Shown here: one piece after another, positions 1 to 64,000 of the stretch
Position numbering within the stretch: the first letter of the stretch is position 1
Layout of the letters: the number at the start of each line of letters is the position of its first letter
NCBI GenBank assembly: GCA_964423885.1
Contig: CAYRGD010000004.1
Coordinates: 8,319 to 72,318, forward strand
Length of the DNA stretch: 64,000 nt
Direction of reading: 5' to 3'
Source of the DNA: an uncultured Candidatus Saccharibacteria bacterium
GTDB taxonomy: Bacteria; Patescibacteriota; UBA1384; JACPKC01
The notes under the pieces: generated by a model
Told to the model about the DNA's origin: nothing
The model's input: only the letters and a program-made list of their open reading frames with translations
Database searches by the model: none
Translations under genes and position numbers: made by a program

Positions 1-37
1 AGAATCCCCCTGAATAGCCAGCGAAACCTATCCCATC

Positions 38-67
38 CACCCTGTCGAAACCGGCAGGGTGTTTTTT
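38..67 (+). terminator. Rho-independent terminator for an upstream + strand gene outside the window: stem CACCCTG/CAGGGTG followed by TTTTTT
   Basis: Inverted repeat 38-44/55-61 followed by a T6 tract at 62-67. Confidence 0.7.
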
Positions 68-75
68 GTTGCCGG

Positions 76-104
76 TTGACAGTACCGCCTGCGCCGTGGC
101 ACAA
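76..104 (+). promoter_or_regulatory. sigma70-like promoter: TTGACA, 17-bp spacer, CACAAT
   Basis: TTGACA at 76-81 and a -10-like CACAAT at 99-104, about 40 nt upstream of the ATG at 146. Confidence 0.45.
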
Positions 105-145
105 TCCCTGGTCGTTTACAACACAACCGAGGAGGAAAGAAGTAT

Positions 146-532
146 ATGAAACACGTGATTATCGTCGAAGACGATCCGGCGGTCCGTACCAGCCAGGCCC
201 GCCTGTGTCGGCAGCAGTTGGGCGAGGTCAATCTTGCCAACCCCGACTCGCTCGACGACCTGGCGGCCCGGGTCGACGCAGGCGACCGGTTCGACCTGGT
301 GATCGCCGACACGGACCTACGGGGTTGGCAGCGCGGCCTGCGCTTCTACGAGCACCCGCTCTTCGCCGCCGTGCTGTCCCGGCTCCGGCCGGATGCCCTG
401 GTGGTCGCTACGAGCGGCGACCCGGACGCGGGCCAGGCGCTCTGCGACCGGGCTACTGCCTTGGGTGCCCGGTGCACGTACATCGGCAAAGCCGACGTGC
501 CCGAGTTCAAGGCGCTGCTCGACTCGCTCTGA
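146..532 (+). CDS. Stand-alone receiver (REC-only) response regulator, CheY-like
   Basis: MKHVIIVEDDP... N-terminus, a conserved acidic pocket (VEDD, D in VIADTD) and no output domain. A terminator follows. Confidence 0.7.
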   Translation: MKHVIIVEDDPAVRTSQARLCRQQLGEVNLANPDSLDDLAARVDAGDRFDLVIADTDLRGWQRGLRFYEHPLFAAVLSRLRPDALVVATSGDPDAGQALCDRATALGARCTYIGKADVPEFKALLDSL

Positions 533-535
533 TCC

Positions 536-570
536 GACCCGGCTCCCATCGGGACGCCGGGTCTTTTCTT
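536..570 (+). terminator. Rho-independent terminator: GACCCGGC...GCCGGGTC followed by TTTTCTT
   Basis: 8-bp GC-rich stem followed by a T-tract immediately after the stop at 532. Confidence 0.7.
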
Positions 571-628
571 GCCGCGCCGCCGTCGGACGGGACCCAGAGT
601 CCTGTCTGACGGAAGGAGCGGAAAGTAG

Positions 629-1063
629 ATGGTATTGGCTTTGATCCTGGCCCCCGCGTCGTTGCGGGCGGCCCAGGCCCGAACCGTGCAGGGGCACGGC
701 TACGGTACGGAAACTCCGGCCACGACCGCGGAACTCACGCAGTTCCTGGCGAGCGGCCGGCCGGTCGACTTGGTACTGCTCGACGAGATGGCGTCGTGGA
801 ACGACGGCGCCGGATTCAGTAACTTTTCGGGGGATATCTTGGAACGGTTACGGGAAGACGGCACGATCGTCTCCACCGAAACCGATCAAGCCGCCGCCGA
901 CCGCATCGCCTTCGAGTTCGTCGAGATGCTCGGCGGCGCGACGCAGAAGCGGTTCCACTTTTTACGCCTGCCCTCGGGCAGGATCGACGACCTGGCGAAG
1001 CTGCTGGAAGACGGGTGGCCGCCGGCTACCTTGGTGAACGGGCGGTTCGTCCGCCACAGCTGA
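629..1063 (+). CDS. Hypothetical protein
   Basis: Canonical SD (GGAAGGAG) 8 nt upstream of the ATG. No recognisable motifs. A terminator follows. Confidence 0.55.
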   Translation: MVLALILAPASLRAAQARTVQGHGYGTETPATTAELTQFLASGRPVDLVLLDEMASWNDGAGFSNFSGDILERLREDGTIVSTETDQAAADRIAFEFVEMLGGATQKRFHFLRLPSGRIDDLAKLLEDGWPPATLVNGRFVRHS

Positions 1064-1077
1064 CCCTTGCCCTTGTG

Positions 1078-1109
1078 CCCGCTGCTCCTTCGGGATAGCG
1101 GGCTTTTTC
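1078..1109 (+). terminator. Rho-independent terminator: CCCGCT...AGCGGG followed by CTTTTTC
   Basis: Hairpin followed by a T-tract after the stop at 1063. Confidence 0.65.
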
Positions 1110-1122
1110 ATGCCCGTTCATC

Positions 1123-1152
1123 TTGACAGCACGAGCCACCTGACCGTATACT
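1123..1152 (+). promoter_or_regulatory. sigma70-like promoter: TTGACA, 18-bp spacer, TATACT
   Basis: TTGACA at 1123-1128 and TATACT at 1147-1152, about 50 nt upstream of the ORF starting at 1202. Confidence 0.6.
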
Positions 1153-1201
1153 GCGGTGTCCCTCTTGAGAGGGAATTTTACAAAAAGGTAGGTAAAAACG
1201 C

Positions 1202-2227
1202 TTGTTACGTAACATTGATTCGTGCGAGATCGAGATCGAGATCGACAGCCTGGGGAGGCGGGCCACATTGGTGACCACGCGCCCGGATCTTGCGCACAAC
1301 GCGGCGACCCTGCTATTCGCGTGCGAACGCGAGGAGCCGGCGATCGCACCGTTCTCGCCGTCGGCCGAGCGGAAACTCATCGACGACGGGTTCGATAAAA
1401 GCCTGCGCGGCGAGTGGCGGAGCTACTGCTATGCGGTGATCCGCGAGGATGACCGCGAGGGTCTCACCGACCAACTCTTCGATCTCATGGGCGCAGAACA
1501 TCTATTGGGGCGGGCGCTCCACCTTCGTAACTGGATGACCGACCCGAACGCCTACGCTGAACGGTCGTGGCAGGTGAGCGCCTTCACGTTGCTCGCCGAG
1601 CTCGAACGGGATATCGTCCGGCTTCGGCAGCGGCTACCGGCGGGACGTCCGCAGGATGTCGACGACTTCACCCAGCAGTGTCTGTTCGGTGAAGTTGACG
1701 CGATTATCCGACAGCTGCGCAAGATCCTGCCACTCGTGGAATGGGGGATGTTTCGGCGTCGGTACGTCGAACTTGTGGGCGATGCCCGTGTCGATGCCGA
1801 GGCTGCCCAGCTCCTGACCGCAAAGGCGGCCCAGGGCCTGACCGACTGTCCAACGGCGTTCCAGCTATCCCACGGGCCGGACTTTCTGACCGTGTCACTC
1901 GTAGACGTGATTCCTGGTTGGACGGTCGTGTCCGTGCTGACGAGCCAACGGCGGCACGGCAACCTTCCCTTCTTCTACTCGGAGTCAGGGATGCGGTTCG
2001 TGGCCAAGAATCTCAATCCGCCGGGCAGGACCGGCCTAGAAGCACCGAGGGTGCCGGGCGTCCTGCGTTTCGGCGACTACGTGAAGCCTCTTGAAGAGGG
2101 CTACATGTGGCTCAAGACCAAGGCCCTCGAAACGCGGCCCGAAGCGCGTTCGTTCTGTTCGGCACCGACCAAGCAGTTCGTGAAGCTCCTCGAGGCACCG
2201 ACCGGTGCGTTCGTCGGTTTCATCTAG
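1202..2227 (+). CDS. Hypothetical protein with a TTG start. It contains a (GAGATC)x3 hexamer repeat encoding EIEIEI.
   Basis: 341-aa ORF placed between a promoter and a terminator. No recognisable motifs. Confidence 0.5.
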   Translation: MLRNIDSCEIEIEIDSLGRRATLVTTRPDLAHNAATLLFACEREEPAIAPFSPSAERKLIDDGFDKSLRGEWRSYCYAVIREDDREGLTDQLFDLMGAEHLLGRALHLRNWMTDPNAYAERSWQVSAFTLLAELERDIVRLRQRLPAGRPQDVDDFTQQCLFGEVDAIIRQLRKILPLVEWGMFRRRYVELVGDARVDAEAAQLLTAKAAQGLTDCPTAFQLSHGPDFLTVSLVDVIPGWTVVSVLTSQRRHGNLPFFYSESGMRFVAKNLNPPGRTGLEAPRVPGVLRFGDYVKPLEEGYMWLKTKALETRPEARSFCSAPTKQFVKLLEAPTGAFVGFI

Positions 2228-2244
2228 TCGTTCCTTCTTACCTG

Positions 2245-2278
2245 ACCCGGCTCGCCTCGTGCGGCCGGGTTTTTTCTT
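2245..2278 (+). terminator. Rho-independent terminator: ACCCGGC...GCCGGGT followed by TTTTTT
   Basis: Hairpin plus T6 after the stop at 2227. Confidence 0.7.
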
Positions 2279-2320
2279 GCCCAAACGCGCCGGCCTGCGT
2301 ATACTTCACTCCTGTTCTTG

Positions 2321-2412
2321 GGTGAGGTGGCTGAGTGGCCGAAAGCAGCGCACTGCTAATGCGTTGACCTCGTAACAGGGGTCCGTGGGTTCGAATCCCA
2401 CCCTCACCGCCA
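2321..2412 (+). tRNA. tRNA-Ser: tRNA-Ser (anticodon GCT) with a long variable arm
   Basis: GGTGAGG acceptor stem, anticodon loop CTGCTAA, long extra arm, GGTTCGAATCC T-loop and a 3' CCA. Confidence 0.85.
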
Positions 2413-2424
2413 CCGAACGAACGT

Positions 2425-2501
2425 GTTCCCGTAGCTCAGCTGGATAGAGCGTCAGCTTGCGGAGCTGAAGGTCGCAGGTTCAAATCCTGCCGGGAACGCC
2501 A
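2425..2501 (+). tRNA. tRNA-Arg: tRNA-Arg with a genome-encoded GCG anticodon (hand-folded)
   Basis: Cloverleaf: acceptor GTTCCCG/CGGGAAC, D-arm GCTCAGCTGGATAGAGC, anticodon stem TCAGC/GCTGA with loop TTGCGGA, T-loop TTCAAAT, 3' CCA. Confidence 0.7.
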
Positions 2502-2504
2502 TCT

Positions 2505-2581
2505 GTCCCTATAGCTCAGCTGGATAGAGCGTCAGCTTCCGGAGCTGAAGGCCGGGGGTTCGAATCCCTCTGGGGACGCCA
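2505..2581 (+). tRNA. tRNA-Arg: tRNA-Arg (anticodon CCG)
   Basis: Same D-arm and anticodon stem as the previous tRNA, anticodon loop TTCCGGA, T-loop TTCGAAT, 3' CCA. Confidence 0.8.
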
Positions 2582-2596
2582 GGATACCAATCGGAA

Positions 2597-2624
2597 CACC
2601 GCGCATGCCGCGCGGTGTTTTTCG
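2597..2624 (+). terminator. Rho-independent terminator after the tRNA cluster: CACCGCGC...GCGCGGTG followed by TTTTT
   Basis: 8-bp stem plus T5. It lies inside the ORF-track 5' extension of the next gene and argues against that extension. Confidence 0.7.
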
Positions 2625-2640
2625 GTATAGTGCAGGCTGC

Positions 2641-3645
2641 ATGAGGATCGCGATCGACGTGACCGAGGCGGCGGGCGGGACGCTGCTGCGTGCCCTGGAA
2701 CGGGCCGACCGCCGGCACGAGTTCGTGGGTTTGGTGCCAGTCCGGCCGACACGGACGCCGCTTGGCCGGTGGTGGTGGGAACAGGTCGGGCTGCCGACCG
2801 CCGCGCGTCGGGCCGGGGCGGAAGTGCTCCACCAGCCGGCCGGGTCGCCGCCACGCTTTCGGGGGTGGCGGGGGGTCGGGAGGGTCGACGACCCGCGGGA
2901 CCGCCGGCGGACGAGGTTTATCCCGTTCGCGGCCCAGACGGTCGTCCGGTCCGAGGCGGCCAAGGACGTGCTTGCCAGCCGGGCCACGTACCTTCCTGCC
3001 AGGGTACGCGTGGTCTACGCGGCAACCGACGCTGGTGCCGCCCACGTCCGTGCGCCCGAGCTCGCGCGGCGGACGCGGGAACGCTACGGCCTGGGCGAGC
3101 GCTACCTCTTATCCCCCGACCCGGCCGCGATCCACGACGCGGACTTCCTGCTCCGTGTCTTCGTCGGCGTCCGCACGAAAGTCCGGCGGCCGGTGACGCT
3201 CGCGCTCCGGGTCGACGGCGCTCGGGCGCTCGGGCCGCTCCTGGAACGGATCCGTGACCTCGGCCTCGCCCACGTGGTGAGGCTCCTGCCTGCCGTGCCC
3301 GACCGCGACTGGCCGCTCATCCTGGCCGGTGCCGCGGCCGCGGTCTTTCCTCGGCGCGACGATCTGGTTGCCAGCGCGCCGCTCGCCGTGCTGGCGTACG
3401 GCCTGCCGACGGTCGCTGCCGCTGCGGGCGCGATCCCCGAGCTCGTGGGGCCGGCCGCCATCCTCGTGCCGCCCGACGACGCGGCCGCCTGGACGAAGGC
3501 GCTCGCCGGACTCATGGCCGACGCGGCGCTCCGGCGCGACTACGCCGGGCGGGCGGCCAAGCAGGCCCGGCGGTTCAGTTGGGAGCGGGCCGCGCGCGAG
3601 ACGGTGCGCGTCTATGAGCGGGCGCTACGTGACCGTCGGCCCTAG
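2641..3645 (+). CDS. Glycosyltransferase family 4 (GT1-fold, RfaG-like)
   Basis: MRIAIDV... start. C-terminal GT4 signature (retaining GT-B C-domain with a conserved E in ...GLPTVAAAAGAIPELV...). TATAGT 9 nt upstream of the ATG. Confidence 0.75.
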   Translation: MRIAIDVTEAAGGTLLRALERADRRHEFVGLVPVRPTRTPLGRWWWEQVGLPTAARRAGAEVLHQPAGSPPRFRGWRGVGRVDDPRDRRRTRFIPFAAQTVVRSEAAKDVLASRATYLPARVRVVYAATDAGAAHVRAPELARRTRERYGLGERYLLSPDPAAIHDADFLLRVFVGVRTKVRRPVTLALRVDGARALGPLLERIRDLGLAHVVRLLPAVPDRDWPLILAGAAAAVFPRRDDLVASAPLAVLAYGLPTVAAAAGAIPELVGPAAILVPPDDAAAWTKALAGLMADAALRRDYAGRAAKQARRFSWERAARETVRVYERALRDRRP

Positions 3646-3675
3646 CGCGGCAGCCTATCCGGTATACTGGTGCCG

Positions 3676-4971
3676 ATGTCCATAAAGAGCACCCTCAAGG
3701 CCGCTGTCCCGCCGGGACTCCGCGACGCCTACCACCGTGCGCAGGCGTCGGTTGCCGCGGCAGCCTACGGGAATCCCGCTGCCCGGCTCCAGGTCTACGG
3801 CGTGACTGGGACGAACGGCAAGACCACGACCTGCTTCTTCCTCCGCTCGATCCTGACGGCCGCGCGGCGCCAGGCCGGCCTCGCGACGACGGTCCGCCTG
3901 TCCGACGGCGTCCACGACGACCGCAACGACCGCAAGATGACGACCATGCCGGCCCGTGACCTGCAGGCGCTGCTCCGCCGGATGGTGGGTGCCGGCAGCA
4001 CGGCCGCCGTGCTCGAGGTGACCTCGCACGCGCTCGCGCAGCACCGGGTGGCCGGAATCCCGTTCGACACGGTGGTGTTCACGAACCTGACCCACGACCA
4101 CCTCGATTACCACAAGACACCCGAGGCCTACCAAGCCGCCAAGGAACGCCTGTTCGCCCTGCCGCACCGCGTGAGCGTGGTCAACGCCGACGACCCGCGC
4201 GGTGCTGCCTTCCTCGCCTATCCGGCGGCACGGCGGCTGACCTTTTCGCTCACCCAGGACGCCGACGTGCGGGCGAGCGCGATCCGCGCCGACGGCGCCG
4301 GGACGCGCTTCACGCTCGCGGTTGCCGGCGAGGAGCAGCCGGTCCGGCTCCGGTTGCCCGGCCGGTTCAACGTGGCCAACGCCGTAGCCGCTGCAGCGGC
4401 AGCGCACGGCAGCAACATCCCACTTATGACGATCGTCGCCGGGCTCGAAGCGGTCGGGGCAGTGCCGGGCCGGCTCGAGCCGATCGAGGCCGGGCAGCCG
4501 TTCCGCGTGCTCATCGACTACGCCCACACCCCGGACGCCTTGAAGCAGCTGTTCGAGACGGTAAAGCCCGGCACGACGGGCCGGCTGATCCATGTGGGCG
4601 GCGCGACCGGCAACCGCGACCGCACCAAGCGGCCGCTTCTGGGCGCCATTGCGGCCCAGTTCGCCGACATCCTTATCGTGACGAACGAGGATCCCGACGA
4701 TGAGGATCCGCGCGCGATCATCGACGCTGTCGTCGAGGGTGTCCGCCGGGGCGCGGGGACGCGCAAGCGGCTCGTCAAGCACGAGAACTTTTTCGTGATC
4801 GAGGACCGGGCCGAGGCGATCCGCACCGCGTTGCGTCTGGCCGAGCCGGGCGACACGGTGCTCGTGACCGGCAAGGGCGACGAGTCGGCCATGATGGTGC
4901 GCGGCCGGCTGACGCCGTATTCCGACCGTGAGACGATCCTGGCGGCGCTTACAGGACAAGGGCAGCGATAA
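3676..4971 (+). CDS. murE: UDP-N-acetylmuramoyl-L-alanyl-D-glutamate--2,6-diaminopimelate (or L-Lys) ligase MurE with a short N-terminal domain. An alternative GTG start lies at 3670.
   Basis: P-loop GTNGKTT, DYAHTPDAL, a C-terminal ...NEDPDDEDPRAI (DNPR-like motif) and a GKGDE box, collinear with E. coli MurE. Confidence 0.75.
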   Translation: MSIKSTLKAAVPPGLRDAYHRAQASVAAAAYGNPAARLQVYGVTGTNGKTTTCFFLRSILTAARRQAGLATTVRLSDGVHDDRNDRKMTTMPARDLQALLRRMVGAGSTAAVLEVTSHALAQHRVAGIPFDTVVFTNLTHDHLDYHKTPEAYQAAKERLFALPHRVSVVNADDPRGAAFLAYPAARRLTFSLTQDADVRASAIRADGAGTRFTLAVAGEEQPVRLRLPGRFNVANAVAAAAAAHGSNIPLMTIVAGLEAVGAVPGRLEPIEAGQPFRVLIDYAHTPDALKQLFETVKPGTTGRLIHVGGATGNRDRTKRPLLGAIAAQFADILIVTNEDPDDEDPRAIIDAVVEGVRRGAGTRKRLVKHENFFVIEDRAEAIRTALRLAEPGDTVLVTGKGDESAMMVRGRLTPYSDRETILAALTGQGQR

Positions 4972-6193
4972 GCCACCAGGACAGGGCCAGGTCGTTCTTC
5001 CAGAACGGCGTGTCGACGAACCCGTAGGCGAGCACGGCGACGAGCATCGCGAGGCCGACACCGGCGAGCGTTCCGGTGTGTGCGGCGCGTCCGCGGCGGA
5101 CAAGGAGCCACGAGAGCCAGAGCGGGCCCAAGAGACCCATGAGCCCGGCATTGAGCCAGAAGGCCAGGTAAAGGTTGTGCGGGTGGAGGACGACCCAGTC
5201 GATCGGGGAGTCGCCGAGGACGGTCGGCGCCGTGAGCGGCCACTGGGTTTCGAACTGGCCGAGCCCGATGCCGAGGAGCGGATGTGTCAGCGCGAGCCGG
5301 GTGCTCACTTGGTAGATTTGCAGCCGGATGTGGGTCGACGTCGGCCCGGCGGTATCGAAGAAGCGCTGGAACTTGTCGGTGCCGATCTGGCTCACGAGCA
5401 CCAAGAGGCTCACGGCCGCGACGGCGCCGACGGCCCGGGCTTTCGTCCGCAGCGTGAGCGTGCGGTCGAGCAGCAGGCCGGCGCCGATCCCCACGGCCGT
5501 GGCGGCGAGGCCCGCGTACGAGCGGCTGCAGGCGAGTCCGGCGATGAGGAGCACTGCGGCCAGGGTCCAGCCCCGGCATCCGGCGGTGCCCGCTGCGCGG
5601 CGGGCCATGAGCGCCGCGCCGACCGCGACCGGCGTGAGGTAGAGCGACAGGTAGTTCGCCGACTCGAACGGCCCGGCGGCCCGGCTGTCGAACGTCGTGT
5701 AGGTGCCGGTCACCGCCTGCCAGAGCGCCCAGAGCGCCAAGACGATGCCGCCGTCGGCGAAGGCCCGGAGCGCCCGCGTCTTCCAGGCCTCGGTCCGTTC
5801 AAGGAGCATGGCGAGCAGCCAGTAGAGGAACGGCCCGGCCACGAACCCTTTCCAGACACCGAGCGCGATCCGGCGGGCCTCGACCGGGCCGTCGAGCCCG
5901 GCCGTGACCGCGGGGACAATGAGAGCGCCCACTGTCGCGCCAATGAGGATAAGCAGTGCCGGCCAGAGCGGCTGTTGCCACCAGGGCAGGCCGCGCGGTA
6001 GCAGGCGGCGGGCGTCGAGGAGGTCGCGGCGGGCAACCAGCGTTGCCAGTGCCGTGCCGACGATCAGCACCTCGGCGAGGGTGGTCGGCACCGGCCCGAC
6101 CGAGAACCGCACGAGGTAGAGCGGGAAGAGGGCGGGCAGGAACGCCAGCCAGGCCTGCCAGGGATCGGTCCGGTATCGCTCGGAGTGGGTCAT
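4949..6193 (-). CDS. O-antigen ligase / Wzy-like polymerase family membrane protein
   Basis: About 10 TM segments with a large periplasmic loop carrying ...HPHNLYLAFWLNAGLMGL... (Wzy_C-like H...N.YL). Confidence 0.6.
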   Translation of the reverse strand: MTHSERYRTDPWQAWLAFLPALFPLYLVRFSVGPVPTTLAEVLIVGTALATLVARRDLLDARRLLPRGLPWWQQPLWPALLILIGATVGALIVPAVTAGLDGPVEARRIALGVWKGFVAGPFLYWLLAMLLERTEAWKTRALRAFADGGIVLALWALWQAVTGTYTTFDSRAAGPFESANYLSLYLTPVAVGAALMARRAAGTAGCRGWTLAAVLLIAGLACSRSYAGLAATAVGIGAGLLLDRTLTLRTKARAVGAVAAVSLLVLVSQIGTDKFQRFFDTAGPTSTHIRLQIYQVSTRLALTHPLLGIGLGQFETQWPLTAPTVLGDSPIDWVVLHPHNLYLAFWLNAGLMGLLGPLWLSWLLVRRGRAAHTGTLAGVGLAMLVAVLAYGFVDTPFWKNDLALSWWLIAALVL

Positions 6194-6201
6194 CAGGTAG
6201 A

Positions 6202-7590
6202 ATGCAACCGATGTTCTTGTTATCGTCCCAGAAAGCGGCCATTGCGGCCAGTCTGTTCCTGCTCGGGTGCGGTGCCGCCTGGTTCATGGGCGGCGCTGCC
6301 GGTGTCGCGGCCCTCATGCTTGCCGCAGCCGCGATCGGCGTCTTCGCCATCGGGATCCGGTCTGCGCGGTTCATGCTCGCTGTCGTCGCCCTGGCGCTCG
6401 TCGCCGGCCAACTTGTCCGCGTCCCGGTGGCCGAGGGCGCCGATTCCTCGATCCTCGCCATCGACCTGGCCCTCGGGTTGTTCGTGGTCGGCGGGGGTGT
6501 CATGGCCGCGCTCCGCCGGCTGCCGTTCCCGATGACCCGTTCCGTCGCGTTCCTGCTCGCCTTCTGTTGTTGGCTGCCCGTTCCCCTCGCGCTCAATGCC
6601 CATCTCTTGAGCAGCCGTGAGCTCCTGCTGGCCGGACTCTACGCCATGCGGTTCCTGTTCCTGGCCGGGGCGTTCGTGGTCGCGGCCTGGCTTGTCCGCA
6701 CGCCCGGCGACCGTCGCCAGCTGGCCACCGCGCTCGGCTATGCCGCCACCGCGCTCGTCGGCTTGGGTTTCGTGCAACGCGTCCTGCTGCCTGACATCGG
6801 GTTCTTGGCTGCGTACGGCTGGGATCCGCATCAGAACCGGCTGTTGTCCACGTTCGTCGACCCCAACTTCTTCGGGATGTTTCTGGTGATGGTGCACACG
6901 GTGCTCCTGGCAGCCGTGCTCGACGCGAAGCAGCGCCGCCCATTCCTCATCGGCCTGCTCGCGGCGGTGCTCTTGGCGATCGTGCTGACGCTGTCGCGGA
7001 GCACCTACCTGGCGCTCGTTGTCGCGAGCTCGGTGGTGCTGCTCATCCGCTCCTGGCGGTCGTGGGTCGTCCTAGCGGTCTGTTTCGCGCTCGCGTTGGG
7101 CGCGAATCCCACGGTCCGCGCGCGGATCGCGGACGCGTTCGCCCTCGACGACACCAGCCGGTTCAGGATCCAGTCCTGGGTCGAAACCCTTGAGGTCGCC
7201 GAGCGCGCCCCGCTGGTAGGCGTCGGCTACAACGCATTGGGGCCGGCCCGCATACGGCTGGGGTACCTCACTGACTTGACCGGCCACTCGGCCCAAGGGA
7301 GCGATTCGAGCCTCATTCTCATCTTCGTGACGACCGGGCTCGTCGGCCTCGCGCTCTACGTGGCATTCCTGGGCTCGCTGCTTATCGAGTGCTGGGCGGT
7401 CTGGCGGCGCGACAAGGATCCGCTCGCGCGGCTCGCCGCGCTTGCGCTCTTGGGGATCGTGCCGGCGTACGTGGTCGACAGCCAGTTCGTGAACGGGCTC
7501 TTGTACCCGCTGCTGCTCGTACCGTTCAGTCTGCTTGCTGGGCCGGTCGCGGCGCGAACCGGTCGAGCGCGAACGTTGCCAGGAAGGTGA
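6202..7590 (+). CDS. O-antigen ligase / Wzy-like membrane protein, paralog of the neighbouring gene
   Basis: Multi-TM protein with a loop motif ...LTGHSAQGSDSSLILIFVTTGLVGLALYV. The start is taken at MQPMFLL; the upstream ORF extension is rejected. Confidence 0.55.
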   Translation: MQPMFLLSSQKAAIAASLFLLGCGAAWFMGGAAGVAALMLAAAAIGVFAIGIRSARFMLAVVALALVAGQLVRVPVAEGADSSILAIDLALGLFVVGGGVMAALRRLPFPMTRSVAFLLAFCCWLPVPLALNAHLLSSRELLLAGLYAMRFLFLAGAFVVAAWLVRTPGDRRQLATALGYAATALVGLGFVQRVLLPDIGFLAAYGWDPHQNRLLSTFVDPNFFGMFLVMVHTVLLAAVLDAKQRRPFLIGLLAAVLLAIVLTLSRSTYLALVVASSVVLLIRSWRSWVVLAVCFALALGANPTVRARIADAFALDDTSRFRIQSWVETLEVAERAPLVGVGYNALGPARIRLGYLTDLTGHSAQGSDSSLILIFVTTGLVGLALYVAFLGSLLIECWAVWRRDKDPLARLAALALLGIVPAYVVDSQFVNGLLYPLLLVPFSLLAGPVAARTGRARTLPGR

Positions 7591-8143
7591 GTGCGAGGAC
7601 CGTCAGCGCGACGCCGAGCGTGACGAGGAGCAGCGAGGGGCGGAGCGCTTGCACCGAGACATCCGAAAAGAGCAGGCCGTGCTGGGCGGTCGGGAAGGCG
7701 AGGCTGGCGGTCTTGACCGCCTCGGCCAAGGAACGGGCCTCGGCTTCGGATGGCCGCGAGACGGCGATCGTGGCGCTGTTGGCCTGTTCGGTCGTGACCG
7801 CGGCGAAGGTCTTGGCGAGCTCGGCGGCCGAACCGGTCGGCGCCGTCAGGCCGGCAGCGGCGAAGGTCGCCTGCACCGTGGCCGGTTCGCCCAGCCAGGC
7901 CAGGTAGTTGCTCTTCTCGCGGTTGGCCGCCAAGAGCGCGTAGTAGCTGTCATACAGATAAAAGGGCGTCGTTTCCTGTTGCAAGGGCGAGTTCGTCGCG
8001 AAGGTGGCCGTGACGACGCCTTGGTAGGTAGGCGGCAGGGCCCGGGCTGTGCCGAGGCCGAGGAGCGTGCCCGCGACGGCCGCGCCGAGCCACACGGGCG
8101 CGAAACGGCGGACGAACTGGTCGGCGTGGTCGGTAGGCTGCAT
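7526..8143 (-). CDS. Possible short Wzz-like polysaccharide co-polymerase (TM, periplasmic domain, TM)
   Basis: N- and C-terminal hydrophobic segments flank an Ala/Thr-rich domain of about 150 aa. Convergent 65-nt overlap with the preceding gene. Confidence 0.35.
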   Translation of the reverse strand: MQPTDHADQFVRRFAPVWLGAAVAGTLLGLGTARALPPTYQGVVTATFATNSPLQQETTPFYLYDSYYALLAANREKSNYLAWLGEPATVQATFAAAGLTAPTGSAAELAKTFAAVTTEQANSATIAVSRPSEAEARSLAEAVKTASLAFPTAQHGLLFSDVSVQALRPSLLLVTLGVALTVLALTFLATFALDRFAPRPAQQAD

Positions 8144-8203
8144 GATGCCAGTGTACCTGTCGGGCCCCGGTCCGTCCATCCGTTTGGTACAATCACGGCG
8201 ATC

Positions 8204-9943
8204 ATGCGATCCGTATCCCTCTTCCTGCGCAGCCGCGGCGCGGCCCTAGCCGTCGCGGCGTTCATGTTCCTTGGCGGCGCCTGTCCTGTGCCGGCCCAGG
8301 CCGCAAGCTTCGACCCGAACCGCCTCATCGACGACGCGGATTTCGTTGCCGTCAACGCGTTGTCCGTCGCCCAAGTCCAGCAGTTCTTGGTCCGCCAAGG
8401 GGGTTTTCTCGCCAACTACAGCGAGAACGGCCGGACGGCCGCCCAGATTATTGTCGACGCCGCACACGGGGCGGGCGACGCCTCGGGCTCGATCAACGGG
8501 GTCGCGGTTACGCCGTCGACCGGCACGGTCAATCCGGCGGTCATCTTGGTGACGCTCCAGAAAGAGCAGGGGCTCGTCACCATGAAAACCCAGAACGACA
8601 ACTCGCTCCGGGCTGCCATGGGCTACAGCTGCCCCGATTCGGGCGGGTGTAACCCGGCTTACGTCGGGTTCACGAAGCAGGTCGAGAACGGTGCCTGGCA
8701 GCTGCGGTACAACTACGAGGCTGCGGGCCAGACCGCGGCGTGGCGCACCCAATACTACGGCGGCGACAGCTTTCCCCGTAAGCCGATGTTTCCCGGCGAC
8801 TCCGTGACGCTCACGAACACCGGCAAGCCCGACCAGACGGTGACGGTCGCCAACCGTGCGACCTCGTCCCTCTACCGGTACACGCCGCACGTCTACAACG
8901 GTAACTTCAGTTTCTGGACCTTGTACACGAACTGGTTCAACCAGCTGACGCTCACGGTCACCGGCCTCGACGTCGACACCCACGGCGGCATCCTGGGGAC
9001 CGAGACGCACGCGACCGTGCGCTTCCGCTACCAGAGCGATTCCGCCCACGCGCTCACCGTCGCCGTCATCGCCCGCCGGAAAGACGCGAGCGGCGCATAC
9101 AGCCAGAACTTCGATTTCGGCTCGGCCGGCCCGTGGACCATGAACGACGGCGACGAGTTCACGTGGCAGGCGCGGCGTGCCCTGCCCGAAGGCGACTACC
9201 TGGTCTACGGCGCCTACCTGTTCGGCGGGGAGTGGTACCCGCTCACGGGCGTAAGCCGGACCTTTACGATCCGGCCGCCGCAGTTGACGGCCGGCTACGG
9301 GGCGACCGCCGATTTCGTCCGCTCCGGGACCGACGCTACGGTCAGGGTGACGCTCACGAACGCCGAGGCGTTCCGCGTCTACTATGCGGGCTTCGGACTG
9401 GCGGCTCGCGACGCGCAGGGCCGGAACTTCGATTTTCCCGCCGTGGCGAACGAGTACTTGGATCCCGGCCAGTCGAAAACACTCACGTTCTCGCGTTCGC
9501 TGCCGGACGGCGACTACACCCTCTTTCCGATCTACAAGATCGATACGCCGGCATGGTATGCATCGCCTGCGCAGTTCCGCCTGAGCGTCTGGCCCGACGA
9601 GCTCTACAAGCTCCGGTTCAACGACCTGCGCGTCGACCAGCCGACGGCCTACTGGGACCAGCCGACGAACGTCCGCTTCACGGTCACGAACCCGACCGAC
9701 CACATGATCGTCATGCCGAGACTCAGGATGGCCGGCCGGCGCTTCGCGGCGCAGAACGTCGATTTCGGCATGGCCTACGACGTCGAGGTGCCCGCGGGGG
9801 CGACGATCCCGATCCACTTCGAACAGGTGTTCGGCCAAAGCGGGCAGTATTCCCTGTGGCCGATCTACCGGTCGGGCAACGGGATCGACTGGGTCGGGTT
9901 GAAGCCTGCGGGTACCTCGCCTCTGCTGCTCACCGTCTATTGA
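8204..9943 (+). CDS. Secreted hypothetical protein of about 579 aa with a signal peptide
   Basis: MRSVSLFLRSRGAALAVAAFMFLGGACPVPAQA signal peptide. TACAAT 12 nt upstream. No recognisable catalytic motif. Confidence 0.55.
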   Translation: MRSVSLFLRSRGAALAVAAFMFLGGACPVPAQAASFDPNRLIDDADFVAVNALSVAQVQQFLVRQGGFLANYSENGRTAAQIIVDAAHGAGDASGSINGVAVTPSTGTVNPAVILVTLQKEQGLVTMKTQNDNSLRAAMGYSCPDSGGCNPAYVGFTKQVENGAWQLRYNYEAAGQTAAWRTQYYGGDSFPRKPMFPGDSVTLTNTGKPDQTVTVANRATSSLYRYTPHVYNGNFSFWTLYTNWFNQLTLTVTGLDVDTHGGILGTETHATVRFRYQSDSAHALTVAVIARRKDASGAYSQNFDFGSAGPWTMNDGDEFTWQARRALPEGDYLVYGAYLFGGEWYPLTGVSRTFTIRPPQLTAGYGATADFVRSGTDATVRVTLTNAEAFRVYYAGFGLAARDAQGRNFDFPAVANEYLDPGQSKTLTFSRSLPDGDYTLFPIYKIDTPAWYASPAQFRLSVWPDELYKLRFNDLRVDQPTAYWDQPTNVRFTVTNPTDHMIVMPRLRMAGRRFAAQNVDFGMAYDVEVPAGATIPIHFEQVFGQSGQYSLWPIYRSGNGIDWVGLKPAGTSPLLLTVY

Positions 9944-9944
9944 T

Positions 9945-10898
9945 ATGACCGTCTCGGTGATCCTTCCGGCTTACAACGCGGCGGCGACGATCGGGCGGGC
10001 CCTTGCGTCCGTGTTCGCGCAGACGCGGCTGCCCGACGAGCTCATCGTGGTCGACGACGGGTCGACCGACGGCACGGCTGCGGCTGTCACGGCGACGACC
10101 GGGCCGGTACCGGTCCGTTTCATAACCCAAGAGAATGCCGGCCCGGCGGCGGCGCGCAATGCCGGTGCAGCCGCGGCGACAGGCGAGTGGCTCGCGTTCC
10201 TGGACGCCGACGATGCCTGGCTGCCGGGCAAGCTGGCGGTCCAGGCCGCGCTTGCCGAGGCCGATCCGGCACTGGGCCTTGTGATCGGCAACTACGAGAT
10301 CGCCGGGACCGGCAAGCGGCTCGTGCCGGATTTCGTGCCGAGCCCGGCCGCGGCGACGCCCGGGCAACTCCTGCGCACCAATTTCTTCGCGCCGCCGGTC
10401 GTGTTCGTACGCCGGACGGCCTTTCTGGGTGCGGGTGGGTTCGATGTCCGGCTTCGTGCGGCCGAGGACCAGGAGCTCGGGTTCCGCCTTGTGAAACGCG
10501 AGCGGTTCGTGCTCGACCCGGCCGTGGTCGCGACCGTCCATCCGCAGCCGCGGTCGGCCTCGAACCGGGAGCACGAGACCATCGCCGGCCTGCTCGCGTT
10601 GTACGCGCTGCTGCTCCAGCGCGACGATCTCACGGCCGACGAGCGCGAGACGGTCCTTCGGTTGCAGCGGTTCTGGCAAGCCCGGGAACGTCTGTTCGCC
10701 GTGCGCTGGTACGCAGCGGCCGAGGGCCAGCTCGCCGGCCTCGGCGCCTTCGGCCGGTATCTCTGGCCGCGCCATCTGTCTATCCGGGCGTTCGGCCTGC
10801 TCGTACTCCTGCTCGTACCCGGCGCTATCCCGCTCTTGCGCGCCACGCGGTGGCGCTCGCTCGATTTCGGGCCGACCTCGCCGGAGCCTGCCGTATGA
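9945..10898 (+). CDS. Glycosyltransferase family 2
   Basis: ILPAYNAA...LIVVDDGSTDGT and a DxD (LDADDAW) GT-A signature. Confidence 0.8.
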   Translation: MTVSVILPAYNAAATIGRALASVFAQTRLPDELIVVDDGSTDGTAAAVTATTGPVPVRFITQENAGPAAARNAGAAAATGEWLAFLDADDAWLPGKLAVQAALAEADPALGLVIGNYEIAGTGKRLVPDFVPSPAAATPGQLLRTNFFAPPVVFVRRTAFLGAGGFDVRLRAAEDQELGFRLVKRERFVLDPAVVATVHPQPRSASNREHETIAGLLALYALLLQRDDLTADERETVLRLQRFWQARERLFAVRWYAAAEGQLAGLGAFGRYLWPRHLSIRAFGLLVLLLVPGAIPLLRATRWRSLDFGPTSPEPAV

Positions 10899-12319
10899 GC
10901 CTGGCGCGCCGGATCGCCGGCAACACCGCAGTCCAGGTTGTCGGCCGCTTTGCCGTGTCGGCGGCCGCCGTCCTGACGCTCTCGCTCGTGCTGTCCGGGT
11001 TCGGCGCCAGCCTCCAGGGTAAGTACCTGCTCGCCTTGTCGTACGCGCAGTTCGTGGCGACGATCGCCGACTTCGGCCTCAACTCGTACTTGGTACGCGC
11101 CTTCTCGCTCCCAGGCAACGACCGGCAGGTCGGCCAGGTGCTGCCGTTCCGTCTTGCCTTGAGCGTCCTCTTCTTCGGCCTGGGCGCACTGGTCGTGCTA
11201 TGGCTGCCGTACGACGCCGAAGCGCGCCAGGCGGTCTGGATCGCGCTCGTCGCGACCTTCGTCCTGTCGGTGAACGCCGTGTTCGTCGCCTTCTTCCAGG
11301 CCAATCTTCGAATGGGAACCGCGGTCATGGGGGACTTCGCGAACCGGCTCGTCACGCTCGGCGGCACGTACCTGGCGCTCCACCTCGGCCTGCCCTTCCT
11401 CGCGACCCTCGGCGCCGTCTTCGCGGGCGGTGTCGTGAACCTGGCCTGGCTCATGGCAGCTGCCCGGGGCCGGCTCGCTGCCAAGGGGAGTCCCGACCTT
11501 GCCGTCTGGCGGACGCTCGCGCGCAACGCGTTCCCGATCTGGGTGACGACGATCCTGAGCCTGGTGTACTTCCGCATCGACAGCCTGCTGCTGTCCGTAC
11601 TGCCGCTCCCGGCCGGCCGGACCAACCTGACGGAGCTGTCGAACTACGGGACGGCGTACAAGTTCCTTGAGATCCTCATCGCCTTGCCGGGCATGCTGCT
11701 CGGCACGCTCATGCCGCTCCTGGTGCGGGCCGAAGCCGACAGGACGCGCTTCTCGCAGCTCATCCGCCACGCGACCTACCTGGTGTCGCTCTTCGCGGCG
11801 CCGGTGACCGTCGGGACGTTCCTGGTGGCCGACGAGCTCATCGCGACCTTCTTCCCTGCGCTCGGGCCGGCAGCCCAGGCGTTGCGTATCCTTATCTGGG
11901 CGTTCGCCGCCTCGGCCTTGGCCGCGCCGTTCATCTACGCGATCGTGAGCGCAGGCGAGCAGCGCCGGCTCATCGCCCCGAACCTTGTCATCAGTATCGC
12001 CAACGTCACGCTCAACCTGCTGCTCATTCCGCGGACCGGGTTCGTCGGTGCGGCGTGGACGACCGTCGCGTCCGAGGTGGCAGTCTTCGTGGCCGGCTGG
12101 TATGTCGCCGAGGCGCGGTTGGGGCTCGTCCGGCAGCCGTTCGATCGCCGGGTGGTCGGGCCGTGGCTGGCTGCCGCCGTGATGGGCCTGTGTGTTGCGA
12201 TCGCACCGGCGCAGCTGGCTGTCCGTGTCGGAACTGGTATCGTGGCCTACGGTATCGCCCTCGCGCTCGTCGGCGGCATCGACCGCCCGCTCTTCCGTAA
12301 GCTCCTGCCTCGCGCATGA
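10895..12319 (+). CDS. Polysaccharide flippase (Wzx/MOP superfamily)
   Basis: 474 aa with about 12-14 TM segments and the typical Wzx N-terminus (..NTAVQVVGRFAVSAAAVLTLSLV..). ATGA overlap with the upstream GT2 gene. Confidence 0.65.
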   Translation: MSLARRIAGNTAVQVVGRFAVSAAAVLTLSLVLSGFGASLQGKYLLALSYAQFVATIADFGLNSYLVRAFSLPGNDRQVGQVLPFRLALSVLFFGLGALVVLWLPYDAEARQAVWIALVATFVLSVNAVFVAFFQANLRMGTAVMGDFANRLVTLGGTYLALHLGLPFLATLGAVFAGGVVNLAWLMAAARGRLAAKGSPDLAVWRTLARNAFPIWVTTILSLVYFRIDSLLLSVLPLPAGRTNLTELSNYGTAYKFLEILIALPGMLLGTLMPLLVRAEADRTRFSQLIRHATYLVSLFAAPVTVGTFLVADELIATFFPALGPAAQALRILIWAFAASALAAPFIYAIVSAGEQRRLIAPNLVISIANVTLNLLLIPRTGFVGAAWTTVASEVAVFVAGWYVAEARLGLVRQPFDRRVVGPWLAAAVMGLCVAIAPAQLAVRVGTGIVAYGIALALVGGIDRPLFRKLLPRA

Positions 12320-13173
12320 CCCACCCCACCCTGTCGCTCGTCATCTGTACGCTCAACCGCCCGGCGATCCTGCGCCAGGCGCTTGAGGATATTTGGCAAC
12401 TCCCCACGCAGCCCGATGAACTGCTCATCGTGGATCAGACGCCGGAGCTTGATGCTGCGATGCGTGCGTTCTACGACGCCAATGCCGGCCGGCTCCGTCT
12501 GGTGCGGATGGCGCCGCAGGGGCTAGGCCAGGCGCGTAACCGGGCACTGAAGGAGGCGACGGGTGAACGTATCCTGTTCCTTGACGACGACATCCGCGTG
12601 ACGGACGACTTGGTCGCGCTCCATCGACGCCACTTCGCCGATCCGTCGGTCGGCGGCGTGGTCGGCCGGATCGACGACGCCCACGGCGACGCGCCGAGCG
12701 GCGGCGGCCGCGTCAATTGGTTCGGCCGTGTGACGGTCAACCGCGACCTCGCCTCGGTCCACGAGGTCGAGTCGTTGTCCGGGGGGAACATGTCGCTCCG
12801 GACGAAGGCGATCCGCACAGCCGGCGGGTTCTGGGAGCCCGAGGGAAACCGGGTCCAGATGCGCGAGGAAACCGACGCGAGCCTCCGGCTCCGCCGCGCC
12901 GGCTACCGGATCCTGGTCGATCCCGAAGCCAGGATCCTGCACCTGGCGGTCCGCGGCGGCGGCACCCGGACGGACGCCGACCGGCTGCGCTGGTACGAGG
13001 GGTACTTCGCGTCGGAGTTCCAGTACTTTTTCCGTAACTTCCCGGCGTGGAAACTGCCGTTCTTCCTCTGTTCACTCGCGCGGCCGATCCTGGCTTGCGC
13101 GGTCTGGTACGGCAAGCTGCGTCCGGCTGCGGTCGCGGCTCCGTGGCGGGCGCTCGCACGAGCTGCGCGATGA
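12316..13173 (+). CDS. Glycosyltransferase family 2
   Basis: LSLVICTLNRP... and ILFLDDDIRV (DxD). Overlapping start/stop with its neighbours. Confidence 0.75.
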   Translation: MTHPTLSLVICTLNRPAILRQALEDIWQLPTQPDELLIVDQTPELDAAMRAFYDANAGRLRLVRMAPQGLGQARNRALKEATGERILFLDDDIRVTDDLVALHRRHFADPSVGGVVGRIDDAHGDAPSGGGRVNWFGRVTVNRDLASVHEVESLSGGNMSLRTKAIRTAGGFWEPEGNRVQMREETDASLRLRRAGYRILVDPEARILHLAVRGGGTRTDADRLRWYEGYFASEFQYFFRNFPAWKLPFFLCSLARPILACAVWYGKLRPAAVAAPWRALARAAR

Positions 13174-13904
13174 CTGTCCGCGGCCTGACCGTCGGGATTA
13201 TCGCCCGGGACGAGGAGACGGATCTGCCCGGCCTGCTCGCCCAGCTCGGCTTCGCCGAGGCGGTAGTCGTGGTCGTGAGCGCCGAGAGCCGGGACCGGAC
13301 CGCCACGCTTGCCCGCGCTGCCGGCGCCGCCGTCCACGCGTTGCCGTTCACCGATTTTTCGGCGGCTCGGAACGCGGTGCTGGACGCCGCGCCGACCGAA
13401 TGGGTGCTGTTCCTTGACGCGGACGAGCGGCTGACGCCCGCGCTCACGGCAGCGGTTGCGCAGTTCGTAGCAGCTCCCGGCGCGGCGGCCGGGGCGCTCG
13501 TCCATCGGCAAGATGTGTTCCTCGGCCGGCGGCTGCGCCACGGCGATGCCGACGGCTGGTTCCTGCGCCTTGGGAAACGGACGGCAGGCCGATGGGTCCG
13601 GCCGGTCCATGAGACGTGGGAGCTGCCGGGCGAGACGGTCCGACTCGACGGTATCCTTGAACACCACTCGCACAAGAGCGTCGGCGAGTACCTGCGGAAA
13701 ATGGAGGCGTACACCGATCTCGAGGCCGCAACCGGCGAGCAGGCGCATTGGTGGCAGCTCGTCGCGTACCCGGCGGCCAAGTTCGTCCGCGTCTACCTGA
13801 TCCAAGGCGGGATCCTGGACGGCTGGCAGGGGCTCGTGTTCGCGGCGCTCAACGCCCGGTACTCGTTCGCGAAACGTTGGAAGCTTCTGCGGCGCCGTCC
13901 ATGA
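13170..13904 (+). CDS. Glycosyltransferase family 2 (LPS-core GT-like)
   Basis: VGIIARDEETDLPGLL... and VLFLDADERL (DxD). Confidence 0.7.
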   Translation: MTVRGLTVGIIARDEETDLPGLLAQLGFAEAVVVVVSAESRDRTATLARAAGAAVHALPFTDFSAARNAVLDAAPTEWVLFLDADERLTPALTAAVAQFVAAPGAAAGALVHRQDVFLGRRLRHGDADGWFLRLGKRTAGRWVRPVHETWELPGETVRLDGILEHHSHKSVGEYLRKMEAYTDLEAATGEQAHWWQLVAYPAAKFVRVYLIQGGILDGWQGLVFAALNARYSFAKRWKLLRRRP

Positions 13905-15418
13905 CCCAGCCGCGCCGGTTCCTGTTCCTTGCCAGCCTCGCCCTGCTTGCGGCCGGGGCGCTCTGGTCCTACTGGCCCCAACTTACCCACCGGTTCCTGG
14001 TGCCGGTCGGCGGGGACAGCGCCGCGCACGTGAGTATCGCCGAATCGATCCGGGCCGGTACCCGCACCGTGACCGAGTACGGCTACCCGCCGCTGTCACA
14101 TGCCGTCTTCGCGCTCGCGGCCCGCGCGGCCGGCGTGCCGACCGTGACCGCGTTCGCCTGGCTCACGCCCGCGTTGCTTGTATCGGTGGCGCTCGTGTGC
14201 GCCGGCGTCACGTGGCGCTGGCTCAAGTCCTGGCCCGCCGCGCTCATGGCTTTCGCGCTCATGGCCTTCGCGGCGCTCCAGCCGTTCCAGACCTGGCAAG
14301 ACGGGGGATTCCCCGACATCGTCGCCGCCTCGCTCTTCCTGCCGGCCGGGCTCTGGTTTCTGGCCGAGGCCGTCGCCGCCGAGGGCCGGGCGTGCCGGCG
14401 GCCCCTTGCCGGGTACGGGGCAGTGCTCCTACTTATCGTCGCTACCCATCACCTGACGACGCTCACGTTTGTCGGGATCAGTCTCGTATACGTCGCTGTT
14501 GCTGCAGCCGCGGCACGCCTGCACCGTCGACCGGTGCCGTTGGCCGCCCGTGTCGTCGGAGGCGGCCTTATCCTTGCCGGCCTGGCGGTCCTGTTCCTCT
14601 TCCCTGGCCAGCCCGCTCTGCAGCTGACGAAGGCCGCGCTTGTCTTCGACCGGACGTTCCCGTTCGTCCACTCGCTCATGGGGCTCGACGGCCCCGATGC
14701 GCTCCTGCCGCTCACCGCCTTGCCCGACGCGGTCGGCTTGCTTGTCTGCTGGGGCGGCGTCTTCGGGCTGGGGCTCCTGGCGTCCGACCTGCGGCAGGCC
14801 CGGGCGACCAAGCTGCTGTTTTGGGTGTGGGTGCTGACGCTGGTCGCCCTGTCGCAAGTGCCGCAACTGCGGTTTCCGGTCCGGTTCGCGCGCGAGCTCG
14901 GCGTGCCGCTCACGATCCTTGCCGCCTATGCCGGTGTCCGGCTCTGGGCCCTTGTCCGATCGCGCGAGGTGCGGCTGGCCGCACTTCTTGTGCTCACACT
15001 CCTGGCTGTCCAGGCGGTGGACGTCAAGGCGGGGAAGTTGGCCGCGCTGCCGCGCTTCGTCGAGTTCACGGCGGCGGACCGGCAGGCGGCCGACTATCTT
15101 GCCACGAAGGTGCAGCCAGGCGATTGCGTAGCGGTCGTGCCCGAGAACCGGTACTACCCGTACTTTCTGCCGGACGGGATCCGGGTGCTCGTCTACCCGC
15201 TTGACGGGACGCTGCGCCAGCGGGCCGACGCGTTGCCGGATCCGGCTGCCGCTGCGTGGTTCGCCACCTGCCCCTTCGCAGTCGCCGGGCACCGCCCAGG
15301 CGAGGCCGACTGGCCCGGCCGGTTCCAAGTGGCGGGGTTCCGCCCTGCAGCCTCGTTCGGCGACGCGGACCGGGGCGTGACGGTATTTTCGACCCAAGGT
15401 CTGCCTGGCGCCGACTAG
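13901..15418 (+). CDS. Polytopic membrane protein, possibly a GT-C-fold (ArnT/PMT-like) glycosyltransferase
   Basis: About 11 TM segments over roughly 400 aa, a GGDS acidic motif in the first extracytoplasmic loop and a soluble C-terminal domain. Confidence 0.4.
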   Translation: MTQPRRFLFLASLALLAAGALWSYWPQLTHRFLVPVGGDSAAHVSIAESIRAGTRTVTEYGYPPLSHAVFALAARAAGVPTVTAFAWLTPALLVSVALVCAGVTWRWLKSWPAALMAFALMAFAALQPFQTWQDGGFPDIVAASLFLPAGLWFLAEAVAAEGRACRRPLAGYGAVLLLIVATHHLTTLTFVGISLVYVAVAAAAARLHRRPVPLAARVVGGGLILAGLAVLFLFPGQPALQLTKAALVFDRTFPFVHSLMGLDGPDALLPLTALPDAVGLLVCWGGVFGLGLLASDLRQARATKLLFWVWVLTLVALSQVPQLRFPVRFARELGVPLTILAAYAGVRLWALVRSREVRLAALLVLTLLAVQAVDVKAGKLAALPRFVEFTAADRQAADYLATKVQPGDCVAVVPENRYYPYFLPDGIRVLVYPLDGTLRQRADALPDPAAAAWFATCPFAVAGHRPGEADWPGRFQVAGFRPAASFGDADRGVTVFSTQGLPGAD

Positions 15419-15451
15419 ACGCCACCCGGTCCGGCGGCCATACTGGCAACT

Positions 15452-16573
15452 ATGCGCCTTGTCCTTGATGCCCGCTTCTGGCGCCGCGAGACCGGCGGCA
15501 TCGGCCGGTACAGCCGCGAGCTCGTCGCGGAGCTGCTGCGCCTCGGGACCGACGACGAGTTCCACCTGGTCCTGACGCCGGCCGACGCGGCCGAATATGC
15601 GCTCGACGACCCGCGGGCGCATGCCCACGTCGTGCCGATCCCGTACTACTCGGCGGCCGAGCAGCTCCGGTTGCCCGGCGTCCTTGCTGGGTTGCGGCCC
15701 GACCTGGTCCACTTTTTGAATTTCAACCAGCCGCTCCGCTACGGCGGCCGGCGCGTGACGACGATCCATGACCTGACGGTCAAGTACTTTCCGGTCGGAC
15801 GGTCGCAGCGGAATCCGGTCCGCCGCCTGGCGCTCACCGCCACGATGCGGCGTGCCGCCCATTCCGACGGCGTGATCGCGATCTCGCGCGCCACCAAGGC
15901 CGACCTCATTCGCGACTTCAGGATCGAGCCGACCCGCGTGGCGGTCATCGGCGAGGCGGCCGACGCCCGGTTCCGCCCGCATGACACGGCCGAGCTCGCC
16001 CGGTTCCGGCGCCGCGTGGGGCTCGACGGGCCGTACATCCTGTTCGTCAACCAGTGGCGGCCGCACAAGGGCCTGCCCGATCTCGTGGCTGCCTTCGGCA
16101 CCCTCAAGCGCAGACGACATCTGCCGCACAAGCTCGTGATCACAGGCAAGCCCAATCCGCAGTTTCCCGACCTCATTGCCGCGATCGAGCGGTCGCCGCA
16201 CCGGGCTGACATCGTCCTGCCCGGGTTCGTGTCCGACGACGACCTGCCCGGCTACTACGCCGCTGCCGACGCGCTGGCGTTCCCGAGCGCCTACGAGGGC
16301 TTCGGCCTTGGTGTGCTCGAGGCGATGCAGTCGGGCACGCCCGTGGTCGTGAGCGAGGTGTCGTCGCTGCCCGAGGTTGCCGGTGACGCCGCGTTGTTCG
16401 TGCAGCCGGGCCGTCCGGACGAGTTGGCAGCGCAGCTCGGGCGGGTCATCGGCGACCCGGCGCTCGCCGCCGAGCTCGGCCGCCGGGGGATCGCCCGGGC
16501 AAGCCGGTTCAGCTGGGCGGAAACGGCCCGGCAAACATACGCGCTGTACCGGTCGGTGGCCGGACAAGACTGA
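15452..16573 (+). CDS. Glycosyltransferase family 4
   Basis: MRLVLDARF..GGIGRY N-terminus and a C-terminal GT4 E-x7-E-like region (FPSAYEGFGLGVLEAMQSGTPVV). Confidence 0.8.
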   Translation: MRLVLDARFWRRETGGIGRYSRELVAELLRLGTDDEFHLVLTPADAAEYALDDPRAHAHVVPIPYYSAAEQLRLPGVLAGLRPDLVHFLNFNQPLRYGGRRVTTIHDLTVKYFPVGRSQRNPVRRLALTATMRRAAHSDGVIAISRATKADLIRDFRIEPTRVAVIGEAADARFRPHDTAELARFRRRVGLDGPYILFVNQWRPHKGLPDLVAAFGTLKRRRHLPHKLVITGKPNPQFPDLIAAIERSPHRADIVLPGFVSDDDLPGYYAAADALAFPSAYEGFGLGVLEAMQSGTPVVVSEVSSLPEVAGDAALFVQPGRPDELAAQLGRVIGDPALAAELGRRGIARASRFSWAETARQTYALYRSVAGQD

Positions 16574-16677
16574 CACGTTATCCCCACGCCGTCCGGTCGC
16601 GGCCCGTGGCAGGAGCGGGTATACTCGATCGACAGTAGTCCGTGAGTCGACCGACGGGGCAGGTCTATTGGAGGTGT

Positions 16678-17055
16678 ATGGCCAACGAGACACGTATCCT
16701 TGTCGCCGAAGACGAGCCCGCGATCGCCAAGGCGCTCGAGCTGAAACTCACCCATGCCGGGTACCAGGTCGACTGGGCCGCCGACGGCGACGAAGCGCTC
16801 GCCAAACTCGACGACGGAAAATACTCCCTGCTCCTGCTCGACCTCATCATGCCGAAGAAAGACGGGTTCGGGGTACTCGAGGCGCTGCAGTCGGGCAAGC
16901 GCAAGGTGCCGGTGATCGTGCTTACGAACCTGGGCCAGGAAGAAGACCTGGAGCGGGCCAAGAAGCTGGGCGCGACCGACTACTTCGTGAAGGCGGACAC
17001 CCCGATCGCCGAGGTGGTCAGCCACGTGGAGGATAAACTCAAACATGCGGATTGA
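16678..17055 (+). CDS. Stand-alone REC-domain response regulator (CheY/PilH-like) directly upstream of pilB
   Basis: ILVAEDEP...LLLLDLIMPKKDG...VIVLTN..K receiver motifs, GGAGG SD and an 11-nt overlap with pilB. Confidence 0.8.
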   Translation: MANETRILVAEDEPAIAKALELKLTHAGYQVDWAADGDEALAKLDDGKYSLLLLDLIMPKKDGFGVLEALQSGKRKVPVIVLTNLGQEEDLERAKKLGATDYFVKADTPIAEVVSHVEDKLKHAD

Positions 17056-18694
17056 CGACGCGAAACTCCAGACGATCCTCTCGAAAGAGCACTATGTCGG
17101 CGAGGCCGACCTCGCCAAGGCGGTCGCCTTTACGCGCGAGCACAAGACGCCGCTCGCCGATTACCTGCTGACCGCCGGGCTCATTACCGACGAGCTCTTG
17201 GGCCAGGCGATCGCCGAGTCGTTCACCGTGCCGTACGCCGACCTGGCTGCCCATCCGCCGCTCCGCGACCAAGTGCTCAAGATCCCGTTCGCCGTCGCGA
17301 CCGCCCACCGGCTGATTCTGTTCGAAGACGAACCGAAGCAGGTCGTCGTCGCCACCGACGCGCCCGACAGCACGGATGCCAAGCAGGCCCTGGCCGAGGT
17401 CTTTCCTGGCCGTAAGGTCGCGTTCGCCTACGCCCTGCCCTCGGCGATCGACGAGCAGCTCGGTTTCTTCCGTAAGCCGCTCGAGACGCGGACCAGCAAG
17501 ATCATCGAGGACGGCGGCCACGTCGCCCCGGAAATCATCGACGCGATCATCGACGACGCGATCAGCCTGCGGGCAAGCGACATCCACTTCGAGCCGGAGG
17601 CTGACGAGGTGATCGTCCGGTTCCGGATCGACAGCGTGCTCCAGGAAGGCGTTCGGATCGCGCGCGAGCACTACGAGACGATCGTCAACCGCATCAAGGT
17701 CCAGGCCCGGATGCGGATCGACGAACACCACGAGGCGCAGGACGGCGCGATCCGCTACGAACAGCACGAACGGACGGTCGACCTGCGTGTCTCGGTGGTA
17801 CCGACGCTCGACGGCGAGAAGGTCGTGATGCGCGTGCTCGCCGAGTACGTCCGCAGCTTCACGCTCGCGAACCTCGGCCTGTCGGCCCGCCACCAGGCCG
17901 AGCTTACGGCCGCGGCCAAGAAGCCGTTCGGCATGGTGCTCGTCACCGGCCCGACCGGTGCCGGCAAGACGACGACGCTCTACGCGCTGCTCAAATTATT
18001 GAACCGCCCCGAGGTCAACATCACCACGATCGAGGACCCGGTCGAGTACAAGGTGCCGGGTATGAACCAGATCCAGGTCGATCCGCTCACCAACCTGACC
18101 TTCGCGAGCGGGTTGAAATCGATCCTCCGGCAGGATCCGGACATCATCCTGGTGGGCGAGGTCCGCGACGAAGAGACGAGCGAGATCGCGATCAATGCGG
18201 CACTGACCGGCCACCTGCTCTTCACGACGTTCCACGCCAACGACGCCGCGACCGCGATCCCGCGCCTGCTCGACATGCACGTCGAGCCGTACCTGCTGTC
18301 GTCGACGCTCACGGTCATCATCGCCCAGCGGCTGGTGCGGCGGATCTGCACGAACTGCCGCTACAGCCAGACCTTGAAGCTCGCACAGGTCGAAAAGGTG
18401 CTGCCGGGTGCCAAGCGGTTCTTCGACGGCACCATGGTGACGCTCTACAAGGGCAAGGGCTGCGAGGTCTGCCATGGCACCGGGTACCGTGGCCGGATCG
18501 GGATCTTCGAGTTCCTGCCAGTGACGCCACAGCTCCAAGAGCTCATCCTCACCAATCCGTCGGGCGCCGAGATCGCCCGGCTGGCCGTCAAGCAAGGAAA
18601 CCCGACGATGTTCGACGACGGCATCGAGAAGGTGCTCGCCGGTATCACGACGCTCGACGAACTGATGCGCGTCACCGCGCCGCCGGCGGCATAA
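17045..18694 (+). CDS. pilB: Type IV pilus assembly ATPase PilB (GspE family)
   Basis: N-terminal GSPII_E_N domain, Walker A GPTGAGKTTT, Asp/His boxes and a tetracysteine C-x2-C...C-x2-C. Confidence 0.9.
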   Translation: MRIDDAKLQTILSKEHYVGEADLAKAVAFTREHKTPLADYLLTAGLITDELLGQAIAESFTVPYADLAAHPPLRDQVLKIPFAVATAHRLILFEDEPKQVVVATDAPDSTDAKQALAEVFPGRKVAFAYALPSAIDEQLGFFRKPLETRTSKIIEDGGHVAPEIIDAIIDDAISLRASDIHFEPEADEVIVRFRIDSVLQEGVRIAREHYETIVNRIKVQARMRIDEHHEAQDGAIRYEQHERTVDLRVSVVPTLDGEKVVMRVLAEYVRSFTLANLGLSARHQAELTAAAKKPFGMVLVTGPTGAGKTTTLYALLKLLNRPEVNITTIEDPVEYKVPGMNQIQVDPLTNLTFASGLKSILRQDPDIILVGEVRDEETSEIAINAALTGHLLFTTFHANDAATAIPRLLDMHVEPYLLSSTLTVIIAQRLVRRICTNCRYSQTLKLAQVEKVLPGAKRFFDGTMVTLYKGKGCEVCHGTGYRGRIGIFEFLPVTPQLQELILTNPSGAEIARLAVKQGNPTMFDDGIEKVLAGITTLDELMRVTAPPAA

Positions 18695-18704
18695 GAAGAG
18701 CGCC

Positions 18705-20180
18705 ATGGGGCAGGCGACGACACCATCCACACTGCGCCGGACGACGAACGCGCTCGAGCTCGTCGGCATCGGGCCGGAGCGCGACCAGTTCCTTGAGAAC
18801 CTGTCGCTGCTCGTCGGATCCGGCACCGGCGTGCTCGTGGCGCTCGACAGCCTCCAGGCTGACGCCCGGTCGCATGCGATGCGCCGAATCATCGGCCGCG
18901 TGCGTGCGGACGTGGACGCCGGCCAGCCGTTGTCGAAGGCGCTCGCCGCCACCGGTTTGCTGTCGCCGCAGGTGATCTCGCTGCTCGCGATCGGCGAGTC
19001 GTCGGGCCGGCTGCCCGAGAACCTCAAGGTCGTGGCCGTCCAGCAGCAGAAAGAGCGGCTGTTCCAGTCGAAGCTGGTCTCGGCGATGATCTACCCGGCA
19101 CTCGTGTTCGGCATCACCATCCTGGTCGGGCTCATCATCGCCTGGTTCATCCTGCCGAAACTGGCATTGGTCTTTGGCCAGCTCCAGCTCGACCTGCCGG
19201 TCATGACCAAGATCCTCATCGCCGTAGGCGCGTTCCTCAACCGCTACGGGATCGTCGCCGTCCCGGCGCTCATCGCCGCCGGCGTCGTGGCGACCTACCT
19301 GTGCTTCTTCGCCGCGCCCACGCGCTGGATCGGCGAGCGGTTTATCCTGGCGATCCCCGGCCTGCGGCGCGTCGTCGTCGAGGTCGAACTCGCCCGGTTC
19401 AGTTACGTGATGGGCACCCTGCTCGAGGCCGGCCTGCCCGTACTCGACACGCTCGGGGCGATCGAGTCGGCGACGCCGTTCACGACCTACCGGCGCCTCT
19501 ACGGCCACCTGCGCCGCCAGCTGGCCGACGGCCACTCGTTCCGCAGCGCGCTCGAGTCGTACCCGAACGTCCGCCTGCTCGTCCCGATCCCGATCCAGCA
19601 GCTTATCAACGCCTCGGAGCAGTCCGGCAGCTTGGCCGGCTCGTTCCTGCGTATCAGCGCCCTGTACGAAGAGAAGACCGATATCACGACCAAGAACCTG
19701 GTCGTGGTCATCGAGCCGGTGTTGCTCGTACTGGTTTGGCTCGGCGTCATGTTCGTGGCTGTCGCCGTCATCCTGCCGATCTACCGGCTCGTGGGTGAGT
19801 TCAATACGACGGCCCTCGAACCGGCCACGTCGACGGAGCCGACCGTGACCGAGGCGGAGACGCCAGTGAGCGTACCGGTGGTAGCCAAGGCGGTACCCGA
19901 GGCGCCGGCCGACGGCCTGCCGCTGCCCGGCACCGTGTTGGGTGCACGCGATCCCGCGGCGACCGCTGCAGCCAGCCAGCCGACCGTGCTTGTGGCTGAC
20001 GGCGTGAGCTACGTCAACGTCCGCGACCGGCCGAGCGAGCACGGTGCGCTGGTCGGCCGCGCCGAGCCGGGCACGGACTACCCGGTGCTCGCAGCGGACA
20101 GCGGGTGGTACCAGATTACGTTGCCAGCAGGAGGGGTGGGGTGGGTATCCGGCCAGTTCGTCACGACCGTACAGCAGTAA
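18705..20180 (+). CDS. pilC: Type IV pilus platform protein PilC (GspF family) fused to a C-terminal SH3b-like domain
   Basis: Two GspF repeats (...IESATPF.., ..LYEEKTD..) with 3 TM segments, then a Thr/Pro/Ala linker and YVNVRDRPS..GWYQITLP..GWVSGQFV (bacterial SH3-like). Confidence 0.8.
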   Translation: MGQATTPSTLRRTTNALELVGIGPERDQFLENLSLLVGSGTGVLVALDSLQADARSHAMRRIIGRVRADVDAGQPLSKALAATGLLSPQVISLLAIGESSGRLPENLKVVAVQQQKERLFQSKLVSAMIYPALVFGITILVGLIIAWFILPKLALVFGQLQLDLPVMTKILIAVGAFLNRYGIVAVPALIAAGVVATYLCFFAAPTRWIGERFILAIPGLRRVVVEVELARFSYVMGTLLEAGLPVLDTLGAIESATPFTTYRRLYGHLRRQLADGHSFRSALESYPNVRLLVPIPIQQLINASEQSGSLAGSFLRISALYEEKTDITTKNLVVVIEPVLLVLVWLGVMFVAVAVILPIYRLVGEFNTTALEPATSTEPTVTEAETPVSVPVVAKAVPEAPADGLPLPGTVLGARDPAATAAASQPTVLVADGVSYVNVRDRPSEHGALVGRAEPGTDYPVLAADSGWYQITLPAGGVGWVSGQFVTTVQQ

Positions 20181-20620
20181 GCGGCGCCGTTGAGCACGGC
20201 TTCACGTTGCTCGAGGTGCTGCTGTCGCTTGCGCTCATGTCGGCGATCGTCGGCGTGTCCGCGCCGATCTACCAGTCGTTCCAAGTGAAGAACGACCTCG
20301 ACCTGGCCGCCAACGCGGTCGCTGCGGGGTTCCGCCGCGCCCAGATCCTGTCGCTCGCGAGCGACGGCGACAGCTCGTGGGGCGTCCATATCGCTGCCGG
20401 CTCGATCACGATCTTCAAGGGTGCGAGCTACGCTGGCCGCGACAGCGCCTACGACGAAACCACCGTCGTGCCGGGCACGATCACGCCGACCGGTCTTGGC
20501 GACGCGGTCTTCGCGCGTGTCACCGGCGCCTCGGGCGCGGCCGGGACGGTGACCCTGACCGCGAGCACCGGCCAGGTGCGCACGGTCGCGCTGTCGGCGA
20601 AAGGTACGGTGACGTACTGA
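20141..20620 (+). CDS. Pseudopilin/minor pilin with a class III (prepilin) signal. GTG start preceded by AGGAGG.
   Basis: ...EHG|FTLLEVLLSLALMSAIVGV. RBS AGGAGG at 20129-20134. Overlaps the pilC 3' end. Confidence 0.65.
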   Translation: MGIRPVRHDRTAVSGAVEHGFTLLEVLLSLALMSAIVGVSAPIYQSFQVKNDLDLAANAVAAGFRRAQILSLASDGDSSWGVHIAAGSITIFKGASYAGRDSAYDETTVVPGTITPTGLGDAVFARVTGASGAAGTVTLTASTGQVRTVALSAKGTVTY

Positions 20621-23600
20621 TGCACGTCCGGCCGACCGACAACCGGGCAGCGCACGGCCAGGGCGGCTTCTCGCTCGTCGAGGCGATGCTGTCGGCCGCG
20701 GTGTTCTCGATCGTGGTCACGAGCTTCGCCGGCGCGCTCATCGTGGGCCAGCAGTCCACGCTCGGTGCCGGTGCCCGCGCCCGGGCGATGAACCTGGCCG
20801 AAGAGGGGCTCGAGTCGGTCCGCAACATCCGCGACCAGGCGATGAACGAGCTCCAGTACGCCCAGAGCGGCGTCCAGGTGTCCGGCAACGTCTGGGGGTT
20901 CCTGGGCGAGGGTTCGACCGAAACGATTGACACGTTCACGCGCACGATCAGTTTCGGGGACGTGTGCCGCACCGGCGCGAACGTGATCGCCGCCTGCCCG
21001 GCGAGCTACACCGACCCGCACACGAAACAGGTCACCGTCGCGGTCAGCTGGCCGGTCGGGCCGGGATTGACCACCAGCTCGGTCACCCGGGTGAGCTACC
21101 TGACCGATTGGGAATCGGCCAGCTGGACGCAGACCAACTGGATCGGCGGGTCGGGACAAGTCGCCTGGTCGGCCACCGACAAATACGACAGCGCGACCGG
21201 CGTCAACGTTGGCGTCGCCGGCCAGGTGACGCTGGCTGGCATGGGCGGCGGTCTCTTTGTCGACGACGAGCAGGCCGAGTTCAACGCGGGGTCGCACAGC
21301 CAGACGCAGTACGATACCGGCAATACCTGGCTGGAGCTCACCGGTGCCGGCCAGACCGCCGGTACCGGCACGTTCACCTCGCGGATCTTCGATGCCGGCG
21401 GCACGGCGGTGTGGTCGGCGTTCGATTGGGTGCCGGTCCGGCCGACCGGCAAGGAACTGCCGAACGACGGCGCGACCGAGTCCGGCTACGCGGCCGGCAA
21501 CGTCGCCATGACGAACAACCAGTTCCTGTACCACCTGAACCAGAACTCGGGCGCCACGAGCTTCACGGACAACTCCGGCAACGGCCGCACTGCCACCTGT
21601 GCCGGCGGCCAGTGTCCCACGGCGGGCGTGGCCGGCAACCAAGGGAATGCGGTCACGTTCGACGGCACGAACGACCGCTTGACGAGCCCGGTCAACCTGG
21701 CGACCTACCTGGGCGGTACCTCGTCGTTGAGCGTCTGGATCAAAACCACCCAGACCGGCAACGCCACCTTCTGGGAAGCCCCGGGTATCACCGGTGTCGA
21801 GAGCAACGGGAACGGGAACGACATTTTCTGGGGTTGGATCAGTAACACCGGCCGGATCGGGTTCAACGTCGGTGACGGGGGCGGGCTCTTGAGCGCCAAT
21901 CCGATCAACAACAACCAGTGGCACCACGTGCTCATGACCAGGAACGCTACCACCGGCGCGATCGCGCTCTACGTCGACGGTGTCGCGCAGACCGGCACGA
22001 GCGACACCGGCGCGAAGACGACCGCCTTCACGACGATCGGGATGGTCGATGATACGGGCGGCACCCCGACGTTCTACGCCGGCTCGATGGACGAACTCGC
22101 CGTCTGGAACCGCGTACTCAGTCCCACCGAGGCGGCCGATATCTACCGCCGGGGCGCGCTCAACCTCACCTTCCAAGTCCGCTCCTGCGACGACGCGGCC
22201 TGCGCGGGCGAGTCGTTCATGGGGCCGGACGGCACCGGCAGTACGGTGTATTCGGAGATCGCGAACGCTACGCTGAATCCGCCGGCCACAACGGTGACGA
22301 ACGTTGCCAATAACCGGTACATGCAGTACCGCGCCGTACTGACGACGCTGAACGCCTCGCTCTCGCCGGAAGTGACCAAGGTCTCGCTGCCGCATATCGG
22401 GCTGCTCATCGACGATACGCAGGCGGAGTTCAATACGGGAACCTATACTGCCACCCAGTACGATACCGGCAACAGCTGGCTGGAGCTCACAGCTGGCGGC
22501 CAGAGTGCCGGTACCGGCACCTATGCCTCGGAAGTCTTCGACATCGGCGGTGCTGCCGCCTGGTCGACATTCGGCTGGCTGCCGCAGCGGCCGACAGGAA
22601 AGGAGTTGCCGGGCGCCGGTGGTATGGAAACGGGGTATACGACCGGGAATATGGCTATGACCGGCAACGTGCTCCTCGCGCATCTCAACGAGGCGTCGGG
22701 TACCACCTTCGCGGACAGCTCCGGCACCGGCAACAACGGCACCTGCACCGGCGTCGGCTGCCCCACATACGGCTCGGCAGGGAAGTTGGCCCAGGCGATC
22801 ACCGCAAACGGCACGAACGACGAGATAGTGGTGCCGGACGCGGCATCGCTCGATATCGCCGACGACCTCACGGTGATGGGGTGGTTCAACGCGACCGGCG
22901 CCGGTACCGCGCTCGGCGACATCGGGAACGCCACGATCGACTCGCTCGAGTTCGACACCGCCGACGGCCAGACGCCGGATATCCTGCAGGTGTCCGGCGA
23001 CGTCTACGTGGTCGCGTACACCGGTCCGGGGCAGGACGGCTGGCTGGCAACCTTCACGATCGACAGTTTCGGCAACGTGGGCAACGCCGTCATTGACACG
23101 CTCGAGTTCGATACCGCGGACGGCCGCTCGCCGTCGATCGTGCACGTCTCGGGCAACATCTACGCCGTGGCGTACGACGGCGTCGACAACGACGGCTGGG
23201 TGAAGACCTTCTCGATCACGCCGGCCGGCGATATCAGCAACGCCACGATCGATTCACTGGAATTCAATACCACGAACGGTCTGACGCCGCACCTGGTCCA
23301 TGTCTCCGGCACCGCCTACGCCGTCGCGTACACCGGGCCGGACGGCGACGGCTGGGTGACGTCCTTCACGATCAGTGCTGCCGGCGACATCAGCAACAGC
23401 ACGGTCGATTCCTTGGAGTTCGATACCGCCGACGGGTTGCGGCCGTATCTCTTTCCGGTCTCGGGCAACATCTACGCCGTGGCGTACACCGGGCCTGCGG
23501 GGGACGGGTTCCTCAAATCATTCACCGTTAGCGGCACCGGCGACATCGGGAACAGCGTGATCGATACGCTCGAATTCGACACCGCCGACGGCCAGGCACC

Positions 23601-24927
23601 ATCCGTGGTCCACGTATCCGGGAACGTCTTCGCGGTCGCCTATCGCGGGCCGGGCGACGACGGTTGGGTGAAGACGGTGACCATTAGCGGCACCGGCGAT
23701 ATCGGGAACGCCACCGTCTCTTCCTTCGAGTTCGATGCGTCGAACGGCCTGGCACCGCAGATCGCGCACGTCCACGGCAATGTCTACGCTGTCGCGTATA
23801 CCGGCCCAGGCAACGACGGATGGTCGGCCACCTTCACGATCAGTCCGGCGGGCACGATCGGTGGCGCGACCATCGACACGTTCGAGTGGAACACCAGCGA
23901 CGGCGTCGAGGCGTCGCTCATCCACGTCAATCGGGATATCTGGGCCGTCGCCTACCAGGGCCCGGCCGGCGACGGCTTCGTGACCACCTTCGACATCGCG
24001 AGCAACCGCGGCGTCTCGAAGAGCGGTGCCTACGGCCTGTCTTCGACCACCACGACCGCGACAGGTATTATCAACGGCGTGACGGTATCGAGCGCCATCA
24101 CCAGCGGATGGCACCACTTGGCACTCACCTACGACAACGATCTCGGCTCGAACCAAATCCGACTGTTCGTCGACGGCACCCAGACGGCGACGGCAACCCT
24201 GACCGCCGACATCAATCTCAATGATTGGGACGCGGTGCTCGGGAGCCAGTTCGCCGGCGCACTCGACGAGGTGGCGGTGTTCAGCCGGATGCTGTCGGCC
24301 ACGGAGGTGAACGATGCTTGGCGCCGCGGGGCGCTCCGGGCCAATTACCAAGTCCGCTCCTGCGACGACGCGGCCTGCGCGGGCGAGTCGTTCATGGGGC
24401 CGGACGGCACCGGCAGTACGGTGTACTCGGAGCTCATGAATACCGGCCTGACGCCGCCGAGCGCACTCCCGCTCACGAACGTCGCCGATAACCAGTACTT
24501 TCAATACCGAGTCGTACTTGAGACCGACGCCGCGGCTATTTCCCCGGAGATCCGATCGGTGACCATCCAGCACGGCGCGGGCGGCGGCAGCGGATACCAG
24601 GTAGCGGGGTCGCTGCTGTCGTCGGCGTATAATATGGGCGACGCCTCGCCGGTCGAAATCATCGAATGGGACCAGCAGGCTGCAAGCTGCAGTCCGGCCT
24701 GTTCGATCCGGTTCCAGTTGCGGACAGCGCCGGACAACGCCGGTTCGCCCGGCACGTGGACGGGCTGGTACGGCGCGACCGGTCCCGGCACCTACTTCAC
24801 GGCTGCGACCGGTACACGGGTCCCTGTGGCCTTGAACGGCAACCAGTGGGTGCAGTACCGCGTCGAGCTCGCCGGGGACGGTACCGACACCCCGACACTC
24901 GACGAAGTCCGCGTATACTACCGGTAA
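20620..24927 (+). CDS. Giant prepilin-anchored adhesin-like pseudopilin (1435 aa): two LamG/ConA-like modules plus 7 tandem propeller-like repeats of about 52 aa
   Basis: MHVRPTDNRAAHGQG|FSLVEAMLSAAVF prepilin N-terminus. A unit of about 370 aa is duplicated. 7 repeats of ..LEFDTADG..VSGN.YAVAYTGPG.DGW..TFTIS..G.IGNA.. Confidence 0.75.
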   Translation: MHVRPTDNRAAHGQGGFSLVEAMLSAAVFSIVVTSFAGALIVGQQSTLGAGARARAMNLAEEGLESVRNIRDQAMNELQYAQSGVQVSGNVWGFLGEGSTETIDTFTRTISFGDVCRTGANVIAACPASYTDPHTKQVTVAVSWPVGPGLTTSSVTRVSYLTDWESASWTQTNWIGGSGQVAWSATDKYDSATGVNVGVAGQVTLAGMGGGLFVDDEQAEFNAGSHSQTQYDTGNTWLELTGAGQTAGTGTFTSRIFDAGGTAVWSAFDWVPVRPTGKELPNDGATESGYAAGNVAMTNNQFLYHLNQNSGATSFTDNSGNGRTATCAGGQCPTAGVAGNQGNAVTFDGTNDRLTSPVNLATYLGGTSSLSVWIKTTQTGNATFWEAPGITGVESNGNGNDIFWGWISNTGRIGFNVGDGGGLLSANPINNNQWHHVLMTRNATTGAIALYVDGVAQTGTSDTGAKTTAFTTIGMVDDTGGTPTFYAGSMDELAVWNRVLSPTEAADIYRRGALNLTFQVRSCDDAACAGESFMGPDGTGSTVYSEIANATLNPPATTVTNVANNRYMQYRAVLTTLNASLSPEVTKVSLPHIGLLIDDTQAEFNTGTYTATQYDTGNSWLELTAGGQSAGTGTYASEVFDIGGAAAWSTFGWLPQRPTGKELPGAGGMETGYTTGNMAMTGNVLLAHLNEASGTTFADSSGTGNNGTCTGVGCPTYGSAGKLAQAITANGTNDEIVVPDAASLDIADDLTVMGWFNATGAGTALGDIGNATIDSLEFDTADGQTPDILQVSGDVYVVAYTGPGQDGWLATFTIDSFGNVGNAVIDTLEFDTADGRSPSIVHVSGNIYAVAYDGVDNDGWVKTFSITPAGDISNATIDSLEFNTTNGLTPHLVHVSGTAYAVAYTGPDGDGWVTSFTISAAGDISNSTVDSLEFDTADGLRPYLFPVSGNIYAVAYTGPAGDGFLKSFTVSGTGDIGNSVIDTLEFDTADGQAPSVVHVSGNVFAVAYRGPGDDGWVKTVTISGTGDIGNATVSSFEFDASNGLAPQIAHVHGNVYAVAYTGPGNDGWSATFTISPAGTIGGATIDTFEWNTSDGVEASLIHVNRDIWAVAYQGPAGDGFVTTFDIASNRGVSKSGAYGLSSTTTTATGIINGVTVSSAITSGWHHLALTYDNDLGSNQIRLFVDGTQTATATLTADINLNDWDAVLGSQFAGALDEVAVFSRMLSATEVNDAWRRGALRANYQVRSCDDAACAGESFMGPDGTGSTVYSELMNTGLTPPSALPLTNVADNQYFQYRVVLETDAAAISPEIRSVTIQHGAGGGSGYQVAGSLLSSAYNMGDASPVEIIEWDQQAASCSPACSIRFQLRTAPDNAGSPGTWTGWYGATGPGTYFTAATGTRVPVALNGNQWVQYRVELAGDGTDTPTLDEVRVYYR
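22173..22250 (+). repeat. 78-bp perfect direct repeat, copy 1 of 2 (copy 2 at 24348..24425)
   Basis: Identical 78 nt encode ..QVRSCDDAACAGESFMGPDGTGSTVY.. in both LamG-like modules. Confidence 0.85.
22918..24010 (+). repeat. Seven tandem coding repeats of about 156 bp (52 aa) each. They are divergent at the DNA level and conserved at the protein level.
   Basis: Repeats read directly from the translation: IDSLEFDTADGQTPDILQVSGDVYVVAYTGPGQDGWLATFTIDSFGNVGNAV and six more. Confidence 0.7.
24348..24425 (+). repeat. 78-bp perfect direct repeat, copy 2 of 2
   Basis: Identical to 22173..22250; about 2.2 kb apart within the same gene. Confidence 0.85.
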
Positions 24928-24931
24928 GCCT

Positions 24932-25465
24932 ATGCCGCTGCTGCCTCACCCTGCCCGTCGTGCCGCCCGCTCCCGCGGCTTCACGCTGGTCGAGCTCCTG
25001 CTCTACCTGGCGATCACGTCGATCATCATCACGAGCGTCTCCGGGTTCCTGATCACCATGCTGCAGGCCCGGGCCAAGTTCCAGACGATCAGCGAGGTCG
25101 AGGCGCAGGGCCAGCAGGCGATGCAGGCGATCACCCAGACGATCCGGAACGGCACGGCGATCACGAGCCCCGGCACGGGTACCTCGGCGGCCGCGCTCAC
25201 GATCACGGTCCCGACCGGCCCCTTGAGTCCGACCGTCTTCGACCTGTCGGGCGGCATCGTCCGCGTCAAGGAGGGCACGGGCGCGGTCCAGAACCTGACG
25301 ACCAGCCGGGTGACGGTGTCGGGCCTTGCGTTCGACAACCTGACCCGGGCCACCACCCAGGGGACGGTCCGGATCACGTTCACGGTCACGAGCGTCAACA
25401 CGAGCGGCCGGAACGAGTTCAGCTACGCCAAGACCTTCCGCGATACTGCCACCTTCCGCCAATGA
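24932..25465 (+). CDS. Pseudopilin/minor pilin (prepilin-type N-terminus)
   Basis: ...SRG|FTLVELLLYLAITSIIITSV class III signal. Confidence 0.7.
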   Translation: MPLLPHPARRAARSRGFTLVELLLYLAITSIIITSVSGFLITMLQARAKFQTISEVEAQGQQAMQAITQTIRNGTAITSPGTGTSAAALTITVPTGPLSPTVFDLSGGIVRVKEGTGAVQNLTTSRVTVSGLAFDNLTRATTQGTVRITFTVTSVNTSGRNEFSYAKTFRDTATFRQ

Positions 25466-25866
25466 CCCGCCGCACCGACCCTGCCGCCGGCTACGTCACC
25501 TTGCTTACGGTGTTGGTCGTGAGCGCCGTCGGCGTCGCGATCACGAGCTCGCTGCTCCTCCTGGGGCTCGGTAACGCCCGTTCGGGCCTGGCGCTCCAGC
25601 AGGCGAAAAACGCGGCTGCGCTCGCCGACGCCTGTGCCGAGGAGGCGCTCCAGCAGATGCGTTTCTCGCCGGCGTACTCGGGGACGGCCACCCTGTCGCT
25701 CGGCGCCGGCAGCTGCACGTACACGGTCACCGTGGGCGTGGGCGAGGCCCGCGAGGTGCGCTCGACCGGCACGGTCGGCTCGGTCGTCCGCAAGGTCATC
25801 GTTGCCGTGAGCGCGCTCACCCCGAAGACGGTCGTCGCCTCGTGGCAGGAAGTGGCGTCGTTCTAG
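25462..25866 (+). CDS. PilX-like minor pilin / pilus assembly protein
   Basis: N-terminal hydrophobic helix (GYVTLLTVLVVSAVGVAITSSLLLL), small Ala/Thr-rich domain and an ATGA overlap with the upstream pseudopilin. Confidence 0.5.
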   Translation: MTRRTDPAAGYVTLLTVLVVSAVGVAITSSLLLLGLGNARSGLALQQAKNAAALADACAEEALQQMRFSPAYSGTATLSLGAGSCTYTVTVGVGEAREVRSTGTVGSVVRKVIVAVSALTPKTVVASWQEVASF

Positions 25867-25931
25867 CTATCCACTAGCCAAGCGGCCTATCGATAGGCAC
25901 TATGAATGAAACAAGTACAAGGAGGGTTGCA

Positions 25932-26372
25932 ATGCATGAGCAGCGGCGCGGGTTCACGTTACTCGAAATTCTCTTGGTCGTCGGCGCGATCAGCATCCTG
26001 GCCGCCATCGTGATCGTGGCCCTGAACCCCACGAAGCAGCTCGCCGATACCCGCAACGCCCAGCGCCGGGTCGACGTGAATACGATCCTCAATGGCATCT
26101 ATCAGTACGCGATCGACCACAACGGCTCGCTGCCGGCAGCCATCACCACCAGCGCGACCGGGATCTGCCGGACCGATGGCGTGGACTGCAGCACGCTCAT
26201 CGACCTGCCGGAACTGACCACCAACGGCACCTACTTGGTGGCGATCCCACGCGACCCGACGGCTGCGGACGCGGACACCACCGGCTACACCGTCCTCAAG
26301 AACGTGAACAACCGGGTTACCGTGAGCGCCCCGTCCGCCGAGAGCGGCGCCACGATCAGCGTCACCCGCTAG
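25932..26372 (+). CDS. Type IV (major) pilin, GspG/PulG-like; tandem copy 1
   Basis: MHEQRRG|FTLLEILLVVGAISILAAIV, then ..ADTRNAQRRVDVNTILNGIYQYAIDHNGSLP.. AAGGAGG SD upstream. Confidence 0.8.
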   Translation: MHEQRRGFTLLEILLVVGAISILAAIVIVALNPTKQLADTRNAQRRVDVNTILNGIYQYAIDHNGSLPAAITTSATGICRTDGVDCSTLIDLPELTTNGTYLVAIPRDPTAADADTTGYTVLKNVNNRVTVSAPSAESGATISVTR

Positions 26373-26394
26373 TAGCAGCAAGAAAGGACACGCC

Positions 26395-26838
26395 ATGAAC
26401 CAGCACCGGTCGAAGCGCGGCTTCACCCTCTTGGAAATCCTGCTCGTCGTCGGCGCGATCGCCATCATCGCCGGCATCGTGATCCTCGCGATCAACCCGA
26501 GCAAGCAGCTCGCCGATACCCGTAACGCCCAGCGCCGGGTCGACGTGAACACGATCTTGAACGGCATCTACCAGTACGCGATCGACAACAACGGCGCCCT
26601 GCCGGCGACGATCACCGTCACCTCGACGCCGATCTGTAACACCGGCGGCACCTGCACCGGGCTCATCGACTTAGGCGTCCTGACGGCAAGCGGCACCTAC
26701 CTTGTCTCGATCCCGAAGGATCCGACCGGCGCCACGGTCAACAGCACGGCCTACAACGTGAGCAAGAACGCCAATGGCCGCGTGACCGTCAATGCCCCGT
26801 CCGCCGAGAGCAGCGCGACGATTTCGGTGACCCGCTAA
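26395..26838 (+). CDS. Type IV (major) pilin, tandem paralog; copy 2
   Basis: MNQHRSKRG|FTLLEILLVVGAIAIIAGIV. Largely identical in sequence to copy 1. Confidence 0.8.
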   Translation: MNQHRSKRGFTLLEILLVVGAIAIIAGIVILAINPSKQLADTRNAQRRVDVNTILNGIYQYAIDNNGALPATITVTSTPICNTGGTCTGLIDLGVLTASGTYLVSIPKDPTGATVNSTAYNVSKNANGRVTVNAPSAESSATISVTR

Positions 26839-26862
26839 GGATCCCGCACCCTGGGAGGGGTT

Positions 26863-27387
26863 ATGGCCGACTGTCCGAACGGTACCTGCAACCAGCCGAC
26901 GCTGCCTGGCACGCGTCGGCTGCACCGGTATCTGCATGATTCGGTGGATTGGTACCGCGACTGGCACCACCACCCGCTCCGCCCGCATGTCCACCTCGGC
27001 GTCCTGGTCATGAGCGTCTTCGTGCTCGGGATGGTTGTACTTACCCCGAACAAGACCGGCATCAAGGCCGAGATCGTCGGCCTGCCGGTGTCCGGCAAGC
27101 TTATCGATGTCGCCGGTACCCCGGTCCGTGACGGCACGCACAACGCGGTCTTCCGGCTCTACTCGGTCGAGCGGGGCGGGATCGCCCAGTGGACCGAGGT
27201 CCACGAAGGCGCCCACCGGCTCCTGACCGTCAACGGCATCTATACGGTAGAGCTCGGACTCCTCAATCGCTTCGACGGCACCTCGCTCGCCGGCCGCGCT
27301 TACCTGGGCATCTCGGTCGACGGGGGTCCCGAGCTCGCGCCGCGCGTCGAGATCGACCCGGCCACCCTGCAGGCGCTCACGGACTGA
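26863..27387 (+). CDS. Hypothetical single-pass membrane protein
   Basis: GGGAGG SD and one TM segment (LGVLVMSVFVLGMVVL). No recognisable motifs. Confidence 0.5.
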   Translation: MADCPNGTCNQPTLPGTRRLHRYLHDSVDWYRDWHHHPLRPHVHLGVLVMSVFVLGMVVLTPNKTGIKAEIVGLPVSGKLIDVAGTPVRDGTHNAVFRLYSVERGGIAQWTEVHEGAHRLLTVNGIYTVELGLLNRFDGTSLAGRAYLGISVDGGPELAPRVEIDPATLQALTD

Positions 27388-27390
27388 CCG

Positions 27391-28377
27391 ATGGCGGCGG
27401 AGCACGCGCTGCCTGCGCAGGCGACCACCCGGCACCGCTCGATCCGGATGCGGCTGGTGTCGAGCTTCATGGTCGTCTTTTTGGCGATCGCCGGCTACGG
27501 CCTGTTCATTTCGGGCGAGACCCAGACGATGCACGCGCGGCTGCTCGTCGCCCGGGAACGGAACGACGAGTACACGCTGCTCTGGAACCTGAAGTACGCG
27601 AACCGCCAGCTTGTCGGCAAGACACGGGCGGTCGTCTATGCCAAGGGAGACCATACCGCCCTCATGACCGGTTACGACGAAGGGAACGCTGCCTACGACG
27701 ACTACGGCCGCCGGCTGGTGACGCTCTTCGACGACCAGGAATCCCTGGCCCGCCTCCAGGAGTTGCGCGCTGCCGGTGACCGGCTCCGGTCGTCCGAACA
27801 GCAGTTGTTCGCCCTTGAGGAAGCCGGCCGGCATGACGAGGCGTTGGCGCTGCTCGCCGGGCCGTACCAAGACGGCCTGTTCGCCTACTCCGACCGGATC
27901 GACCGGTTCCTGCAAACCCAGAGCGAGGCGATCGAGTCCGGCGTCCAGACGCTGCGCCAGCAGGCCCTGGCGATCAACTCGGCCAGCCTGGTGGTGCTCA
28001 TGCTCATCCTTGTGCTGATCCTGCTCGTGTTCGTACTCATCAACCGCAACATCATCCAGCCGATCCAGGCGCTCGCCGCCGTGGCCCGCGCCTTCTCCGA
28101 CGGCGACCTGTCGGTGCGGGGTACGGTCGGTGCCCACGACGAGCTGGGCGAGCTGACCGCGACCTTCAACGCGATGGGCGAGCGGCTCGAATCGCGGACG
28201 AAAGAACTCGTCGCCTCGAAAGAGACGCTCGAGGACGACGTCAAACGGCGGACGGCCGAGCTCGAAGAGAAGATCGCCGAACTCGAACGGTTCAATCGGT
28301 TCGTTGTCGGGCGCGAACTCAAGATGGTCGAGCTCAAGAAACAGCTGGCTGCGCTCAAGAAGCAGGGGAAGGCATGA
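27391..28377 (+). CDS. HAMP-domain membrane protein (periplasmic sensor + HAMP + coiled coil, no kinase)
   Basis: TM1, a periplasmic region of about 170 aa, TM2 (LVVLMLILVLILLVFVLI), then a HAMP domain (IQPIQALA..FSDGDLSVRG..ELGELTATFNAMGERL) and a coiled coil. Confidence 0.65.
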   Translation: MAAEHALPAQATTRHRSIRMRLVSSFMVVFLAIAGYGLFISGETQTMHARLLVARERNDEYTLLWNLKYANRQLVGKTRAVVYAKGDHTALMTGYDEGNAAYDDYGRRLVTLFDDQESLARLQELRAAGDRLRSSEQQLFALEEAGRHDEALALLAGPYQDGLFAYSDRIDRFLQTQSEAIESGVQTLRQQALAINSASLVVLMLILVLILLVFVLINRNIIQPIQALAAVARAFSDGDLSVRGTVGAHDELGELTATFNAMGERLESRTKELVASKETLEDDVKRRTAELEEKIAELERFNRFVVGRELKMVELKKQLAALKKQGKA

Positions 28378-30266
28378 GCACCGACCGCTTCCATGCGGCC
28401 TGGGACGCCTTCGTGACGGGCGGTACGCCCGAGCGCGCCTCGGACGACACGGCCCGGCTTGTCCGCTTCTTGAACGTCTTCCTGCTCGTCGGCATCCTGA
28501 CGCTGTCGGGTTTCGCGCTGCTCAATATCCTGGCCGAGCACCGCCCGATCCTCGGTGCCGCCGAGATCGCCTTGAGCCTGTTCGCGGGTGCGACCCTGCT
28601 GTACCTGCGCGCCTCGCGCGCCCCCGACCGGGTCGCCACGATCTCGTTGCTCCTCATCGCGACCATCTTCGTGCTCCTCATCGTGACCGGCGGCGTCCAG
28701 CGGACCGGCATCTACTGGGTACCGATCTTCCCGATCGCCGCCTTTTTTCTGAAAGGCCGGTACCACGGCATCTTCTGGATCCTCGGCTTCATCTGCTCGC
28801 TGCTCGTCCTGCACCTTGTCTCGCTCATGACGACGCTCAGCTTGAGCTACGGCCCGGTCGAGCTCCGGCAGCTGCTCGCGAGCCTCACGATCCTGGGCAC
28901 GCTCGTGTACTTCTACTTCGAGTACGTCCGCGAGCACGACGAGCACATCCTGGTCGAGCGCGAGCATGAACTCTACGAACGCAACCGCGAGCTGCGCGAA
29001 CAGATCGCCAGCCAAGAGGAATCCCAGGTCAGGCAGCGGGAACTCATCGCCACGATCGACAAGACGATCACCGAGATCCAGCAGAAGAACGCCGACCTGG
29101 AACACAACAAGACGGCGATGCTCAACATCCTCGAGGACCTTGAACGCGAGAAAGAGACGACGCTCGAGAACGAGCGCAAGGACGAAGCCCTGCTGGCGAG
29201 CATCGGCGAAAGCATGGTCGCCACGGACGCCAAGGGCACGGTGATCGTCGCCAACAAGCGGGCCGAGGAGCTTGTGGGCGTACCGGCCAAGCGGCTCGTC
29301 GGCAAGCCCTACGCCGAGATCCTGCGGTTCGTTGATACGGTCGACAAGCCGTTGGCGGCCAAGGCACAGCCGATCGCGATCGCGCTCGCCACTCGCGAGC
29401 CCTACGCCACCTCCGACCTCAAGGTCGTCCGCGCCGACGGCACGCACGTTCCGGTCGCGGTCACGGCCGCGCCGGTCGAGAGCAAGGGCAAGCAGATCGG
29501 CGGGATCGTCGTGCTGCGCGACATCACGCGCGAGAAGCAGATCGACCAGGCCAAGACCGAGTTCGTCTCGCTCGCGAGCCACCAGCTGCGCACCCCGCTG
29601 TCGGCGATCGGCTGGTATGTCGAGATGCTCCTGTCGGGCGATGCCGGCAAGCTCGACGAGACGCAGACGGAGTACCTCAAGGAAATCCAGCACGGCGGCA
29701 AGCGGTTGGTCGACATGGTCAACTCGCTCTTGAACGTGTCGCGGATCGAGCTCGGGACGTTCATGGTCGAGCCGAAACCGACCAAGCCTGTCGAGCTGGC
29801 CGAGGCCGTGCTCGACGAGGTGAAGGCGCTCATCACGAATCATAACCTGACGCTCGAGCGGCGGTTCGCCAAGGACATCCCAGTGATCACGCTCGACCCG
29901 CACCTCTTGCAGATCATCCTCCAGAACCTCATTAGCAACGCGATCAAGTACACGCCCGAGGGCGGCAAGATCACGTTGAGCCTGGGCGTCAAGGACGACG
30001 CGTTCGCGATCAAGATCAAGGATACCGGTATCGGGATCCCTGCTTCGCAGCACGAGCATATCTTCGAGAAGCTGTTCCGAGCCGACAACGTCAAGAAGAC
30101 GGATACCGACGGGACTGGCCTGGGGCTCTACATGGTCAAGCAGATCCTCGACGAGATCGGCGGCACGATCAGCTTCGCGTCCGCCGAAGGCAAGGGTACG
30201 ACCTTCCTGGTCTTCCTGCCCTTGCGCGGCATGAAGCAGCGTGCAGGCACACGGAGGTTGTCATGA
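28374..30266 (+). CDS. Sensor histidine kinase (multi-TM N-terminal domain, PAS, HisKA, HATPase_c)
   Basis: About 6 TM segments, a PAS domain, the H-box ..SLASHQLRTPLSAI.. and N, G1, G2 boxes (NLISNAIKYT, DTGIGIP, GTGLGLYMV). ATGA overlap with the HAMP gene. Confidence 0.85.
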   Translation: MSTDRFHAAWDAFVTGGTPERASDDTARLVRFLNVFLLVGILTLSGFALLNILAEHRPILGAAEIALSLFAGATLLYLRASRAPDRVATISLLLIATIFVLLIVTGGVQRTGIYWVPIFPIAAFFLKGRYHGIFWILGFICSLLVLHLVSLMTTLSLSYGPVELRQLLASLTILGTLVYFYFEYVREHDEHILVEREHELYERNRELREQIASQEESQVRQRELIATIDKTITEIQQKNADLEHNKTAMLNILEDLEREKETTLENERKDEALLASIGESMVATDAKGTVIVANKRAEELVGVPAKRLVGKPYAEILRFVDTVDKPLAAKAQPIAIALATREPYATSDLKVVRADGTHVPVAVTAAPVESKGKQIGGIVVLRDITREKQIDQAKTEFVSLASHQLRTPLSAIGWYVEMLLSGDAGKLDETQTEYLKEIQHGGKRLVDMVNSLLNVSRIELGTFMVEPKPTKPVELAEAVLDEVKALITNHNLTLERRFAKDIPVITLDPHLLQIILQNLISNAIKYTPEGGKITLSLGVKDDAFAIKIKDTGIGIPASQHEHIFEKLFRADNVKKTDTDGTGLGLYMVKQILDEIGGTISFASAEGKGTTFLVFLPLRGMKQRAGTRRLS

Positions 30267-30682
30267 CGACACGGATACCATTGACGGCGGTCCGGCGCGG
30301 ACTCGAACTGCTCATTCTGCTGATCTTCGTGTACATCCTGGCGGTGATCCTGCCGTCGGATCTGAACCGTCTCGTACCTGAACCGCGGGTGAGCGACGCG
30401 GCGCTCCTGCACCGGATCGCCCGTGACGAGGACGTGCTGGCGGCAAGCTACCTCGAAGCCGGCGGCCGGGCCGAGGACAAAGGGCAGTTCGCGGCTGCGG
30501 CCGGGTTCTACCGCAAGGCGGCGGTTATCGTGCCGACGGCACCGGGCTACGCCGCGCTTGTCCGCTCGCTCGTGAGCGCGAACGACCTGCCCCAGGCCCG
30601 CTCAGCGCTCGCCGAGGCGCTCGACCGGTTCCCGGACGACGCCGGACTCGGCCGCTTGGACGACGACATTTCGGCCGATTAG
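30263..30682 (+). CDS. Hypothetical membrane-anchored protein (TPR-like helical)
   Basis: N-terminal TM segment (LLILLIFVYILAVIL) and a helical Ala-rich C-terminus. ATGA overlap with the HK gene. Confidence 0.45.
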   Translation: MTTRIPLTAVRRGLELLILLIFVYILAVILPSDLNRLVPEPRVSDAALLHRIARDEDVLAASYLEAGGRAEDKGQFAAAAGFYRKAAVIVPTAPGYAALVRSLVSANDLPQARSALAEALDRFPDDAGLGRLDDDISAD

Positions 30683-30699
30683 CGGTACGATCAGGGCCT

Positions 30700-32430
30700 A
30701 TGGCGCTCTACCGGACGTACCGGCCGCAGACCTTCGGGTCGGTGGTTGGCCAACCCCATGTCAAACGGACGCTCGCGAACGCGCTGGCGCATGATTTGGT
30801 GGCCCACGCCTACCTCTTCGCCGGCCCGCGCGGGAGCGGTAAGACGTCGGTGGCGCGGATCCTCGCCATGGCGGTCAACTGCTCGCAGCGCGCCGCGGGC
30901 GACAGCGAGCCGTGCGGCAACTGCGAGAGCTGCATCGGCATCCGCGACGGCCACAGCCTGGCCGTGGTCGAGATCGACGCGGCCAGCAACCGCGGTATCG
31001 ACGAGATCCGGGCGCTCCGGGAAACGATCCGGCTGTCGCCGGGCGCCGGGGTGGCCCGCAAGGTCTACATCATCGACGAGGTCCACATGCTGACCACGCC
31101 GGCCTTCAACGCGCTCTTGAAAACCCTCGAAGAGCCGCCGGCACATGCGCTGTTCATCCTGGCGACGACCGAACTCAATGCCGTGCCCGAGACGATCGTC
31201 TCGCGGGTGCAGCACTTCTCGTTCCGTCGGGCGACGCCAGCGGATATCCGGACGCACCTTGCCTGGGTAGCTGGCCAGGAGCAGCTCGCGATCGACGATG
31301 ACGCGCTTGAACTCGTTGCCGCCCACGCCGACGGCGCCTTCCGCGACGCCCTGTCGCTGCTGGGGCAGCTCCAGGCGACCGGCGACAACCCCGTCACGGC
31401 CGATACGGTCCGGGTCGTACTCGGGATCGCTCCGGCCGACGAACTGGCCCGGCTCATCGTCGCGAGCCTTGCGGGCGACGTGGCCGTTGTCGAGGCGGGA
31501 TTCGCGGCTGCGGCCGAACGGGGCGACGACCCCGCCGCGTTCATCGACGAGCTCGTCCTACTCCTGCGGGCGCTGCTGTGGCGTGCCTACGGCCTGGCGG
31601 ACGTGTCGGCGGTCCCGGCCGCGCTTACGGCCCTTACGACTTCGCCGGCCGCGCTTACGGCACGGATCGAGGCGCTTCTCACTGCCAAGCAGCAGTTACG
31701 CTGGTCGCCGCTGCCCTTCCTGCCGCTCGAGCTCGCGCTCCTGCCGCAGGATACCGCCCCGGCGGTGCCCACCCCACCTGGGCCCGCTGCCGTCCCAACT
31801 GCGCTGCCCGTGCCCGCTCCGACGATGCCAGTACCCGTCCCGGTTCCGCCGCCAGTAGCTGCGCCGGTAGCCTCGTCGCCCGAGCCTGCTCCCGCTCCGG
31901 CTGCCCCCATCCCTGCACCGGCCCCGCCTCCAGCGGCCGAGCCGGCACCACTCCCCGACCCGCCGGTCGTCGCGCAGGTCGCCGCGGAAACGGCCGAGGT
32001 GCAGCCGTTCGACCCCAACCTCGACCTGGGTGAGACCTGGAAGCAGGTAGTCGCGAAGATGCAGGCCACCAACGCCTCGCTCGCCGCGCTCCTCAAGGCC
32101 TCGACGCTCATCGCGGCCAGCCCGGACGAGGCGGTGATCGGCGTGCCGTTCACCTTCTACGCCGACCGGATCACTGATCGGAAGAACGCCGTACTCCTGG
32201 CCGATATCCTGATCGGCTACGGCATCCGCGGCTCGGTCCGGTGCGAGCTGTCCGGCCAGGCGGTCGTCCATGAAATCCCGGCGCCGAGCCCGTCGCCTGC
32301 CCCGACGCCGCCTCCGCCCGCGGCGGTACTGCCGCCCCCGATGCCCGCTGCCCCGGCCGCGCCCCGCGACCTGGCTACGGTCGAGTCCGACGTCCGCGAG
32401 ATCTTCGGCGTCGTGGAGCAGGGGGCATAA
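30700..32430 (+). CDS. dnaX: DNA polymerase III subunit gamma/tau
   Basis: GPRGSGKTS Walker A, a C-x-C Zn module (CGNCESC), SRC motif (TIVSRVQ) and a Pro/Ala-rich tau linker. Confidence 0.9.
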   Translation: MALYRTYRPQTFGSVVGQPHVKRTLANALAHDLVAHAYLFAGPRGSGKTSVARILAMAVNCSQRAAGDSEPCGNCESCIGIRDGHSLAVVEIDAASNRGIDEIRALRETIRLSPGAGVARKVYIIDEVHMLTTPAFNALLKTLEEPPAHALFILATTELNAVPETIVSRVQHFSFRRATPADIRTHLAWVAGQEQLAIDDDALELVAAHADGAFRDALSLLGQLQATGDNPVTADTVRVVLGIAPADELARLIVASLAGDVAVVEAGFAAAAERGDDPAAFIDELVLLLRALLWRAYGLADVSAVPAALTALTTSPAALTARIEALLTAKQQLRWSPLPFLPLELALLPQDTAPAVPTPPGPAAVPTALPVPAPTMPVPVPVPPPVAAPVASSPEPAPAPAAPIPAPAPPPAAEPAPLPDPPVVAQVAAETAEVQPFDPNLDLGETWKQVVAKMQATNASLAALLKASTLIAASPDEAVIGVPFTFYADRITDRKNAVLLADILIGYGIRGSVRCELSGQAVVHEIPAPSPSPAPTPPPPAAVLPPPMPAAPAAPRDLATVESDVREIFGVVEQGA

Positions 32431-33824
32431 TGGCCACCGCTACCCAGAAACCCCGCCGTCTCGCGCCAGCGCCCCAGCAGCAGCCGGCGCCCTCCAGCTT
32501 CCGCATGCCGCCGCAGGCGATCGAGGCCGAGCAGTCGGTTTTGGGCGCGATCCTGCTCGACAACGACGCCATGATCAAGGTGGCGGACATCCTGTTGGTC
32601 GAGGACTTCTACCGGCCCGACCACCAGCTCATTTTCTCGGCCATGATTGCGCTCTACGAGAAGCGGATGCCGCTCGACGTGGTGACGCTCACCGACGAGC
32701 TTGAGCGCACTAAGCAACTCAAGGACATCGGCGGGGCGAGCGTGCTGGCCACGCTCACGAGCCGCGTCCCAAGCGCCGCCCACGCGGCACACTACGCCGG
32801 GATCATCCACGAGAAGGCGATCCTGCGCCGGATCATCACGGCCGCGAGCACGATCACCGAACTCGGGTATACCGAGGATAGGCCGGTCGACGAGATCGTC
32901 GACGAGGCCGAGCAGCTCATCTTCAAGGTGGCCGAGAACTCGATCAAGCAGGATTTCGAGCCGGTCAAGGAAATCCTCATCCGTTCGTTCGAGCGGATCG
33001 ACGAGCTGCACCGCGACCGCGGCAAGACACGCGGCGTCCCGACCGGGTTCAAGGACTTGGACAATCTCCTGTCCGGCCTCCAGCAGTCCGACCTCGTCAT
33101 CATCGCCGCCCGCCCGTCGATGGGTAAGACCTCGTTTGCCTTGAACATGGCCCAGTTCGCGGCGGTACAGAACAAGCTGCCGGTCGGGTTCTTCTCGCTC
33201 GAGCAGTCGAAGGACCAGCTGATCGACCGCCTGGTAGCTGGCGAGGCCGGCGTCGATTCGTGGAAGCTCCGCACCGGGAACCTTGCCAACGAGGACTTCG
33301 AGCGCCTCAACTACGCCATGGGTATGCTCGCCGACGCGCCGCTCTTCATCGACGACGCGCCGAACATGAGCGTGATGGAAGTGCGCACCAAGGCCCGCCG
33401 CTTGCAGGCCGAGCACGGCCTGTCGTTGCTGGTCATCGACTACCTGCAGCTCATGCAGGGGCGGCAGACCAAGGACGCGAACCGCGTCCAGGAAATCTCG
33501 GACATTAGTCGCGGCCTCAAAGGGATCGCCCGTGAGCTGAACGTGCCCGTGATCGCCCTGTCGCAGCTGTCGCGTGCGGTCGAACAGCGGCCGAACCATG
33601 TCCCGATGCTGTCCGACCTGCGCGAATCCGGCTCGATCGAACAGGACGCCGACGTGGTCATGTTCATCTACCGCGAGGACTACTACAACCCGGACACCGA
33701 CAAGAAGAACATCGCCGAAATCCACGTCCGCAAACACCGCAACGGCCCGGTGGGCGAGATCGACCTGTTCTTCGTGCCCGAGCAGACCAAGTTCCGCACG
33801 ATCGACCGGCGGCACGACGGGTAA
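32430..33824 (+). CDS. dnaB: Replicative DNA helicase DnaB (no intein)
   Basis: Walker A AARPSMGKTSF, Walker B LLVIDYLQLM and an N-terminal DnaB domain. Confidence 0.9.
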   Translation: MATATQKPRRLAPAPQQQPAPSSFRMPPQAIEAEQSVLGAILLDNDAMIKVADILLVEDFYRPDHQLIFSAMIALYEKRMPLDVVTLTDELERTKQLKDIGGASVLATLTSRVPSAAHAAHYAGIIHEKAILRRIITAASTITELGYTEDRPVDEIVDEAEQLIFKVAENSIKQDFEPVKEILIRSFERIDELHRDRGKTRGVPTGFKDLDNLLSGLQQSDLVIIAARPSMGKTSFALNMAQFAAVQNKLPVGFFSLEQSKDQLIDRLVAGEAGVDSWKLRTGNLANEDFERLNYAMGMLADAPLFIDDAPNMSVMEVRTKARRLQAEHGLSLLVIDYLQLMQGRQTKDANRVQEISDISRGLKGIARELNVPVIALSQLSRAVEQRPNHVPMLSDLRESGSIEQDADVVMFIYREDYYNPDTDKKNIAEIHVRKHRNGPVGEIDLFFVPEQTKFRTIDRRHDG

Positions 33825-33901
33825 TGTCTCTGGATTTGTCTGCCATGGCCCGACGCGGTAGGATGGGCCGTGCACACTGATCGACTCTTGGAGGGCTCGT
33901 T

Positions 33902-35761
33902 ATGCCTGCGGACGCTGCCGTATCACCGATTTTGGAATCCCTGAACCCCGAGCAGCGGGCAGCGGCCGCCCATACCGACGGGCCGGTGCTCATTCTGGCC
34001 GGGGCAGGCTCGGGCAAGACGAAGACACTCACCCACCGCATCGCCTACCTAGTGGAACGCGGGGTCGCCCCGTACCACATCCTGGCGGTCACGTTCACCA
34101 ATAAGGCCGCCGGCGAGCTGCGCGAGCGGCTGACCGCCTTGGCGGGCGGTGTGTCGTTCCCGTGGGTCGGCACGTTCCATTCGGTCTGCGTCCGGATCCT
34201 GCGGCGCGAGATCGGCCACCTGGGCTACGAGCCGGGGTTCACGATCTACGACTCGAGCGACAGCCTCAACCTGGTCAAGCAGGCGATGGCCGAGCTCCAC
34301 ATCGATCCCAAGCAGACCAACCCGCGCACGATCCAGCACATGATCTCGGGCGCGAAGAACGAGCTTATCGGCCCCGTGCAGTACGCCAACCGGGCCGAGG
34401 GCTACGCCATGGAACAGACGGCCAAGGTCTACGAACGCTACCAGGCGGCCCTGAAGCGTGCCAACGCGGCCGACTTCGACGATCTGCTTGGGCTCACCGT
34501 GCGGCTGTTCCAGGAACATCCGCAGGTGCTCGCGGACTACCGCGAGAAGTTCAAGCACATCCTCATCGACGAGTACCAGGACACGAACCAGGTTCAGTAC
34601 CTGTTCGTGAAATTGCTGGGGAACCACGGCAACATCTGCGTGGTCGGCGACGACTACCAGGCGATCTACGGCTGGCGCGGCGCGAACTTCCGCAACATCT
34701 TGAACTTCGAACGCGACTGGCCCGAGACCACCACCGTCAAGCTCGAACAGAACTACCGGTCGACGCAGACGATCTTGGACGCGGCCGACGCGGTCATCAA
34801 GCACAACGCCCAGCGGACCGACAAGTCCCTGTGGACCGACCGGGGACAGGGCAGTCCGGTATCCGTCTACGAGGCGCTCGACGCGGTCGACGAGGCGGAT
34901 TTCCTGGTGACCGAGATCATGAGCCTGCGCCGTGAGTTCCCGAGCCTCAACCAATTCGCGGTGCTGTACCGCACCAACGCCCAGTCGCGCCTGCTCGAAG
35001 AGACGTTCCTGAAGCGCGAGCTGCCGTACCGCCTGGTCGGCGCGGTCCAGTTCTACGAGCGGAAGGAAATCAAGGACGTGCTCGCGTACCTCCGGGCGGT
35101 CGCCAACCCGACCGACCTGATTGCGTTCGAGCGCTCAGCCGGGGCGCCCAGCCGCGGGATCGGTAAGAAGGCGCTCGAACAGGTGCGGGTGCTGGGTATC
35201 GAGGCCGCCGCGGCCACGAATGCCAAGGTCAAGGCGTTCGCGGCGCTGCTTGCCGAGTTCCGCCTGTTCGCGACCGCCCATTCGGTCAACGACCTCATCG
35301 AGGAGGTGGCGGTGCGCTCGGGCTACCGCGACGCGTTGCTCGACGGCTCCGACGAGGGCGAGGGGCGGTGGGAGAACGTCAAGGAGTTGAAGTCGGTCGG
35401 CGAGGGGTATATCAGCCTGAACGAATTCCTCGAGGCGACCAGTCTGGTGGCGGATACCGACGCTTACGACCCGAGCCACGAGGCCGTGACGCTCATGACG
35501 CTCCACAACGCCAAGGGGCTCGAGTTCCCGGTGGTGTTCGTGGTCGGCATGGAGGAAAGCATCTTCCCGCACTCGCGGGCATTGACCGACCCGGCCCAGA
35601 TGGAAGAGGAGCGGCGGCTGTGCTACGTGGGCATGACGCGGGCCAAGGACCGGCTCTACCTGCTGCACGCCAACTCGCGGATCCTGTACGGCGGGATCCA
35701 GGCCAACATCCCGTCGCGGTTCCTGGGCGAGTTCCCGGCCCACCTCCGAGAGAAGCTGTAA
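33902..35761 (+). CDS. pcrA: ATP-dependent DNA helicase PcrA/UvrD (short, 619 aa)
   Basis: GAGSGKTKTLTHRIAYL motif I, DEYQDTN motif II, ..YRS.. and the C-terminal VTLMTLHNAKGLEFPVVF motif. Confidence 0.85.
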   Translation: MPADAAVSPILESLNPEQRAAAAHTDGPVLILAGAGSGKTKTLTHRIAYLVERGVAPYHILAVTFTNKAAGELRERLTALAGGVSFPWVGTFHSVCVRILRREIGHLGYEPGFTIYDSSDSLNLVKQAMAELHIDPKQTNPRTIQHMISGAKNELIGPVQYANRAEGYAMEQTAKVYERYQAALKRANAADFDDLLGLTVRLFQEHPQVLADYREKFKHILIDEYQDTNQVQYLFVKLLGNHGNICVVGDDYQAIYGWRGANFRNILNFERDWPETTTVKLEQNYRSTQTILDAADAVIKHNAQRTDKSLWTDRGQGSPVSVYEALDAVDEADFLVTEIMSLRREFPSLNQFAVLYRTNAQSRLLEETFLKRELPYRLVGAVQFYERKEIKDVLAYLRAVANPTDLIAFERSAGAPSRGIGKKALEQVRVLGIEAAAATNAKVKAFAALLAEFRLFATAHSVNDLIEEVAVRSGYRDALLDGSDEGEGRWENVKELKSVGEGYISLNEFLEATSLVADTDAYDPSHEAVTLMTLHNAKGLEFPVVFVVGMEESIFPHSRALTDPAQMEEERRLCYVGMTRAKDRLYLLHANSRILYGGIQANIPSRFLGEFPAHLREKL

Positions 35762-35949
35762 TATCTGTGGAAAACTCACGACCGGAGAATGTGTACAGCT
35801 GCTCCAACAGGAGAGAATCGGAATCTTGACACGGTTCACGAACGGCGGTATGATGGACAGGCACATTGAAAACCGGAGCGCGAACACGCAGGGAGGGGTC
35901 CGGTGCAATCATTGGCTCATAACTTCCCGTTGTGAGTCATTTTTGTGCC

Positions 35950-36043
35950 GCAGCTGACGAACCAAGCTGCAGCGCAGTGTCTACCTCTGTAGACACCATC
36001 TGCCATCAAGGCAGATGTACACCACCAGTCGGCATCCGCCGAC
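35950..36043 (+). other. Cluster of four consecutive stem-loops in a low-GC, roughly 450-bp leader. Candidate cis-regulatory RNA or small RNA.
   Basis: Hairpins GCAGC/GCTGC (35950-35969), GTGTCTAC/GTAGACAC (35977-35996), CATCTGCC/GGCAGATG (35997-36017) and GTCGGC/GCCGAC (36028-36043). Confidence 0.35.
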
Positions 36044-36211
36044 ATCGAGTGGACGAACGCCAGCATCTGTTGAACGGGGGTACCTGTTCGGTGGATTCAA
36101 GTGCGGTCGGCCGCTTGCCAAGGGCTTTGGCATTTTGCACGTCACATATATACAACACACTATGGACGCTGCTCGCTAAGGCCCTTTTTTCGTGTGCTAT
36201 ACTCCCACCAT

Positions 36212-37186
36212 ATGTCAGCCCGACGGACGGTTGGACTGGGGCTCGTGGCGATCGCGTGCCTCACGGGCGCGCTCGTGCGGCTGCGCGGGCACGGGCAGGC
36301 GACGGCTGCGGTGTCGGCGGCAACGGGCCGCGTTGACGGCCGCGTCCTTGGGGCGTCCGTCCGGCATGTCGGCGGGGTCGACCACGCGGTCGAGCGCTAC
36401 GTGGCGCCGCCAGGGCCGACGACCGTCGCTACGCAGCTTGCCGCGCTCGGCGTTACGCTCTATCCCGAAGACCACTTCACCGCGATACCCGACCCGTCGT
36501 TCGGCGTGGGGAGCGAGATCGAACTCGTGCGGGCGAACGCCGTGACGATCGTCGACGCCAAACATCCGGCCACCTACCGCACCTGGGCCCCGACCGTCGA
36601 GGCGTTCTTGAACGAACGGCAGGTGACGCTCGGTGCCGACGACCGGCAGGATATCCCGAACGCGACGCCGGTGACAGCCGGGCTCACGGTCGCCATCACC
36701 CGGGTCGGGATGCGCGAGGTATTCGAGGACGAACCGATCGCCTTCGCGAGCAAGACCGAATCCGACGCGACCATGGAAAAAGGCACGTCGACGGTCGTGC
36801 AGGCCGGAAAGAACGGTGTCCGCACCAAAACCTACCGCATCACGTACGAGGACGGCGAGCAGGTGAGTAAGACATTGATCAAGAATGAGGTCGCAACGGC
36901 GCCGGTCGACCAGATTGCGCGCAGGGGCACAAAGGTATTGACCTACGGCAGCGGCGAGGCGACGTGGTACGCCTGGAAGCCGGGCGGCGCGGCCCACAAC
37001 ACCCTGCCGTTCGGCACCTGCGTCCACGTCGTGAGCGTGGCGAGCGGCAAATCCGTGGACGTCACCATCAACGACCGTGGGATCCAGGGGAGTGCGGTCA
37101 TCGACCTGGACAAGGCCGCCTTCGCCGCCATTGCGCCCTTGGGCGCTGGCCGGATCAACGTCCGGCTCGAGAAGTGCTACCCGTAA
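36212..37186 (+). CDS. YabE/RpfB-like cell-wall protein with G5 and C-terminal 3D (RlpA-like double-psi barrel) domains
   Basis: Signal anchor, then a G5-like VQAGKNGVRTKTYRITYEDGEQ and a C-terminal ..WYAWKPGGAAHNTLPFGTCVHVVS..VDVTINDRG. Extended -10 TGCTATACT 8 nt upstream of the ATG. Confidence 0.7.
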   Translation: MSARRTVGLGLVAIACLTGALVRLRGHGQATAAVSAATGRVDGRVLGASVRHVGGVDHAVERYVAPPGPTTVATQLAALGVTLYPEDHFTAIPDPSFGVGSEIELVRANAVTIVDAKHPATYRTWAPTVEAFLNERQVTLGADDRQDIPNATPVTAGLTVAITRVGMREVFEDEPIAFASKTESDATMEKGTSTVVQAGKNGVRTKTYRITYEDGEQVSKTLIKNEVATAPVDQIARRGTKVLTYGSGEATWYAWKPGGAAHNTLPFGTCVHVVSVASGKSVDVTINDRGIQGSAVIDLDKAAFAAIAPLGAGRINVRLEKCYP

Positions 37187-37215
37187 GTCCGGGCAAGTCT
37201 GCTAGGATACGCAGT

Positions 37216-38055
37216 ATGACCCGCGCACGACTGCCGGTGGCGCCCAAGAAACGCCTCGGCCAACACTTCCTTGCCGATCCCGACGTCTTGGCCGAGATCC
37301 TGGCGGCTGCCGAGGTTGGCGAGGCCAGCCAGGTTTTGGAAGTCGGGCCGGGGCTCGGCGTGCTCACGAGCGAGCTCGCCCGCGCGGTCGGGCCGACCGG
37401 GCTCGTGTTGGCGGTCGAGGCCGACCGCGACCTGGTCGACCGGCTGCGCGACCGGTTCCGGACCGTGCGCCAGGTCAAAGTCGTAGCCGGCGATATCCTG
37501 GCGACCCCGCTCGACGCCTTGCTGCAGCCGCCGTACAAGCTGGTGGCGAACATCCCGTACTCGATCACCTCGCCGCTCATCACCAAGTTCCTGCTCGGCG
37601 ATTACAAGGGCCGGGCGGGCGAAACCGCCCCACGGCCGGCGAGTATGACCCTGCTTGTCCAGCGCGAGGTGGCGGCGCGGTTGTCGGCCGGCCCCGGGAA
37701 CCGCGAGCGCGGGATCCTGACGGTGCTCATTGAGCTGTTCGGTACCGCCTCGGTCGTGGGGCGTGTCCCGCCGAGCGCGTTCAATCCGCCGCCACGCGTC
37801 GACAGTGCCATTCTCCACATCGAGATGGGCGAGCCGGCCGCCAATCCCTGGGCGCTCCACAGCCTTTTGAAGGCCGGGTTCGCGAACAAGCGCCGCCAGC
37901 TCCACAACGCCCTGGGAGGCAGTCTCCATCTGGGCCCGGCCGAGGCGAAAGACCTGCTCGACCGGGCCGGCATCGACCCGTCCTCGCGGGCCGAACAGCT
38001 CCCGCTCGACGCCTGGCTGGCCTTGCTCGAGACCGTCCGTCCGACGGAGCAATGA
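37216..38055 (+). CDS. rsmA: 16S rRNA (A1518/A1519-N6)-dimethyltransferase
   Basis: KRLGQHFL and VLEVGPGLGVLT SAM motifs, then NIPY. Confidence 0.9.
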   Translation: MTRARLPVAPKKRLGQHFLADPDVLAEILAAAEVGEASQVLEVGPGLGVLTSELARAVGPTGLVLAVEADRDLVDRLRDRFRTVRQVKVVAGDILATPLDALLQPPYKLVANIPYSITSPLITKFLLGDYKGRAGETAPRPASMTLLVQREVAARLSAGPGNRERGILTVLIELFGTASVVGRVPPSAFNPPPRVDSAILHIEMGEPAANPWALHSLLKAGFANKRRQLHNALGGSLHLGPAEAKDLLDRAGIDPSSRAEQLPLDAWLALLETVRPTEQ

Positions 38056-38741
38056 TGGGGACGCTCTCGATCGTCGCCACCCCGATCGGCAACCGGCACG
38101 ACATCACGCTGCGGGCCTTGTCCGTACTCGAGCAGGCGCAGCTTATCCTGGCCGAGGATACGCGCCAGGCGAGGAAACTGTTCTCGCTCTACCCGGACCA
38201 TCGGTTCGAGGCCCAGGTGTTGCGGCTCGACGAGCATGTCGTCGGGCTGCGCCTTGCGACCATCGTCGACCAGATCGCACAGGGGGCCGACGCGGCGCTC
38301 GTGAGCGACGCCGGGACGCCGCAGGTGTCGGATCCGGGCCACCTGCTCATCCAAGCCTGTCTCGCGCGGGGGATTCCGGTTACCCCGGTTCCCGGCCCAT
38401 CGGCGTTGGCTGCGCTCCTGTCCGTGGCGGATTTTCCGGTGCAGCCGAGCTTGTTCGTGGGGTTCCTCCCCAAGAAGAAGGGGCGTGAGACGACGCTCCG
38501 GCGCCTTGCGGCAATGGGCGGCAAGTACGGCGCGGCGTCGGTCGTCCTCTACGAGTCGCCGGAGCGGGTCGCGCGGACGCTCGCTGATCTCAGCGCCCAA
38601 TTCGGAGCCGAGACGCATCTCGTGGTCGGCCGTGAGCTCACGAAGCAACACGAGGAAGTCTGGTACGGCTCTGTCGCCGAGGCGCAGGCGCACTTTGCTG
38701 CGCCGCGCGGCGAGTTCGCGCTCCTGCTTAAGCTGCCATGA
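38052..38741 (+). CDS. rsmI: 16S rRNA 2'-O-ribose C1402 methyltransferase RsmI
   Basis: TLSIVATPIGN..DITLRAL..LAEDTR signature (tetrapyrrole-methylase fold). Confidence 0.85.
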   Translation: MMGTLSIVATPIGNRHDITLRALSVLEQAQLILAEDTRQARKLFSLYPDHRFEAQVLRLDEHVVGLRLATIVDQIAQGADAALVSDAGTPQVSDPGHLLIQACLARGIPVTPVPGPSALAALLSVADFPVQPSLFVGFLPKKKGRETTLRRLAAMGGKYGAASVVLYESPERVARTLADLSAQFGAETHLVVGRELTKQHEEVWYGSVAEAQAHFAAPRGEFALLLKLP

Positions 38742-39589
38742 TCTGGATCCCGTTCCTCGCGACCGCCCTCTACACCGTTTCGACGGTCCAGCGGAAGCTG
38801 TTCTTGCGGACAAGCCGGATCCCGTTCAGCGCCTTTTTCCCGAGCATCCTCCTGCTTATGGCGCTCATGGGCGCTATCGTCGCGCCGCTTGACTGGCGGA
38901 TCGACGCCGCCCAGGCATTCGCGCCGCTGCCGGTCCTGGCGTTCCTGTGCGCCGTCGTCCTTGGCGTGTACTGGTTCGAGGCGTTCTATGGCGCGCTGCG
39001 CGAGGAATCGCTGTCGCGCTACGACTTGCTCCTTGTCCTGGAACCGCTGGCGGTTATGGCGGCGGTGTCGCTCGTCTTTCCACAGGAACGCGACCCGCGG
39101 GTCTGGTGCGCCGGCCTCATCGCGTGCGGGGCGCTCTACCTGGGCCACAGGAACCACCGCCGGGTCACGTTCGACCGCGGCGAGCGGAAGCTGCTGCTCG
39201 CGATCCTCTTGAGTACGGTGTTGGTCGTCATCGAGCGCTACCTGCTCACGATGTATTCCGCGCTGGCGTTCAACGCGCTCTACGCTGCCGGCATCGCCTG
39301 GCTGTTCGCGTTCCGCTACGGCGCCGGCGCGTACCGGACCGGGATCAGGTTCGCGCGTGAGCTCGCGGTCACGGCGTTCTTCATCGTGTCCAACAGCGTC
39401 CTGTACTTCTATTCGTACCAGGCGCTCGGCGTGACCGTGACGACGCTCGTGATGCTGCTCGAGCCGGTCGCGGTCGCCGTGATCGCGTTCGCTATCTTGA
39501 AGGAGCCGGTCAAGCCCAAGCTGCTCGCGGCCGGCATCGTCGTCCTGGCTGTCGTCGCCGCCACGCTCTGGATCGTCCGTCCGGCGTAA
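38738..39589 (+). CDS. Polytopic membrane protein (DMT/EamA-like permease?)
   Basis: About 9-10 TM segments and an ATGA overlap with rsmI. Weak family assignment. Confidence 0.4.
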   Translation: MIWIPFLATALYTVSTVQRKLFLRTSRIPFSAFFPSILLLMALMGAIVAPLDWRIDAAQAFAPLPVLAFLCAVVLGVYWFEAFYGALREESLSRYDLLLVLEPLAVMAAVSLVFPQERDPRVWCAGLIACGALYLGHRNHRRVTFDRGERKLLLAILLSTVLVVIERYLLTMYSALAFNALYAAGIAWLFAFRYGAGAYRTGIRFARELAVTAFFIVSNSVLYFYSYQALGVTVTTLVMLLEPVAVAVIAFAILKEPVKPKLLAAGIVVLAVVAATLWIVRPA

Positions 39590-39626
39590 CTTGTCCTTGG
39601 GGAACCCAGCCGGTACCATACCGGGT

Positions 39627-39905
39627 ATGAGCTTTGCAACCGACCGGTCGGCCGAACTCACTGTCACAGGTACTGTCGCCGACGTCGAGTTCCGCAACTG
39701 GGCTGCCCGCGAGGCGACCCGGCTCGCACTGGGCGGCTGGGTGCGTACCAACAGCGACCGGACAGTGACCCTCGCGCTCGAAGGGGCGGCCGAGACGATC
39801 GACGGGTTCATCGAGCTTGTCCGCCGGGCTCCGGGCGTCGAGGGCGTGGATGTCCGCGAGCAGCCGGAAGCCCACGGCTACAGCGGTTTCCAGGTGGAGT
39901 ACTAG
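39627..39905 (+). CDS. Acylphosphatase-like protein (first motif degenerate)
   Basis: ..VTGTVADVEFR.. and ..GGWVRTNSDRTV.. resemble the acylphosphatase motifs. Confidence 0.5.
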   Translation: MSFATDRSAELTVTGTVADVEFRNWAAREATRLALGGWVRTNSDRTVTLALEGAAETIDGFIELVRRAPGVEGVDVREQPEAHGYSGFQVEY

Positions 39906-41326
39906 TGCGGCCGTTCTACGTCACCACCCCGATCTACTACGCGAACGACAAGCCGCACGTCGGCCACGCGTACACGACGCTGGCCGCGGACGTGCTGGCG
40001 CGCTACTGGCGCCAAAAGCTCGGGAAGGACCAGGTGTTCTTCCTGACCGGGACCGACGAGCACGGCCAGAAGATCGCCGAGGCGGCGGCCAAGGCCGGTA
40101 TGGACCCCAAGGCGTTCGTCGATTCGCTCGTGCCGCGGTTCGAGGGTACCTGGCAGGCATTGGGGGTGAGCTACGACAGCTTCATGCGTACGACGAACCC
40201 GGAACACCTCACGTTCGCGCAATCATTCCTGGCTAGGCTGCATGCCAACGGCGCGATCTACAAGGGCGAGTACGTCGGCCTCTACTGTGTGGGTTGCGAA
40301 GAATATAAGACCGAGAGCCAGTTGGCCGACGGGAAATGTCCGCTCCATCCGAACCTGACGCCGGAACAGCGGAAGGAAGAGAATTACTTCTTCAAGTTCC
40401 GGGACTACGCGACCAAGGTCCGTGAGCTCATCGCCTCGGGTAGCCTTGCCGTCTTACCCGAGGAGCGGCGGAACGAGGTGCTGGCGCGCTTGGACGGCGA
40501 GCTCCACGACCTGTCGGTGTCGCGGCCGGGCCTGGGCTGGGGGATTCCGGTGCCCTGGGACGACACGCATACCGTGTACGTCTGGGTCGAGGCGTTGCTC
40601 AACTACTTGTCCGCGCTCGATATCGCCGAGCTGCCCAGCTTCTGGCCGGCCACCGTCCAGCTCATGGCCAAGGATATCCTGTGGTTCCACGCTGCTATCT
40701 GGCCGGCGCTGCTCATCGCCGCGGGACGCGAGACGCCAAAGACGGTCTTTGCGCACGGCTTCTTCACCGTCGACGGCCAGAAGATGAGCAAGACGGTCGG
40801 CAACGTCGTCGACCCGAACGAGCTTGTCGCGACGTACGGCGCGGACGCGACGCGCTACTTCCTGCTCTCCGCCGTGCCGTTCGGCAACGACGGCGACCTG
40901 GCCGCGAGTCGCTTCGCCGAGGTCTACCAGGCGGATCTGGCCAACGGGCTAGGCAACCTGCTCAACCGGACGGTCACGCTCATGCAGCGTGCGGCACTGT
41001 CGCTGCCACTGCCGGAGCCCGGTGGCGTCGACGGCGTCGCCGAGGCGATCGAACGGCTCGCGCTCGACGAGGGATTGAAACGTATTTGGACGGCCGTCCG
41101 CGAAACGAACCAGTTCCTGGAATCGAAGAAGCCATGGGAATTGATCAAGCAGCCGGAGGCCCGTGCTGAACTGGAAACGGTGCTCGCTCACGCCCACGGG
41201 CAGCTGGCCCGCATCGCCGTGAGCCTTGCCCCGTACTTGCCGAACGCCTCGGCCGCTATTCTCGACCAGCTCTCGTCCGGCGAGCCGGCGCCGCTCTTCC
41301 CACGGATCGACAATGCGGCTCGTTGA
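39905..41326 (+). CDS. metG: Methionine--tRNA ligase (short form)
   Basis: HVGHAYT (HIGH motif), KMSKT and a Zn knuckle CVGCEEY..C. Confidence 0.9.
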   Translation: MRPFYVTTPIYYANDKPHVGHAYTTLAADVLARYWRQKLGKDQVFFLTGTDEHGQKIAEAAAKAGMDPKAFVDSLVPRFEGTWQALGVSYDSFMRTTNPEHLTFAQSFLARLHANGAIYKGEYVGLYCVGCEEYKTESQLADGKCPLHPNLTPEQRKEENYFFKFRDYATKVRELIASGSLAVLPEERRNEVLARLDGELHDLSVSRPGLGWGIPVPWDDTHTVYVWVEALLNYLSALDIAELPSFWPATVQLMAKDILWFHAAIWPALLIAAGRETPKTVFAHGFFTVDGQKMSKTVGNVVDPNELVATYGADATRYFLLSAVPFGNDGDLAASRFAEVYQADLANGLGNLLNRTVTLMQRAALSLPLPEPGGVDGVAEAIERLALDEGLKRIWTAVRETNQFLESKKPWELIKQPEARAELETVLAHAHGQLARIAVSLAPYLPNASAAILDQLSSGEPAPLFPRIDNAAR

Positions 41327-42101
41327 CACGCATGCGCACCTGACAGATCCGAAACTGCCGGTACCGGTTGAGACGGCGCTCGCGCAGGCGCAGGCGGCCG
41401 GGATCCGGCAGATCGTCTGCCCGAGCGTCGACCTGCCCAGCTCGCAGGCCGCGGTCCGGTTGGCCGGGCAGTTTTCCGGACAAGTCTTTGCCGCCGTGGG
41501 AGTGCATCCGCAGTATGCCGGTGCCTCGATGAGCGAGTTCGCCGAACTTGTGACGCAGCCGGGCGTCGTGGCGATCGGCGAAGTGGGCTTGGATTACTAC
41601 CGCCAGACGCGCGAGCAGGTGGGCGAGAGCCAGCGCCGGACGTTCAGTACTTTCCTTGATCTGGCTGCCAAGCGCTCGTTGCCCGTGATCGTCCACGGCC
41701 GGAACGCCTATGACGATATCTTGGCTGTCACCACGGACTTCCCGTCCGTCCCGATCGTGCTCCATAGCTTCGAGGCCGACCTGGCGACGGCGACACGCGC
41801 GCTCGGCCGCGGGTGGTACATCAGTCTGACCGCGCTCATTACGTATCCCGACTACGGCTGGCTGCGGGAGGTGGTCGCAGCGCTGCCGCTCGACCGGCTC
41901 ATGGTGGAAACCGACGCGCCCTACCTGCCGCCTGCGCAGCCGACCGACGCGGTGCGTCCGCGCGGCCTCACCAATCTGCTGACTGGCGTTATCCCGGTCG
42001 CTGAGCGGCTTGCGATAATGAAAGGTGCCTCGGTCGACGACGTGGCGACGGCGACAACCGCGGCTGCCCGTAGCTTTTTCCATCTGCCCGAGGATGCATG
42101 A
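41313..42101 (+). CDS. tatD: TatD-family metal-dependent DNase/hydrolase
   Basis: MRLVDTHAHL.., ..GEVGLDY.. and ..VVHGR.. motifs. Overlaps the metG 3' end. Confidence 0.85.
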   Translation: MRLVDTHAHLTDPKLPVPVETALAQAQAAGIRQIVCPSVDLPSSQAAVRLAGQFSGQVFAAVGVHPQYAGASMSEFAELVTQPGVVAIGEVGLDYYRQTREQVGESQRRTFSTFLDLAAKRSLPVIVHGRNAYDDILAVTTDFPSVPIVLHSFEADLATATRALGRGWYISLTALITYPDYGWLREVVAALPLDRLMVETDAPYLPPAQPTDAVRPRGLTNLLTGVIPVAERLAIMKGASVDDVATATTAAARSFFHLPEDA

Positions 42102-42652
42102 AGGGGTGGGTTGCGGCGGCCGGGACGGCCGCGACCGTGTGTGCGTGCTGGCTTGCCATTGCCTTCGCCGTCCCGTCGTGGCACCGGCTGGTATTCCGGT
42201 TTGTGCCGGCTGACGGGCCGGTATCCAGCGAAGATCGGACTACGCTCGACCGGGGTATCGCCGGCTTTTTCATCGGCGGCCCAGCGCCCGCCGGCCTGAC
42301 CGTTACCGAACAGGACCACCTCTCGGACGTCCGATCATTCTGGCATCGGCTTGTCGTAGCGGCTGCCACGGGCCTGTGCTGGCTCATTGCTGCCCGGCCG
42401 CGTGAGGCCAGGCGGGCGCTCGCGATCATCCTTGCGGTTGGTGCTGCCAGCCTGCTCGCGTTCGGGCCGCTCTTCGTGCTCATACACCCGCTCGTCTTCC
42501 CGCAGGGAAACTGGCAGTTCAGTAGTGACGCGTTGCTCGTACAAATCTATCCGCTCGGCTTCTTCGCCTGTATCTGGGCAAGCGTCCTCGTCGTCGCAGT
42601 GGCATCGCTGGTACTCCTTGCACGAGGGCAGTCGTCCCGACCGAGGCCATGA
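42098..42652 (+). CDS. Hypothetical membrane protein (4 TM)
   Basis: Hydrophobic segments and an ATGA overlap. Confidence 0.45.
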   Translation: MKGWVAAAGTAATVCACWLAIAFAVPSWHRLVFRFVPADGPVSSEDRTTLDRGIAGFFIGGPAPAGLTVTEQDHLSDVRSFWHRLVVAAATGLCWLIAARPREARRALAIILAVGAASLLAFGPLFVLIHPLVFPQGNWQFSSDALLVQIYPLGFFACIWASVLVVAVASLVLLARGQSSRPRP

Positions 42653-43608
42653 CCCTGCTCGACGCCTTCCTCCTCGCCCTTTTCGTCCTTGCCGCTGTCG
42701 ACGGCTGGCGGACGGGTTTCCTGCTCCTCTTGGCCGACCTTGCCGCCTTCGGCCTTGGTTTGGCCTCCGCGTTTCATTTTGGCGTACCGGCGGGCGAGCT
42801 GGCGGGCCGGCTCCTGCCGATGTCAGTTGGGCTGCGGCCGTTCTTCGGCTTCGCGGTGCTGTTCCTGCTCACAGTCGGCGTGGCGCGCTTTGCGCTCCGG
42901 CCGGTCCGGCAGCGCCTGGCCGCGTTCCCGGTGCGCGATATCGGTCTCGACCGGGCGGCGGGTGCCCTCTTGAACGTCGCCAAGCAATGGCTGGCGCTCG
43001 CGGTGATCTTGAACCTGCTCCTTTTCCTGCCCGGGCTCGGTACAGCTGCCCGCGCGATCCGTGCCGCCCGCCTGGCACCGCTCTTCGTGCTCGGCCGCGC
43101 GGAGTTCGAGGCGGCGCTCGCCCGCGTGATCGCGCCGGCGGTGTACGACACGCAGGACATCCTGACCACGAAGACGATTTCCGACGTCGCGATCCCGGTC
43201 ACCGCTCCTGTCGGCACCCTGACGGACGACCGCGAGGCCGAACAGGCGCTGCTCGGGCTCTTGAACGCCGAGCGGACGAGCCGTGGCCTGGCGCCGCTTG
43301 CCTGGAGCGAGCCGCTCGCCCAGGCCGCCCGCCTGCAAAGCCGCGACATGTGGCGGCGGCAGTACTTCGCGCACGTCAATCCCGACGGCGCCGACCCGTT
43401 CGCCCGCTTGCACCAGGCCGGGATCGTCTACCTGGTCGCCGGCGAGAACCTGGCGCTCGCGCCCAGCACGCCGATCGCCCACCAGGGGCTCATGGACTCG
43501 CCCGAACACCGCGACAACATCCTGTCGCCCGAGTACCAGCAGGTCGGGATCGGCGTCATCCGCAACGGCCTCTACGGCGCGATGTTCACGCAGGAGTTCA
43601 CGAATTAA
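42649..43608 (+). CDS. CvpA-family membrane domain fused to a C-terminal CAP/SCP (YkwD-like) domain
   Basis: N-terminal MTLLDAFLLALFVLAAVDGWRTGF.. (CvpA-like, 4 TM). C-terminal ..NAERTSRGLAPL.W...LAQAAR.QS.DM....YFAH..PDG... (CAP motifs). Confidence 0.6.
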   Translation: MTLLDAFLLALFVLAAVDGWRTGFLLLLADLAAFGLGLASAFHFGVPAGELAGRLLPMSVGLRPFFGFAVLFLLTVGVARFALRPVRQRLAAFPVRDIGLDRAAGALLNVAKQWLALAVILNLLLFLPGLGTAARAIRAARLAPLFVLGRAEFEAALARVIAPAVYDTQDILTTKTISDVAIPVTAPVGTLTDDREAEQALLGLLNAERTSRGLAPLAWSEPLAQAARLQSRDMWRRQYFAHVNPDGADPFARLHQAGIVYLVAGENLALAPSTPIAHQGLMDSPEHRDNILSPEYQQVGIGVIRNGLYGAMFTQEFTN

Positions 43609-43622
43609 CGGAACGCCTCGGA

Positions 43623-43651
43623 TTGACAGCTCCGGTACCCGTCCCTATAAC
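43623..43651 (+). promoter_or_regulatory. Near-consensus sigma70 promoter: TTGACA, 17-bp spacer, TATAAC
   Basis: TTGACA at 43623-43628 and TATAAC at 43646-43651, about 38 nt upstream of the GTG at 43689, with a GAAGGGTGG SD between. Confidence 0.6.
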
Positions 43652-43688
43652 CAGGGCGTTTAACATGACGGAAGGGTGGAACAGCTAG

Positions 43689-43952
43689 GTGGGAGCAGAG
43701 CGGTTGCCAGAGGAATCGGACGACGAGGGCGATGATCCCGGCCCCGAGGATCCGGATGACGAGGAATACGACGAACCCGAAAACGACCACGATTTCAACC
43801 CAGGGGATCCTGACGAAGATGACTGGGACGACGAATGGTACGACGGCAGGCAGGACGAAGACTGGTCCGAGGAAGAACCGGATGACGAGTGGGCCGACGA
43901 CTGCGTCGACGACGAGGACGGGTGGTATCCCGACGACGATCCTGATGACTAG
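43689..43952 (+). CDS. Extremely acidic small protein (87 aa, over half D/E, interspersed W/Y); GTG start
   Basis: Translation: ..EESDDEGDDPGPEDPDDEEYDEPENDHD..DEDDWDDEWYDG..DEDWSEEEPDDEWADDCVDDEDGWYPDDDPDD. Confidence 0.5.
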   Translation: MGAERLPEESDDEGDDPGPEDPDDEEYDEPENDHDFNPGDPDEDDWDDEWYDGRQDEDWSEEEPDDEWADDCVDDEDGWYPDDDPDD

Positions 43953-44008
43953 CAAAGAGCCTCCGGGCTCTTTTTTTGTGCCCGAAACCAGGCTATACTC
44001 CCTCGGTT

Positions 44009-45094
44009 ATGCCCACAGAGAAGCTGTTAGTCGGGATGAGTGGCGGCGTAGACTCGTCGCTCGCGGCGGCGTTGCTCGTCGAGGCCGGCCACGAGGTGGT
44101 CGGCGTCTACCTGCGCGCCTGGGACGACGCGACCGCGCCGTTCCTGAAAGGGTACTGCCCATGGGAAGACGACATCGCCGACGCCCGGCGCGTCGCCGCC
44201 ACGCTCGGTATTCCGTTTGCGGTCATCGACGTCCGTGCCGCGTACCGCGAGCGGGTGGTGGCTGCGCTCGAGGCCGAGTACGCCGCCGGCCGGACCCCGA
44301 ACCCGGATATCCTGTGCAACCGCGAGATGAAGTTCGGCATCCTGCTTGAGCTTGCCAAACAAGAAGGGTACGACGGCGTGGCGACTGGCCACTACGCCCG
44401 GATCCTCGATGTGGACGGGGAGCTGCAACTGCATCGCGCGGCCGATACTCATAAGGACCAGAGCTACTTCCTCTGGACACTCACGGACGAGCAGCTGCCG
44501 TTCATCCGTTTTCCCATCGGCCATCTGACGAAGGCGCACGTCCGTGCCGAGGCGGCCGCGCGCGGCATACCGGTCGCTGCGAAGCCGGACAGCCAGGGCG
44601 TCTGCTTCCTGGGGCCGGTCTCGTTGCGCGACTACCTCAAGGAGCGATTGAAGACCGAGCCGGGCACTGTGCGGACTGAAGCCGGTACGGCGATCGGCCG
44701 GCACGACGGCGCGGCGCTCTACACCATGGGCCAGCGGCACGGCTTTACGGTCGAGGGCGCGTACCCCGGCCCGCACTATGTCGTCGAGCGCCGCTTGGCC
44801 ACCAACGAGCTCGTGGTCGCCCCGGTGCCACCTCAGAGCGCTCGCATTACGCTCGACGCGTGCTCGTGGATCGCGCGACCGGCCGACGGCAGCACCATCG
44901 GCATCCGGATCCGGCACGGCCAGGATCCCCAGCCGGCTCTCATCCGGTTCTCAGGATCGGCTGCCATCATCGATCCCGTGGACGCGCAGACCGCTGTTGC
45001 GCCCGGACAGTCGGTGGTATGCTCGCACGGATCACGCATCCTAGGCGGAGGTATCGTTGGCACTGCGACGCCGGTTCCTACCCGGCACCCTTAG
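44009..45094 (+). CDS. mnmA: tRNA-specific 2-thiouridylase MnmA
   Basis: VGMSGGVDSS PP-loop and the catalytic Cys region. TATACT 9 nt upstream of the ATG. Confidence 0.9.
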   Translation: MPTEKLLVGMSGGVDSSLAAALLVEAGHEVVGVYLRAWDDATAPFLKGYCPWEDDIADARRVAATLGIPFAVIDVRAAYRERVVAALEAEYAAGRTPNPDILCNREMKFGILLELAKQEGYDGVATGHYARILDVDGELQLHRAADTHKDQSYFLWTLTDEQLPFIRFPIGHLTKAHVRAEAAARGIPVAAKPDSQGVCFLGPVSLRDYLKERLKTEPGTVRTEAGTAIGRHDGAALYTMGQRHGFTVEGAYPGPHYVVERRLATNELVVAPVPPQSARITLDACSWIARPADGSTIGIRIRHGQDPQPALIRFSGSAAIIDPVDAQTAVAPGQSVVCSHGSRILGGGIVGTATPVPTRHP

Positions 45095-46259
45095 TTTCGT
45101 TCTCCTCATCCTGGCGACCTTTTCGCTTGGGACGCTCGTGGGTGCCCGTACCATCCGCGACTACCCGCTCACGCGCATGGGCCAACTGCTCACCAGCGTC
45201 CTCGGTGCACCGGCAACGACCCCTGACTACGCGCTCTACTGGGACGTCTACCGTCGGCTCGAGACGCAGTACCCCAAGCCGATCGACAAGCAGGAACTGC
45301 TCTATGGGGCGATCCGCGGCACCGTCGCGGCCCTGGGCGACCGGTTCAGCCTGTTCCTGTCGCCGAGCGAGGCCAACCGGTTCTTCGAGGACATCAAGGG
45401 CGAGTTCAGCGGCATCGGCGCCGAGATCTCGCAGGAACAGGACCTGTTCGTGATCGTAGCCCCGCTCCCCGGCTCGCCGGCCGAGGCCGCCGGCCTCAAG
45501 GCGAACGATGCCATCGTCTCGGTCGACGGCAAGGAATCCCAGGGTATGCAGTTCAACGAACTCATCAACGCGATCCGCGGCCCGAAGGGGAGCACGGTCA
45601 AGCTCGGTATCCTGCGCGAGGGCTTCGATGAACCCAAGGAGTTCGCGCTCACCCGGGACACGATCACCGTGGCCTCGACGACGTACACGCTTCGCCCCGA
45701 CGGTCTGGCGTACGTGAAGATCAGCCAGTTCTCCGACGATACGACCGCGGAACTCGACAAGGCGGCCGACGACATCCTGGCCAAGCACGCGACGGGGATC
45801 ATCGTCGACCTGCGGAACGACCCAGGCGGCTACCTGGAAACCGCGATCGACGTCAGCTCGTTCTTCCTTGATCACGGCACCGTGGTGAGCGAGGAACGTA
45901 AGGGCGGGGATACGGAGTCGTTCGCGGTCAGCCATGAACCGCGCCTCAAAGACATCCCACTCGTGGTGCTCGTGAACGGCGGCTCAGCGTCGGCCTCGGA
46001 AATCTTCGCTGGCGCGATGCAGGATACTGGCCGCGCGAAGCTCGTGGGCGTCAAGACCTTCGGCAAGGGTTCCGTACAGGAAGTCCAGCGGCTAGCCGAC
46101 GGCTCGGCGCTCCGCCTCACGATCGCCAAGTGGCTCACGCCGAACGGCCGCGAGATCAACGGTACCGGCATCGAACCGGACTTCGAGGTCCGCGCCGACG
46201 CGACCGCTGACAGCGACCCGCAGCTCGACAAAGCGGTGGAGTTGTTGCTGAAGCAGTAG
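45057..46259 (+). CDS. ctpA: Carboxy-terminal processing protease (S41, PDZ-containing); TTG start uncertain
   Basis: Signal anchor, a PDZ domain (GSPAEAAGLKANDAIVSVDG) and an S41 core (..VLVNGGSASASEIFAGA.. / ..KTFGKGSVQ). Confidence 0.8.
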   Translation: MALRRRFLPGTLSFVLLILATFSLGTLVGARTIRDYPLTRMGQLLTSVLGAPATTPDYALYWDVYRRLETQYPKPIDKQELLYGAIRGTVAALGDRFSLFLSPSEANRFFEDIKGEFSGIGAEISQEQDLFVIVAPLPGSPAEAAGLKANDAIVSVDGKESQGMQFNELINAIRGPKGSTVKLGILREGFDEPKEFALTRDTITVASTTYTLRPDGLAYVKISQFSDDTTAELDKAADDILAKHATGIIVDLRNDPGGYLETAIDVSSFFLDHGTVVSEERKGGDTESFAVSHEPRLKDIPLVVLVNGGSASASEIFAGAMQDTGRAKLVGVKTFGKGSVQEVQRLADGSALRLTIAKWLTPNGREINGTGIEPDFEVRADATADSDPQLDKAVELLLKQ

Positions 46260-46271
46260 CCGAGGTGTGCC

Positions 46272-47051
46272 ATGCCAACCGATCCAAAGACGATTCAGTG
46301 GTACAACGAGCACGCCGACGAGTACACGGAGCATGTCCGTAGCAAGGGACAGTCGGTCTACCATTCCCTGTACGAAAAGCCGGCAATGCGGGCGCTGCTT
46401 CCAGATCTCGATGGCAAGCAGGTATTGAGTATTGGCTGCGGGCCAGGCGAGGATGCGGCGCACCTGCAATCAGCGGGCGCAGCGAAATCGGTTGGGATCG
46501 ATATCTCCGAACAGCTAATCGTGCGAGCACGAGCGGCGCATCCTGCTTGTGAGTTTCACGTGATGGATATGGAGCAGCTCGCGTTTACGGATGCATCGTT
46601 CGATGTTGCGTACGCCAGTTTGGCGCTCCACTATTTGGAGGACTGGTCGCAGGTGTTTACCGAGGTGTATCGCGTACTTCGGCCCGGCGGATCGTTTCTG
46701 TTCTCGTGCGGGCACCCAACCTTTACGGCTATGGCGATCACCGAAGATACGGCAGAGCGGCGAGCGCGGATGCTTGGGGTGGTAAAGCACCCAACAACAA
46801 AGACCCGCGATATCGTCGGCGACTACTTCCGGCGGCGGATTGATGACACGGGCGGCGAGCAGATGGATGTTACTACCTGGCACAAACCGCTTACCGAGAT
46901 TGCCGCCGAGGCGACCGGCGCCGGCTTTGTAATAACCGCCCTTGTCGAGCCAACGCCACTGCCAGCAATGCAGTCCACCAATCCCGAGCAGTACAAGATG
47001 CTCTCGGCAATCCCGTTCTTTCTCATTCTAAAACTTGAGAAGCAGCAATGA
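46272..47051 (+). CDS. Class I SAM-dependent methyltransferase (Methyltransf_11/UbiE-like small-molecule type)
   Basis: VLSIGCGPGEDA motif I and a ..LRPGGSFLF post-II motif. Lower GC than the flanks. No DNA-MTase motifs. Confidence 0.75.
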   Translation: MPTDPKTIQWYNEHADEYTEHVRSKGQSVYHSLYEKPAMRALLPDLDGKQVLSIGCGPGEDAAHLQSAGAAKSVGIDISEQLIVRARAAHPACEFHVMDMEQLAFTDASFDVAYASLALHYLEDWSQVFTEVYRVLRPGGSFLFSCGHPTFTAMAITEDTAERRARMLGVVKHPTTKTRDIVGDYFRRRIDDTGGEQMDVTTWHKPLTEIAAEATGAGFVITALVEPTPLPAMQSTNPEQYKMLSAIPFFLILKLEKQQ

Positions 47052-47102
47052 CTCGCGCACACCCGGGAGATCGGTAGCTCGGCAGTAGTGGAGTTGCTGC
47101 TG

Positions 47103-47131
47103 AAAAAATAAGAGAGACTCGAGTCTCTCTT
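47103..47131 (-). terminator. Terminator hairpin (perfect 22-bp palindrome AAGAGAGACTCGAGTCTCTCTT) with an A/T tract; serves the minus-strand gene
   Basis: Palindrome at 47110-47131 preceded by AAAAAATA, which is a U-tract on the minus strand. Confidence 0.6.
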
Positions 47132-47144
47132 CTCTGGTCCGAAC

Positions 47145-47795
47145 TCATGTACCCTGGATCGCAATCGTGACTAATCGGTACCCAGCTCCGTTGGCTCGTT
47201 TGGAAGGCCCTTTTTTACAGATACCTGCGTTGCAGAGCTTTTTTATCTGACCCAAGACGGTGGTCCGTTTTATTCCGATACCACGAGCAAGCTCTGCCGA
47301 GCTTACGAGCTTGGATTGCGTTGATAGGTATTCCACGATCTCTTTTGAGATATGGAACGTGCCGAATCGTGGCAATCCGGATAAGGGGTGCGGGATATAC
47401 GACGCTTCCGCTTCGATCTCGATGCCGAGCAACGAAAATTGATTCGGGGTGCAGTTCCGGTCAATCAATAGTATTTGTCCAAGTGTATGGAGAGCGCGTC
47501 CAAGGCTGTCGGTAACGACCTCGCTTGCGTCCTGAACAATGATCGGGATTCTCCGTTCGATACTCGATTGACTGAGTCGCAGAAGATTGACTACCAGATG
47601 ATCCGCATAGCGCGAGGACAAGCAGTCGACTTGCTTGAAGTTGAGATAGAGGGCTTGATCTGTTGCTAACGCTTTCATATGCCGTTCCTGAATGCCTGGC
47701 ATGATCGTAGAAAGCGTGATATCTGACGGTGTTCTTCGCTTGGCGGGATCAGCATAGATCCCCTCCGGCAAGAGGAATACAATTTCATCAACCAT
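47145..47795 (-). CDS. Hypothetical regulator: N-terminal alpha/beta domain (..LSSRYADHLVVNLL.., possibly STAS-like/DUF4325-like) plus a C-terminal winged-helix HTH
   Basis: C-terminal ..SSAELARGIGIKRTTVLGQIKKLCNAGICKK....GYRL (wHTH). Low GC. Paralog of 47995..48642. Confidence 0.5.
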   Translation of the reverse strand: MVDEIVFLLPEGIYADPAKRRTPSDITLSTIMPGIQERHMKALATDQALYLNFKQVDCLSSRYADHLVVNLLRLSQSSIERRIPIIVQDASEVVTDSLGRALHTLGQILLIDRNCTPNQFSLLGIEIEAEASYIPHPLSGLPRFGTFHISKEIVEYLSTQSKLVSSAELARGIGIKRTTVLGQIKKLCNAGICKKGPSKRANGAGYRLVTIAIQGT

Positions 47796-47882
47796 TCGAT
47801 TCGCTCCAAATTAACGTGCTCGAACCTTGATTCGCCTGGGTGAGTATAGCGACTTGGTGTATGTCCAACAACGGTACATTTT

Positions 47883-47949
47883 CTTAAGAAAAACGGCCCC
47901 ATGCTTAAGGGGAGCAGTCGACAGTCGCTACGACGTATGTTGAATTCAA
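47883..47949. promoter_or_regulatory. Palindrome-rich divergent promoter/operator region between the paralogous wHTH genes
   Basis: CTTAAG x2 (47883-47888, 47904-47909), GTCGAC (47917-47922) and the 10-bp palindrome TTGAATTCAA (47940-47949). Confidence 0.4.
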
Positions 47950-47994
47950 TCCAAGCTAGCCTATAGCTGAGTTTCTTTTACAAAGGATGATGAA

Positions 47995-48642
47995 ATGGAA
48001 GAACAGGACACCGAAGCGAGTCCTGACGCTGAAGAGGATTACTTGCAGTACTCCTTTCCCGTCGGGGCCTATCTCGATACCCGGATCCCTAGTGAACAGC
48101 CCGGACGGCCTTCACCGATTGCCGCCATCGATTTGGCCCAAGCTATCTACGGGTGTCTTTCCGTAGCAGCGAAGAACGGCCATTGGGCGTTGCACTTGGA
48201 TGTAAGCGGTGTGGACTATATGAGCAGCCGCTATGCAACGTGGCTGGTTCGGAAGATTCTGAAAGCTACTTCGCATGATGAGGAATACCAACATATCCGC
48301 ATCGTAGTGACTGGGGCATCAGAATTAGTCTTAGAGCAGATCGAGGACTCGCTCGTTCTTGCAAAGCGCGTCGCATTCGCCGCAGCGCGGATATCGGACC
48401 AGCCCCGAATCCTTGGGGAGTTAGACGAAGTATTGCGAGCCTCGTTCGAGGCAATCCGGAACAACGGGCCTATGAACGCGCTGGAACTGTCGGAGATTCT
48501 TCGCGTACCAAGGCCGACAGCCGCGAACTACGTAGAGAGACTCTGCCGCTTTGGGCTGATCTCCAAAGTGAAATATCGGGGACGCAAAGGAGCCGCGTAC
48601 CGTTACTACTTCAGGTTGCCGGTTGCAGCCGGTAGCCAATGA
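47995..48642 (+). CDS. Hypothetical regulator, paralog of the divergent neighbour (N-terminal ..DYMSSRYATWLVRKIL.. domain plus C-terminal winged helix)
   Basis: C-terminal ..ALELSEILRVPRPTAANYVERLCRFGLISKV.YRGRKGAAYRY (wHTH). Low GC. Confidence 0.5.
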   Translation: MEEQDTEASPDAEEDYLQYSFPVGAYLDTRIPSEQPGRPSPIAAIDLAQAIYGCLSVAAKNGHWALHLDVSGVDYMSSRYATWLVRKILKATSHDEEYQHIRIVVTGASELVLEQIEDSLVLAKRVAFAAARISDQPRILGELDEVLRASFEAIRNNGPMNALELSEILRVPRPTAANYVERLCRFGLISKVKYRGRKGAAYRYYFRLPVAAGSQ

Positions 48643-48653
48643 CTATATCCCTT

Positions 48654-48682
48654 CGCCGCCCTCGGGCGGCGCTTTTCTTTTG
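48654..48682 (+). terminator. Rho-independent terminator: CGCCGCCC..GGGCGGCG followed by CTTTTCTTTTG
   Basis: 8-bp GC stem plus a T-tract after the stop at 48642. Confidence 0.7.
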
Positions 48683-48726
48683 TCTGGATTCCGTTAGGCT
48701 CAGGGCATAGGAAAGGAGCCTTGCCT

Positions 48727-49176
48727 ATGAAAGTTCTCCTCACGAAACCGGTCGCGCATCTAGGACTGCCAGGGGATGTCAAAGAGGTGAAAGACGGCTA
48801 CGCCCGCAACTACCTCATTCCGCAGGGCTTGGCGGTGCTGTCGTCCGATCCGATGGCCGGCCGGATCCACGCCGAGCTGGGCACGGCCCGGGCGCAGGCG
48901 GAGCAGGCAGCGAAACAGGCCGAGGCGTCGGCGGCGTCCTGGGAAGGCAAGCGCGTCGACCTTGCGGTGAAAGCCAATCCCGACGGCACCTTGTTCGGCG
49001 CGGTCACGGGCCGGGATATCGCCGAGTCGCTCGGCATCGATCCCAAGGACGTGCACTTCGAGAGCACCAAGGTGGCCGGCGAATCCACCGCCCGGATCGA
49101 CCTGGGATTCGGCGTCAGCGTCGAAATTCCTGTTATGATAGCTGCGGAAGGAACGAAGGCGCGGTCGCGCCGCTAA
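48727..49176 (+). CDS. rplI: 50S ribosomal protein L9
   Basis: MKVLLTKPVAHLGLPGDVKEVKDGYARNYLIPQGLA. AGGAG SD 7 nt upstream. Confidence 0.9.
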   Translation: MKVLLTKPVAHLGLPGDVKEVKDGYARNYLIPQGLAVLSSDPMAGRIHAELGTARAQAEQAAKQAEASAASWEGKRVDLAVKANPDGTLFGAVTGRDIAESLGIDPKDVHFESTKVAGESTARIDLGFGVSVEIPVMIAAEGTKARSRR

Positions 49177-49198
49177 ACATCGTTCGTGGAGGGGCAGG

Positions 49199-50659
49199 GT
49201 GGCAGTCGGTCCGTTGCATCTCGATCCGAGCTGGGAAGGGTTGGAGGAGCCGCAGAAGGCTCCCGCTGCCCCGTCGGCCGGTACGGTGCCGCCTGTTGCA
49301 GCCGCTCCAGCGGCTCCTCTAGTTGCTACGTCGAAATCCACGGCTGCTCCTGATCGTCCTGTTGCTACGTCCCCGGTTCCTGCTGCGGCTGTTCCCGTGC
49401 CGCCGCCGTTGCCTGATCTTGCCCAGGCCGCCGCTCCGCTCCCGCGGGCTGCCCGGCGGTTCCGGTTCCCTGTGTGGGGCTACGCCGTGGTCGGCGTGGT
49501 GGCGCTCGGCGGGATTCTGGTGGCCTTGAGCGAGTACGGCGCGCTGTCGCTCGGGATCGAGCAGTGGTGGGGATTGAGTAACCGGGCCGAGCGGGCATTG
49601 CCGGTGGCGGCTGCGACGATAGGGAAGCTCAACAACTACCAGGTGACCGGCAAGGTTTCGCTCGACGGGCTCGGCACCACGACCGGCGCGAGTCCGGCCG
49701 GCAGCTCGCTGCTGATCGAATTCATCGAACACCGGGCCGGCACGTACGCGCACACCACCGGCAACGTGACGTTCCACCCGGCCGCGGGTCAGGAACAGCT
49801 CTTGGGGCCGCTGCTCGCCGGCGGCGCACCGGTGCCGTTCGACGTGATTGCCTCGGACGCCGAGCTGTTCATCCATGTCGGCCAGGATCCCGAGGGCACG
49901 TACGAACGGTTCCTGCCGAGCGACGTCACGTACGTGGGCTTGAAGCAGGCCGGCTGGCCGGCGCTTATCGAGGGGTTGGCCGAGTCGCTCACCAAGGGGA
50001 AGCGGCTGCCCAAGCTCCGGCTCGAGAACGTGACGACCAAGGGCTACCGGACGGACGTGGCGGCCTCGGCGCTGCTCGGCCGGTTCAGCATGGCCACGGC
50101 AGGCGGGACGGCGAACCTTGCCGCTACGAGCCAGCTCGGCATTGGCGACAAACGGCCGTACCGGCTGACAGCCACAGGGCCGATCGCGACCAGCACGCTC
50201 CAGGCGAACCTGACGGCCACCCTGGACTTCGGCTCGTTCGGCGGCCAGGAGGCGGTCGTGCCGCCGACCGCGGACAAGGTCAAGTCCCAGTCGGTGCCGC
50301 TGTTCTTGAGCCAGCACGGACTCCTGCCGGCCGACAGCCCGGTCGGGCGCGATGTGGCCCGCAAGGCCGACCTGGACACGATCGCGGTCGCCCTCGTCGA
50401 ATACGCCTCGAGCCAGTTCCCGTTCAAGTACCCGACAACCGACGGCACCGTCCGGCTCGACAAGGACGGCACCGTAGCCGCGGCGCTCGCGCCGTTCCTG
50501 GCAGCGCTCCCGACCGACCCGCTCGCCGGCGACCGCTACTACGGCTACGCCAGCAACGGCGCTACCTTCACGCTCACGGCTGCGCTCGAAAATACCGGCG
50601 ACCCGAGCGGGAAGGCGGCCGGTTCGGTGTGGGTCTACAGCGTGAGCTCGCGGCCGTAA
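49199..50659 (+). CDS. Membrane-anchored protein with a Pro/Ala-rich linker and a C-terminal GspG/pilin-like globular domain
   Basis: TM segment (VWGYAVVGVVALGGILVAL). C-terminal ..KADLDTIAVALVEYAS..LPTDPLAGDRYYGYASNGATFTLTAALEN resembles a pseudopilin head domain. Confidence 0.5.
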   Translation: MAVGPLHLDPSWEGLEEPQKAPAAPSAGTVPPVAAAPAAPLVATSKSTAAPDRPVATSPVPAAAVPVPPPLPDLAQAAAPLPRAARRFRFPVWGYAVVGVVALGGILVALSEYGALSLGIEQWWGLSNRAERALPVAAATIGKLNNYQVTGKVSLDGLGTTTGASPAGSSLLIEFIEHRAGTYAHTTGNVTFHPAAGQEQLLGPLLAGGAPVPFDVIASDAELFIHVGQDPEGTYERFLPSDVTYVGLKQAGWPALIEGLAESLTKGKRLPKLRLENVTTKGYRTDVAASALLGRFSMATAGGTANLAATSQLGIGDKRPYRLTATGPIATSTLQANLTATLDFGSFGGQEAVVPPTADKVKSQSVPLFLSQHGLLPADSPVGRDVARKADLDTIAVALVEYASSQFPFKYPTTDGTVRLDKDGTVAAALAPFLAALPTDPLAGDRYYGYASNGATFTLTAALENTGDPSGKAAGSVWVYSVSSRP

Positions 50660-50725
50660 GGACTGGGAAAACCGCTAGCCATCCGCTAGCATGAGAGAAA
50701 CAGGTTCGAGAAAGGATACCTACCT

Positions 50726-51286
50726 ATGCTTATCGTCTGGATTCTTCTTGGCTTTCTGGTGTTGGCGATCGTCTGGGTGATCGGCGCGTACAACGGCCTG
50801 GTGTCGCTCAAGAACCGGACCGACGAAGCCTGGAGCGACATCGACGTCCAGCTGAAGCGCCGCTACGACCTCATCCCCAACCTGGTCGAGACGGTCAAGG
50901 GCTACGCGACCCACGAGAAGCAGGTATTCGACGACGTGACCAAGGCGCGCGCTGCGGCCATGGGTGCGGGCAGTCTCGAGGACAAGGCCGCCAAGGAAAA
51001 CATGCTCACCGGCGCCCTGAAGAGCGTCTTCGCGATCGCCGAGAACTATCCTGAATTGAAGGCCAGCCAGAGCTTCCTGAGCCTACAGGGCGAGCTCACC
51101 GACACCGAAGACAAAATCGAGGCCGCCCGCCGCTTCTACAACGGCAACGTCCGCGACTTCAACACCAAGCTCCAGGTGTTCCCGACGAACCTCATCGCCC
51201 AGAACCTCGGCTTCAAGGCCCGCGAGTTCTTCGAGGCCGCGGCCGGGGAGCGCGAGGCGGTGAAGGTCGACTTCAGTACCAAGTAA
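50726..51286 (+). CDS. lemA: LemA-family protein
   Basis: N-terminal TM segment, then ..YNGLVSLKNRTDEAWSDIDVQLKRRYDLIPNLVETVKGYA.HE.. Confidence 0.85.
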   Translation: MLIVWILLGFLVLAIVWVIGAYNGLVSLKNRTDEAWSDIDVQLKRRYDLIPNLVETVKGYATHEKQVFDDVTKARAAAMGAGSLEDKAAKENMLTGALKSVFAIAENYPELKASQSFLSLQGELTDTEDKIEAARRFYNGNVRDFNTKLQVFPTNLIAQNLGFKAREFFEAAAGEREAVKVDFSTK

Positions 51287-51299
51287 GGGGAGGTAACAT

Positions 51300-51614
51300 A
51301 TGGCAGACGATATGAAACGGGCAGGGACTGGGAACGACGTCGAGGACAACAAGTTGTGGGCGGTGCTCGGGTATCTTGGGATTTTGTGTTTGATCCCGTT
51401 GCTCGGCAAGAAAGACTCGCCGTTCGCCCAGTATCACGCGAAACAAGGGCTGGTGCTGCTCATCGGCTACGTGGTGTCGTGGATCCCGTTCCTGGGATGG
51501 ATCATCGGACTCGGCATATTGATTCTCGCGATCATCGGCATCCTGAACGCGCTCGGCGGCAAGATGACGCCGTTGCCGCTCGTGGGCCAGTACGCCGAAA
51601 AACTAAACATCTGA
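51300..51614 (+). CDS. Small membrane protein, DUF4870-like
   Basis: ..KLWAVLGYLGILCLIPLL.K.DSPFAQYHAKQGLVLLI.. pattern. Confidence 0.5.
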   Translation: MADDMKRAGTGNDVEDNKLWAVLGYLGILCLIPLLGKKDSPFAQYHAKQGLVLLIGYVVSWIPFLGWIIGLGILILAIIGILNALGGKMTPLPLVGQYAEKLNI

Positions 51615-51634
51615 TCCGAACGGATCGGAACCCT

Positions 51635-51662
51635 GCGCGGGCGACGGATCGCCCGCGTTTTG
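51635..51662 (+). terminator. Rho-independent terminator: GCGCGGGCGA..TCGCCCGCG followed by TTTT
   Basis: 9-bp stem plus a T-tract after the stop at 51614. Confidence 0.7.
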
Positions 51663-51675
51663 GTACAAGCAGGGT

Positions 51676-52377
51676 ATGAGCGCAGAAACCATCTTGAGTA
51701 CGTCGTGGCGTGTCCTGTGCCGCCACTGGCGCTACCTGGGCGTTATCGCGGCGGCAAACTTTTTGATCACCCTGATCGTGAGCGTCGCCAGCACCTTCCT
51801 GGGACTTAGCTCGTTGGCCGCGGTCGTCGTCGCGTCCGGCGCGGGCTTGCATCGGCTGGTGTTGCTCGCCGGCATCCTCGGGTTACTCGTGCTGCTGGCA
51901 GCGCTCGTCGCGCCGATCATCACCGGCGCGAGCCTTGCGGGTGCGGCGGCCGCCGTGGCGGATACCGTCGGCTCACCGATTGCGCCCTACCGGACAGCGC
52001 TCGGCCGGTACGGCCGGCTGGCGGTCGTGCTGGGCCTAGCCGGGAGCGTGGTGCTCGCGGGCCTCTGCCTGCTCGTCGTGCCCGGCGTCGTGGTGGCCGT
52101 GGCCTGCTTTGCCGCCCCGTACCTGGCCGTGACTACCGATGAGCCGCTCGGTGCGCTCGCCGCACGGTCGGCGGCGCTCGGCAAAGCCCATGCAGGAACG
52201 ATCCTGTTGCTCCTGCTCGCGCTTGGCGCGTTGTCGTTCGGGATCCCGTTCCTGCTCGGTCGTATCCCGTCGGCAGGGCCGCTCTTGGCCGGCTGCGCGA
52301 GCGCACTCATTGGGGTGTACGGTGCCCTCGCGATGACCGTGTTCGGCGCGCACGCGCTCCGGCATCACCGCTCCTAG
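51676..52377 (+). CDS. Hypothetical polytopic membrane protein
   Basis: About 6 TM segments. No recognisable motifs. Confidence 0.45.
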   Translation: MSAETILSTSWRVLCRHWRYLGVIAAANFLITLIVSVASTFLGLSSLAAVVVASGAGLHRLVLLAGILGLLVLLAALVAPIITGASLAGAAAAVADTVGSPIAPYRTALGRYGRLAVVLGLAGSVVLAGLCLLVVPGVVVAVACFAAPYLAVTTDEPLGALAARSAALGKAHAGTILLLLLALGALSFGIPFLLGRIPSAGPLLAGCASALIGVYGALAMTVFGAHALRHHRS

Positions 52378-52409
52378 CACCCCGCTACTCCCGTTGGTAG
52401 ACTACCGGT

Positions 52410-55384
<2,975 letters not shown>

Positions 55385-55443
55385 GATAAAACCAGTTTAA
55401 TCTTGTGAATAATCCGCTTTTTTGGGATATATAGCTGCAAGAA

Positions 55444-55458
55444 GCCGTTACAGACGGC
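55444..55458 (+). other. Short hairpin (GCCGT..ACGGC) in the promoter region of the low-GC island gene
   Basis: Inverted repeat immediately upstream of the AAGGAGG SD. Confidence 0.3.
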
Positions 55459-55485
55459 TTGTACTTTCACAAGGAGGAAAAGACA

Positions 55486-56880
55486 TTGCTACAACCGAAC
55501 GGGGGGACATCCCTCATGCCGACGTACGGCGGGACGTTGGATCAGCCGACGTTTGCAACGATCCGACGGTATTTCTACAACCAACCAAAGAACGTGGCCT
55601 TTCTCGTTCACTCGCTCGATTTCCGTAAGGAACTAGGTTTGATCGAGCAGCAATCCGACAGTGCAAGACGGCGGTTGGAAAAGACCTGCCCCTTATTTGA
55701 GGCTGAAGTAAAAGATGAGAACGGCAATAGCAGTAAGGTAAGTAAGCAAAACTTCATCATCCGAGGGGCATTTGCCAAGTATGCGCTTAAGCCAATCGGT
55801 CAGTTTGAAGTTAAGTTCCGAGGTCGATCCTGTTACGGGCTCTTCCTGTTCGTTCCGTATTTGCCGGAGGAGTTTCAAGACCCTAGGAAAAAAAGAGAAA
55901 TTCTAGGGACACTGAAGCAGGCATTGATGGTCGCGAAAGAGCACGGGGCCGAGTATGTTGGTCTAGGCGCGTTCACGTCGATTATCAGCGCCAACGGATT
56001 GCTCTTGCAGAATGATTCGCCCGTACCGCTTACATCCGGCTCGTCCGGTACCGCGGTCTGGAACGAGCGGGGGGTGATGCATGGCTGCCAGCAGCTAGGC
56101 ATTAAGCCGCGCAGGAGCACATTAGTGATCCTGGGGACTGGCAGTGTCGGCACCCCGACAGCGCTTTTACTTGCTCACCGCTTCCAGCGCACGATCCTGT
56201 GCGCACGGGGCCGGGCCGACCTGGAATCGTTGCGGGCGAACCTCATCCAGCTCGGTTGCAAGCCGAACCGGATCGAGATCAACAACAGCGACTTCAATGC
56301 CGCTGCACGAGACGCGGACGTATTGGTGTTGGCAACCAGCGTTGCATCGTCGGCCCAGTTGGCACTTGATCCACGAATGATCCGCCCAGGATCGCTCGTG
56401 CTCGACGTTGGCCGCCCCCGGAATTTTCCGCCGGAGGCGGTCGCAACGGCGCCCTACTTGGTTATCGACGGCTCAATCTGCCGGTTTCCAGGAAAGATCA
56501 CCGATGACTCGTACAAATTGGTGGGCATGGGCCAGCCGAACGAGGCCTGGGGGTGCCTGGCGGAAACGATCTTCCGCGGCCTCGACGGTGAACTGGCCAG
56601 TACCAGTATTGGTAATTTCATTCGCCGAGGTGAGCTCAAAGAAGCGCAGCGGATGTTGCGCGTCCTGAATGCGAAAATGAGCCGCTGTGGGTTCGAGCTC
56701 GCATCGCTCCGGTCAAATGACGTCGCACTCAGTCCTGAGCGAATCCAAGAGGTTCGTGTGATCCGGCGACGTGCGTTAAAGCTGCAGCGTATGCAGCATG
56801 TCCAACACATTAAACACAATCTCAACGCGAACTGGGAACGGTTTGCCGGCCGTCCCTCCGAACAACCCGGGACCCCGTAA
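55486..56880 (+). CDS. Acyl-ACP reductase (AAR)-family oxidoreductase homolog with N- and C-terminal extensions. Start TTG 55486 (SD-spaced), ATG 55516 or TTG 55459.
   Basis: Collinear with cyanobacterial AAR: FLVHSLDF, GAFTSII, Rossmann LVILGTGSVG, ..DVLVLATS.., ..LVLDVGRPRN and a Cys-containing ..DGSICRF. Low GC. Confidence 0.55.
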   Translation: MLQPNGGTSLMPTYGGTLDQPTFATIRRYFYNQPKNVAFLVHSLDFRKELGLIEQQSDSARRRLEKTCPLFEAEVKDENGNSSKVSKQNFIIRGAFAKYALKPIGQFEVKFRGRSCYGLFLFVPYLPEEFQDPRKKREILGTLKQALMVAKEHGAEYVGLGAFTSIISANGLLLQNDSPVPLTSGSSGTAVWNERGVMHGCQQLGIKPRRSTLVILGTGSVGTPTALLLAHRFQRTILCARGRADLESLRANLIQLGCKPNRIEINNSDFNAAARDADVLVLATSVASSAQLALDPRMIRPGSLVLDVGRPRNFPPEAVATAPYLVIDGSICRFPGKITDDSYKLVGMGQPNEAWGCLAETIFRGLDGELASTSIGNFIRRGELKEAQRMLRVLNAKMSRCGFELASLRSNDVALSPERIQEVRVIRRRALKLQRMQHVQHIKHNLNANWERFAGRPSEQPGTP

Positions 56881-56895
56881 GGGGTCCTTTTTCTT
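56870..56895 (+). terminator. Rho-independent terminator: GGGACCCC-GTAA-GGGGTCC followed by TTTTT. The TAA stop codon sits in the loop.
   Basis: Hairpin 56869-56887 plus T5. Confidence 0.65.
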
Positions 56896-56909
56896 GTATA
56901 GTGGCATAT

Positions 56910-58316
56910 ATGCCAGAGCGAGGGGCGGGCTTCGTGCCCGATGAATACGTAGAGTCGGCGCCGGAGAGCCACCAGCCGCCCGAACCGCCAATAGCAGCCG
57001 AGCCCGTACGCGAAGCACCGCCCGCGGTCAACGAGGCGGAAGCCCTTGTGCGGCAGCTGCAAGGCGAGGGCCAGAAGCAGAGCGAAGGGCGGTTCACCAA
57101 GGATATCGCCCGCGAGACGGGCCTTGCCATGAAAGAGGCGGGCAGCGCAGAGGGGGCCTTGAGTTATGCAGGCTACAGGCTGATCAAATCCACACTGACG
57201 CCCCTAATTGGCGAGATGCAGGATCTTAAAGAGCTCTCGCAAAAGCAGGCACTGGATGCGGAACAACAGCAGCGCCTATCCGACCTGCTGCCGACCGCCC
57301 GTGCCTGGGAACTGACGCTTGGGCCGCTCGCAAAGAAGTTAGACGCGAGCCTATTGCAGCGGCCCGACATTTTGAATTCATACGCGTCTCTCTGGGATAG
57401 AAAAGACGAGCGGAAGGAAAGACTGGAAAACAAACGGTCCCGCTCCGAAGATCACCTCATCAACGGGCTCCCGCTGATACTGCTCACGGATGATCTGTCC
57501 TATCTCATCAGGAACGCATCATCCGCCCAGGGAGAGTTCGATGAGGCTGCGTATGATGCGCAGCGGGCGTACGTCCGGCACTGTGGCGATCTATTTACTA
57601 AGCTGCCGTGGAATCATCGCAGTGAGTTTATGAAGATGATCGTAGAGAAGCCGGAATTATCAGGAGAGTTCGACGACCTTGCTGATGGATCCTCGCGCCT
57701 TCCGTTGCTCGAGCAGATCGGTGTATCTCATGCTCGCGAATCGACACTGGAGGAGACACTGGAGAATAAGGTGCGTAAATCGTGGGAACGGTCATGGGAG
57801 CAGTTTGATGCATTACTGAAGAACTCAGAACTAGGGCCGTACCTCGAAGCGATACAGCAATTGGATGCTATGGATAATGGTCGTGGCAATATCAAGCTCC
57901 GACCTCAAGATTATGAGAGAGAGCTTGAGGATAAGCGTCCGTTTCTCGTTATGCGCGTAGGCGACTTTGCACTGGAGTCCGCGCCGGATAAAGATCGGCG
58001 ACCCGCCGCGACGCTTGGCCGTATCCGCGAGCTCAATACAAAAATGAAGGAGCTCCGTTTATCCATGGACGTGAATCCGATGTCCGTTCTCGGATTCCGA
58101 GAGCATCGCAGCACCGAATCTCTCAAGGAGCGGAGGCCGAAGTCCGGTTCCATTTTCCTTGGCAACGAGTACCTCATGAGCAAGCGGCCGGATATCTTCC
58201 TGAACGGTAACGTATTCGACCTGTCCCGCAAGAAAGAGGAATACGGCGAGCGGCCGACCTACCTTGGCGACAGCGACTACGTGATTGTCCGGAACAACAA
58301 CTCGGAGCGTGCCTAG
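56910..58316 (+). CDS. Hypothetical soluble 469-aa protein with no recognisable domain; alternative GTG start at 56901
   Basis: Low GC and an extended -10 TTGTATAGT 7 nt upstream of the ATG (leaderless). Charged and helix-rich. Confidence 0.5.
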   Translation: MPERGAGFVPDEYVESAPESHQPPEPPIAAEPVREAPPAVNEAEALVRQLQGEGQKQSEGRFTKDIARETGLAMKEAGSAEGALSYAGYRLIKSTLTPLIGEMQDLKELSQKQALDAEQQQRLSDLLPTARAWELTLGPLAKKLDASLLQRPDILNSYASLWDRKDERKERLENKRSRSEDHLINGLPLILLTDDLSYLIRNASSAQGEFDEAAYDAQRAYVRHCGDLFTKLPWNHRSEFMKMIVEKPELSGEFDDLADGSSRLPLLEQIGVSHARESTLEETLENKVRKSWERSWEQFDALLKNSELGPYLEAIQQLDAMDNGRGNIKLRPQDYERELEDKRPFLVMRVGDFALESAPDKDRRPAATLGRIRELNTKMKELRLSMDVNPMSVLGFREHRSTESLKERRPKSGSIFLGNEYLMSKRPDIFLNGNVFDLSRKKEEYGERPTYLGDSDYVIVRNNNSERA

Positions 58317-58358
58317 CGTCGCTTTGCGTTTCCTTCGAGAACGGTTAAGCTGTCAGGT

Positions 58359-58673
58359 ATGAAACGCGAGGATATCGAGCAGTTGGCGGCGTTGGCGCGG
58401 CTTTCGCTATCGGACGACGAGTTGGCGGAGCGCGGCCAGGATCTGGATGCGATCCTGGGCTACGTCGCGCAGCTTGAGGCGGTCGACGTGACCGGCCTTG
58501 AACCCACCAGCCAGGTGACCGGACTCATGAACGTCCTCCGCGACGACGTGCCGGCCGAAGCGACCGAGGAACAGCTCCTTACCCGCCGGGCCGAGTTGCT
58601 GGCCACGGCGCCCGACCAGCACGACGGCTACGTCCGCGTCCCCGGGGTATTCGCCCAAGGCGGCGACGAATGA
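58359..58673 (+). CDS. gatC: Asp/Glu-tRNA(Asn/Gln) amidotransferase subunit C
   Basis: ..LARLSLSDDEL......L..IL.YV.QL..VD..G.EP. ATGA overlap with gatA. Confidence 0.85.
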   Translation: MKREDIEQLAALARLSLSDDELAERGQDLDAILGYVAQLEAVDVTGLEPTSQVTGLMNVLRDDVPAEATEEQLLTRRAELLATAPDQHDGYVRVPGVFAQGGDE

Positions 58674-60151
58674 GCTTGCTCGGCACGATCGCGGATGCTG
58701 CCAAGCGCTTGGCAGCCGGCGAGGTGTCGGCCAAGGAATTGGCCGAAGAGCACCTCAGCCGGATCGTAGAGCACAATCCTGCGCTCAACGCGTACCTGTC
58801 CGTCGACCGCGAGGGCGCGATCGCGGCTGCCGAGGCGTCGGACGTCCGCCGGGCCGAGGGCAAAGCCTTGGGCCTGCTCGATGGGATCCCGGTGTCTGTC
58901 AAAGACGTATTCACCACCAAGGGGATCGAGACGACCGCGGCGTCCACGATGCTCGAAGGGTTCGTACCGGCCTATGACGCGACGATCGTCAGCCGCTTGA
59001 AGGATGCCGGCACGGTGATCCTCGGCAAGGTCAATTGCGATGCCTGGGCGCACGGATCGAGCACCGAAAATTCCGACTTCGGGCCGAGCAAGAATCCGTG
59101 GGATAGCGCTCGGGTGCCGGGCGGCAGCTCGGGCGGTTCGTCGGCCGCGGTGGCAGCGGGGCTGGGACTGGCCTCGTTGGGTACCGACACCGGCGGTTCG
59201 ATCCGCCAACCGGCGGCACTCACCGGCACGACCGGCTTGAAACCTACCTACGGCCGCCTGTCGCGCCACGGCCTCATCGCCATGGCGAGCTCGCTCGATT
59301 GCCCTGGCCCGATCACGCGCACCGCCGAGGACGCGGCGATCTTGCTCCACGCGCTCTCGTCACCCGATCCCATGGACGCCACCACCTTGCCCGAGGCGCG
59401 GTTTCCGCTCGTGGCGGTCGGCGACCAGCCGAAGCCGCTCGACGGGTTACGCATCGGCCTGCCGCGCGAGTACTTCGCCGATGGCCTGGCCGCCGACGTG
59501 GCCGAGCGAGTCCAGGCAGCGGTCCGGCAGCTTGAGGCGCTCGGCGCCACGATCGTCGATGTTTCGCTCCCGACCACGCCCTACGCCTTGGCGGCCTACT
59601 ACGTAATCATGCCGGCCGAGGTGTCGAGCAACCTGGCGCGCTACGACGGCATCCGCTACGGCTACCGCGCGGACGCGCCCAAGGATCTGTACGACCTGTA
59701 CGTACGCTCGCGCTCCGAAGGCCTAGGCATCGAGGCCAAGCGGCGGATCATGCTCGGCACGTTCGTATTGTCGCACGGGTACTACGACGCGTACTACAAG
59801 AAGGCGATGCAGGTGCGCACCAAATTGATCGACGATTACACCCGCGTCTTCGGCGAGGTGGATATCCTGGCCACGCCGACCACGCCGAATCCCGCCTTCA
59901 AATTCGGTGAGAAGACAGCCGACCCGCTCGCCATGTACTTGGAGGATATCTACACCGTCTCGGCCAACCTGGCCGGCATCCCCGGCATCTCGGTGCCGTG
60001 CGGCTTCGTCGAGCGCGAGGGGAGCGAGTTGCCGGTCGGTGTGCAGCTGTTGGGGCCGCAACTGGGTGAGGAAGCGATCCTGCGCGCCGCCATAAGCTAC
60101 CAGCGGGAGACGGATTGGCACCAGAAACACGCTCCGGGGTTCATGCGATGA
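58670..60151 (+). CDS. gatA: Asp/Glu-tRNA(Asn/Gln) amidotransferase subunit A
   Basis: Amidase signature ..GGSSGGSSAAVAAG.. and a catalytic Ser-cisSer-Lys context. Confidence 0.9.
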   Translation: MSLLGTIADAAKRLAAGEVSAKELAEEHLSRIVEHNPALNAYLSVDREGAIAAAEASDVRRAEGKALGLLDGIPVSVKDVFTTKGIETTAASTMLEGFVPAYDATIVSRLKDAGTVILGKVNCDAWAHGSSTENSDFGPSKNPWDSARVPGGSSGGSSAAVAAGLGLASLGTDTGGSIRQPAALTGTTGLKPTYGRLSRHGLIAMASSLDCPGPITRTAEDAAILLHALSSPDPMDATTLPEARFPLVAVGDQPKPLDGLRIGLPREYFADGLAADVAERVQAAVRQLEALGATIVDVSLPTTPYALAAYYVIMPAEVSSNLARYDGIRYGYRADAPKDLYDLYVRSRSEGLGIEAKRRIMLGTFVLSHGYYDAYYKKAMQVRTKLIDDYTRVFGEVDILATPTTPNPAFKFGEKTADPLAMYLEDIYTVSANLAGIPGISVPCGFVEREGSELPVGVQLLGPQLGEEAILRAAISYQRETDWHQKHAPGFMR

Positions 60152-60585
60152 CCGCCCGGCGCGCCCGTACGTCCAGCCCAACGTCGAACCTGGCAGCCCA
60201 GTTCGGTGCGGCGGTTGCCGGGATCTGGCGGCTGTTCCGGCGCTCGTCCGCACCGGCGTTCAACCAAGATAAGCTGCGATCCCAGTTCGCCGGGATCGAG
60301 CACGGACTCGCCGGCGGCGATGCGGCCCATGCCGCGCAGGCCGTCATGCAGGCCGACAGTTTCCTCGACGGCGTCATGCGCACGGCCGGCGGCCAGGGAA
60401 CCAGCTTCGCCGACCGCTTGCGCAGCTTGGAGCGCCGCTTCGAGCACACAACGTACCAGGCGGTGTGGGACGCGCACAAACTGCGGAACGTGATCGCCCA
60501 CGAACACCCGACGGTGACGGCAGCCCAGGCCCGTGCGGCGCTCGCCGCGTTCCGCCGCGCCGCCAGCCAGTTAGGAGCGTTCTGA
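60148..60585 (+). CDS. Small helical protein with a HepT/HEPN-like Rx4HxH motif, inserted between gatA and gatB
   Basis: ..WDAHKLRNVIAHEHPTV.. about 25 aa from the C-terminus, close to the HepT consensus RN..xHEY. ATGA overlap with gatA and TGATG overlap with gatB. Confidence 0.45.
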   Translation: MTARRARTSSPTSNLAAQFGAAVAGIWRLFRRSSAPAFNQDKLRSQFAGIEHGLAGGDAAHAAQAVMQADSFLDGVMRTAGGQGTSFADRLRSLERRFEHTTYQAVWDAHKLRNVIAHEHPTVTAAQARAALAAFRRAASQLGAF

Positions 60586-62021
60586 TGGCCACGCAGTACG
60601 AAACCGTGATCGGGATGGAGATCCACGCCGAACTGGCGACGGCGACCAAGATGTTCTGCAGCTGCCGCAACGCGCCGTTCGAGTCGGCGCCGAACACCAA
60701 CGTCTGTCCGCTCTGCCTCGGGATGCCCGGCACCTTGCCGGTCATGAACAAGCAGGCGGTCGAGTGGACGGTGGACCTGGGCTACGACGTGGGCGCCACC
60801 GTCGCGCCGTTCACCAAGTGGGACCGCAAGAGCTACATGTACCCCGACTTGCCCAAAGGCTACCAGTTGAGCCAGTACGACTTGCCGATCCTGTCCGGCG
60901 GCGCGATCGAGTTCGTCGATGCGGCGGGCGAGGTCAAGCGGATCAACTTGACCCGGATCCATCTCGAAGAGGACACCGGCAAGCTTGTCCACGCCGCGGA
61001 CGGTTCCAGCCTGGTCGACTACAACCGCGCAGGCGTGCCGCTCCTGGAATTAGTCTCGGAACCGGAACTCCGCAGCCCCGACGACGCCAAGCGGTTCTGC
61101 CAGACGTACCAGTTTATCCTGCAACGGCGCGGCCTGTCGCGGGCCGACATGGAAAAAGGCGAGCTCCGCTGCGAGGCCAACATCTCGGTGCGCCCTGTCG
61201 GTACGACAGCATTCGGCACCAAGGTCGAGGTCAAGAACCTCAACTCGTTCCGGGCGATGGAGCGGGCGATCGCGTACGAGGTGGAACGCCAGATCGCGGC
61301 GCTCGAAACTGGCGAGCCGCTCTACCAGGAAACGCGCGGCTGGGACGAGGCCAAGCAGCAGACCTATGTCCAGCGCCGCAAGGAAACCGCTGCCGACTAC
61401 CGCTACTTCCCCGAACCCGACCTGCCGCCGGTGACGCCGGGCGCGCTCTGGGACCTTCTTGCCAAGGAACGCGCCGCCTTGCCGTACCCGCACGAAGCGG
61501 CGGCCGAGCTCATGCACGAGTACCGGCTGCCCGCGTCGGTCGCGGCCTACTTTACCGGCGACGCCGCCGCCTTTGCTGTCTGGGCCGAACTCGTCGGCGA
61601 GCTTGCGGAGCCGACCGAGGCCCAGCGCGCCCAGCTTGCCGCCGCGGCTACGATGTACGCCAACGTCGACGCCGTCCGCCGCTTGAACGTGCCGCAGCTT
61701 ACCGAACTGGCCGGCCTCGTTGTCACCGGCACGATCTCGAAATCCCAAGCCCGCGAGGTGGCCGACGAGGCAGTGGCCCGCGGCCTCGAGCCGGCCGAAG
61801 TCGTGACCGAGCTCGGTCTCGGGCAGGTCTCGGACGAGGGCGCGATCGGCGCGATTATCGACCAGGTCCTGGCCGACAATGCCGATGCGGTCGCCAGGAT
61901 CAAGGCAGGCAAGGCCGAGGCGCGCGGGTTCCTGGTCGGCCAGGCGATGCGCGCTGCCAAGGGCACGGCGAACCCCCAACTCGTCAACCGTTTGCTCGAC
62001 GACCGGCTCGCTGCCGAGTGA
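60585..62021 (+). CDS. gatB: Asp/Glu-tRNA(Asn/Gln) amidotransferase subunit B
   Basis: MATQYETVIGMEIHAELATATKMFC.C.. with a C-terminal GatB/YqeY domain. AGGAG SD upstream. Confidence 0.9.
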   Translation: MATQYETVIGMEIHAELATATKMFCSCRNAPFESAPNTNVCPLCLGMPGTLPVMNKQAVEWTVDLGYDVGATVAPFTKWDRKSYMYPDLPKGYQLSQYDLPILSGGAIEFVDAAGEVKRINLTRIHLEEDTGKLVHAADGSSLVDYNRAGVPLLELVSEPELRSPDDAKRFCQTYQFILQRRGLSRADMEKGELRCEANISVRPVGTTAFGTKVEVKNLNSFRAMERAIAYEVERQIAALETGEPLYQETRGWDEAKQQTYVQRRKETAADYRYFPEPDLPPVTPGALWDLLAKERAALPYPHEAAAELMHEYRLPASVAAYFTGDAAAFAVWAELVGELAEPTEAQRAQLAAAATMYANVDAVRRLNVPQLTELAGLVVTGTISKSQAREVADEAVARGLEPAEVVTELGLGQVSDEGAIGAIIDQVLADNADAVARIKAGKAEARGFLVGQAMRAAKGTANPQLVNRLLDDRLAAE

Positions 62022-62065
62022 TTGTTCACAGCTACGACTCAGGAACGCCGTGCTAGAATACGCCT

Positions 62066-63295
62066 ATGCCTGATATCACCTACGTCGACGACCACGACGA
62101 CGCGGTCCGCCCGCCGTCGCAGCACCAGAACCCGCACCCGCAGTTCCGGCACCAGCGCCGGGGCGGCGGTTTCGTCTTTTTGCTCTTTATGAGCCTGCTC
62201 ATGGGCGCCATCGGGGCGCTCGGGATCATCGTGGCGCTCCAGACCACCAATCTGGCCCACTACCTTGGCTTGAAGCAGGACCAGGTACTCGGCAGTACCA
62301 CGACCGACCGGATCGTCCTCGAAGAGAGCTCGGCCATCACCGACTCGGTCGACAAGGTGGCACCGGCGGTCGTGTCGATCACGACCACCTCGAACGTGCA
62401 GGATTTCTTCGGCCGCACCTTCGAGCAGAAGGGCGGCGGTACCGGGTTCATCCTGACCGCGGACGGCTTGATCGTCACCAACAAGCACGTGGTGAGCGAC
62501 GCCAACGCGACCTACCACGTCTTTACGAACGACGGCAAGGACTACGAGGCGAAGGTGGTTGCGCGCGATTCCTTGAACGACCTGGCGGTGATCAAGATCG
62601 AGGCGACCGGCTTGCCGGTGGTCGAGCTGGGCAGTTCCGACGACCTCAAAGTCGGCCAGTGGGTGATCGCGATCGGGAACGCGCTCGGCGAGTTCAATAA
62701 CTCGGTCACGGTAGGCGTCATTTCGGCCAAGGAGCGGCAGATCACGGCCGAAGGCGCGAGCGGCGGCGTATCCGAAGACCTGTCCGGCCTGTTGCAGACC
62801 GATGCGGCGATCAATCCCGGCAACTCGGGCGGCCCGCTCGTCAACCTCAAGGGCCAGGTAGTGGGTATCAATACCGCGATCGCGGGCAACGCCGAAAACA
62901 TCGGCTTCGCGATCCCGATCAACCTGGTGAGCAAGGCGATCCAGAGCGTCAAGGATACCGGCACGATCATCCGGCCGATGGTCGGCATCCGCTACGTGCC
63001 GGTCACGAACGAGATGGCCAAGGCGCAGTCGCTCCCGATCGACTACGGCGTCTTGGTGCTGCGCGGTACGACCGCCAGCGACGTGGCCGTGTTACCGGAT
63101 TCACCGGCTGCCAAGGCGGGCATCGTCGAGAACGATATCCTGACCGAGATCGACGGTAAACGGATCGACGAGAACCACTCGCTCCTGTCGATCTTGGCCA
63201 ACTACAACGTCGGCGACACGATCAAAGTGACGCTCTACCACGGCAGCGAAAAAAAGACCGTCGACGTGACGCTCGTCGAGCAGAAGAGCCAGTAG
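62066..63295 (+). CDS. htrA: Serine protease HtrA/DegP (trypsin-like domain plus one PDZ)
   Basis: His in ..GSGFILTADGLIVTNKHVV, Asp in ..NDLAVIKI, Ser in ..GNSGGPL and a C-terminal PDZ domain. Confidence 0.9.
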   Translation: MPDITYVDDHDDAVRPPSQHQNPHPQFRHQRRGGGFVFLLFMSLLMGAIGALGIIVALQTTNLAHYLGLKQDQVLGSTTTDRIVLEESSAITDSVDKVAPAVVSITTTSNVQDFFGRTFEQKGGGTGFILTADGLIVTNKHVVSDANATYHVFTNDGKDYEAKVVARDSLNDLAVIKIEATGLPVVELGSSDDLKVGQWVIAIGNALGEFNNSVTVGVISAKERQITAEGASGGVSEDLSGLLQTDAAINPGNSGGPLVNLKGQVVGINTAIAGNAENIGFAIPINLVSKAIQSVKDTGTIIRPMVGIRYVPVTNEMAKAQSLPIDYGVLVLRGTTASDVAVLPDSPAAKAGIVENDILTEIDGKRIDENHSLLSILANYNVGDTIKVTLYHGSEKKTVDVTLVEQKSQ

Positions 63296-63318
63296 ACGAG
63301 GCTCGGGTAAGGAAAACG

Positions 63319-64000
63319 TCAGCTCACCGTTTCAACGCTATGGACGCGGATGAAAGCCGGTGGGATCGGGCCTTGAACGAGCACTTCGGGGAATGAGGTG
63401 AACGTCCGTAGTCGTTCGGCCAGGGGTTGCGTTCGATACGTTGCCAATGGCACCGACGACTCCCAGTAGGCGTCTGCGTAGCTGGATGCGCTCTCCGAAC
63501 CCCAGCGCTTGAGACTTAGCATGAACTCGGTGAAATATTCCGCTTCGGCGACAAGGCCTGCGTCCGGATCCACCTTGAGTTCGAGCACGACGCCTCCCTT
63601 GCCCATACGGCTTCGTACCTCTCCTAAATCCGCGAATGCATAGACGGCTTGATCCCTGTGCATGGCTCCGGGTCTGCTCGGTGACGCGTCAACGGCTCCG
63701 TTCGCACGCAGATATTCCGTGCTTGCCGAAAGCTCCTCTGGCGAAAGCGCCTGCCGGGACGGCTGCAGCCCCTCTTGGGAAATCCGGGGTAATCGCCCTT
63801 CTTCGGTGTAGTGGAATACTGAGACGAAGTGGGAAGGCACGGCATCCGAAAATGCCTCCTTGAAGAGTGGGTTGCCTCGATGTTTTTGTTGCAGTTGCTG
63901 GTAGAGTTCCGATTTGAAGGCGTACTCGACGTCAAAGCGCTCTTTGAGCTCTGTCAGTACCTGCAGCTCTTCGTCGATCCATTCCTGTTCGTCGGTATCC
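63319..64000 (-). CDS. Hypothetical protein whose 5' end is probably beyond the window. The tracked ORF 63319..63840 begins with GTG, but the frame stays open to position 64000.
   Basis: Low GC. The upstream frame (..DEQEWIDEELQVLTELKERFDVEYAFKSELYQQLQQKH..) has no stops to the window edge. Confidence 0.4.
   Translation of the reverse strand, partial: DTDEQEWIDEELQVLTELKERFDVEYAFKSELYQQLQQKHRGNPLFKEAFSDAVPSHFVSVFHYTEEGRLPRISQEGLQPSRQALSPEELSASTEYLRANGAVDASPSRPGAMHRDQAVYAFADLGEVRSRMGKGGVVLELKVDPDAGLVAEAEYFTEFMLSLKRWGSESASSYADAYWESSVPLATYRTQPLAERLRTFTSFPEVLVQGPIPPAFIRVHSVETVS

Follow-up and report, generated by a model that had tools for sequence, protein, structure and literature searches.

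A perfect 78-nt direct repeat in a giant minor pilin gene of a Patescibacteria bacterium as the probable footprint of a short intragenic gene conversion

RESULTS

A giant minor pilin in a pilus gene cluster

The window, by which we mean the whole 64-kb stretch of DNA analysed, comes from an uncultured, ultrasmall member of the Patescibacteria and contains a set of type IV pilus genes on the forward strand, among them the coding sequence of a giant minor pilin that carries both copies of the repeat. The features of this region are:

17045–18694 (+), PilB-like T2SSE ATPase, upstream of the giant pilin
18705–20180 (+), PilC-like T2SSF platform protein ending in an SH3 domain, upstream of the giant pilin
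20105–20620 (+), small pseudopilin/minor pilin (N_methyl), directly upstream of the giant pilin; its true start probably lies downstream of 20105
20620–24927 (+), giant minor pilin CDS, 1435 aa, identical to database protein P0001
20659–20721 (+), prepilin-type N-terminal methylation motif and hydrophobic helix (GFSLVEAMLSAAVFSIVV...); N_methyl match, weak PilV match
21256–22404 (+), module 1, LamG/ConA-like lectin domain 1 inserted in a beta-sandwich (Pfam; predicted structure, pLDDT 91)
21661–22131 (+), LamG domain 1, aa 348–504 (Pfam)
22173–22250 (+), repeat copy 1 (84/85 to 22257), encoding (F)QVRSCDDAACAGESFMGPDGTGSTVY, pilin aa 518–544, at the exit of LamG domain 1
22405–24591 (+), module 2, paralogous to module 1, with LamG domain 2, itself bearing the propeller insertion, in a beta-sandwich (homologue comparison, AlphaFold2 model)
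22914–24005 (+), seven-bladed beta-propeller of seven 156-nt (52-aa) repeats (repeats, AlphaFold2, Foldseek)
24348–24425 (+), repeat copy 2 (84/85 to 24432), pilin aa 1243–1269, at the exit of LamG domain 2
24592–24927 (+), conserved C-terminal domain of ~110 aa (homologue comparison)
24932–25465 (+), minor pilin, downstream of the giant pilin
25462–25866 (+), small protein, downstream of the giant pilin
25902–26372 and 26395–26838 (+), two tandem major-pilin paralogues, downstream of the giant pilin

The longest open reading frame of the giant pilin opens at GTG 20377, while ATG 20620 adjoins the stop of the upstream gene and fits the database protein. A class III signal, GQGG/FSLVEAMLSAAVFSIVVTSF (GQGG/FSLVE), followed by a hydrophobic helix, can be read straight from the sequence; the Pfam N_methyl match at aa 14–34, at 18.8 bits, falls short of the 21.2-bit cut-off. 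The N-terminal 210 aa are 48–74% identical in most of the homologues compared and 33% in two, and the homologues are named prepilin or PilV by their sources. The gene is adjoined by those for T2SSE and T2SSF, three other N_methyl open reading frames and the second major-pilin paralogue, a synteny that recurs in the loci L002 and L003, and in L017 as far as the pilin genes are concerned. The N-terminus, the operon context and the names of the homologues bear out the designation of giant pilin that was originally made from the sequence.

The propeller array of the original prediction is also supported. The blades are 55–72% identical to one another in nucleotide sequence, and AlphaFold2 models seven four-stranded blades at a pLDDT of about 90–95. 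The closest solved folds are the seven-bladed PHL/PLL lectins of Photorhabdus (PDB 6flu, 5mxg, 8q82 and 6rgg; Foldseek E 1e-13, target TM 0.70–0.77). The sequence identity to them is only 12–16%, and unlike those free lectins the propeller of the pilin is an insertion in another domain. The C-terminal domain is 57–76% identical at the amino acid level in nine homologues compared, and 31% in P0015.

The homologue P0002, from a locus of 44% GC, has the same layout, with a module 1 containing LamG followed by a module 2 containing LamG and a propeller. From this shared arrangement the two-module duplication appears to be ancient.

A perfect direct repeat between diverged modules

Two identical 78-nt segments in otherwise diverged surroundings had been noted in the sequence, and this is what direct reading and a pattern search reveal. 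The sequence 22173–22250 is the same as 24348–24425 at 78 of 78 nt, and on extension (22173–22257 versus 24348–24432) 84 of 85 nt match. The repeat is bounded by mismatches at 22172 (T versus A) and 22251 (T versus C), with six further matches beyond the latter. There are exactly two copies in the 64-kb window when up to three mismatches are tolerated, and none is expected from shuffles (n = 100). The offset between them is 2175 nt, i.e. 725 codons, so that they are in frame within the same coding sequence.

Outside the tract the two modules are 63% identical in nucleotide and 53% in amino acid sequence over 273 aligned codons, and the next longest identical runs between them are 17, 15 and 14 nt. 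On permutation of the 900 aligned sites the longest run had a mean of 14.6 and a maximum of 37 nt, and a run of 78 was reached in none of 20 000 permutations. The borders of the tract are sharp, the aligned codons flanking either side being mostly unlike. Thus there is a block of perfect identity bounded by diverged paralogous flanks, as gene conversion would leave.

The identity extends to synonymous positions. All 24 consecutive degenerate codons of the tract are identical between the copies, and these include the rare codons CAA (9%), AGT (4%), TCC (12%) and GGG (18%). Assuming the same peptide and the codon usage of the locus itself, the probability that all 25 codons agree is 9e-8, and so the identity at synonymous sites is higher than codon bias predicts, which again is characteristic of gene conversion.

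The repeat encodes the most conserved motif of the family

The tract corresponds to the strand leading back from LamG to the sandwich, together with a Cys-x4-Cys loop containing two family-invariant cysteines. No other motif of the family is as conserved as the encoded peptide QVRSCDDAACAGESFMGPDGTGSTVY, for which the consensus is QVRSC[DN]D..C.GE.F.GPDGT..TYY.E; all of the 11 closest full-length homologues keep the ten residues R, C, D, C, G, E, G, P, G and T unchanged, and the motif is found in 96 copies in other loci. Such conservation speaks for a rival reading, in which the identical DNA arose by chance from strong purifying selection on the peptide combined with the codon bias of a 66% GC genome, and the GC3 bias does lift codon matching at identical residues in the flanks to 56% (78/140). 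Yet the codon probability given above already assumes identical peptides, and the rare codons are also common to both copies. Moreover, in 23 control pairs of the motif, each within the same locus and strand and drawn from 18 other loci, identical runs extend to 7–27 nt at the longest and the nucleotide identity is 59–87%. In L038 two copies encode identical 30-aa peptides, yet they are 79% identical in nucleotide sequence with a maximum run of 8. Even the high-GC relatives L001 and L017 (65% GC) differ at synonymous sites. Comparison with orthologues, which the original prediction had proposed for the tract peptide, thus finds a conserved motif whose nucleotide identity is not kept. The control pairs and the codon probability effectively refute constraint acting alone, and we assign it virtually no probability. 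Since constraint by itself gives no more than the identities and run lengths of the control pairs, the perfect identity of the repeat requires gene conversion.

The identity of the tract is lineage-specific

L017 is the closest relative; its DnaB protein is 96% identical, and it is syntenic at about 75% nucleotide identity. It encodes ...ESFAGPDGTGSTYYTE at the equivalent position, with 67 of 84 nt matching the tract. Both copies in the window have ATG where L017 has GCC, and GTG where it has TAC, corresponding to changes of Ala to Met and Tyr to Val. The valine occurs in none of the 96 motif copies elsewhere, where the residue is Y in 75 and F in 10. At those synonymous sites that differ from L017, both window copies use the same codon. 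Thus within the tract, and only there, the paralogues are closer to each other than to the orthologue and have derived states in common, a further mark of gene conversion. We have therefore shown that the identity of the tract DNA is lineage-specific and exceeds what peptide constraint generates.

Could the copies have been made identical during assembly or polishing, either homogenized by consensus calling or multi-mapped reads, or wrongly joined into a chimera along a k-mer path common to both? The contig was assembled from a metagenome and is represented by one NCBI record of 93161 nt, an exact repeat of 78 nt exceeds many assembly k-mers, and polishing could have removed one or a few true differences. 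The original warning of an assembly hazard is accordingly reasonable. Against such an origin, the frame and the order of the domains are unbroken across both copies, De Bruijn assemblers do not homogenize copies with unlike flanks, and the family-unique Met and Val codons must be real in at least one copy. A chimeric join in particular is unlikely because independently assembled homologues have the same two-motif architecture, with similar spacings of 721, 714 and 916 codons. We consider an artefact to be improbable.

An element acting at the nucleotide level and present twice, whether a structured part of the mRNA, a site of protein binding, the target of a recombinase or the template and variable repeats of a diversity-generating retroelement (DGR), would also give matching DNA. 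Patescibacteria carry DGRs, and the 78-mer folds somewhat better than its shuffles (z = −2.2, with 6 of 200 shuffles equal). This z-score is modest, though, Rfam has no match in the tract, and the relatives exhibit no nucleotide conservation at synonymous sites. The features of a DGR repeat pair are lacking; the pair is perfect, the lone nearby mismatch is T/C and so not adenine-specific, and the tract encodes the conserved motif, the least variable part of the protein. A non-exhaustive scan of about 40 open reading frames found no reverse transcriptase, integrase or invertase. A nucleotide element is thus highly improbable.

The repeat as a potential recombination substrate

In sequence terms the two copies form a 78-bp perfect direct repeat on which recombination could act in frame, and the original suggestion of a recombination substrate holds on paper. 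The minimal efficient processing segment is quoted as 23–27 bp for RecBC and 44–90 bp for RecF (PMC12074656); at 78 nt the repeat is above the first and within the second. By crossover or slippage between the two copies, 725 codons would be lost in frame, comprising the C-terminal part of module 1, the N-terminal part of module 2, LamG2 and the propeller, and a one-module pilin of 710 aa resembling natural relatives of that form would be left.

One may ask whether the repeat is a maintained switch, in which selection keeps the identity, and deletion and re-expansion toggle the pilus tip between a form with two lectin modules and the propeller and one with a single module. This would be size or phase variation, adding to gene conversion and not replacing it. 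The predicted deletion joins equivalent domain boundaries exactly in frame, natural one-module relatives exist (P0011, P0006-8, P0003 and P0012), and modules are shuffled within the pilin family even between close relatives. In Salmonella, perfect repeats of 113 bp cause loss of the 2.5-kb wzy locus (PMC12074656). Nevertheless, two metagenome scans of public contigs found no deletion or duplication variants, and neither they nor genome scans found any strain-level relative or pre-conversion allele. None of the 23 other motif pairs retains a long identity, and hence a switch of this kind is no conserved trait of the family. Furthermore, within a clone the deletion is not readily reversed, and one conversion event accounts for the data. 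We therefore regard a maintained switch as very unlikely.

DISCUSSION

The 78-nt repeat is best explained as the result of gene conversion, a non-reciprocal copy between the two anciently duplicated modules of the giant pilin. We put at roughly 0.8 the probability that it is the footprint of one short (about 78–90 nt), recent, lineage-specific intragenic event. The original prediction offered recent gene conversion or peptide constraint. Both parts stand, but not as alternatives. Conservation of the motif would keep the local similarity high, so that conversion could start there; constraint and conversion are in this way causally linked.

A plausible sequence of events can be suggested. Purifying selection would keep the motif the most similar stretch of DNA between the modules, making it the sole place where homologous pairing mediated by RecA, or template switching during replication, could start. 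Heteroduplex repair or copy synthesis would then homogenize about 80 nt, until halted on both sides by the strongly diverged flanks, and the same event would carry the Ala to Met and Tyr to Val changes into both modules. No RecA is encoded in the window, which spans only 64 kb. Fixation of the conversion may have been aided by selection favouring the Met/Val variant in the two modules, which would add to conversion without replacing it. On balance this is best seen as a conversion of the ordinary kind, seeded by the high local similarity of a conserved motif.

Ectopic or intragenic conversion between paralogous repeats has been described for pe_pgrs27/28 and ppe18/19 of Mycobacterium tuberculosis (PMC12046097). 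As there, we find a non-reciprocal copy, an exact-match tract within diverged paralogous sequence and a surface or host-interaction protein, detected as two exact matches where relatives show one state. In the pilin, by contrast, donor and recipient are two modules of one gene, the tract is only about 80 nt and lies in the most conserved part and not a variable one, and the flanks (about 63% identity) are far more diverged than typical conversion partners. Gene conversion also acts on a type IV pilin gene in the pilE/pilS system of Neisseria, where silent donor cassettes and a G4-forming initiator diversify variable regions of the major pilin in antigenic variation. Here, unlike in Neisseria, a conserved motif of a minor pilin has been homogenized, with no silent cassettes and no sign of a programmed process. 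In Salmonella Typhimurium the deletion of wzy between its flanking 113-bp repeats was demonstrated experimentally (PMC12074656). The two cases have in common perfect direct repeats of about 100 bp, some 2.2–2.5 kb apart, and a surface-structure determinant at stake; the pilin repeats differ in being coding, in that their recombination would give a chimeric protein joined in frame instead of removing a gene, and in being known from sequence alone.

A parallel is offered by two lectin-like minor pilins of Nanosynbacter lyticus TM7x, PilX1 with a beta-jelly-roll and PilX2 with a seven-bladed beta-propeller, and by PilY1 of Pseudomonas (PMC11623550). Like PilX1 and PilX2, the giant pilin is a large minor pilin of a Patescibacteria pilus operon with lectin-type domains, of the kind proposed as tip adhesins for host binding. 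It combines a jelly-roll (LamG) with a seven-bladed propeller, and differs in that its domains are nested (propeller in LamG in beta-sandwich) and duplicated within one protein. It probably acts as a tip adhesin, and is one of a family of giant minor pilins in Patescibacteria that bear lectin domains, shuffle fast and are candidate adhesins for host recognition.

The repeat is a clean, well-controlled illustration that, where the modules of an intragenic duplication have diverged, their best-conserved peptide motif can be the seed of a very short conversion. In consequence, dN/dS and module phylogeny on this pilin gene are distorted at the tract, and assemblies of the locus warrant checking with spanning reads. 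There is a slender chance that the repeat works as a switch by recombination, the pilin being the pilus-tip adhesin of a Patescibacterium that lives as an episymbiont. Crossover, dependent on RecA or arising by slippage, would then remove LamG2 and the fucose-lectin-like propeller in frame. If so, a subpopulation would bear an adhesin of one module whose specificity for glycan or host is altered, and recurrent short conversions at the motif would re-create substrates and drive the shuffling of modules in the family. More speculatively, repeat-driven in-frame module loss would then be a mechanism for host-range heterogeneity in episymbionts.

A perfect repeat within a giant pilin gene

Direct reading of the window shows that 22173–22250 and 24348–24425 are identical at 78/78 nt. 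The nearest flanking mismatches lie at 22172 (T versus A) and 22251 (T versus C); past the latter six more nucleotides match, giving 84/85 overall. A pattern search allowing up to three mismatches finds exactly two copies in the window, with none expected in shuffles, and thus the identity and its extension described in the original prediction are confirmed. The two copies are separated by 2175 nt, or 725 codons, and both are in frame within a single CDS of 1435 aa whose product is identical to the database protein P0001. Its N-terminus is a prepilin-type motif (GQGG|FSLVE) followed by a hydrophobic helix; Pfam N_methyl is below threshold and the PilV match is weak. Long antisense ORFs, such as that of 898 aa at 20449–23145 (-) opposite this gene and many others, were rejected as high-GC artefacts. 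The gene lies within a type IV pilus operon:

17045–18694, PilB-like ATPase
18705–20180, PilC-like T2SSF platform protein with a C-terminal SH3_3 domain
ending at 20620, small pseudopilin directly before the giant pilin
20620–24927 (+), giant pilin
between the giant pilin and the major pilins, two further small proteins
25902–26838, two tandem major pilins (25902–26372 and 26395–26838)

The T2SSF–SH3_3 fusion also occurs in a homologous locus (L002, 115–1527). The wider surroundings are chromosomal housekeeping genes (DnaX, DnaB, UvrD, MetRS, LigA and GatA), the relatives of DnaB point to Patescibacteria near Berkelbacteria, and L002, L003, L017 and the short contig L001, also from Patescibacteria, have syntenic homologues of the pilus locus. 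Just upstream of the operon, at 2605–16573, is a polysaccharide/glycosylation cluster comprising GT1, GT2 and GT4 glycosyltransferases, a Wzy_C O-antigen ligase-like protein and a Polysacc_synt flippase, which could be related to pilin or surface glycosylation. Three tRNA genes cluster at 2321–2581, Ser(gct), Arg(gcg) and Arg(ccg), of which the last two are 85% identical. The GC content dips to 0.55 at 46001–48000 and 0.58 at 56001–58000 from about 0.66, at the positions of ORFs that lack a Pfam hit (47145–47795 (-), 47995–48642 (+) and 56901–58316 (+)); these regions may be acquired DNA.

Predicted architecture of the pilin

In the giant pilin, two paralogous modules lie between the pilin domain at the N-terminus and a C-terminal domain that is conserved. 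In the AlphaFold2 model of module 1 (pLDDT 91, pTM 0.89) a LamG/ConA-like domain is inserted in a beta-sandwich, and the Foldseek matches are lectin-type jelly rolls (trans-sialidase lectin domain, clostridial toxin Hc-N and CBM40). The LamG of module 2 bears an extra insertion of seven 52-aa repeats, modelled as seven four-stranded blades (pLDDT about 90–95), for which the best structural match is to the fucose-binding seven-bladed PHL/PLL lectins of Photorhabdus (Foldseek target TM 0.70–0.77). Module 2 (22405–24591) is thus predicted to have three nested levels, a PLL/PHL-like propeller within a LamG domain within a beta-sandwich. Among the 21 pairs of blades the longest identical run is 30 nt, between blades 2 (23070–23225) and 4 (23382–23537), which are 62% identical overall. 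In the Saccharibacterium TM7x, large minor pilins with lectin-type domains, PilX1 (jelly roll) and PilX2 (propeller), are proposed tip adhesins (PMC11623550), and from its predicted domains the giant pilin is best read as a putative adhesin of the same general kind.

The repeat encodes the peptide (F/Y)QVRSCDDAACAGESFMGPDGTGSTVY. In the module 1 model this forms the end of the strand returning from LamG to the sandwich; the long loop after it carries two cysteines, both invariant across the family. The original prediction had proposed comparing orthologues for the peptide. The motif is present in about 25 database homologues, dominates among the invariant columns when the 11 closest full-length homologues are aligned, and is the most conserved in the whole pilin family. 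The fetched loci provide 96 further copies, nearly all from a scan of 79 loci in genome contigs.

Conservation of the peptide alone does not account for the DNA identity

Could constraint on the peptide alone have kept the DNA identical? The motif is truly the most conserved of the family, yet two independent encodings would agree at all 25 codons with P = 9e-8 under the codon usage of the locus. All 24 degenerate codons are identical between the copies, including codons rare in the locus (CAA 9%, AGT 4%, TCC 12% and GGG 18%). Outside the repeat, identity between the modules drops to 63% for DNA and 53% for protein, and in the flanks the same codon is used at 78 of 140 identical residues (56%). 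Permutation of 900 aligned sites never gave an identical run longer than 37 nt. In 23 control pairs of the motif, on the same strand of the same locus in 18 other loci, the longest identical runs are 7–27 nt. One such pair, from an uncultured bacterium (L038), has identical 30-aa peptides encoded by DNA that is only 79% identical, with a maximum run of 8 nt, and shows, as a natural control, what peptide constraint does when there is no conversion; in all, the motif occurs three times on one strand of this locus, with starts at 6894, 11844 and 16850. Differences at synonymous sites are also present in high-GC relatives. We therefore consider constraint alone to be wholly improbable. Of the two explanations in the original prediction, gene conversion or constraint on the peptide, the constraint is real and the conversion is probable, while constraint by itself is insufficient given 24/24 identical codons.

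A probable short and recent gene conversion

The 78-nt repeat is probably the product of a single intragenic gene conversion, short and recent, with the strongly constrained motif as its seed; to this we assign a probability of about 0.8 from the sequence comparisons. The closest relative found (L017) has a DnaB protein that is 96% identical and synteny at about 75% nt identity. Its motif encodes ...ESFAGPDGTGSTYYTE and agrees with the repeat at only 67/84 nt. At one position both window copies have Met (ATG) against Ala (GCC or GCG) in L017 and L001, and at another Val (GTG) against Tyr (TAC) in the relatives; this Val occurs in 0 of the 96 other motif copies, which have Tyr in 75 and Phe in 10. 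Where L017 differs at synonymous sites, both window copies have one and the same codon. Lineage-unique multi-nucleotide codons in two ancient paralogues, confined to a sharp-edged block, are on these comparisons a gene-conversion signature. The absence of differences at 24 degenerate codons, against 17/84 from L017, indicates that the putative event considerably postdates the divergence from that relative. Within the repeat L017 is equidistant from both copies, favouring neither as donor.

A recent segmental duplication was rejected, as divergence sets in at once in either flank and the distant homologue P0002 has the same two-module layout. That protein, from a locus of 44% GC, bears a LamG in its module 1 and then a LamG with propeller in its module 2, and so the module duplication is old. 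A diversity-generating retroelement (DGR) or site-specific recombination system was also rejected: the two copies match perfectly, they encode a conserved rather than a variable peptide, and no reverse transcriptase or recombinase is found in about 40 scanned ORFs. An RNA element was also rejected, with an unremarkable fold z-score of -2.2 and Rfam silent at the repeat (reporting only three tRNAs elsewhere), as was an element acting at the nucleotide level, since relatives do not keep these nucleotides. Polishing could have erased a few true differences between the copies, which we judge unlikely. A chimeric join of the contig at the repeat is unlikely because the frame, domain order and inter-motif spacing agree with independent assemblies of homologues (721, 714 and 916 codons in P0004, P0005 and P0002, respectively).

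Conversion could begin where the modules are most similar. In the control pairs the motif is 59–87% identical, compared with 42–62% over the wider 360-nt windows around it. The conserved motif would be the stretch where the two modules remain most alike, and for that reason the likeliest place for homologous pairing, or a replication template switch, to start; the diverged flanks would then restrict the heteroduplex or copied segment to about 80–90 nt. No RecA is encoded in the 64-kb window, which is uninformative. Recurrent conversion was not seen among the 23 other motif pairs, where the longest run is 27 nt. In JGI metagenome contigs a back-translated pattern for ESFMGPDGTGSTVY gave no match, and a protein scan for close relatives found them at ≤37% identity only; neither scan yielded a deletion or duplication variant.

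Might the repeat serve as a recombination switch? From its geometry, crossover between the copies would remove exactly 725 codons in frame, leaving a protein of 710 aa predicted to comprise the pilin domain, the N-terminal part of the sandwich, LamG1, the motif, the C-terminal part of the module 2 sandwich and the C-terminal domain. Both breakpoints fall at equivalent structural positions, and one-module forms occur among natural relatives. The deletion junction would read ...GCGCTCAACCTCACCTT-[78-mer]-CTCGGAGCTCATGAATACC... and that of the duplication ...GCGCTCCGGGCCAATTA-[78-mer]-TTCGGAGATCGCGAACGCT...; in Salmonella Typhimurium, wzy is lost via 113-bp repeats 2.5 kb apart (PMC12074656). Against a conserved, selected switch, long identity is absent from all other motif pairs (n = 23), and we regard this role as very unlikely.

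Variation in the pilin family

The tandem major-pilin paralogues are >90% identical between 26034–26117 and 26503–26586, with perfect runs of 20, 26 and 15 nt, in a block encoding KQLADTRNAQRRVDVNTILNGIYQYAID, whereas the C-terminal halves of the two do not align without gaps. The block may be another case of conversion or constraint in the same operon.

At 980–4408 of L017 is a counterpart of the giant pilin (20620–24927 in the window) with 1047 aa and a single module; it keeps the pilin domain at the N-terminus and the last 110 aa (73–76% aa identity), with the middle replaced. The family as a whole shuffles its modules, propellers and other inserts, and the core of the predicted adhesin is thus hypervariable. 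The conversion proposed here is a fresh instance of a well-known process, in an interesting but only predicted adhesin.

Follow-up and report, generated by a model that had tools for sequence, protein, structure and literature searches.

Introduction

Genes of the yabE type are a known context of ydaO riboswitches. The ydaO-yuaA RNAs (RF00379) are structured RNAs located upstream of yabE/rpf-type cell-wall genes; they have a pseudo-two-fold aptamer architecture, with a stem and a T-run at the end. The orphan large structured RNAs, including OLE, raiA, ROOL, GOLLD and HEARO, are ~300 nt or more in length, lineage-restricted and free-standing, and their folds are conserved through covariation. 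Long structured RNAs of bacteria have often proved to be ribozymes or the cores of ribonucleoproteins. CcnA of Caulobacter crescentus is a short base-pairing sRNA encoded inside the replication origin, and its expression is coupled to the cell cycle and to the machinery of replication initiation (PMC8959179). 6S RNA and mycobacterial Ms1 (~300 nt) are abundant, stable RNAs with strong housekeeping-type promoters, and 6S-type RNAs fold into a rod whose central bubble mimics an open promoter.

Patescibacteria (CPR) represent a large share of bacterial diversity. Their genomes are very small, and hardly anything is known of how they are regulated. We know of no regulatory RNA characterised in this phylum, to which Saccharibacteria belong, and our literature search turned up no account of lineage-specific ncRNAs from Patescibacteria. 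Here we analysed a 64-kb stretch of DNA from an uncultured Candidatus Saccharibacteria bacterium (the window), with a focus on the gap between its uvrD and yabE-type genes, in which a structured RNA (the gap RNA) is predicted.

The gap RNA resembles ydaO-yuaA RNAs in that it is structured, lies upstream of a yabE/rpf-type cell-wall gene, and ends with a stem and a T-run. However, it is more than twice as long, does not have the pseudo-two-fold aptamer architecture, and has no match to the covariance model at E ≤ 10. It also carries a promoter of its own and can be separated from yabE, which is apparently leaderless. In kind, the nearest counterparts of the gap RNA are orphan large structured RNAs such as OLE, raiA and ROOL, with which it shares the length, the lineage restriction, the free-standing position and the covarying fold. 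It matches none of OLE, raiA, ROOL, GOLLD and HEARO in Rfam 15, whether by sequence or by structure. It also differs from them in consisting mainly of a string of hairpins plus three conserved modules, with no multi-way junctions or pseudoknots found so far, and in its restriction, within the present sampling, to a single Saccharibacteria clade. By analogy, its regulatory logic may be closest to that of CcnA, since both would be ncRNA genes linked to replication initiation, in our case through a DnaA-box-like site at the promoter. There is no homology to CcnA, and the gap RNA is larger, more structured and located outside any origin. Similar to 6S RNA and Ms1, the gap RNA is possibly abundant and stable, has a strong housekeeping-type promoter, and is comparable to Ms1 in length, but it lacks the rod with the central bubble, its 5′ and 3′ ends are not paired with each other, and it has no Rfam match. 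The gap RNA is homologous to none of OLE, raiA, ROOL and CcnA, and we classify it as a new RNA family within a known general kind, the structured bacterial ncRNA genes.

Results

The uvrD-yabE gap is strongly structured on one strand

The intergenic gap between uvrD and yabE covers 450 bp (35762-36211), and the replication genes dnaX, dnaB and uvrD are found near it. The first-pass annotation of this DNA described a fall of GC to about half in the gap. The drop is real (0.54 at 35762-36191 vs 0.657 for the whole 64-kb window), and the value is ~54% GC with no halving. Four consecutive stem-loops had also been described at 35950-36043, and all of them were found in our folds. As RNA, the + strand of the gap reaches -179.8 kcal/mol, compared with -144.9 ± 6.6 kcal/mol for dinucleotide shuffles (z = -5.3), and none of 100 shuffles folds equally well. 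In the same test, the z of the - strand is only -1.6. The gap contains small ORFs of 54 and 43 codons, and no ORF is conserved across the homologues described below, in which indel lengths are not multiples of three. A 10-codon GUG ORF following a Shine-Dalgarno-like motif was rejected, as it is not conserved either. The predicted features of the locus are listed in Table 1.

Table 1 Features of the uvrD-yabE locus. Positions refer to the window; helices are given as paired strands.
Feature	Position	Strand	Remark
UvrD/PcrA helicase gene (UvrD-helicase/UvrD_C domains)	33902-35761	+	
DnaA-box-like 9-mer TGTGGAAAA	35766-35774	+	52 nt upstream of -35
Direct repeat, TCACGACCGG (35776-35785) and TCACGAACGG (35836-35845)	35776-35845	+	
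Predicted sigma-70-type promoter, TTGACA-17 nt-TATGAT	35826-35854	+	11/12 consensus matches
Predicted structured non-coding RNA, ~330 nt	~35860-36190	+	ends predicted
Purine-rich Shine-Dalgarno-like motif GGGAGGGG	35891-35898	+	just 5′ of first helix
H1 (5′ domain), CGGUGCAA (35901-35908) × UUGUGCCG (35943-35950)	35901-35950	+	
H2, enclosed by H1	35913-35923 × 35929-35939	+	
Variable middle region, hairpins H3-H6	35951-36043	+	
First middle hairpin, CAGCU/AGCUG	35951-35969	+	
Second middle hairpin, GUGUCUAC/GUAGACAC	35977-35996	+	
Third middle hairpin, CAUCUGCC/GGCAGAUG	35997-36017	+	
Conserved linker CCACC	36022-36026	+	before H6
Fourth middle hairpin (H6), GUCGGC/GCCGAC	36028-36043	+	
H7, long irregular hairpin, CGAGUGG (36046-36052) × CCGCUUG (36111-36117)	36046-36117	+	
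H8	36065-36078 × 36083-36096	+	GGUA loop
H9, closing stem of 3′ domain, AAGGGCUUUGG (36120-36130) × CUAAGGCCCUU (36176-36186)	36120-36190	+	putative terminator
H10, enclosed by H9	36141-36148 × 36161-36167	+	A/U-rich loop with ACAA
yabE extended -10, TG (36195-36196) and TATACT (36198-36203); ATG at 36212	36195-36214	+	
yabE-type gene (DUF348-G5-DPBB)	36212-37186	+	

The whole window was scanned against Rfam 15 with cmscan at the gathering threshold, positions 35600-36400 at E ≤ 10, and seven homologous loci at E ≤ 5. Apart from three tRNAs at 2321-2581, the scan found no other RNAs in the window. No family was matched by the gap: the scan of 35600-36400 returned four matches, all at chance level, and that of the seven homologous loci nothing above this level. 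The ydaO-yuaA model (RF00379) gave no match in the window, in the gap at E ≤ 10 or in the seven homologous loci at E ≤ 5, and the models of RNase P, SRP, 6S and tmRNA matched neither the gap at E ≤ 10 nor the seven homologous loci. ARAGORN found no tmRNA, and no SRP RNA was detected in the gap upstream of dnaX.

Homologous RNAs occur in varying gene contexts

An exact-protein look-up with the yabE product of the window recorded no identical entry, and the closest yabE genes come from metagenome-assembled genomes of Patescibacteria/Saccharibacteria. We reached related loci (numbered L001 and so on) through yabE relatives, UvrD homologue look-ups, one DNA-pattern scan, and the covariance models R1 and R2. 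In the metagenome pattern scan, the first pattern gave no matches and a looser second pattern gave six, two of which are genuine (L025 and L026), while four arise by chance in coding DNA. With duplicates merged (L015 = L025; L020 = L021; L030 = L031 = L032), there are 10 distinct copies of the RNA, found in the window and in L001, L002, L015, L004, L017, L020, L026, L033 and L030. Several of these homologues are closely related, and the covariation statistics given below are modest. No RNA copy was present in the readable flanks of L018, L019, L029 and L003, which belong to related lineages. To date, the RNA family is known only from a single clade of Saccharibacteria (Patescibacteria/CPR).

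The nucleotide identity of the RNA to its relatives is 0.61-0.90, compared with 0.23-0.68 at the third-codon positions of uvrD. For L001, L004, L017 and L030, the identities to the window are 0.90, 0.70, 0.71 and 0.63 in the RNA, and 0.68, 0.50, 0.42 and 0.23 at uvrD third-codon positions. The higher identity of the RNA shows that this region is under purifying selection.

The RNA directly follows uvrD in six loci. In eight of the 10, yabE or DUF218-yabE comes next downstream on its strand, at a distance of no more than 1 kb. The remaining arrangements are diverse. In L020 and L033 the RNA lies ~1.1 kb past uvrD, in front of DUF218-yabE; in L030 it is between a GSDH gene and yabE; in L015 it is followed by a glycosyltransferase gene; and a HAMP protein is also among the downstream neighbours. 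In L026, a short ORF and a convergent ORF flank the RNA, and uvrD and yabE are both absent from its surroundings. In L001, a 291-residue gene on the opposite strand is inserted exactly between the T-run of the RNA and the -10 box of yabE. This insertion is ~1 kb long and leaves the last 17 nt before the ATG, including the -10 box, with yabE. The RNA element moves independently of yabE, and its context is not tied to one downstream gene. As for the neighbouring proteins, those upstream of yabE in L003 have no relation to the low-GC paralogues of the window, and the short ORF in L026 was judged to be DUF167-like from its sequence.

The RNA has a predicted promoter and 3′ end of its own

The sigma-70-type promoter predicted in the gap places the start of transcription at ~35860 (a computed, unmapped end). 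Only 0.2 sites of this quality are expected by chance. The TTGACA hexamer and the 17-nt spacer are invariant in all 10 homologues, and a -10-like TAnnnT hexamer is present in each of them, with a variant, GATACT, in L020. Two copies of a motif, TCACGAMCGG, form a direct repeat, the first beside the DnaA-box-like site and the second inside the promoter spacer. L001 and L002 keep the repeat and L015, L033 and L026 retain part of it; it may be a candidate operator.

At the other end of the RNA, the GC-rich stem of H9 is followed by a T-run at 36185-36190. A run of five to six U follows H9 in nine of the 10 homologues (CCC(U/C)nU5-6), the exception being L033, which has no T-run. The true 3′ end is most likely formed by the H9 stem, AAGGGCUUUGG/CUAAGGCCCUU, plus T6 (36120-36190). 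We note that H9 encloses ~45 nt, which is atypical of an intrinsic terminator, and that a simple terminator scan did not call it. The scan called H2 and the T-run after it (35913-35945) instead. We rejected this call, as this T-run pairs with CGGUGCAA to form H1 and is interrupted in L001.

The fold is conserved through compensatory changes

When folded independently, the 10 RNAs all converge on one architecture. The folding z of the sense strand is -7.9 in the window and ranges from -5.6 to -9.8 across the homologues, and it is more negative than that of the antisense strand in nine of the 10. From 5′ to 3′, the RNA contains an A-rich tail of variable length, GGGAGGGG, H1/H2, two to four hairpins, CCACC, H6, H7/H8 and H9/H10. 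The GGGAGGGG motif is present in nine of the 10 homologues (alignments A2 and A4) and absent from L020. In our structural model, three modules are conserved, namely a nested hairpin at the 5′ end (H1/H2), a long hairpin (H7/H8) and a Y-shaped 3′ domain (H9/H10).

The pairing of these modules was examined in alignments, and compensatory changes were found in H1/H2, H7/H8 and H9. In H1/H2 (10 sequences), 97.4% of the cells are paired, compared with 25-44% when the partners are slid. Seven pairs are changed on both sides, none of 500 shuffles reaches the observed covariation score, and the covariance model R1 recovers all homologues. In H7/H8 (six sequences), 90% of the cells are paired vs 40-49% with slid partners, and seven pairs are again changed on both sides. 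The percentage paired and the covariation score were reached by 0 of 500 shuffles, and the both-sides count by 21 of 500. The base of H8 (UCUUUU/GAAGGGA) and its GNUA-type loop are conserved in sequence. Covariance model R2 places this element at the expected position in L020 and, weakly, in L026 and L033. H9 shows compensatory changes at five to six positions in an anchored pair table, with alternations at successive positions such as UG/UA/CG, UA/CG/UG/GC and UA/AU/GC. With six sequences, RNAalifold reports 19 pairs with compensatory changes. G-U is frequent among the conserved pairs, and the opposite strand would have A-C at these positions. The helices are kept by compensatory and G-U changes, and on the + strand only.

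The middle region is more variable. It contains two to four hairpins depending on the homologue, with H4 missing from L002 and a larger insertion in L015. H6 is kept with differing sequences (GUCGGC/GCCGAC, CCAAC/GUUGG, GCCCC/GGGGC, CCUGUC/GGCAGG and CCGCC/GGCGG).

MAFFT misregistered L004, L033 and L030 in H8 and the 3′ domain, and anchored pair tables were used there instead. Alignment A7, made with model R2, held reverse-strand and false matches and was left out of the counts. Two further pairings were considered and set aside. The minimum-free-energy fold of the window contains a long-range helix between the 5′ end and UUCAAGUGC, which occurs only in the window and L001 and conflicts with the covarying H7. 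A pseudoknot between the C-rich H2 loop and GGGAGGGG is possible, but the purine run fits almost any C/U 4-mer, so this complementarity is no evidence for it.

yabE appears to be leaderless

The extended -10 box that the first-pass annotation placed 8 nt before the yabE ATG is present (TGcTATACT, 36195-36203), and its position is conserved. In nine related yabE loci, a TGnTAnnnT box ends 6-9 nt before the ATG, and none of these nine has a Shine-Dalgarno sequence before yabE. L003 is one of the nine, yet it has no RNA upstream. Canonical Shine-Dalgarno sequences are present at other genes of the clade, for example at DUF218 in L020 and L033. Because of the conserved -10 box close to the ATG and the missing Shine-Dalgarno sequence, yabE, judged by sequence, appears to have a separate promoter and a leaderless mRNA, and to lie outside the RNA gene. 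Since Shine-Dalgarno sequences are in use in the clade, a read-through transcript would provide yabE with no ribosome-binding site. The same annotation took the extended -10 as a hint of a separate upstream transcript, and the box does point to such a transcript. Its description of the region as the leader of yabE did not hold, as both have their own promoters and the RNA is separable from yabE in relatives.

A DnaA-box-like site accompanies the RNA promoter

Upstream of the RNA promoter, the 9-mer TGTGGAAAA departs at a single position from TGTGGATAA, which is the DnaA box TTATCCACA read on the opposite strand. Such a 9-mer, allowing no more than one mismatch, is located 17-71 nt upstream of the -35 hexamer in nine of the 10 homologues. 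It is a perfect DnaA box in L004, L017 and L033, and L004 has two sites. Across 140 kb of homologous loci there are 24 sites with at most one mismatch, including four perfect boxes. Ten of the 24 sites and three of the four perfect boxes are at the RNA promoter, compared with a background rate of 0.022 per 130 nt in these loci. In four loci (L017, L020, L033 and L026), uvrD is either missing or distant from the box, which therefore belongs to the RNA gene. The RNA promoter may thus be modulated by DnaA or by a protein with a similar site.

A chromosomal replication origin (oriC) in the gap was considered and rejected, as there is a single box, no dnaA in the window, and no switch of gene orientation or skew. 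No further DnaA-box site is found in the gap even at two mismatches, and neither a dnaA gene nor its motifs are present in the window. The genes on both sides of the gap have the same orientation, nearly all on the + strand, and the cumulative GC skew flattens near 35 kb without switching.

Discussion

A probable independent RNA gene and its alternatives

We consider it quite likely, with a probability of about 0.8, that the gap contains an independent gene for a structured ncRNA of ~330 nt. The first-pass annotation had offered a riboswitch or an sRNA. Of these, the sRNA option is supported and the riboswitch option is not. A cis-regulatory leader or riboswitch, which would respond to c-di-AMP or another ligand and control yabE or envelope genes through H9 and the T-run as a terminator, has in its favour that yabE-type genes are a known context of ydaO riboswitches. 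The next genes on the same strand are envelope-related (yabE, DUF218-yabE or glycosyltransferase) in eight of the 10 loci, CCCUUUU could in principle be captured by the 5′ G-rich motif in place of the 5′ strand of H9, and a read-through effect on yabE is conceivable where yabE or DUF218-yabE lies within 1 kb. However, we find this explanation unlikely. Neither ydaO nor any other riboswitch is matched at E ≤ 10, which speaks against the ydaO-type c-di-AMP riboswitch suggested in the first-pass annotation. The element is ~330 nt of mostly simple hairpins. yabE is served by its own conserved promoter, 8 nt from the ATG, and a read-through mRNA would lack a Shine-Dalgarno sequence for it. In L001 and L026, the genes after the element are on the opposite strand. 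A c-di-AMP riboswitch before yabE is an attractive but probably wrong annotation, which our analysis would correct. A highly diverged housekeeping RNA (RNase P, SRP, 6S/Ms1-like or tmRNA) that the Rfam models miss in CPR would agree with the length, the strong promoter and the single copy in a reduced genome, all of which fit a stable RNA. In addition, we take GGGAGGGGUCCGG to be superficially like the P4 strand GAGGAAAGUCCGG of RNase P, and SRP RNA genes often adjoin dnaX in Gram-positive bacteria, and none was detected beside dnaX here. This explanation is improbable, as no RNase P, SRP, 6S or tmRNA model matches at E ≤ 10 and ARAGORN reports no tmRNA. The GGAAAGUCCGG-like long-range P4 helix is not formed; instead, CGGUGCAA pairs with UUGUGCCG 35 nt downstream, and this pairing covaries. 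There is also no SRP helix-8 motif and no 6S-type rod with a central bubble.

The conservation of the DnaA-box-like site could also mean that the gap acts as DNA and contains no RNA gene, its cruciform-forming repeats being part of an origin or of a site that titrates DnaA. The replication genes dnaX, dnaB and uvrD nearby, the lower GC of the gap with the A/T-rich H10 segment, and the flattening of the skew near 35 kb are compatible with such an element. But with one box at up to two mismatches, no dnaA in the window, co-oriented genes on both sides, helices kept via G-U pairs, strand-asymmetric folding, and a consensus promoter and a T-run bracketing the region, we regard it as very improbable. 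Least credible of all is that the gap is the remnant of a mobile insertion, as the first-pass annotation had suggested, or a small-protein gene, or the 3′ UTR or terminator of uvrD. The GC below that of the flanks, the 54-codon and 43-codon ORFs, and the position directly after uvrD in six loci might each be read in one of these ways. Against a remnant, the window contains no second copy, no plasmid or phage sequence is matched, and the region is under purifying selection. In addition, indels are not multiples of three, no ORF is conserved, and the RNA has its own promoter. In L020 and L033, 1.1 kb separate it from uvrD, and in L026 it occurs without uvrD.

Possible function of the RNA

If the gap contains an independent RNA gene, a sigma-70-type promoter would drive a ~330-nt RNA that ends at a GC-rich stem and a T-run. 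Such an RNA would act in trans, for which the role of a protein-binding scaffold or a regulatory RNA is the most likely, and the variable hairpin array between the three conserved modules would be spacer-like. No conserved single-stranded seed common to the RNA and a neighbouring mRNA was found, and the RNA contains no repeated loop motif of the CsrB kind. We favour a protein-binding RNA acting in trans over a base-pairing sRNA or a riboswitch because of the conserved modules, the variable spacer array, the varying downstream context, and the lack of a seed and of CsrB-like repeats. If DnaA modulates transcription of the RNA, the RNA level would be tied to replication or cell-cycle status. The combined proposal of a trans-acting, protein-binding and DnaA-controlled RNA is tentative. 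It is more speculative, and in our view doubtful, that this is a hitherto undescribed, Saccharibacteria-specific class of large structured RNA whose DnaA-read promoter makes it a ribonucleoprotein or regulator coupling replication status to growth or envelope remodelling. If true, it would be a new cell-cycle RNA in ultrasmall epibiotic bacteria.

A conserved and strongly promoted RNA of ~330 nt in genomes of ~1 Mb likely has an important role, and, through the conserved DnaA-box-like site, a link to replication control can be put to a concrete test. In addition to yabE, many other genes here are probably expressed as leaderless mRNAs.

Sequence elements flanking the RNA gene

A direct repeat is found at the promoter of the RNA gene, the predicted structured non-coding RNA of ~330 nt between uvrD and yabE. 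One copy adjoins the DnaA-box-like 9-mer and the other lies within the spacer of the RNA promoter. Repeat-like sequences 3' of the DnaA-box-like site are also present in L001, L002, L015, L033, and L026, which are related loci in Saccharibacteria or Patescibacteria assemblies. The direct repeat is possibly an operator for some regulator.

Downstream of the RNA gene, gene order seems to be particularly prone to change. In L001, a 291-aa ORF (3037-3912, - strand) is inserted between the T-run of the RNA and the yabE promoter, compared with the window and L002. In L033, a TATAAT box between the RNA gene and DUF218 directly precedes a small GC hairpin with a T-run (8075-8100, GUCCCgauaGGGACGUUUUU). 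Together, these could act as a distinct, short leader or attenuator of DUF218.

At nine loci (the window, L001-L004, L017, L020, L030, and L033), a TGnTAnnnT box ends 6-9 nt 5' of the ATG of yabE, the DUF348-G5-DPBB cell-wall gene, and no Shine-Dalgarno sequence precedes this ATG at the same loci. The layout of dnaX (window 30683-30702) is the same, with TACGAT 8 nt 5' of the ATG at 30700. A canonical AAGGAGG site is retained by some genes (DUF218) of the clade, the Saccharibacteria group carrying the RNA gene. Many mRNAs of the clade may be leaderless.

Coordinates of sequence features in the window
Feature	Window position	Details
tRNA genes Ser-GCT, Arg-GCG, and Arg-CCG	2321-2581	three genes; Rfam and ARAGORN
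Box and ATG region of yabE	36195-36214	
Direct repeat TCACGACCGG / TCACGAACGG	35776-35785 and 35836-35845	copies 60 nt apart
Island paralogues, ~215 aa each	47145-47795 (-) and 47995-48642 (+)	divergently transcribed; BLASTP E 4e-8

Other features of the window and related loci

The tRNA cluster accounts for the sole Rfam and ARAGORN matches within the 64-kb window. A low-GC island is located at 47052-48720 (GC 0.45-0.57, compared with 0.66), which encodes the two paralogues and contains the densest cluster of weak DnaA-box-like sites in the window (4 in 500 nt, with at most 2 mismatches). The island proteins show no relation to the L003 proteins upstream of yabE.

Two more distant relatives, L020 (4405-4900) and L022 (4402-4600), carry another conserved non-coding stretch of ~190 nt immediately 3' of uvrD, with hairpins and a TTGAC-like box of its own. 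This stretch shows no sequence relationship to the ~330-nt RNA, and a 100-aa ORF without a recorded Pfam match comes after it.

Genes for RVT_1 reverse transcriptases are found close to the dnaX-dnaB-uvrD cluster in relatives, namely on the P0006 contig and in L030. The neighbour of the reverse transcriptase gene on the P0006 contig is a bAvd gene, an arrangement suggestive of a diversity-generating retroelement. In L030, the reverse transcriptase gene (18372-19361) is followed by a VWA-domain gene.

Follow-up and report, generated by a model that had tools for sequence, protein, structure and literature searches.

Small acidic disordered proteins are a known class, and the described systems closest to the gene reported here include disordered as well as folded imitators of nucleic acid. 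Ocr (T7 gp0.3) and ArdA are small acidic proteins for which imitation of the phosphate backbone has been proposed; both are folded helical dimers, encoded by phages and conjugative elements. The acidic C-terminal tail of RNA polymerase delta and region 1.1 of sigma-70 are long disordered Asp/Glu-rich segments that serve as cis-acting nucleic-acid mimics competing on RNA polymerase. Escherichia coli MsyB and Neisseria DMP12, an HU-binding DNA mimic, are chromosomal, stand-alone small acidic bacterial proteins acting on a basic DNA-binding protein, and MsyB has been reported to inhibit HU (bioRxiv 10.1101/2025.02.25.640118). In eukaryotes, DSS1/Sem1 and CSNAP (57–70 aa) are small, disordered, highly acidic and extended or PPII-like, and DSS1 mimics DNA in its dealings with BRCA2 and RPA; the conserved acid-flanked aromatics of DSS1 and CSNAP mediate binding, and DSS1 has been cited as a DNA mimic (PMC8442969). 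Acidity can also act on the ribosome, as D/E/P-rich stretches near the N-terminus cause translation to abort in E. coli, an effect that MgtL uses as a sensor (bioRxiv 10.1101/2021.02.02.429294).

We compared these systems with an 87-codon ORF found in the window, by which we mean the whole 64-kb stretch of DNA that was analyzed. Its product shares with DSS1 and CSNAP an acidic-aromatic pattern (DDW, DEW, EDW) and the lack of a predicted fold, but it is bacterial, has no C-terminal helix and no sequence or profile similarity to either, and carries about twice their charge density (net charge per residue, NCPR, −0.53 versus 0.31 and 0.25 in magnitude). With no Pfam match to the DSS1/Sem1 family (PF05160) and no helix predicted, the likeness is one of composition and motif style only. 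MsyB and DMP12 differ from the window protein in being folded and moderately acidic, with no sequence similarity detected, while Ocr and ArdA are folded dimers on mobile elements, in contrast to an ORF that lies between housekeeping genes and has no predicted fold. Since no profile or sequence match to DSS1/Sem1, CSNAP or MsyB was obtained, the comparison is one of mechanism by analogy, not of membership. The delta tail and sigma-70 region 1.1 are of comparable length but are parts of proteins with folded domains, whereas the window ORF is free-standing and has no such domain. MgtL and other D/E/P-rich destabilizing sequences likewise carry their D/E/P stretch a few residues past the start; the window ORF differs from MgtL in its 87 codons, conserved peptide, lack of a detected alternative leader structure, stand-alone terminator and next gene with its own −10 box.

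The genomes of Patescibacteria are very small and rich in unannotated small genes, and routine annotation drops or misses low-complexity ORFs. An ORF of 55% Asp/Glu under purifying selection with conserved signals is a candidate bacterial DSS1- or prothymosin-like polyanion and an example of an extreme polyanionic bacterial protein. It is also a natural test case for the translation of D/E/P runs, raising the question of how a reduced-genome ribosome passes an N-terminal run of a kind on which E. coli translation aborts. Should a partner be found (HU, SSB, RNA polymerase or DUF2103), the few nucleic-acid mimics known from bacteria would gain a disordered type.

Transcription unit and genomic setting

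GC content was 62–70% over most of the window. From 39.9 to 46.3 kb the plus strand carries a housekeeping run comprising metG, tatD, a Lit-family gene, a CvpA-CAP fusion, mnmA and a C-terminal processing peptidase gene, and the acidic ORF lies in the 400 nt that separate cvpA-CAP from mnmA (Table 1). Products of the flanking genes contain 5–14% Asp+Glu, versus 55% for the acidic ORF, and no other credible ORF with at least 45% Asp+Glu over 30 residues was present in the 64-kb window. This 30-residue scan covered six loci of the clade in addition to the window. A scan over 40 residues, which covered ~1.4 Mb of 160 mnmA-based Patescibacteria-type loci, returned at the same 45% threshold two unrelated larger proteins only.

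Table 1 Coordinates of the acidic gene, its signals and its neighbors in the window
Feature	Position	Strand	Remarks
CvpA-CAP fusion gene	42649..43608	+	
−35 hexamer TTGACA	43623..43628	+	kept in L168
−10 hexamer TATAAC, 17-nt spacer, final consensus T replaced by C	43646..43651	+	in block CCCTATAACCAGGGC, identical in L168
Shine-Dalgarno-like GGAAGGGTGG, 9 nt ahead of GTG, in conserved 5' UTR	43670..43679	+	aligned position in L168 is GAAAGGTGGGG
CDS, 87-aa hyper-acidic protein	43689..43952	+	GTG start aligned with GTG of L168; ERLP(E/G)E N-terminus common to both
Conserved core, residues 15–42, DDPGPEDPDDEEYDEPENDHDFNPGDPD	43731..43814	+	27/28 residues identical to L168
Variable acidic-aromatic C-terminal half (DDW, DEW, EDW, DEW, GWY)	43815..43949	+	in-frame indels among relatives
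Intrinsic terminator, 8-bp stem AAAGAGCC/GGCTCTTT, loop TCCG, T7	43954..43980 (hairpin 43954..43973)	+	−12.9 kcal/mol
mnmA	44009..45094	+	

The first-pass annotation had placed a near-consensus promoter directly ahead of the acidic ORF, and we read it there, as TTGACA-17-TATAAC at 43623..43651, matching the consensus at 11 of 12 positions. A strict promoter scan omitted it, because the sixth position of the −10 hexamer is C in place of a usually invariant T. The further claim that it was the only near-perfect promoter of the window had to be given up, as sites at 35826 (TTGACA-17-TATGAT) and 1123 (TTGACA-18-TATACT) score equally, at 11/12. Three such sites were observed against 0.04 expected by chance, and all three promoters are therefore probably real. 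The −10 box without its canonical final T counts against the polyanion account set out further below.

The ORF, with its own promoter directly past cvpA-CAP, starts at GTG and ends at TAG; an alternative TTG start at 43704 falls inside the N-terminal stretch conserved with L168, the closest relative found. The stem of the terminator hairpin, which is G+C-rich and also appears in the centroid structure predicted for the full transcript, begins 1 nt past the stop codon; the first-pass annotation made no mention of this terminator. Because promoter and terminator both bracket the ORF on the plus strand, it forms its own transcription unit: the interval 43623..43980 is a monocistronic unit of a sigma-70-type promoter, a Shine-Dalgarno-like box, a GTG start, 87 codons and an intrinsic terminator. 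Downstream, mnmA has no Shine-Dalgarno sequence and its ATG lies 10 nt past a conserved TATACT. A −10-like box was found 20–45 nt past the cvpA-CAP stop in all relatives.

Conservation and distribution of the acidic gene

Informative relatives were obtained through homologues of CvpA-CAP at 45–66% identity and the contigs carrying them; the named relatives in this range are Candidatus Berkelbacteria. Scans based on mnmA in genome and metagenome collections returned only relatives that were 36–47% identical and too distant to inform, and no acidic ORF was seen near mnmA in the 80 genome-collection loci from these scans. In L168 (CvpA-CAP 66% identical, 64% GC) the gene order is the same, with an acidic ORF of 106 aa between cvpA-CAP and mnmA. 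DNA alignment of the two loci showed that both promoter hexamers are kept across a diverged spacer (18 nt versus 17 nt in the window), that the 5' UTR and the Shine-Dalgarno-like box are conserved and that the GTG starts align. The terminator stem is identical, with the difference between the two loci confined to the loop.

The coding sequences share a block of 28 codons, DDPGPEDPDDEEYDEPENDHDFNP(G/D)DPD, in which 20 codons are identical, 7 differ synonymously and 1 differs non-synonymously. Base differences at the first, second and third codon positions number 0, 1 and 8 (eight of nine at third positions), a bias with a chance probability of ~1 in 1000 by our own arithmetic, which treats the three positions as equivalent. 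By comparison, the last 121 codons of cvpA-CAP show 26 synonymous and 20 non-synonymous differences from L168 and the first 172 codons of mnmA show 56 and 22, such that, in codon comparison, the acidic core is constrained in the sense frame at least as strongly as the flanking cvpA-CAP and mnmA. Indels between the two acidic ORFs keep the frame, one of them being 28 codons long; in L168, a basic insert of 28 residues sits after the shared ERLP(E/G)E and ahead of the acidic run. This substitution pattern indicates purifying selection on the reading frame of the acidic ORF. An 87-codon ORF in a GC-rich genome in itself says little, and it is the conservation that identifies a real gene: judged from the alignment with L168, the acidic ORF is a vertically retained gene and not a chance ORF of high-GC DNA. 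Conservation in relatives, which the first-pass annotation had made a point on which its reading could fail, was thus found.

Hyper-acidic ORFs also occupy the interval between cvpA-CAP and mnmA in three relatives that are more distant, namely L162 (87 aa, 61% Asp+Glu), L165 (59 aa, 47% Asp+Glu) and L167 (25 aa, MRWAEDEDDPGEEEDDDEDLDDFDD, with an EDDPG motif in common with the window protein). In these three loci the acidic ORF is the last cistron, with a terminator starting within 0–4 nt and a fresh promoter-like box beyond it, and the same 0–4 nt spacing between stop codon and terminator 5' arm holds for all five acidic-ORF loci. The acidic run begins 4–8 residues past the start in four of the five ORFs. 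The C-terminal half retains its composition and acidic-aromatic pattern in L168, L162 and L165, while length and sequence differ. A multiple alignment of the five ORFs is ambiguous beyond the window and L168 pair, and the claim for L162, L165 and L167 is therefore one of position, composition and acidic-aromatic pattern, not of residue-level homology.

The contents of the interval between cvpA-CAP and mnmA vary among relatives, with a cellulase in L163 and L164, a 390-aa protein in L161 and L167, and an HTH_3/Gp49 pair in another contig. In L162 and L165 the gene 3' of the acidic ORF encodes a 110-aa protein and has its own promoter-like boxes. The acidic gene is accessory and limited to a small high-GC clade of Patescibacteria (CPR) near Candidatus Berkelbacteria.

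Neither a word-indexed search of 5.8 billion proteins nor phmmer against 1.84 billion representatives returned homologues of the 87-aa protein, results that carry no weight as absence, since the acidic ORFs of the known relatives are missing from the collection. Exact look-ups of the L168, L162 and L165 products, with M or V as first residue, gave no match in a collection of 15 billion proteins, and these three ORFs are called genes at their loci. Exact look-ups of the window acidic protein, mnmA and CvpA-CAP led to no indexed contig, and a sequence search of the PDB with the 87-aa protein gave no match.

Composition, predicted disorder and a candidate function

The 87-aa product contains 31 Asp, 17 Glu, 10 Pro, 6 Gly, 5 Trp, 3 Tyr and 2 Lys+Arg residues, resulting in 55% Asp+Glu (48/87), a net charge of −46 and an NCPR of −0.53. 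These counts bear out the description in the first-pass annotation of a protein more than half Asp/Glu. The motifs it listed (DDW, DEW, EDW, DEW and GWY) are all present in the translation, and the lack of a hydrophobic core is reflected in just 12 residues of the A/V/L/I/M/F/W/C set, 5 of which are Trp, and in the absence of a predicted fold. Residues 8–42 (EESDDEGDDPGPEDPDDEEYDEPENDHDFNPGDPD) are nearly all Asp, Glu or Pro, beginning 7 residues past the start.

Structure and disorder prediction, which had been proposed as a check, returned no fold. The AlphaFold2 model, computed from the single sequence, had a mean pLDDT of 56.7 and a pTM of 0.12, and DSSP assigned zero secondary structure to it; as the run used no alignment, this low confidence is weak evidence for disorder. 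In a charge-hydropathy plot the protein lies well past the boundary, deep among disordered sequences, and prolines recur every 3–7 residues of the conserved core, a spacing that suggests an extended chain. Taken over its length, the 87-aa protein is predicted to be fully disordered, and the product is most likely a cytoplasmic, intrinsically disordered polyanion without a signal peptide.

A polyanionic mimic of nucleic acid is the most economical functional class for such a protein. By analogy with the acidic proteins above, we tentatively favor, at somewhat less than an even chance, a disordered polyanionic decoy or charge chaperone that would bind basic, nucleic-acid-binding surfaces. The extended acidic chain would engage such a surface on one or more partner proteins, with Asp/Glu carboxylates replacing phosphates and Tyr, Phe and Trp providing anchor points. 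The invariant Pro-rich core (residues 15–42), which contains Tyr and Phe, could confer partner specificity, while the variable Trp-rich acidic tail could add multivalent electrostatic avidity. The protein would then rank with DSS1/Sem1, MsyB or prothymosin, as a nucleic-acid mimic that competes for binding, a decoy or a charge chaperone. In L162 and L167, a candidate partner would be the basic DUF2103 protein encoded directly upstream. The yield of full-length protein is uncertain, as D/E/P-rich N-termini of this sort cause translation to abort in E. coli.

Alternative readings of the locus

We considered the alternatives to a nucleic-acid-mimicking polyanion in falling order of probability. 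It is unlikely that the protein is instead a non-specific polyanion, buffering Mg2+, Ca2+ or polyamines or acting as a 'Hero-like' solubility shield with no defined partner. Such a role would suit the extreme charge density (NCPR −0.53), the free variation of the C-terminal half in length and sequence while composition is kept, and the conserved promoter, which suggests high expression, but the core is 27/28 identical to L168 with DNA changes that are nearly all synonymous, which argues for an interaction set by sequence and against one of bulk charge. Aromatic residues, moreover, would be purposeless in a pure ion buffer.

The neighborhood of the gene in two relatives bears on a second alternative, in which the acidic protein would serve a basic effector of the DUF2103 type as antidote or as regulatory partner in a toxin-antitoxin-like arrangement, left as an orphan in this genome once the effector was lost. 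We regard this as quite unlikely. The acidic ORF of L162 overlaps the end of a DUF2103 gene by 14 nt (product pI 11.6), and that of L167 is in frame with an upstream DUF2103 gene (pI 10.6), past a single TAA and two codons; acidic ORFs lying directly 3' of the basic gene, overlapping or nearly fused with it, suggest a basic protein and acidic partner pair in these two loci. The DUF2103 (PF09876) assignment has E = 4e-5 for the L167 copy and 3e-5 for the L161 copy. A DUF2103-like domain has been put forward as an effector domain in the NsnC proteins of the Menshen system, and a link between DUF2103 and type III CRISPR loci has been described (PMC12065111). The interval between cvpA-CAP and mnmA also holds other accessory genes, such as the HTH_3/Gp49 pair, which is consistent with this reading.

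Against an antidote, DUF2103 occurs without the acidic ORF in L161, L169 and L170, indicating that the pairing is not obligatory, and the window, L168 and L165 have the acidic ORF but no DUF2103. No DUF2103 homologue was found in the 64-kb window by tblastn (best E 0.54), and the gene 5' of the acidic ORF in L165 was rejected as DUF2103 (hhalign probability 0.2%). None of the 49 DUF2103 homologues from a profile search (79–117 aa) has an acidic extension, and there were no PADLOC matches. Toxicity of DUF2103 is itself only putative; its AlphaFold2 model is confident (pLDDT 83) but has no informative structural neighbor in the PDB (best E 0.07). Of the features that define type II toxin-antitoxin systems, neither an adjacent, co-transcribed DUF2103 gene in the window, adjacency being confined to L162 and L167, nor obligate co-occurrence was found, and neither a conserved consensus promoter nor a core kept by purifying selection would be expected of an orphan antidote.

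MnmA thiolates the wobble base of tRNA-Glu, and the acidic ORF ahead of mnmA has 17 Glu codons. This relationship would be of consequence if the ORF were a cis-acting leader, in which a D/E/P-rich nascent chain destabilized the ribosome, as in MgtL, and arrival at the stop codon decided read-through into mnmA; destabilization would then depend on Mg2+ or the state of the ribosome, and possibly on tRNA-Glu modification. Residues 8–42, almost wholly Asp, Glu and Pro and close to the N-terminus, belong to the class shown to make E. coli translation abort, and have the position seen in MgtL-type sequences. The distance of 0–4 nt from stop codon to terminator 5' arm in 5/5 loci, and an mnmA start that lacks a Shine-Dalgarno sequence and follows the conserved TATACT by 10 nt, are also in line with a leader.

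Other properties of the ORF make a leader improbable. It has 87 codons versus 17 in MgtL, and it is the peptide sequence, beyond its composition, that is conserved with L168, where the 28-residue basic insert ahead of the acidic run should suppress destabilization (bioRxiv 10.1101/2021.02.02.429294). The downstream gene is a different one in L162 and L165, encoding the 110-aa protein with its own promoter-like boxes, and no antiterminator pairing to the terminator arm was present in the MFE or centroid fold. Asp codons, which are independent of MnmA, are more numerous than Glu codons, and the ORF has none for Lys. A combination of this leader with the polyanionic decoy is, in our judgment, very improbable: hard-to-translate D/E/P runs would respond to Mg2+, to the status of the ribosome or to thiolation of tRNA-Glu by setting whether the stop codon beside the terminator is reached, and would tune read-through into mnmA, while finished chains would serve as the decoy. 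If true, such a dual-purpose element, confined to this CPR clade, would be the first long, sequence-conserved sensor of ribosome destabilization and the first described outside Proteobacteria.

The first-pass annotation had pointed to DNA-mimic proteins such as Ocr and ArdA, of which the general part, a polyanionic mimic as the most economical class, stands. An Ocr/ArdA-type anti-restriction protein that would block type I restriction-modification enzymes is scarcely probable, despite the small size and strongly negative charge of the product and the variable, accessory character of the interval between cvpA-CAP and mnmA in relatives. The 87-aa protein had no Pfam match at E<=0.01 or even at E<=10, no PHROGs family match at E<=1 and no PADLOC match, although composition-bias filters reduce the sensitivity of profile searches for acidic sequences of this kind. 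No relatives were found among 50,697 phage records by tblastn or among IMG/VR viral contigs. The gene is chromosomal, lies between housekeeping genes rather than in a mobile-element context and is vertically retained in L168, and single-sequence prediction gave no fold, in contrast to the folded helical structure of Ocr (PF08684) and ArdA (PF07275). The assignment to these or to any other described anti-restriction, DNA-mimic or defense family was accordingly dropped, and the acidic gene fits no known family.

That the locus holds no functional protein gene on the sense strand, being an ORF that arose by chance in GC-rich DNA with GA repeats or the complement of a real antisense ORF at 43605..43955 (116 aa, V/I/F-rich), is highly improbable: spurious ORFs of more than 100 aa are common in a window of 66% GC, and the codon-aligned antisense frame, open in the window and L162 because the sense frame is almost without Leu and Ser codons, has a third-position GC of 0.81, a better fit to the genome than the 0.705 of the sense frame, but the changes relative to L168 are nearly all synonymous in the sense frame, whereas by our own translation only one is synonymous in antisense and the rest are replacements (including W to R and P to V), the antisense frame is interrupted by stops in L165 (two) and L168 (one), and promoter, Shine-Dalgarno-like box, start and terminator all lie, conserved, on the plus strand. 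The substitution pattern and the stops in relatives led us to discard the antisense ORF and a 205-aa shadow ORF in the +1 frame.

Two further candidates were rejected. Tandem-repeat slippage was considered as the origin of the ORF, in which the sole repeat is a weak 12-nt repeat of 2.5 copies at 43884..43913. The predicted transcript was also considered as a structured RNA, but 97 of its 100 shuffled versions fold better (z = +1.69), and it has no Rfam match at the gathering threshold. The one match below threshold, to STnc130, falls on the minus strand of the terminator hairpin, at 35 bits versus a gathering score of 55.

Gene content between cvpA-CAP and mnmA

The slot between cvpA-CAP and mnmA, which the hyper-acidic ORF occupies in the window, is an accessory-gene hot spot in this clade. 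Among the relatives' loci, a GH5 cellulase occupies it in L163 and L164 and a 390-aa protein in L161 and L167, while the ENA contig of P0008 carries a hydrolase together with an HTH_3/Gp49 (HigBA-like) pair. Two further relatives with hyper-acidic ORFs in the slot, L162 and L165, also encode a conserved 109–112-aa protein, whose copies share 35% identity (E = 5e-15); it had no match in Pfam, and no homologue of it was found in the window.

In the relative L167, only a TAA and two codons separate the gene for DUF2103, a small basic protein, from a 25-codon acidic mini-ORF that continues its frame. If the stop codon is read through, or if a once fused gene was recently split by a nonsense mutation, a basic domain and an acidic tail would be joined, or would have been, in this locus.

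Antisense frame and mnmA start

The frame antisense to the acidic ORF is also open, and a gene caller could take its product for a membrane protein. This ORF was rejected as a gene candidate, given the substitution pattern and the stops in relatives. Downstream of the acidic ORF, the mnmA ATG has no Shine-Dalgarno sequence and is preceded by a TATACT box 10 nt upstream, which is kept in the closest relative, L168; the mnmA mRNA may therefore be leaderless or nearly so.

Other promoters and a low-GC segment

A promoter consensus scan of the window returned a second and a third promoter matching 11 of 12 consensus positions. The second lies downstream of a UvrD/PcrA-like helicase gene and several hundred nt 5′ of the start of a large ORF, leaving a long untranslated leader that no Rfam family matched at gathering score. 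The third precedes a 341-aa ORF and, 3′ of it, a tRNA cluster.

The 46–48 kb bin of the window has a GC content of only 0.547. The low-GC segment that follows the peptidase gene looks like a recent insertion, because rplI directly follows the peptidase gene in L162, L163 and L165.

Coordinates of the features described (in the window unless a relative's locus is named).
Feature	Position	Strand	Remark
Antisense ORF, 116 aa	43605..43955	-	Val/Ile/Phe/Pro-rich; mirrors acidic ORF
mnmA start region	43994..44011		ATG at 44009
109–112-aa protein	L162 5712..6050; L165 5710..6039		3′ of acidic ORF and terminator
DUF2103 and acidic mini-ORF	L167 5201..5345
Second promoter	35826	+	TTGACA-17-TATGAT
UvrD/PcrA-like helicase	33902..35761
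Second-promoter region	35826..36200	+
Large ORF	36101..37186
Third promoter	1123	+	TTGACA-18-TATACT; region 1123..2581
341-aa ORF	1202..2227
tRNA-Ser(GCT), tRNA-Arg(GCG), tRNA-Arg(CCG)	2321..2581
Low-GC segment	46272..47795
Class I SAM methyltransferase	46272..47051		GC3 0.67; in low-GC segment
Winged-helix HTH protein	47145..47795	-	GC3 0.54; in low-GC segment

Follow-up and report, generated by a model that had tools for sequence, protein, structure and literature searches.

CapS is a dimeric DNA-binding repressor that is freed upon phosphorylation by the kinase CapK, and was described in 2026 by Chambers et al. in EMBO J (PDB 9z71, 9z72 and 9z73; PMC13373217). The capK gene lies just upstream of capS and encodes an HTH-STAS-GHKL kinase, and capS is the next gene after each of the 443 capK genes (PMC13373217). 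The phospho-acceptor of CapS is the absolutely conserved Ser54 of STAS helix alpha2, and the homodimer binds palindromic operators of its own promoter, made up of "narrow" and "wide" TTAA palindromes (PMC13373217). So far, CapS has always been the substrate of an adjacent ssDNA-activated kinase guarding immune operons (PMC13373217).

The locus compared with this system here lies in a 64-kb stretch of DNA, analysed as a whole and called the window below. It comprises two divergent genes, A and B, which make up an islet at 47.1-48.7 kb, and a methyltransferase gene, all within a low-GC patch between ctpA and rplI (Table 1). The reading that we consider probable, if not strongly so, is that A and B form a kinase-less pair of auto- or cross-regulating STAS-wHTH repressors, that B stems from a mobile element, and that the methyltransferase gene is an independent insertion.

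Table 1. Features of the low-GC patch and of the A/B promoter region, numbered as positions of the window.
Feature	Position	Strand	Remarks
Methyltransferase gene	46272-47051	+	259 aa; from the ORF map
ctpA 3'-end relic	47074-47111	+	Reads ...AVVELLLKK(stop)
Intrinsic terminator of gene A	47110-47131	-	22-nt perfect palindrome
Gene A	47145-47795	-	STAS-wHTH, 216 aa
Divergent promoter/operator region	47796-47994		GC 0.45
TTTTCTTAAGAAAA	47879-47892		14-nt perfect palindrome with the first CTTAAG as core; candidate operator, presumptively of A
Second CTTAAG	47904-47909		Centre 21 bp (two helical turns) from the first centre
GTCGAC	47917-47922		Palindrome
TTGAATTCAA	47940-47949		Palindrome
TTGAATTCAATCCAA	47940-47954		TGAA-N0-TTCA plus TGAA-N5-TCCA; candidate operator of B
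AGCTA-N5-TAGCT	47954-47968		Inverted repeat; GCTGA-N11-TCAGC at the same place in L001
GCTAGC	47955-47960		Palindrome
CTATAG	47961-47966		Palindrome
Gene B	47995-48642	+	STAS-wHTH, 215 aa
Intrinsic terminator of gene B	48654-48681	+	Hairpin (48654-48671) plus T-run

In 300-nt windows from ~46350 to 48750, GC content was 0.46-0.57 against 0.63-0.71 in the flanks, and the lowest GC bin of the whole window was that at 47-48 kb (0.49). GC3 was 0.67 in the methyltransferase gene, 0.54 in gene A and 0.61 in gene B, against 0.79-0.90 in neighbouring genes. The low-GC island that the initial annotation had placed between ctpA and rplI was thus borne out, and its proposed horizontal acquisition is supported by GC3 and by the mobile-element contigs that carry the closest relatives of gene B (see below). 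The patch holds three intact genes, two terminators and the palindrome-rich 199-bp divergent promoter region. Genes A and B each have a Shine-Dalgarno sequence and their own terminator, and both ORFs are full length when compared with homologues. The hairpin between gene A and the methyltransferase gene, on which gene A converges, is the longest palindrome in the window and carries its T-run on the minus strand, and was therefore assigned as the terminator of gene A; gene B is followed by its terminator and then by rplI. Both of the hairpins first read as flanking the island are real terminators, but they bracket the A/B pair rather than the island as a whole. No att-like repeats were found around the whole island, the sole significant direct repeat bracketing the methyltransferase gene alone; no integrase, tRNA or flanking repeats were found that would account for the arrival of the islet, and no further mobile-element genes were found in the window.

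The methyltransferase is a class I SAM-dependent enzyme (Pfam Methyltransf_11, E 4e-25, 88.7 bits, curated cut-off 21.2); in NCBIfam it gave sub-threshold matches only (e.g., BioC and UbiE), with no equivalog at cut-off. Its start codon lies 12 nt downstream of the ctpA stop codon, without a promoter region. The genuine end of ctpA (46220-46259) reads ...KAVELLLKQ(stop), and a 17-nt direct repeat with 16 of 17 positions identical links it (46236-52) to the relic behind the methyltransferase gene (47088-104); the extended alignment is ~76% identical across 38 nt, and when the 3.1-kb region was shuffled 300 times, any comparable direct repeat arose in only 4 cases. Because this relic of the ctpA 3' end stands behind the methyltransferase gene, the gene is regarded as a separate insertion; the arrangement indicates a neighbour of the regulator pair that is neither its member nor its target. 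The initial suggestion that A and B possibly act on the methyltransferase is not supported: the gene has no promoter region, is convergent with gene A and is bracketed by the duplicated ctpA 3' end. No relatives of A or B were found linked to a comparable methyltransferase. The best relatives of CtpA itself were only 41-45% identical and occurred in MAGs of Patescibacteria and Chloroflexota.

A and B are paralogues (BLASTP, 25% identity, E 4e-8), each with a STAS-like domain at the N-terminus and a winged helix at the C-terminus, so that both the divergent paralogous pair and the two-domain architecture had been recognized correctly. The motif proposed for them, (S/Y)MSSRYA(D/T), holds in its SSRYA core, which reads CLSSRYAD in A and YMSSRYAT in B, while MSSRYA is exact only in B. 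Protein A has a confidently predicted fold; its recognition helix (RTTVLGQIKKL) is divergent, and its linker contains a disordered insert of 20 aa. B has an acidic N-terminal tail and the recognition helix RPTAANYVERL. A novel N-terminal extension was considered and rejected, as the F-x-P-x-G-x-Y motif falls on the STAS beta1-beta2 hairpin and the acidic tail of B (~16 aa) is the only additional segment. A recent tandem duplication was also rejected, as A groups weakly with P0005 and P0008, apart from the B clade, and the two proteins appear to be anciently diverged paralogues.

Family placement was carried out with a profile of A and B in a full HMMER scan over 1.84 billion representatives, which found 39 proteins, mostly of ~185 aa; the A/B subfamily itself is very rare, with ~8 sequences among these representatives. 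PF14213 (DUF4325/STAS-like) was matched by 10 of 33 relatives (best E 3e-8), most relatives matching wHTH families, and by neither A nor B even at E<=1. By hhalign, the A/B subfamily matched the canonical set at 99.8% (E 4e-28), and the canonical CapS-type profile was matched by A alone at 97.7% and by B alone at 99.0% (E 3e-18). The canonical profile in turn matched the CapS structures over their full length (9z71, E 1e-25; 9z72, E 6.5e-23). The subfamily matched the CapS sequence at 86% (E 5e-6), colinear through both domains at ~12% identity, and the direct match of the subfamily HMM to PDB was weak (E 0.04-0.24) and covered the wHTH only. A and B are thus placed by profile comparison in the STAS-wHTH family of CapS, with a homology that appears remote yet significant via intermediates. 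The guess of a STAS-like/DUF4325 domain was right and is confirmed by the profiles of both proteins, while the statement that they belong to no described family has been overtaken by CapS, the characterized STAS-wHTH repressor published with its structures in 2026 (PMC13373217). Word-indexed searches across 5.8 billion proteins returned only A and B themselves and one homologue of B, and a family-alignment search added little. No match was found by tblastn of A and B against 72,556 plasmids, and no relatives were found in GTDB species representatives, JGI metagenome contigs or IMG/VR viral contigs. Fold comparison against BFVD yielded nothing beyond generic wHTH matches with low TM-scores, and an Rfam scan of the intergenic region gave no structured RNA at E<=1. 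Assignment as a defence system was rejected, as PADLOC gave no system-level match and only similarity at the level of the wHTH or the methyltransferase domain.

The closest relatives of B are P0002 (66% identity) and P0004 (45%), and the three share a recognition helix. At the DNA level, gene B is 76% identical to contig L001 across 661 bp, including a conserved ribosome binding site (AAGGA), and ~95 bp upstream of B align with the upstream region of the L001 homologue, which comes from another sample, TTGAA/TTCAA repeat included. P0002 and P0004 adjoin DnaG-like primase, DUF3800 and Replic_Relax genes on contigs of conjugative type, and L001 also encodes a TrwB coupling protein. From these alignments, gene B and its own promoter were evidently copied from a conjugative-type mobile element. 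Small divergent ORFs beside the B homologues were considered as counterparts of A and rejected, as no homology links them to one another. Canonical members in the set analysed here lie immediately downstream of HATPase_c kinases, and one of them precedes an operon that contains ThiF, in the manner of CapKS.

Palindromes in the divergent promoter region were gauged against 5000 dinucleotide shuffles of that region. Six palindromes of at least 6 nt were found against 3.1+-1.7 in shuffles (P=0.08), a modest excess; two were of at least 10 nt (P=0.016), and the longest was of 14 nt (P=0.013). Two of the four CTTAAG sites in the 64 kb lie in this region, and their assignment to A is a guess. TTGAATTCAATCCAA overlaps a possible -35 element (TTGAAT), and its position is homologous to that of TTGAATGCAGTTCAA, which precedes P0002 in L001. 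TGAA-N5-TTCA, a motif defined after the fact from two of its sites, was observed three times in L001 (at 361, 3567 and 3656; 0.15 expected) and twice in L082 (0.07 expected), counts reached in 0 of 200 shuffles for each. Every one of these sites lies upstream of the regulator gene or the primase gene, and on these contigs both genes have the repeat upstream; the two sites that precede primase genes lie in homologous DNA and so are not independent. No perfect TGAA-N5-TTCA site was found in the window. The initial annotation had taken the palindromes for operators. As a TGAA...TTCA repeat is found again ahead of B-type genes elsewhere, at least one of them, TTGAATTCAA, is a credible operator; stronger support comes from the comparative evidence than from the palindrome excess.

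Several other explanations were weighed. A canonical CapKS-type module would have a DNA-damage-activated GHKL kinase, encoded elsewhere, phosphorylate the STAS domain of A and/or B and derepress a stress or immune operon; the gene of such a kinase could lie beyond the 64 kb of the window. In favour of this, both proteins share homology with CapS, and serines S60/S61 of A and S77/S78 of B sit at the start of STAS helix alpha2, 1-2 residues before the aligned phospho-site, where the remote alignment may be off by one residue; the first of these positions is S or T in 8 of 8 subfamily members. Against this, the phospho-serine column itself holds Arg in A (R62) and B (R79) in four profile alignments, as it does in P0002 and P0004, and C, V or A in the rest of the subfamily. 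Direct succession of capK and capS is without exception in the 443 cases (PMC13373217), yet the ORF map of the islet contains no kinase or HATPase gene, and tblastn of two family kinases against the window, L001, L082 and L084 gave no match at E<0.01. Downstream of A and B there is no immune operon, the genes there being the convergent methyltransferase and rplI. We hold such a module to be distinctly unlikely; the locus is not a CapKS system, as it has neither kinase gene nor immune operon and the phospho-serine column holds Arg.

It is similarly doubtful, though slightly less so, that B-type proteins are replication or maintenance factors of the element (origin-binding, primase-loading or centromere-binding) rather than repressors, with inert chromosomal copies. 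Their genes are tightly adjacent to DnaG-like primase and Replic_Relax genes in two elements, the inverted repeat upstream of the primase gene lies beside a conserved GC-rich hairpin that is possibly an origin or ssi-like, and weak PHROG matches to replication initiators arise from the wHTH. Against this, the sole characterized homologue is a repressor. The sites are dyad repeats at promoter-like spacing from start codons and not iterons, and P0005, P0007 and P0008 occur in chromosomal-looking contexts without replication genes. The pair could also be the decaying, weakly expressed or unexpressed and functionless junk of an old insertion: it is an orphan in a window with no other mobile-element gene, and all proteins of the lineage are database singletons. 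This is very unlikely given intact, full-length ORFs with Shine-Dalgarno sequences and terminators, the confident fold of A and the retained promoter-proximal repeat of B.

In the favoured reading of a kinase-less repressor pair, A and B would each dimerize, probably through the STAS-like domain, and the winged helix of each would bind inverted repeats in the common 199-bp promoter region. B would bind the TGAA...TYCA repeat over its own promoter and repress itself, and A, with its different recognition helix, would bind the CTTAAG palindromes closer to its own promoter; together they would make up an auto- or cross-regulated divergent promoter pair, and the mutually or auto-regulated switch proposed at the outset is a reasonable hypothesis. 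As there is no partner kinase and the phospho-column holds Arg, any release from DNA would not proceed by CapK-type phosphorylation at that position. B and its promoter would have arrived horizontally from a conjugative or mobilizable element; there, regulators of the B type seem to govern both their own gene and that of a DnaG-like primase, and the chromosomal pair would be an orphan remnant or a domesticated copy. Most likely, then, the auto- or cross-regulating repressors A and B were left by, or guard against, a conjugative-type element.

A more specific proposal, which we think unlikely, is a phosphorylation-independent offshoot of CapS in which Arg replaces the phospho-serine of the dimer interface and which serves as an immunity module or a self-contained bistable switch. 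If the immunity reading were true, A and B would occupy TGAA-N5-TTCA operators and silence the primase/replication promoter of incoming elements of the L001/L082 type. Under the favoured reading, the locus and the two mobile-element contigs represent a very rare branch that has lost the kinase and the aligned phospho-serine and was apparently recruited to control the replication (primase) module of elements of conjugative type in sparsely sampled lineages (Patescibacteria- or Chloroflexota-like). This offers a concrete operator prediction (TGAA-N5-TTCA), poses the problem of how a repressor of the STAS-wHTH type is switched without its kinase, and would extend a recently defined family rather than establish a new principle.

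[quoted passage not shown] They differ in being two divergent paralogues rather than a single gene, in sequence (~12% identity), in lacking an adjacent CapK and a downstream immune operon, in the Arg at the Ser54 column, and in that relatives of B lie beside a primase gene on conjugative-type elements and not beside Bub or CBASS operons. Their N-domains fall in the same superfamily as PF14213 (DUF4325) through the canonical relatives, with the signature S-S-R-Y-A in place of D-x-S-F-A-D-E. SpoIIAA/RsbV, single-domain STAS proteins of partner switching, have in common with A and B the STAS fold and a hydroxyl residue where helix alpha2 begins, whereas A and B carry a DNA-binding wHTH in the same chain and have no SpoIIAB/RsbW-type kinase or PP2C phosphatase nearby. 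The antitoxin VapS of VapKSC (PDB 9z7o) has a related STAS domain, matched by the family profile at E 4e-4, but ends in a short C-terminal helix without a wHTH and is partnered by VapK and the PIN toxin VapC; A and B carry the wHTH, and no PIN or kinase gene was found near them. Switches of the lambda CI/Cro type consist of back-to-back DNA-binding proteins at a common operator-rich region, from a mobile element. Their folds are unrelated to those of A and B, which are paralogous and have no lysogeny or transfer genes attached; what A and B would share with them is the back-to-back arrangement at a common operator-rich region and a probable derivation from a mobile element.

The low-GC islet between ctpA and rplI holds a methyltransferase gene and the divergent STAS-wHTH genes A and B. 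Its GC content was 0.46-0.57 in 300-nt windows, compared with 0.63-0.71 in the flanks, and the 47-48 kb bin (0.49) was the lowest of the whole 64-kb window, confirming the low-GC island of the initial annotation. Neighbouring housekeeping genes had a GC3 of 0.79-0.90, whereas A (0.54), B (0.61) and the methyltransferase (0.67) were all lower. The two hairpin terminators that had been placed at the borders of the entire island are both real; as one belongs to A and one to B, they enclose the A/B pair alone. A and B are separated by a 199 bp spacer (45% GC) and are paralogues (25% identity, E 4e-8). Of the MSSRYA motif attributed to both, SSRYA is common to the two proteins and the full string is exact in B only. 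A second low-GC patch (GC 0.55-0.60, GC3 0.66) between ligA and gatA contained two unrelated ORFs of about 470 aa each, the first resembling acyl-ACP reductase and the N-terminal reductase domain of PigE (E 8e-31 in NCBIfam, well short of the cut-off) and the second with no family match. GC is also low at the right end of the window (0.58 in 63-64 kb), where a further ORF had an atypical GC3 (0.64) and no family match.

Coordinates of features in the islet and elsewhere in the window
Feature	Coordinates	Strand	Remarks
ctpA	45057-46259
ctpA 3' end	46220-46259		...KAVELLLKQ*
Methyltransferase gene	46272-47051	+	259 aa, intact ORF
ctpA 3' end relic	47074-47111		...AVVELLLKK*
Terminator of A	47110-47131	-	T-run on minus strand
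Gene A	47145-47795	-	216 aa, intact ORF
Palindrome TTTTCTTAAGAAAA	47879-92		14 nt, A/B intergenic region
Palindrome TTGAATTCAA	47940-49		A/B intergenic region
Gene B	47995-48642	+	215 aa, intact ORF
Terminator of B	48654-48671		plus T-run
rplI	about 48721-49176
ligA	53312-55384
Second low-GC patch	55459-58316		two ORFs
gatA	58670-60151
Palindrome GCTGCCAAGCGCTTGGCAGC	58697-58716		20 nt, perfect
Atypical ORF	63319-63840	-	173 aa

Pfam matches to A and B were confined to the C-terminal third, where they were weak and of wHTH type; the N-terminal part of neither protein matched. Word-indexed searches of 5.8 billion proteins recovered A and B themselves and one B homologue (P0002, 66% identical). 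When an A/B/P0002 profile was run with HMMER over all 1.84 billion cluster representatives, 39 proteins scored E<=1e-3, and five of them (P0004, P0005, P0007, P0008 and P0011) carried the subfamily signature; the remaining two-domain matches were proteins of about 180-200 aa. The STAS-like domain DUF4325 was matched by 10 of the 33 aligned family members and wHTH families by most, and the STAS/DUF4325 affiliation first offered as a guess was therefore correct. The family profile matched PDB entries 9z71, 9z72 and 9z73 full length (E about 1e-21 to 1e-25); these are 2026 structures of the repressor CapS from Enterobacter roggenkampii and Vibrio cholerae (PMC13373217). In hhalign, the A/B subfamily was aligned to the canonical CapS-type proteins at 99.8% (E 4e-28; single sequences, A 97.7%, E 1.5e-12, and B 99.0%, E 3e-18) and to the CapS sequence at 86% (E 5e-6), with both domains colinear; the subfamily HMM compared directly to CapS gave a weak match in the wHTH only. 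By these profile comparisons the homology chain from A and B through the canonical proteins to CapS is solid, and membership of A and B in the STAS-wHTH family of CapS is very probable. [quoted passage not shown]

The A/B subfamily is extremely rare, every member being a singleton or nearly so. The closest relatives of B lie on two Logan contigs (L001, which encodes P0002, and L082) that have in common a primase, DUF3800, a B-type gene and two Replic_Relax genes; their DnaG-like primases are 59% identical to each other, and a TrwB-type coupling protein is encoded on L001 only. Together these are the genes of a conjugative or mobilisable element. B and the L001 gene are 76% identical in DNA over 661 bp, and roughly 95 bp upstream of B, RBS included, could also be aligned; the other genes of these elements had no counterpart within the window, and no integrase, tRNA gene or flanking repeat was found in the A/B islet. 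A is not a recent copy of B: it lies at the same distance from every subfamily member (16-28% identity) and groups weakly with P0005 and with P0008, the latter from a Patescibacteria MAG. These two members nearest to A, P0005 (ENA ERZ27297709 contig) and P0008 (L084 1-966), each have a second C-terminal wHTH and are followed by a 77-aa ORF, with DNA-repair-type neighbours (RmuC in one case, a UvrD/PDDEXK helicase-nuclease in the other). The suggested foreign origin holds, on the low GC3 and the conjugative-type contigs carrying relatives of B. The host is a 66%-GC lineage essentially unsampled in reference collections: the best CtpA relatives, from Patescibacteria and Chloroflexota MAGs, were only 41-45% identical, and all window proteins looked up were singletons at 90% identity.

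No equivalog-level assignment could be made for the methyltransferase, a SAM-dependent class I enzyme of generic type (Methyltransf_11, E 4e-25). It converges on A and starts 12 nt after the ctpA stop, thus without a promoter region of its own. Its stop codon is directly followed by a relic copy of the 3' end of ctpA, the core of which matches the real end at 16/17 nt; such a repeat arose in only 4/300 shuffles of the region. This duplication indicates insertion of the methyltransferase between ctpA and its former end, separate from A/B. The functional link to the regulators raised in the initial annotation does not hold, as nothing ties the gene to them.

The A/B intergenic region has six perfect palindromes 6 nt or longer, a modest excess over 5000 dinucleotide-preserving shuffles (3.1+-1.7, P=0.08); a longest palindrome of 14 nt had P=0.013, and two reaching 10 nt or more had P=0.016. 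The first CTTAAG is the core of the longest; two of the four CTTAAG sites in 64 kb fall in the spacer, 21 bp apart centre to centre. The region matched no Rfam family. Elsewhere, the second-longest perfect palindrome of the window overlaps the start that was called for gatA.

The recognition helix RPTAANY(V/L)E(R/K)L is common to B, P0002 and P0004, and the homologous promoter position reads TTGAATTCAATCCAA in the window and TTGAATGCAGTTCAA in L001. TGAA-N5-TTCA, a motif picked post hoc from two of its sites, occurs three times in L001 (0.15 expected; 0/200 shuffles reach 3) and twice in L082 (0.07 expected; 0/200 reach 2), always upstream of a B-type or primase gene. The two primase-upstream sites, about 130-145 nt before the start codon, are the best-conserved stretch of that DNA and are homologous, not independent. 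Of the two spacings, the window has N0 in full and N5 only with a mismatch at one position. This recurrence of one half-site at two spacings is reminiscent of CapS, with its narrow and wide operators (PMC13373217). The recognition helix of A differs (RTTVLGQIKKL), and the CTTAAG palindromes are tentatively candidate sites for A. With the TGAA...TTCA repeat recurring upstream of B-type genes, at least one of the operators proposed earlier stands as a credible candidate. After the repeat upstream of the primase gene, both contigs carry TTCCTGCCGCCRCCWCCCCGGCGGCGC, an inverted repeat that is GC-rich and conserved (L001 340-420; L082 12200-12300, minus strand); it may be a promoter-proximal hairpin, an origin or an ssi-like element.

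A and B are probably kinase-less CapS-like repressors that were acquired horizontally and are now an orphan pair, with B originating in the module for replication control of a conjugative-type element. Each would regulate itself or the other from the shared promoter region, a mechanism given about even odds. The B-type genes of L001 and L082 accompany primase genes, and a role of A/B-type proteins as replication or maintenance DNA-binding factors was considered unlikely. No kinase gene was seen in or near the islet in the ORF map, and tblastn with two family kinases found none in the window or related loci; a canonical kinase-controlled CapS with its kinase encoded at a distance is a slightly poorer prospect. 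Both ORFs are intact, each preceded by a Shine-Dalgarno sequence and closed by an intrinsic terminator of its own, and decaying remnants were judged the least likely of these readings.

As a homodimer, CapS represses its own promoter and the promoter of a downstream immune operon, binding palindromes with TTAA half-sites at two spacings (PMC13373217). CapK, an ssDNA-activated HTH-STAS-GHKL kinase encoded immediately upstream, phosphorylates Ser54, a residue of STAS helix alpha2 that lies buried in an acidic and polar environment provided by the partner protomer; the dimer is thereby broken and transcription derepressed (PMC13373217). The canonical proteins P0010 (three contigs) and P0020 resemble CapS in lying directly downstream of a kinase-type gene, for a roughly 300-aa HATPase_c/HATPase_c_2 protein. 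P0020 (DUF4325 match) is followed by ThiF (E1-like) and GIY-YIG genes, and the locus (L085 847-4432) looks like a CapK-CapS pair before a Bub-like ubiquitination-type operon (cf. PMC13373217). The preferred kinase-less reading of A and B departs from CapKS at three defining features, the kinase, the immune operon (none follows A or B) and the phospho-serine. In four independent profile alignments, Arg (R62 in A, R79 in B) occupies the phospho-serine position, which varies among the other subfamily members; by analogy, Arg there could give a constitutive dimer. Two serines lie 1 and 2 residues upstream, at the N-terminus of a predicted helix, the first position being S/T in 8/8 subfamily members, and a shift of the phospho-acceptor to these residues is possible. 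Because all three features are missing, A and B were classed not as a CapKS system but as a branch of the STAS-wHTH superfamily without a kinase.
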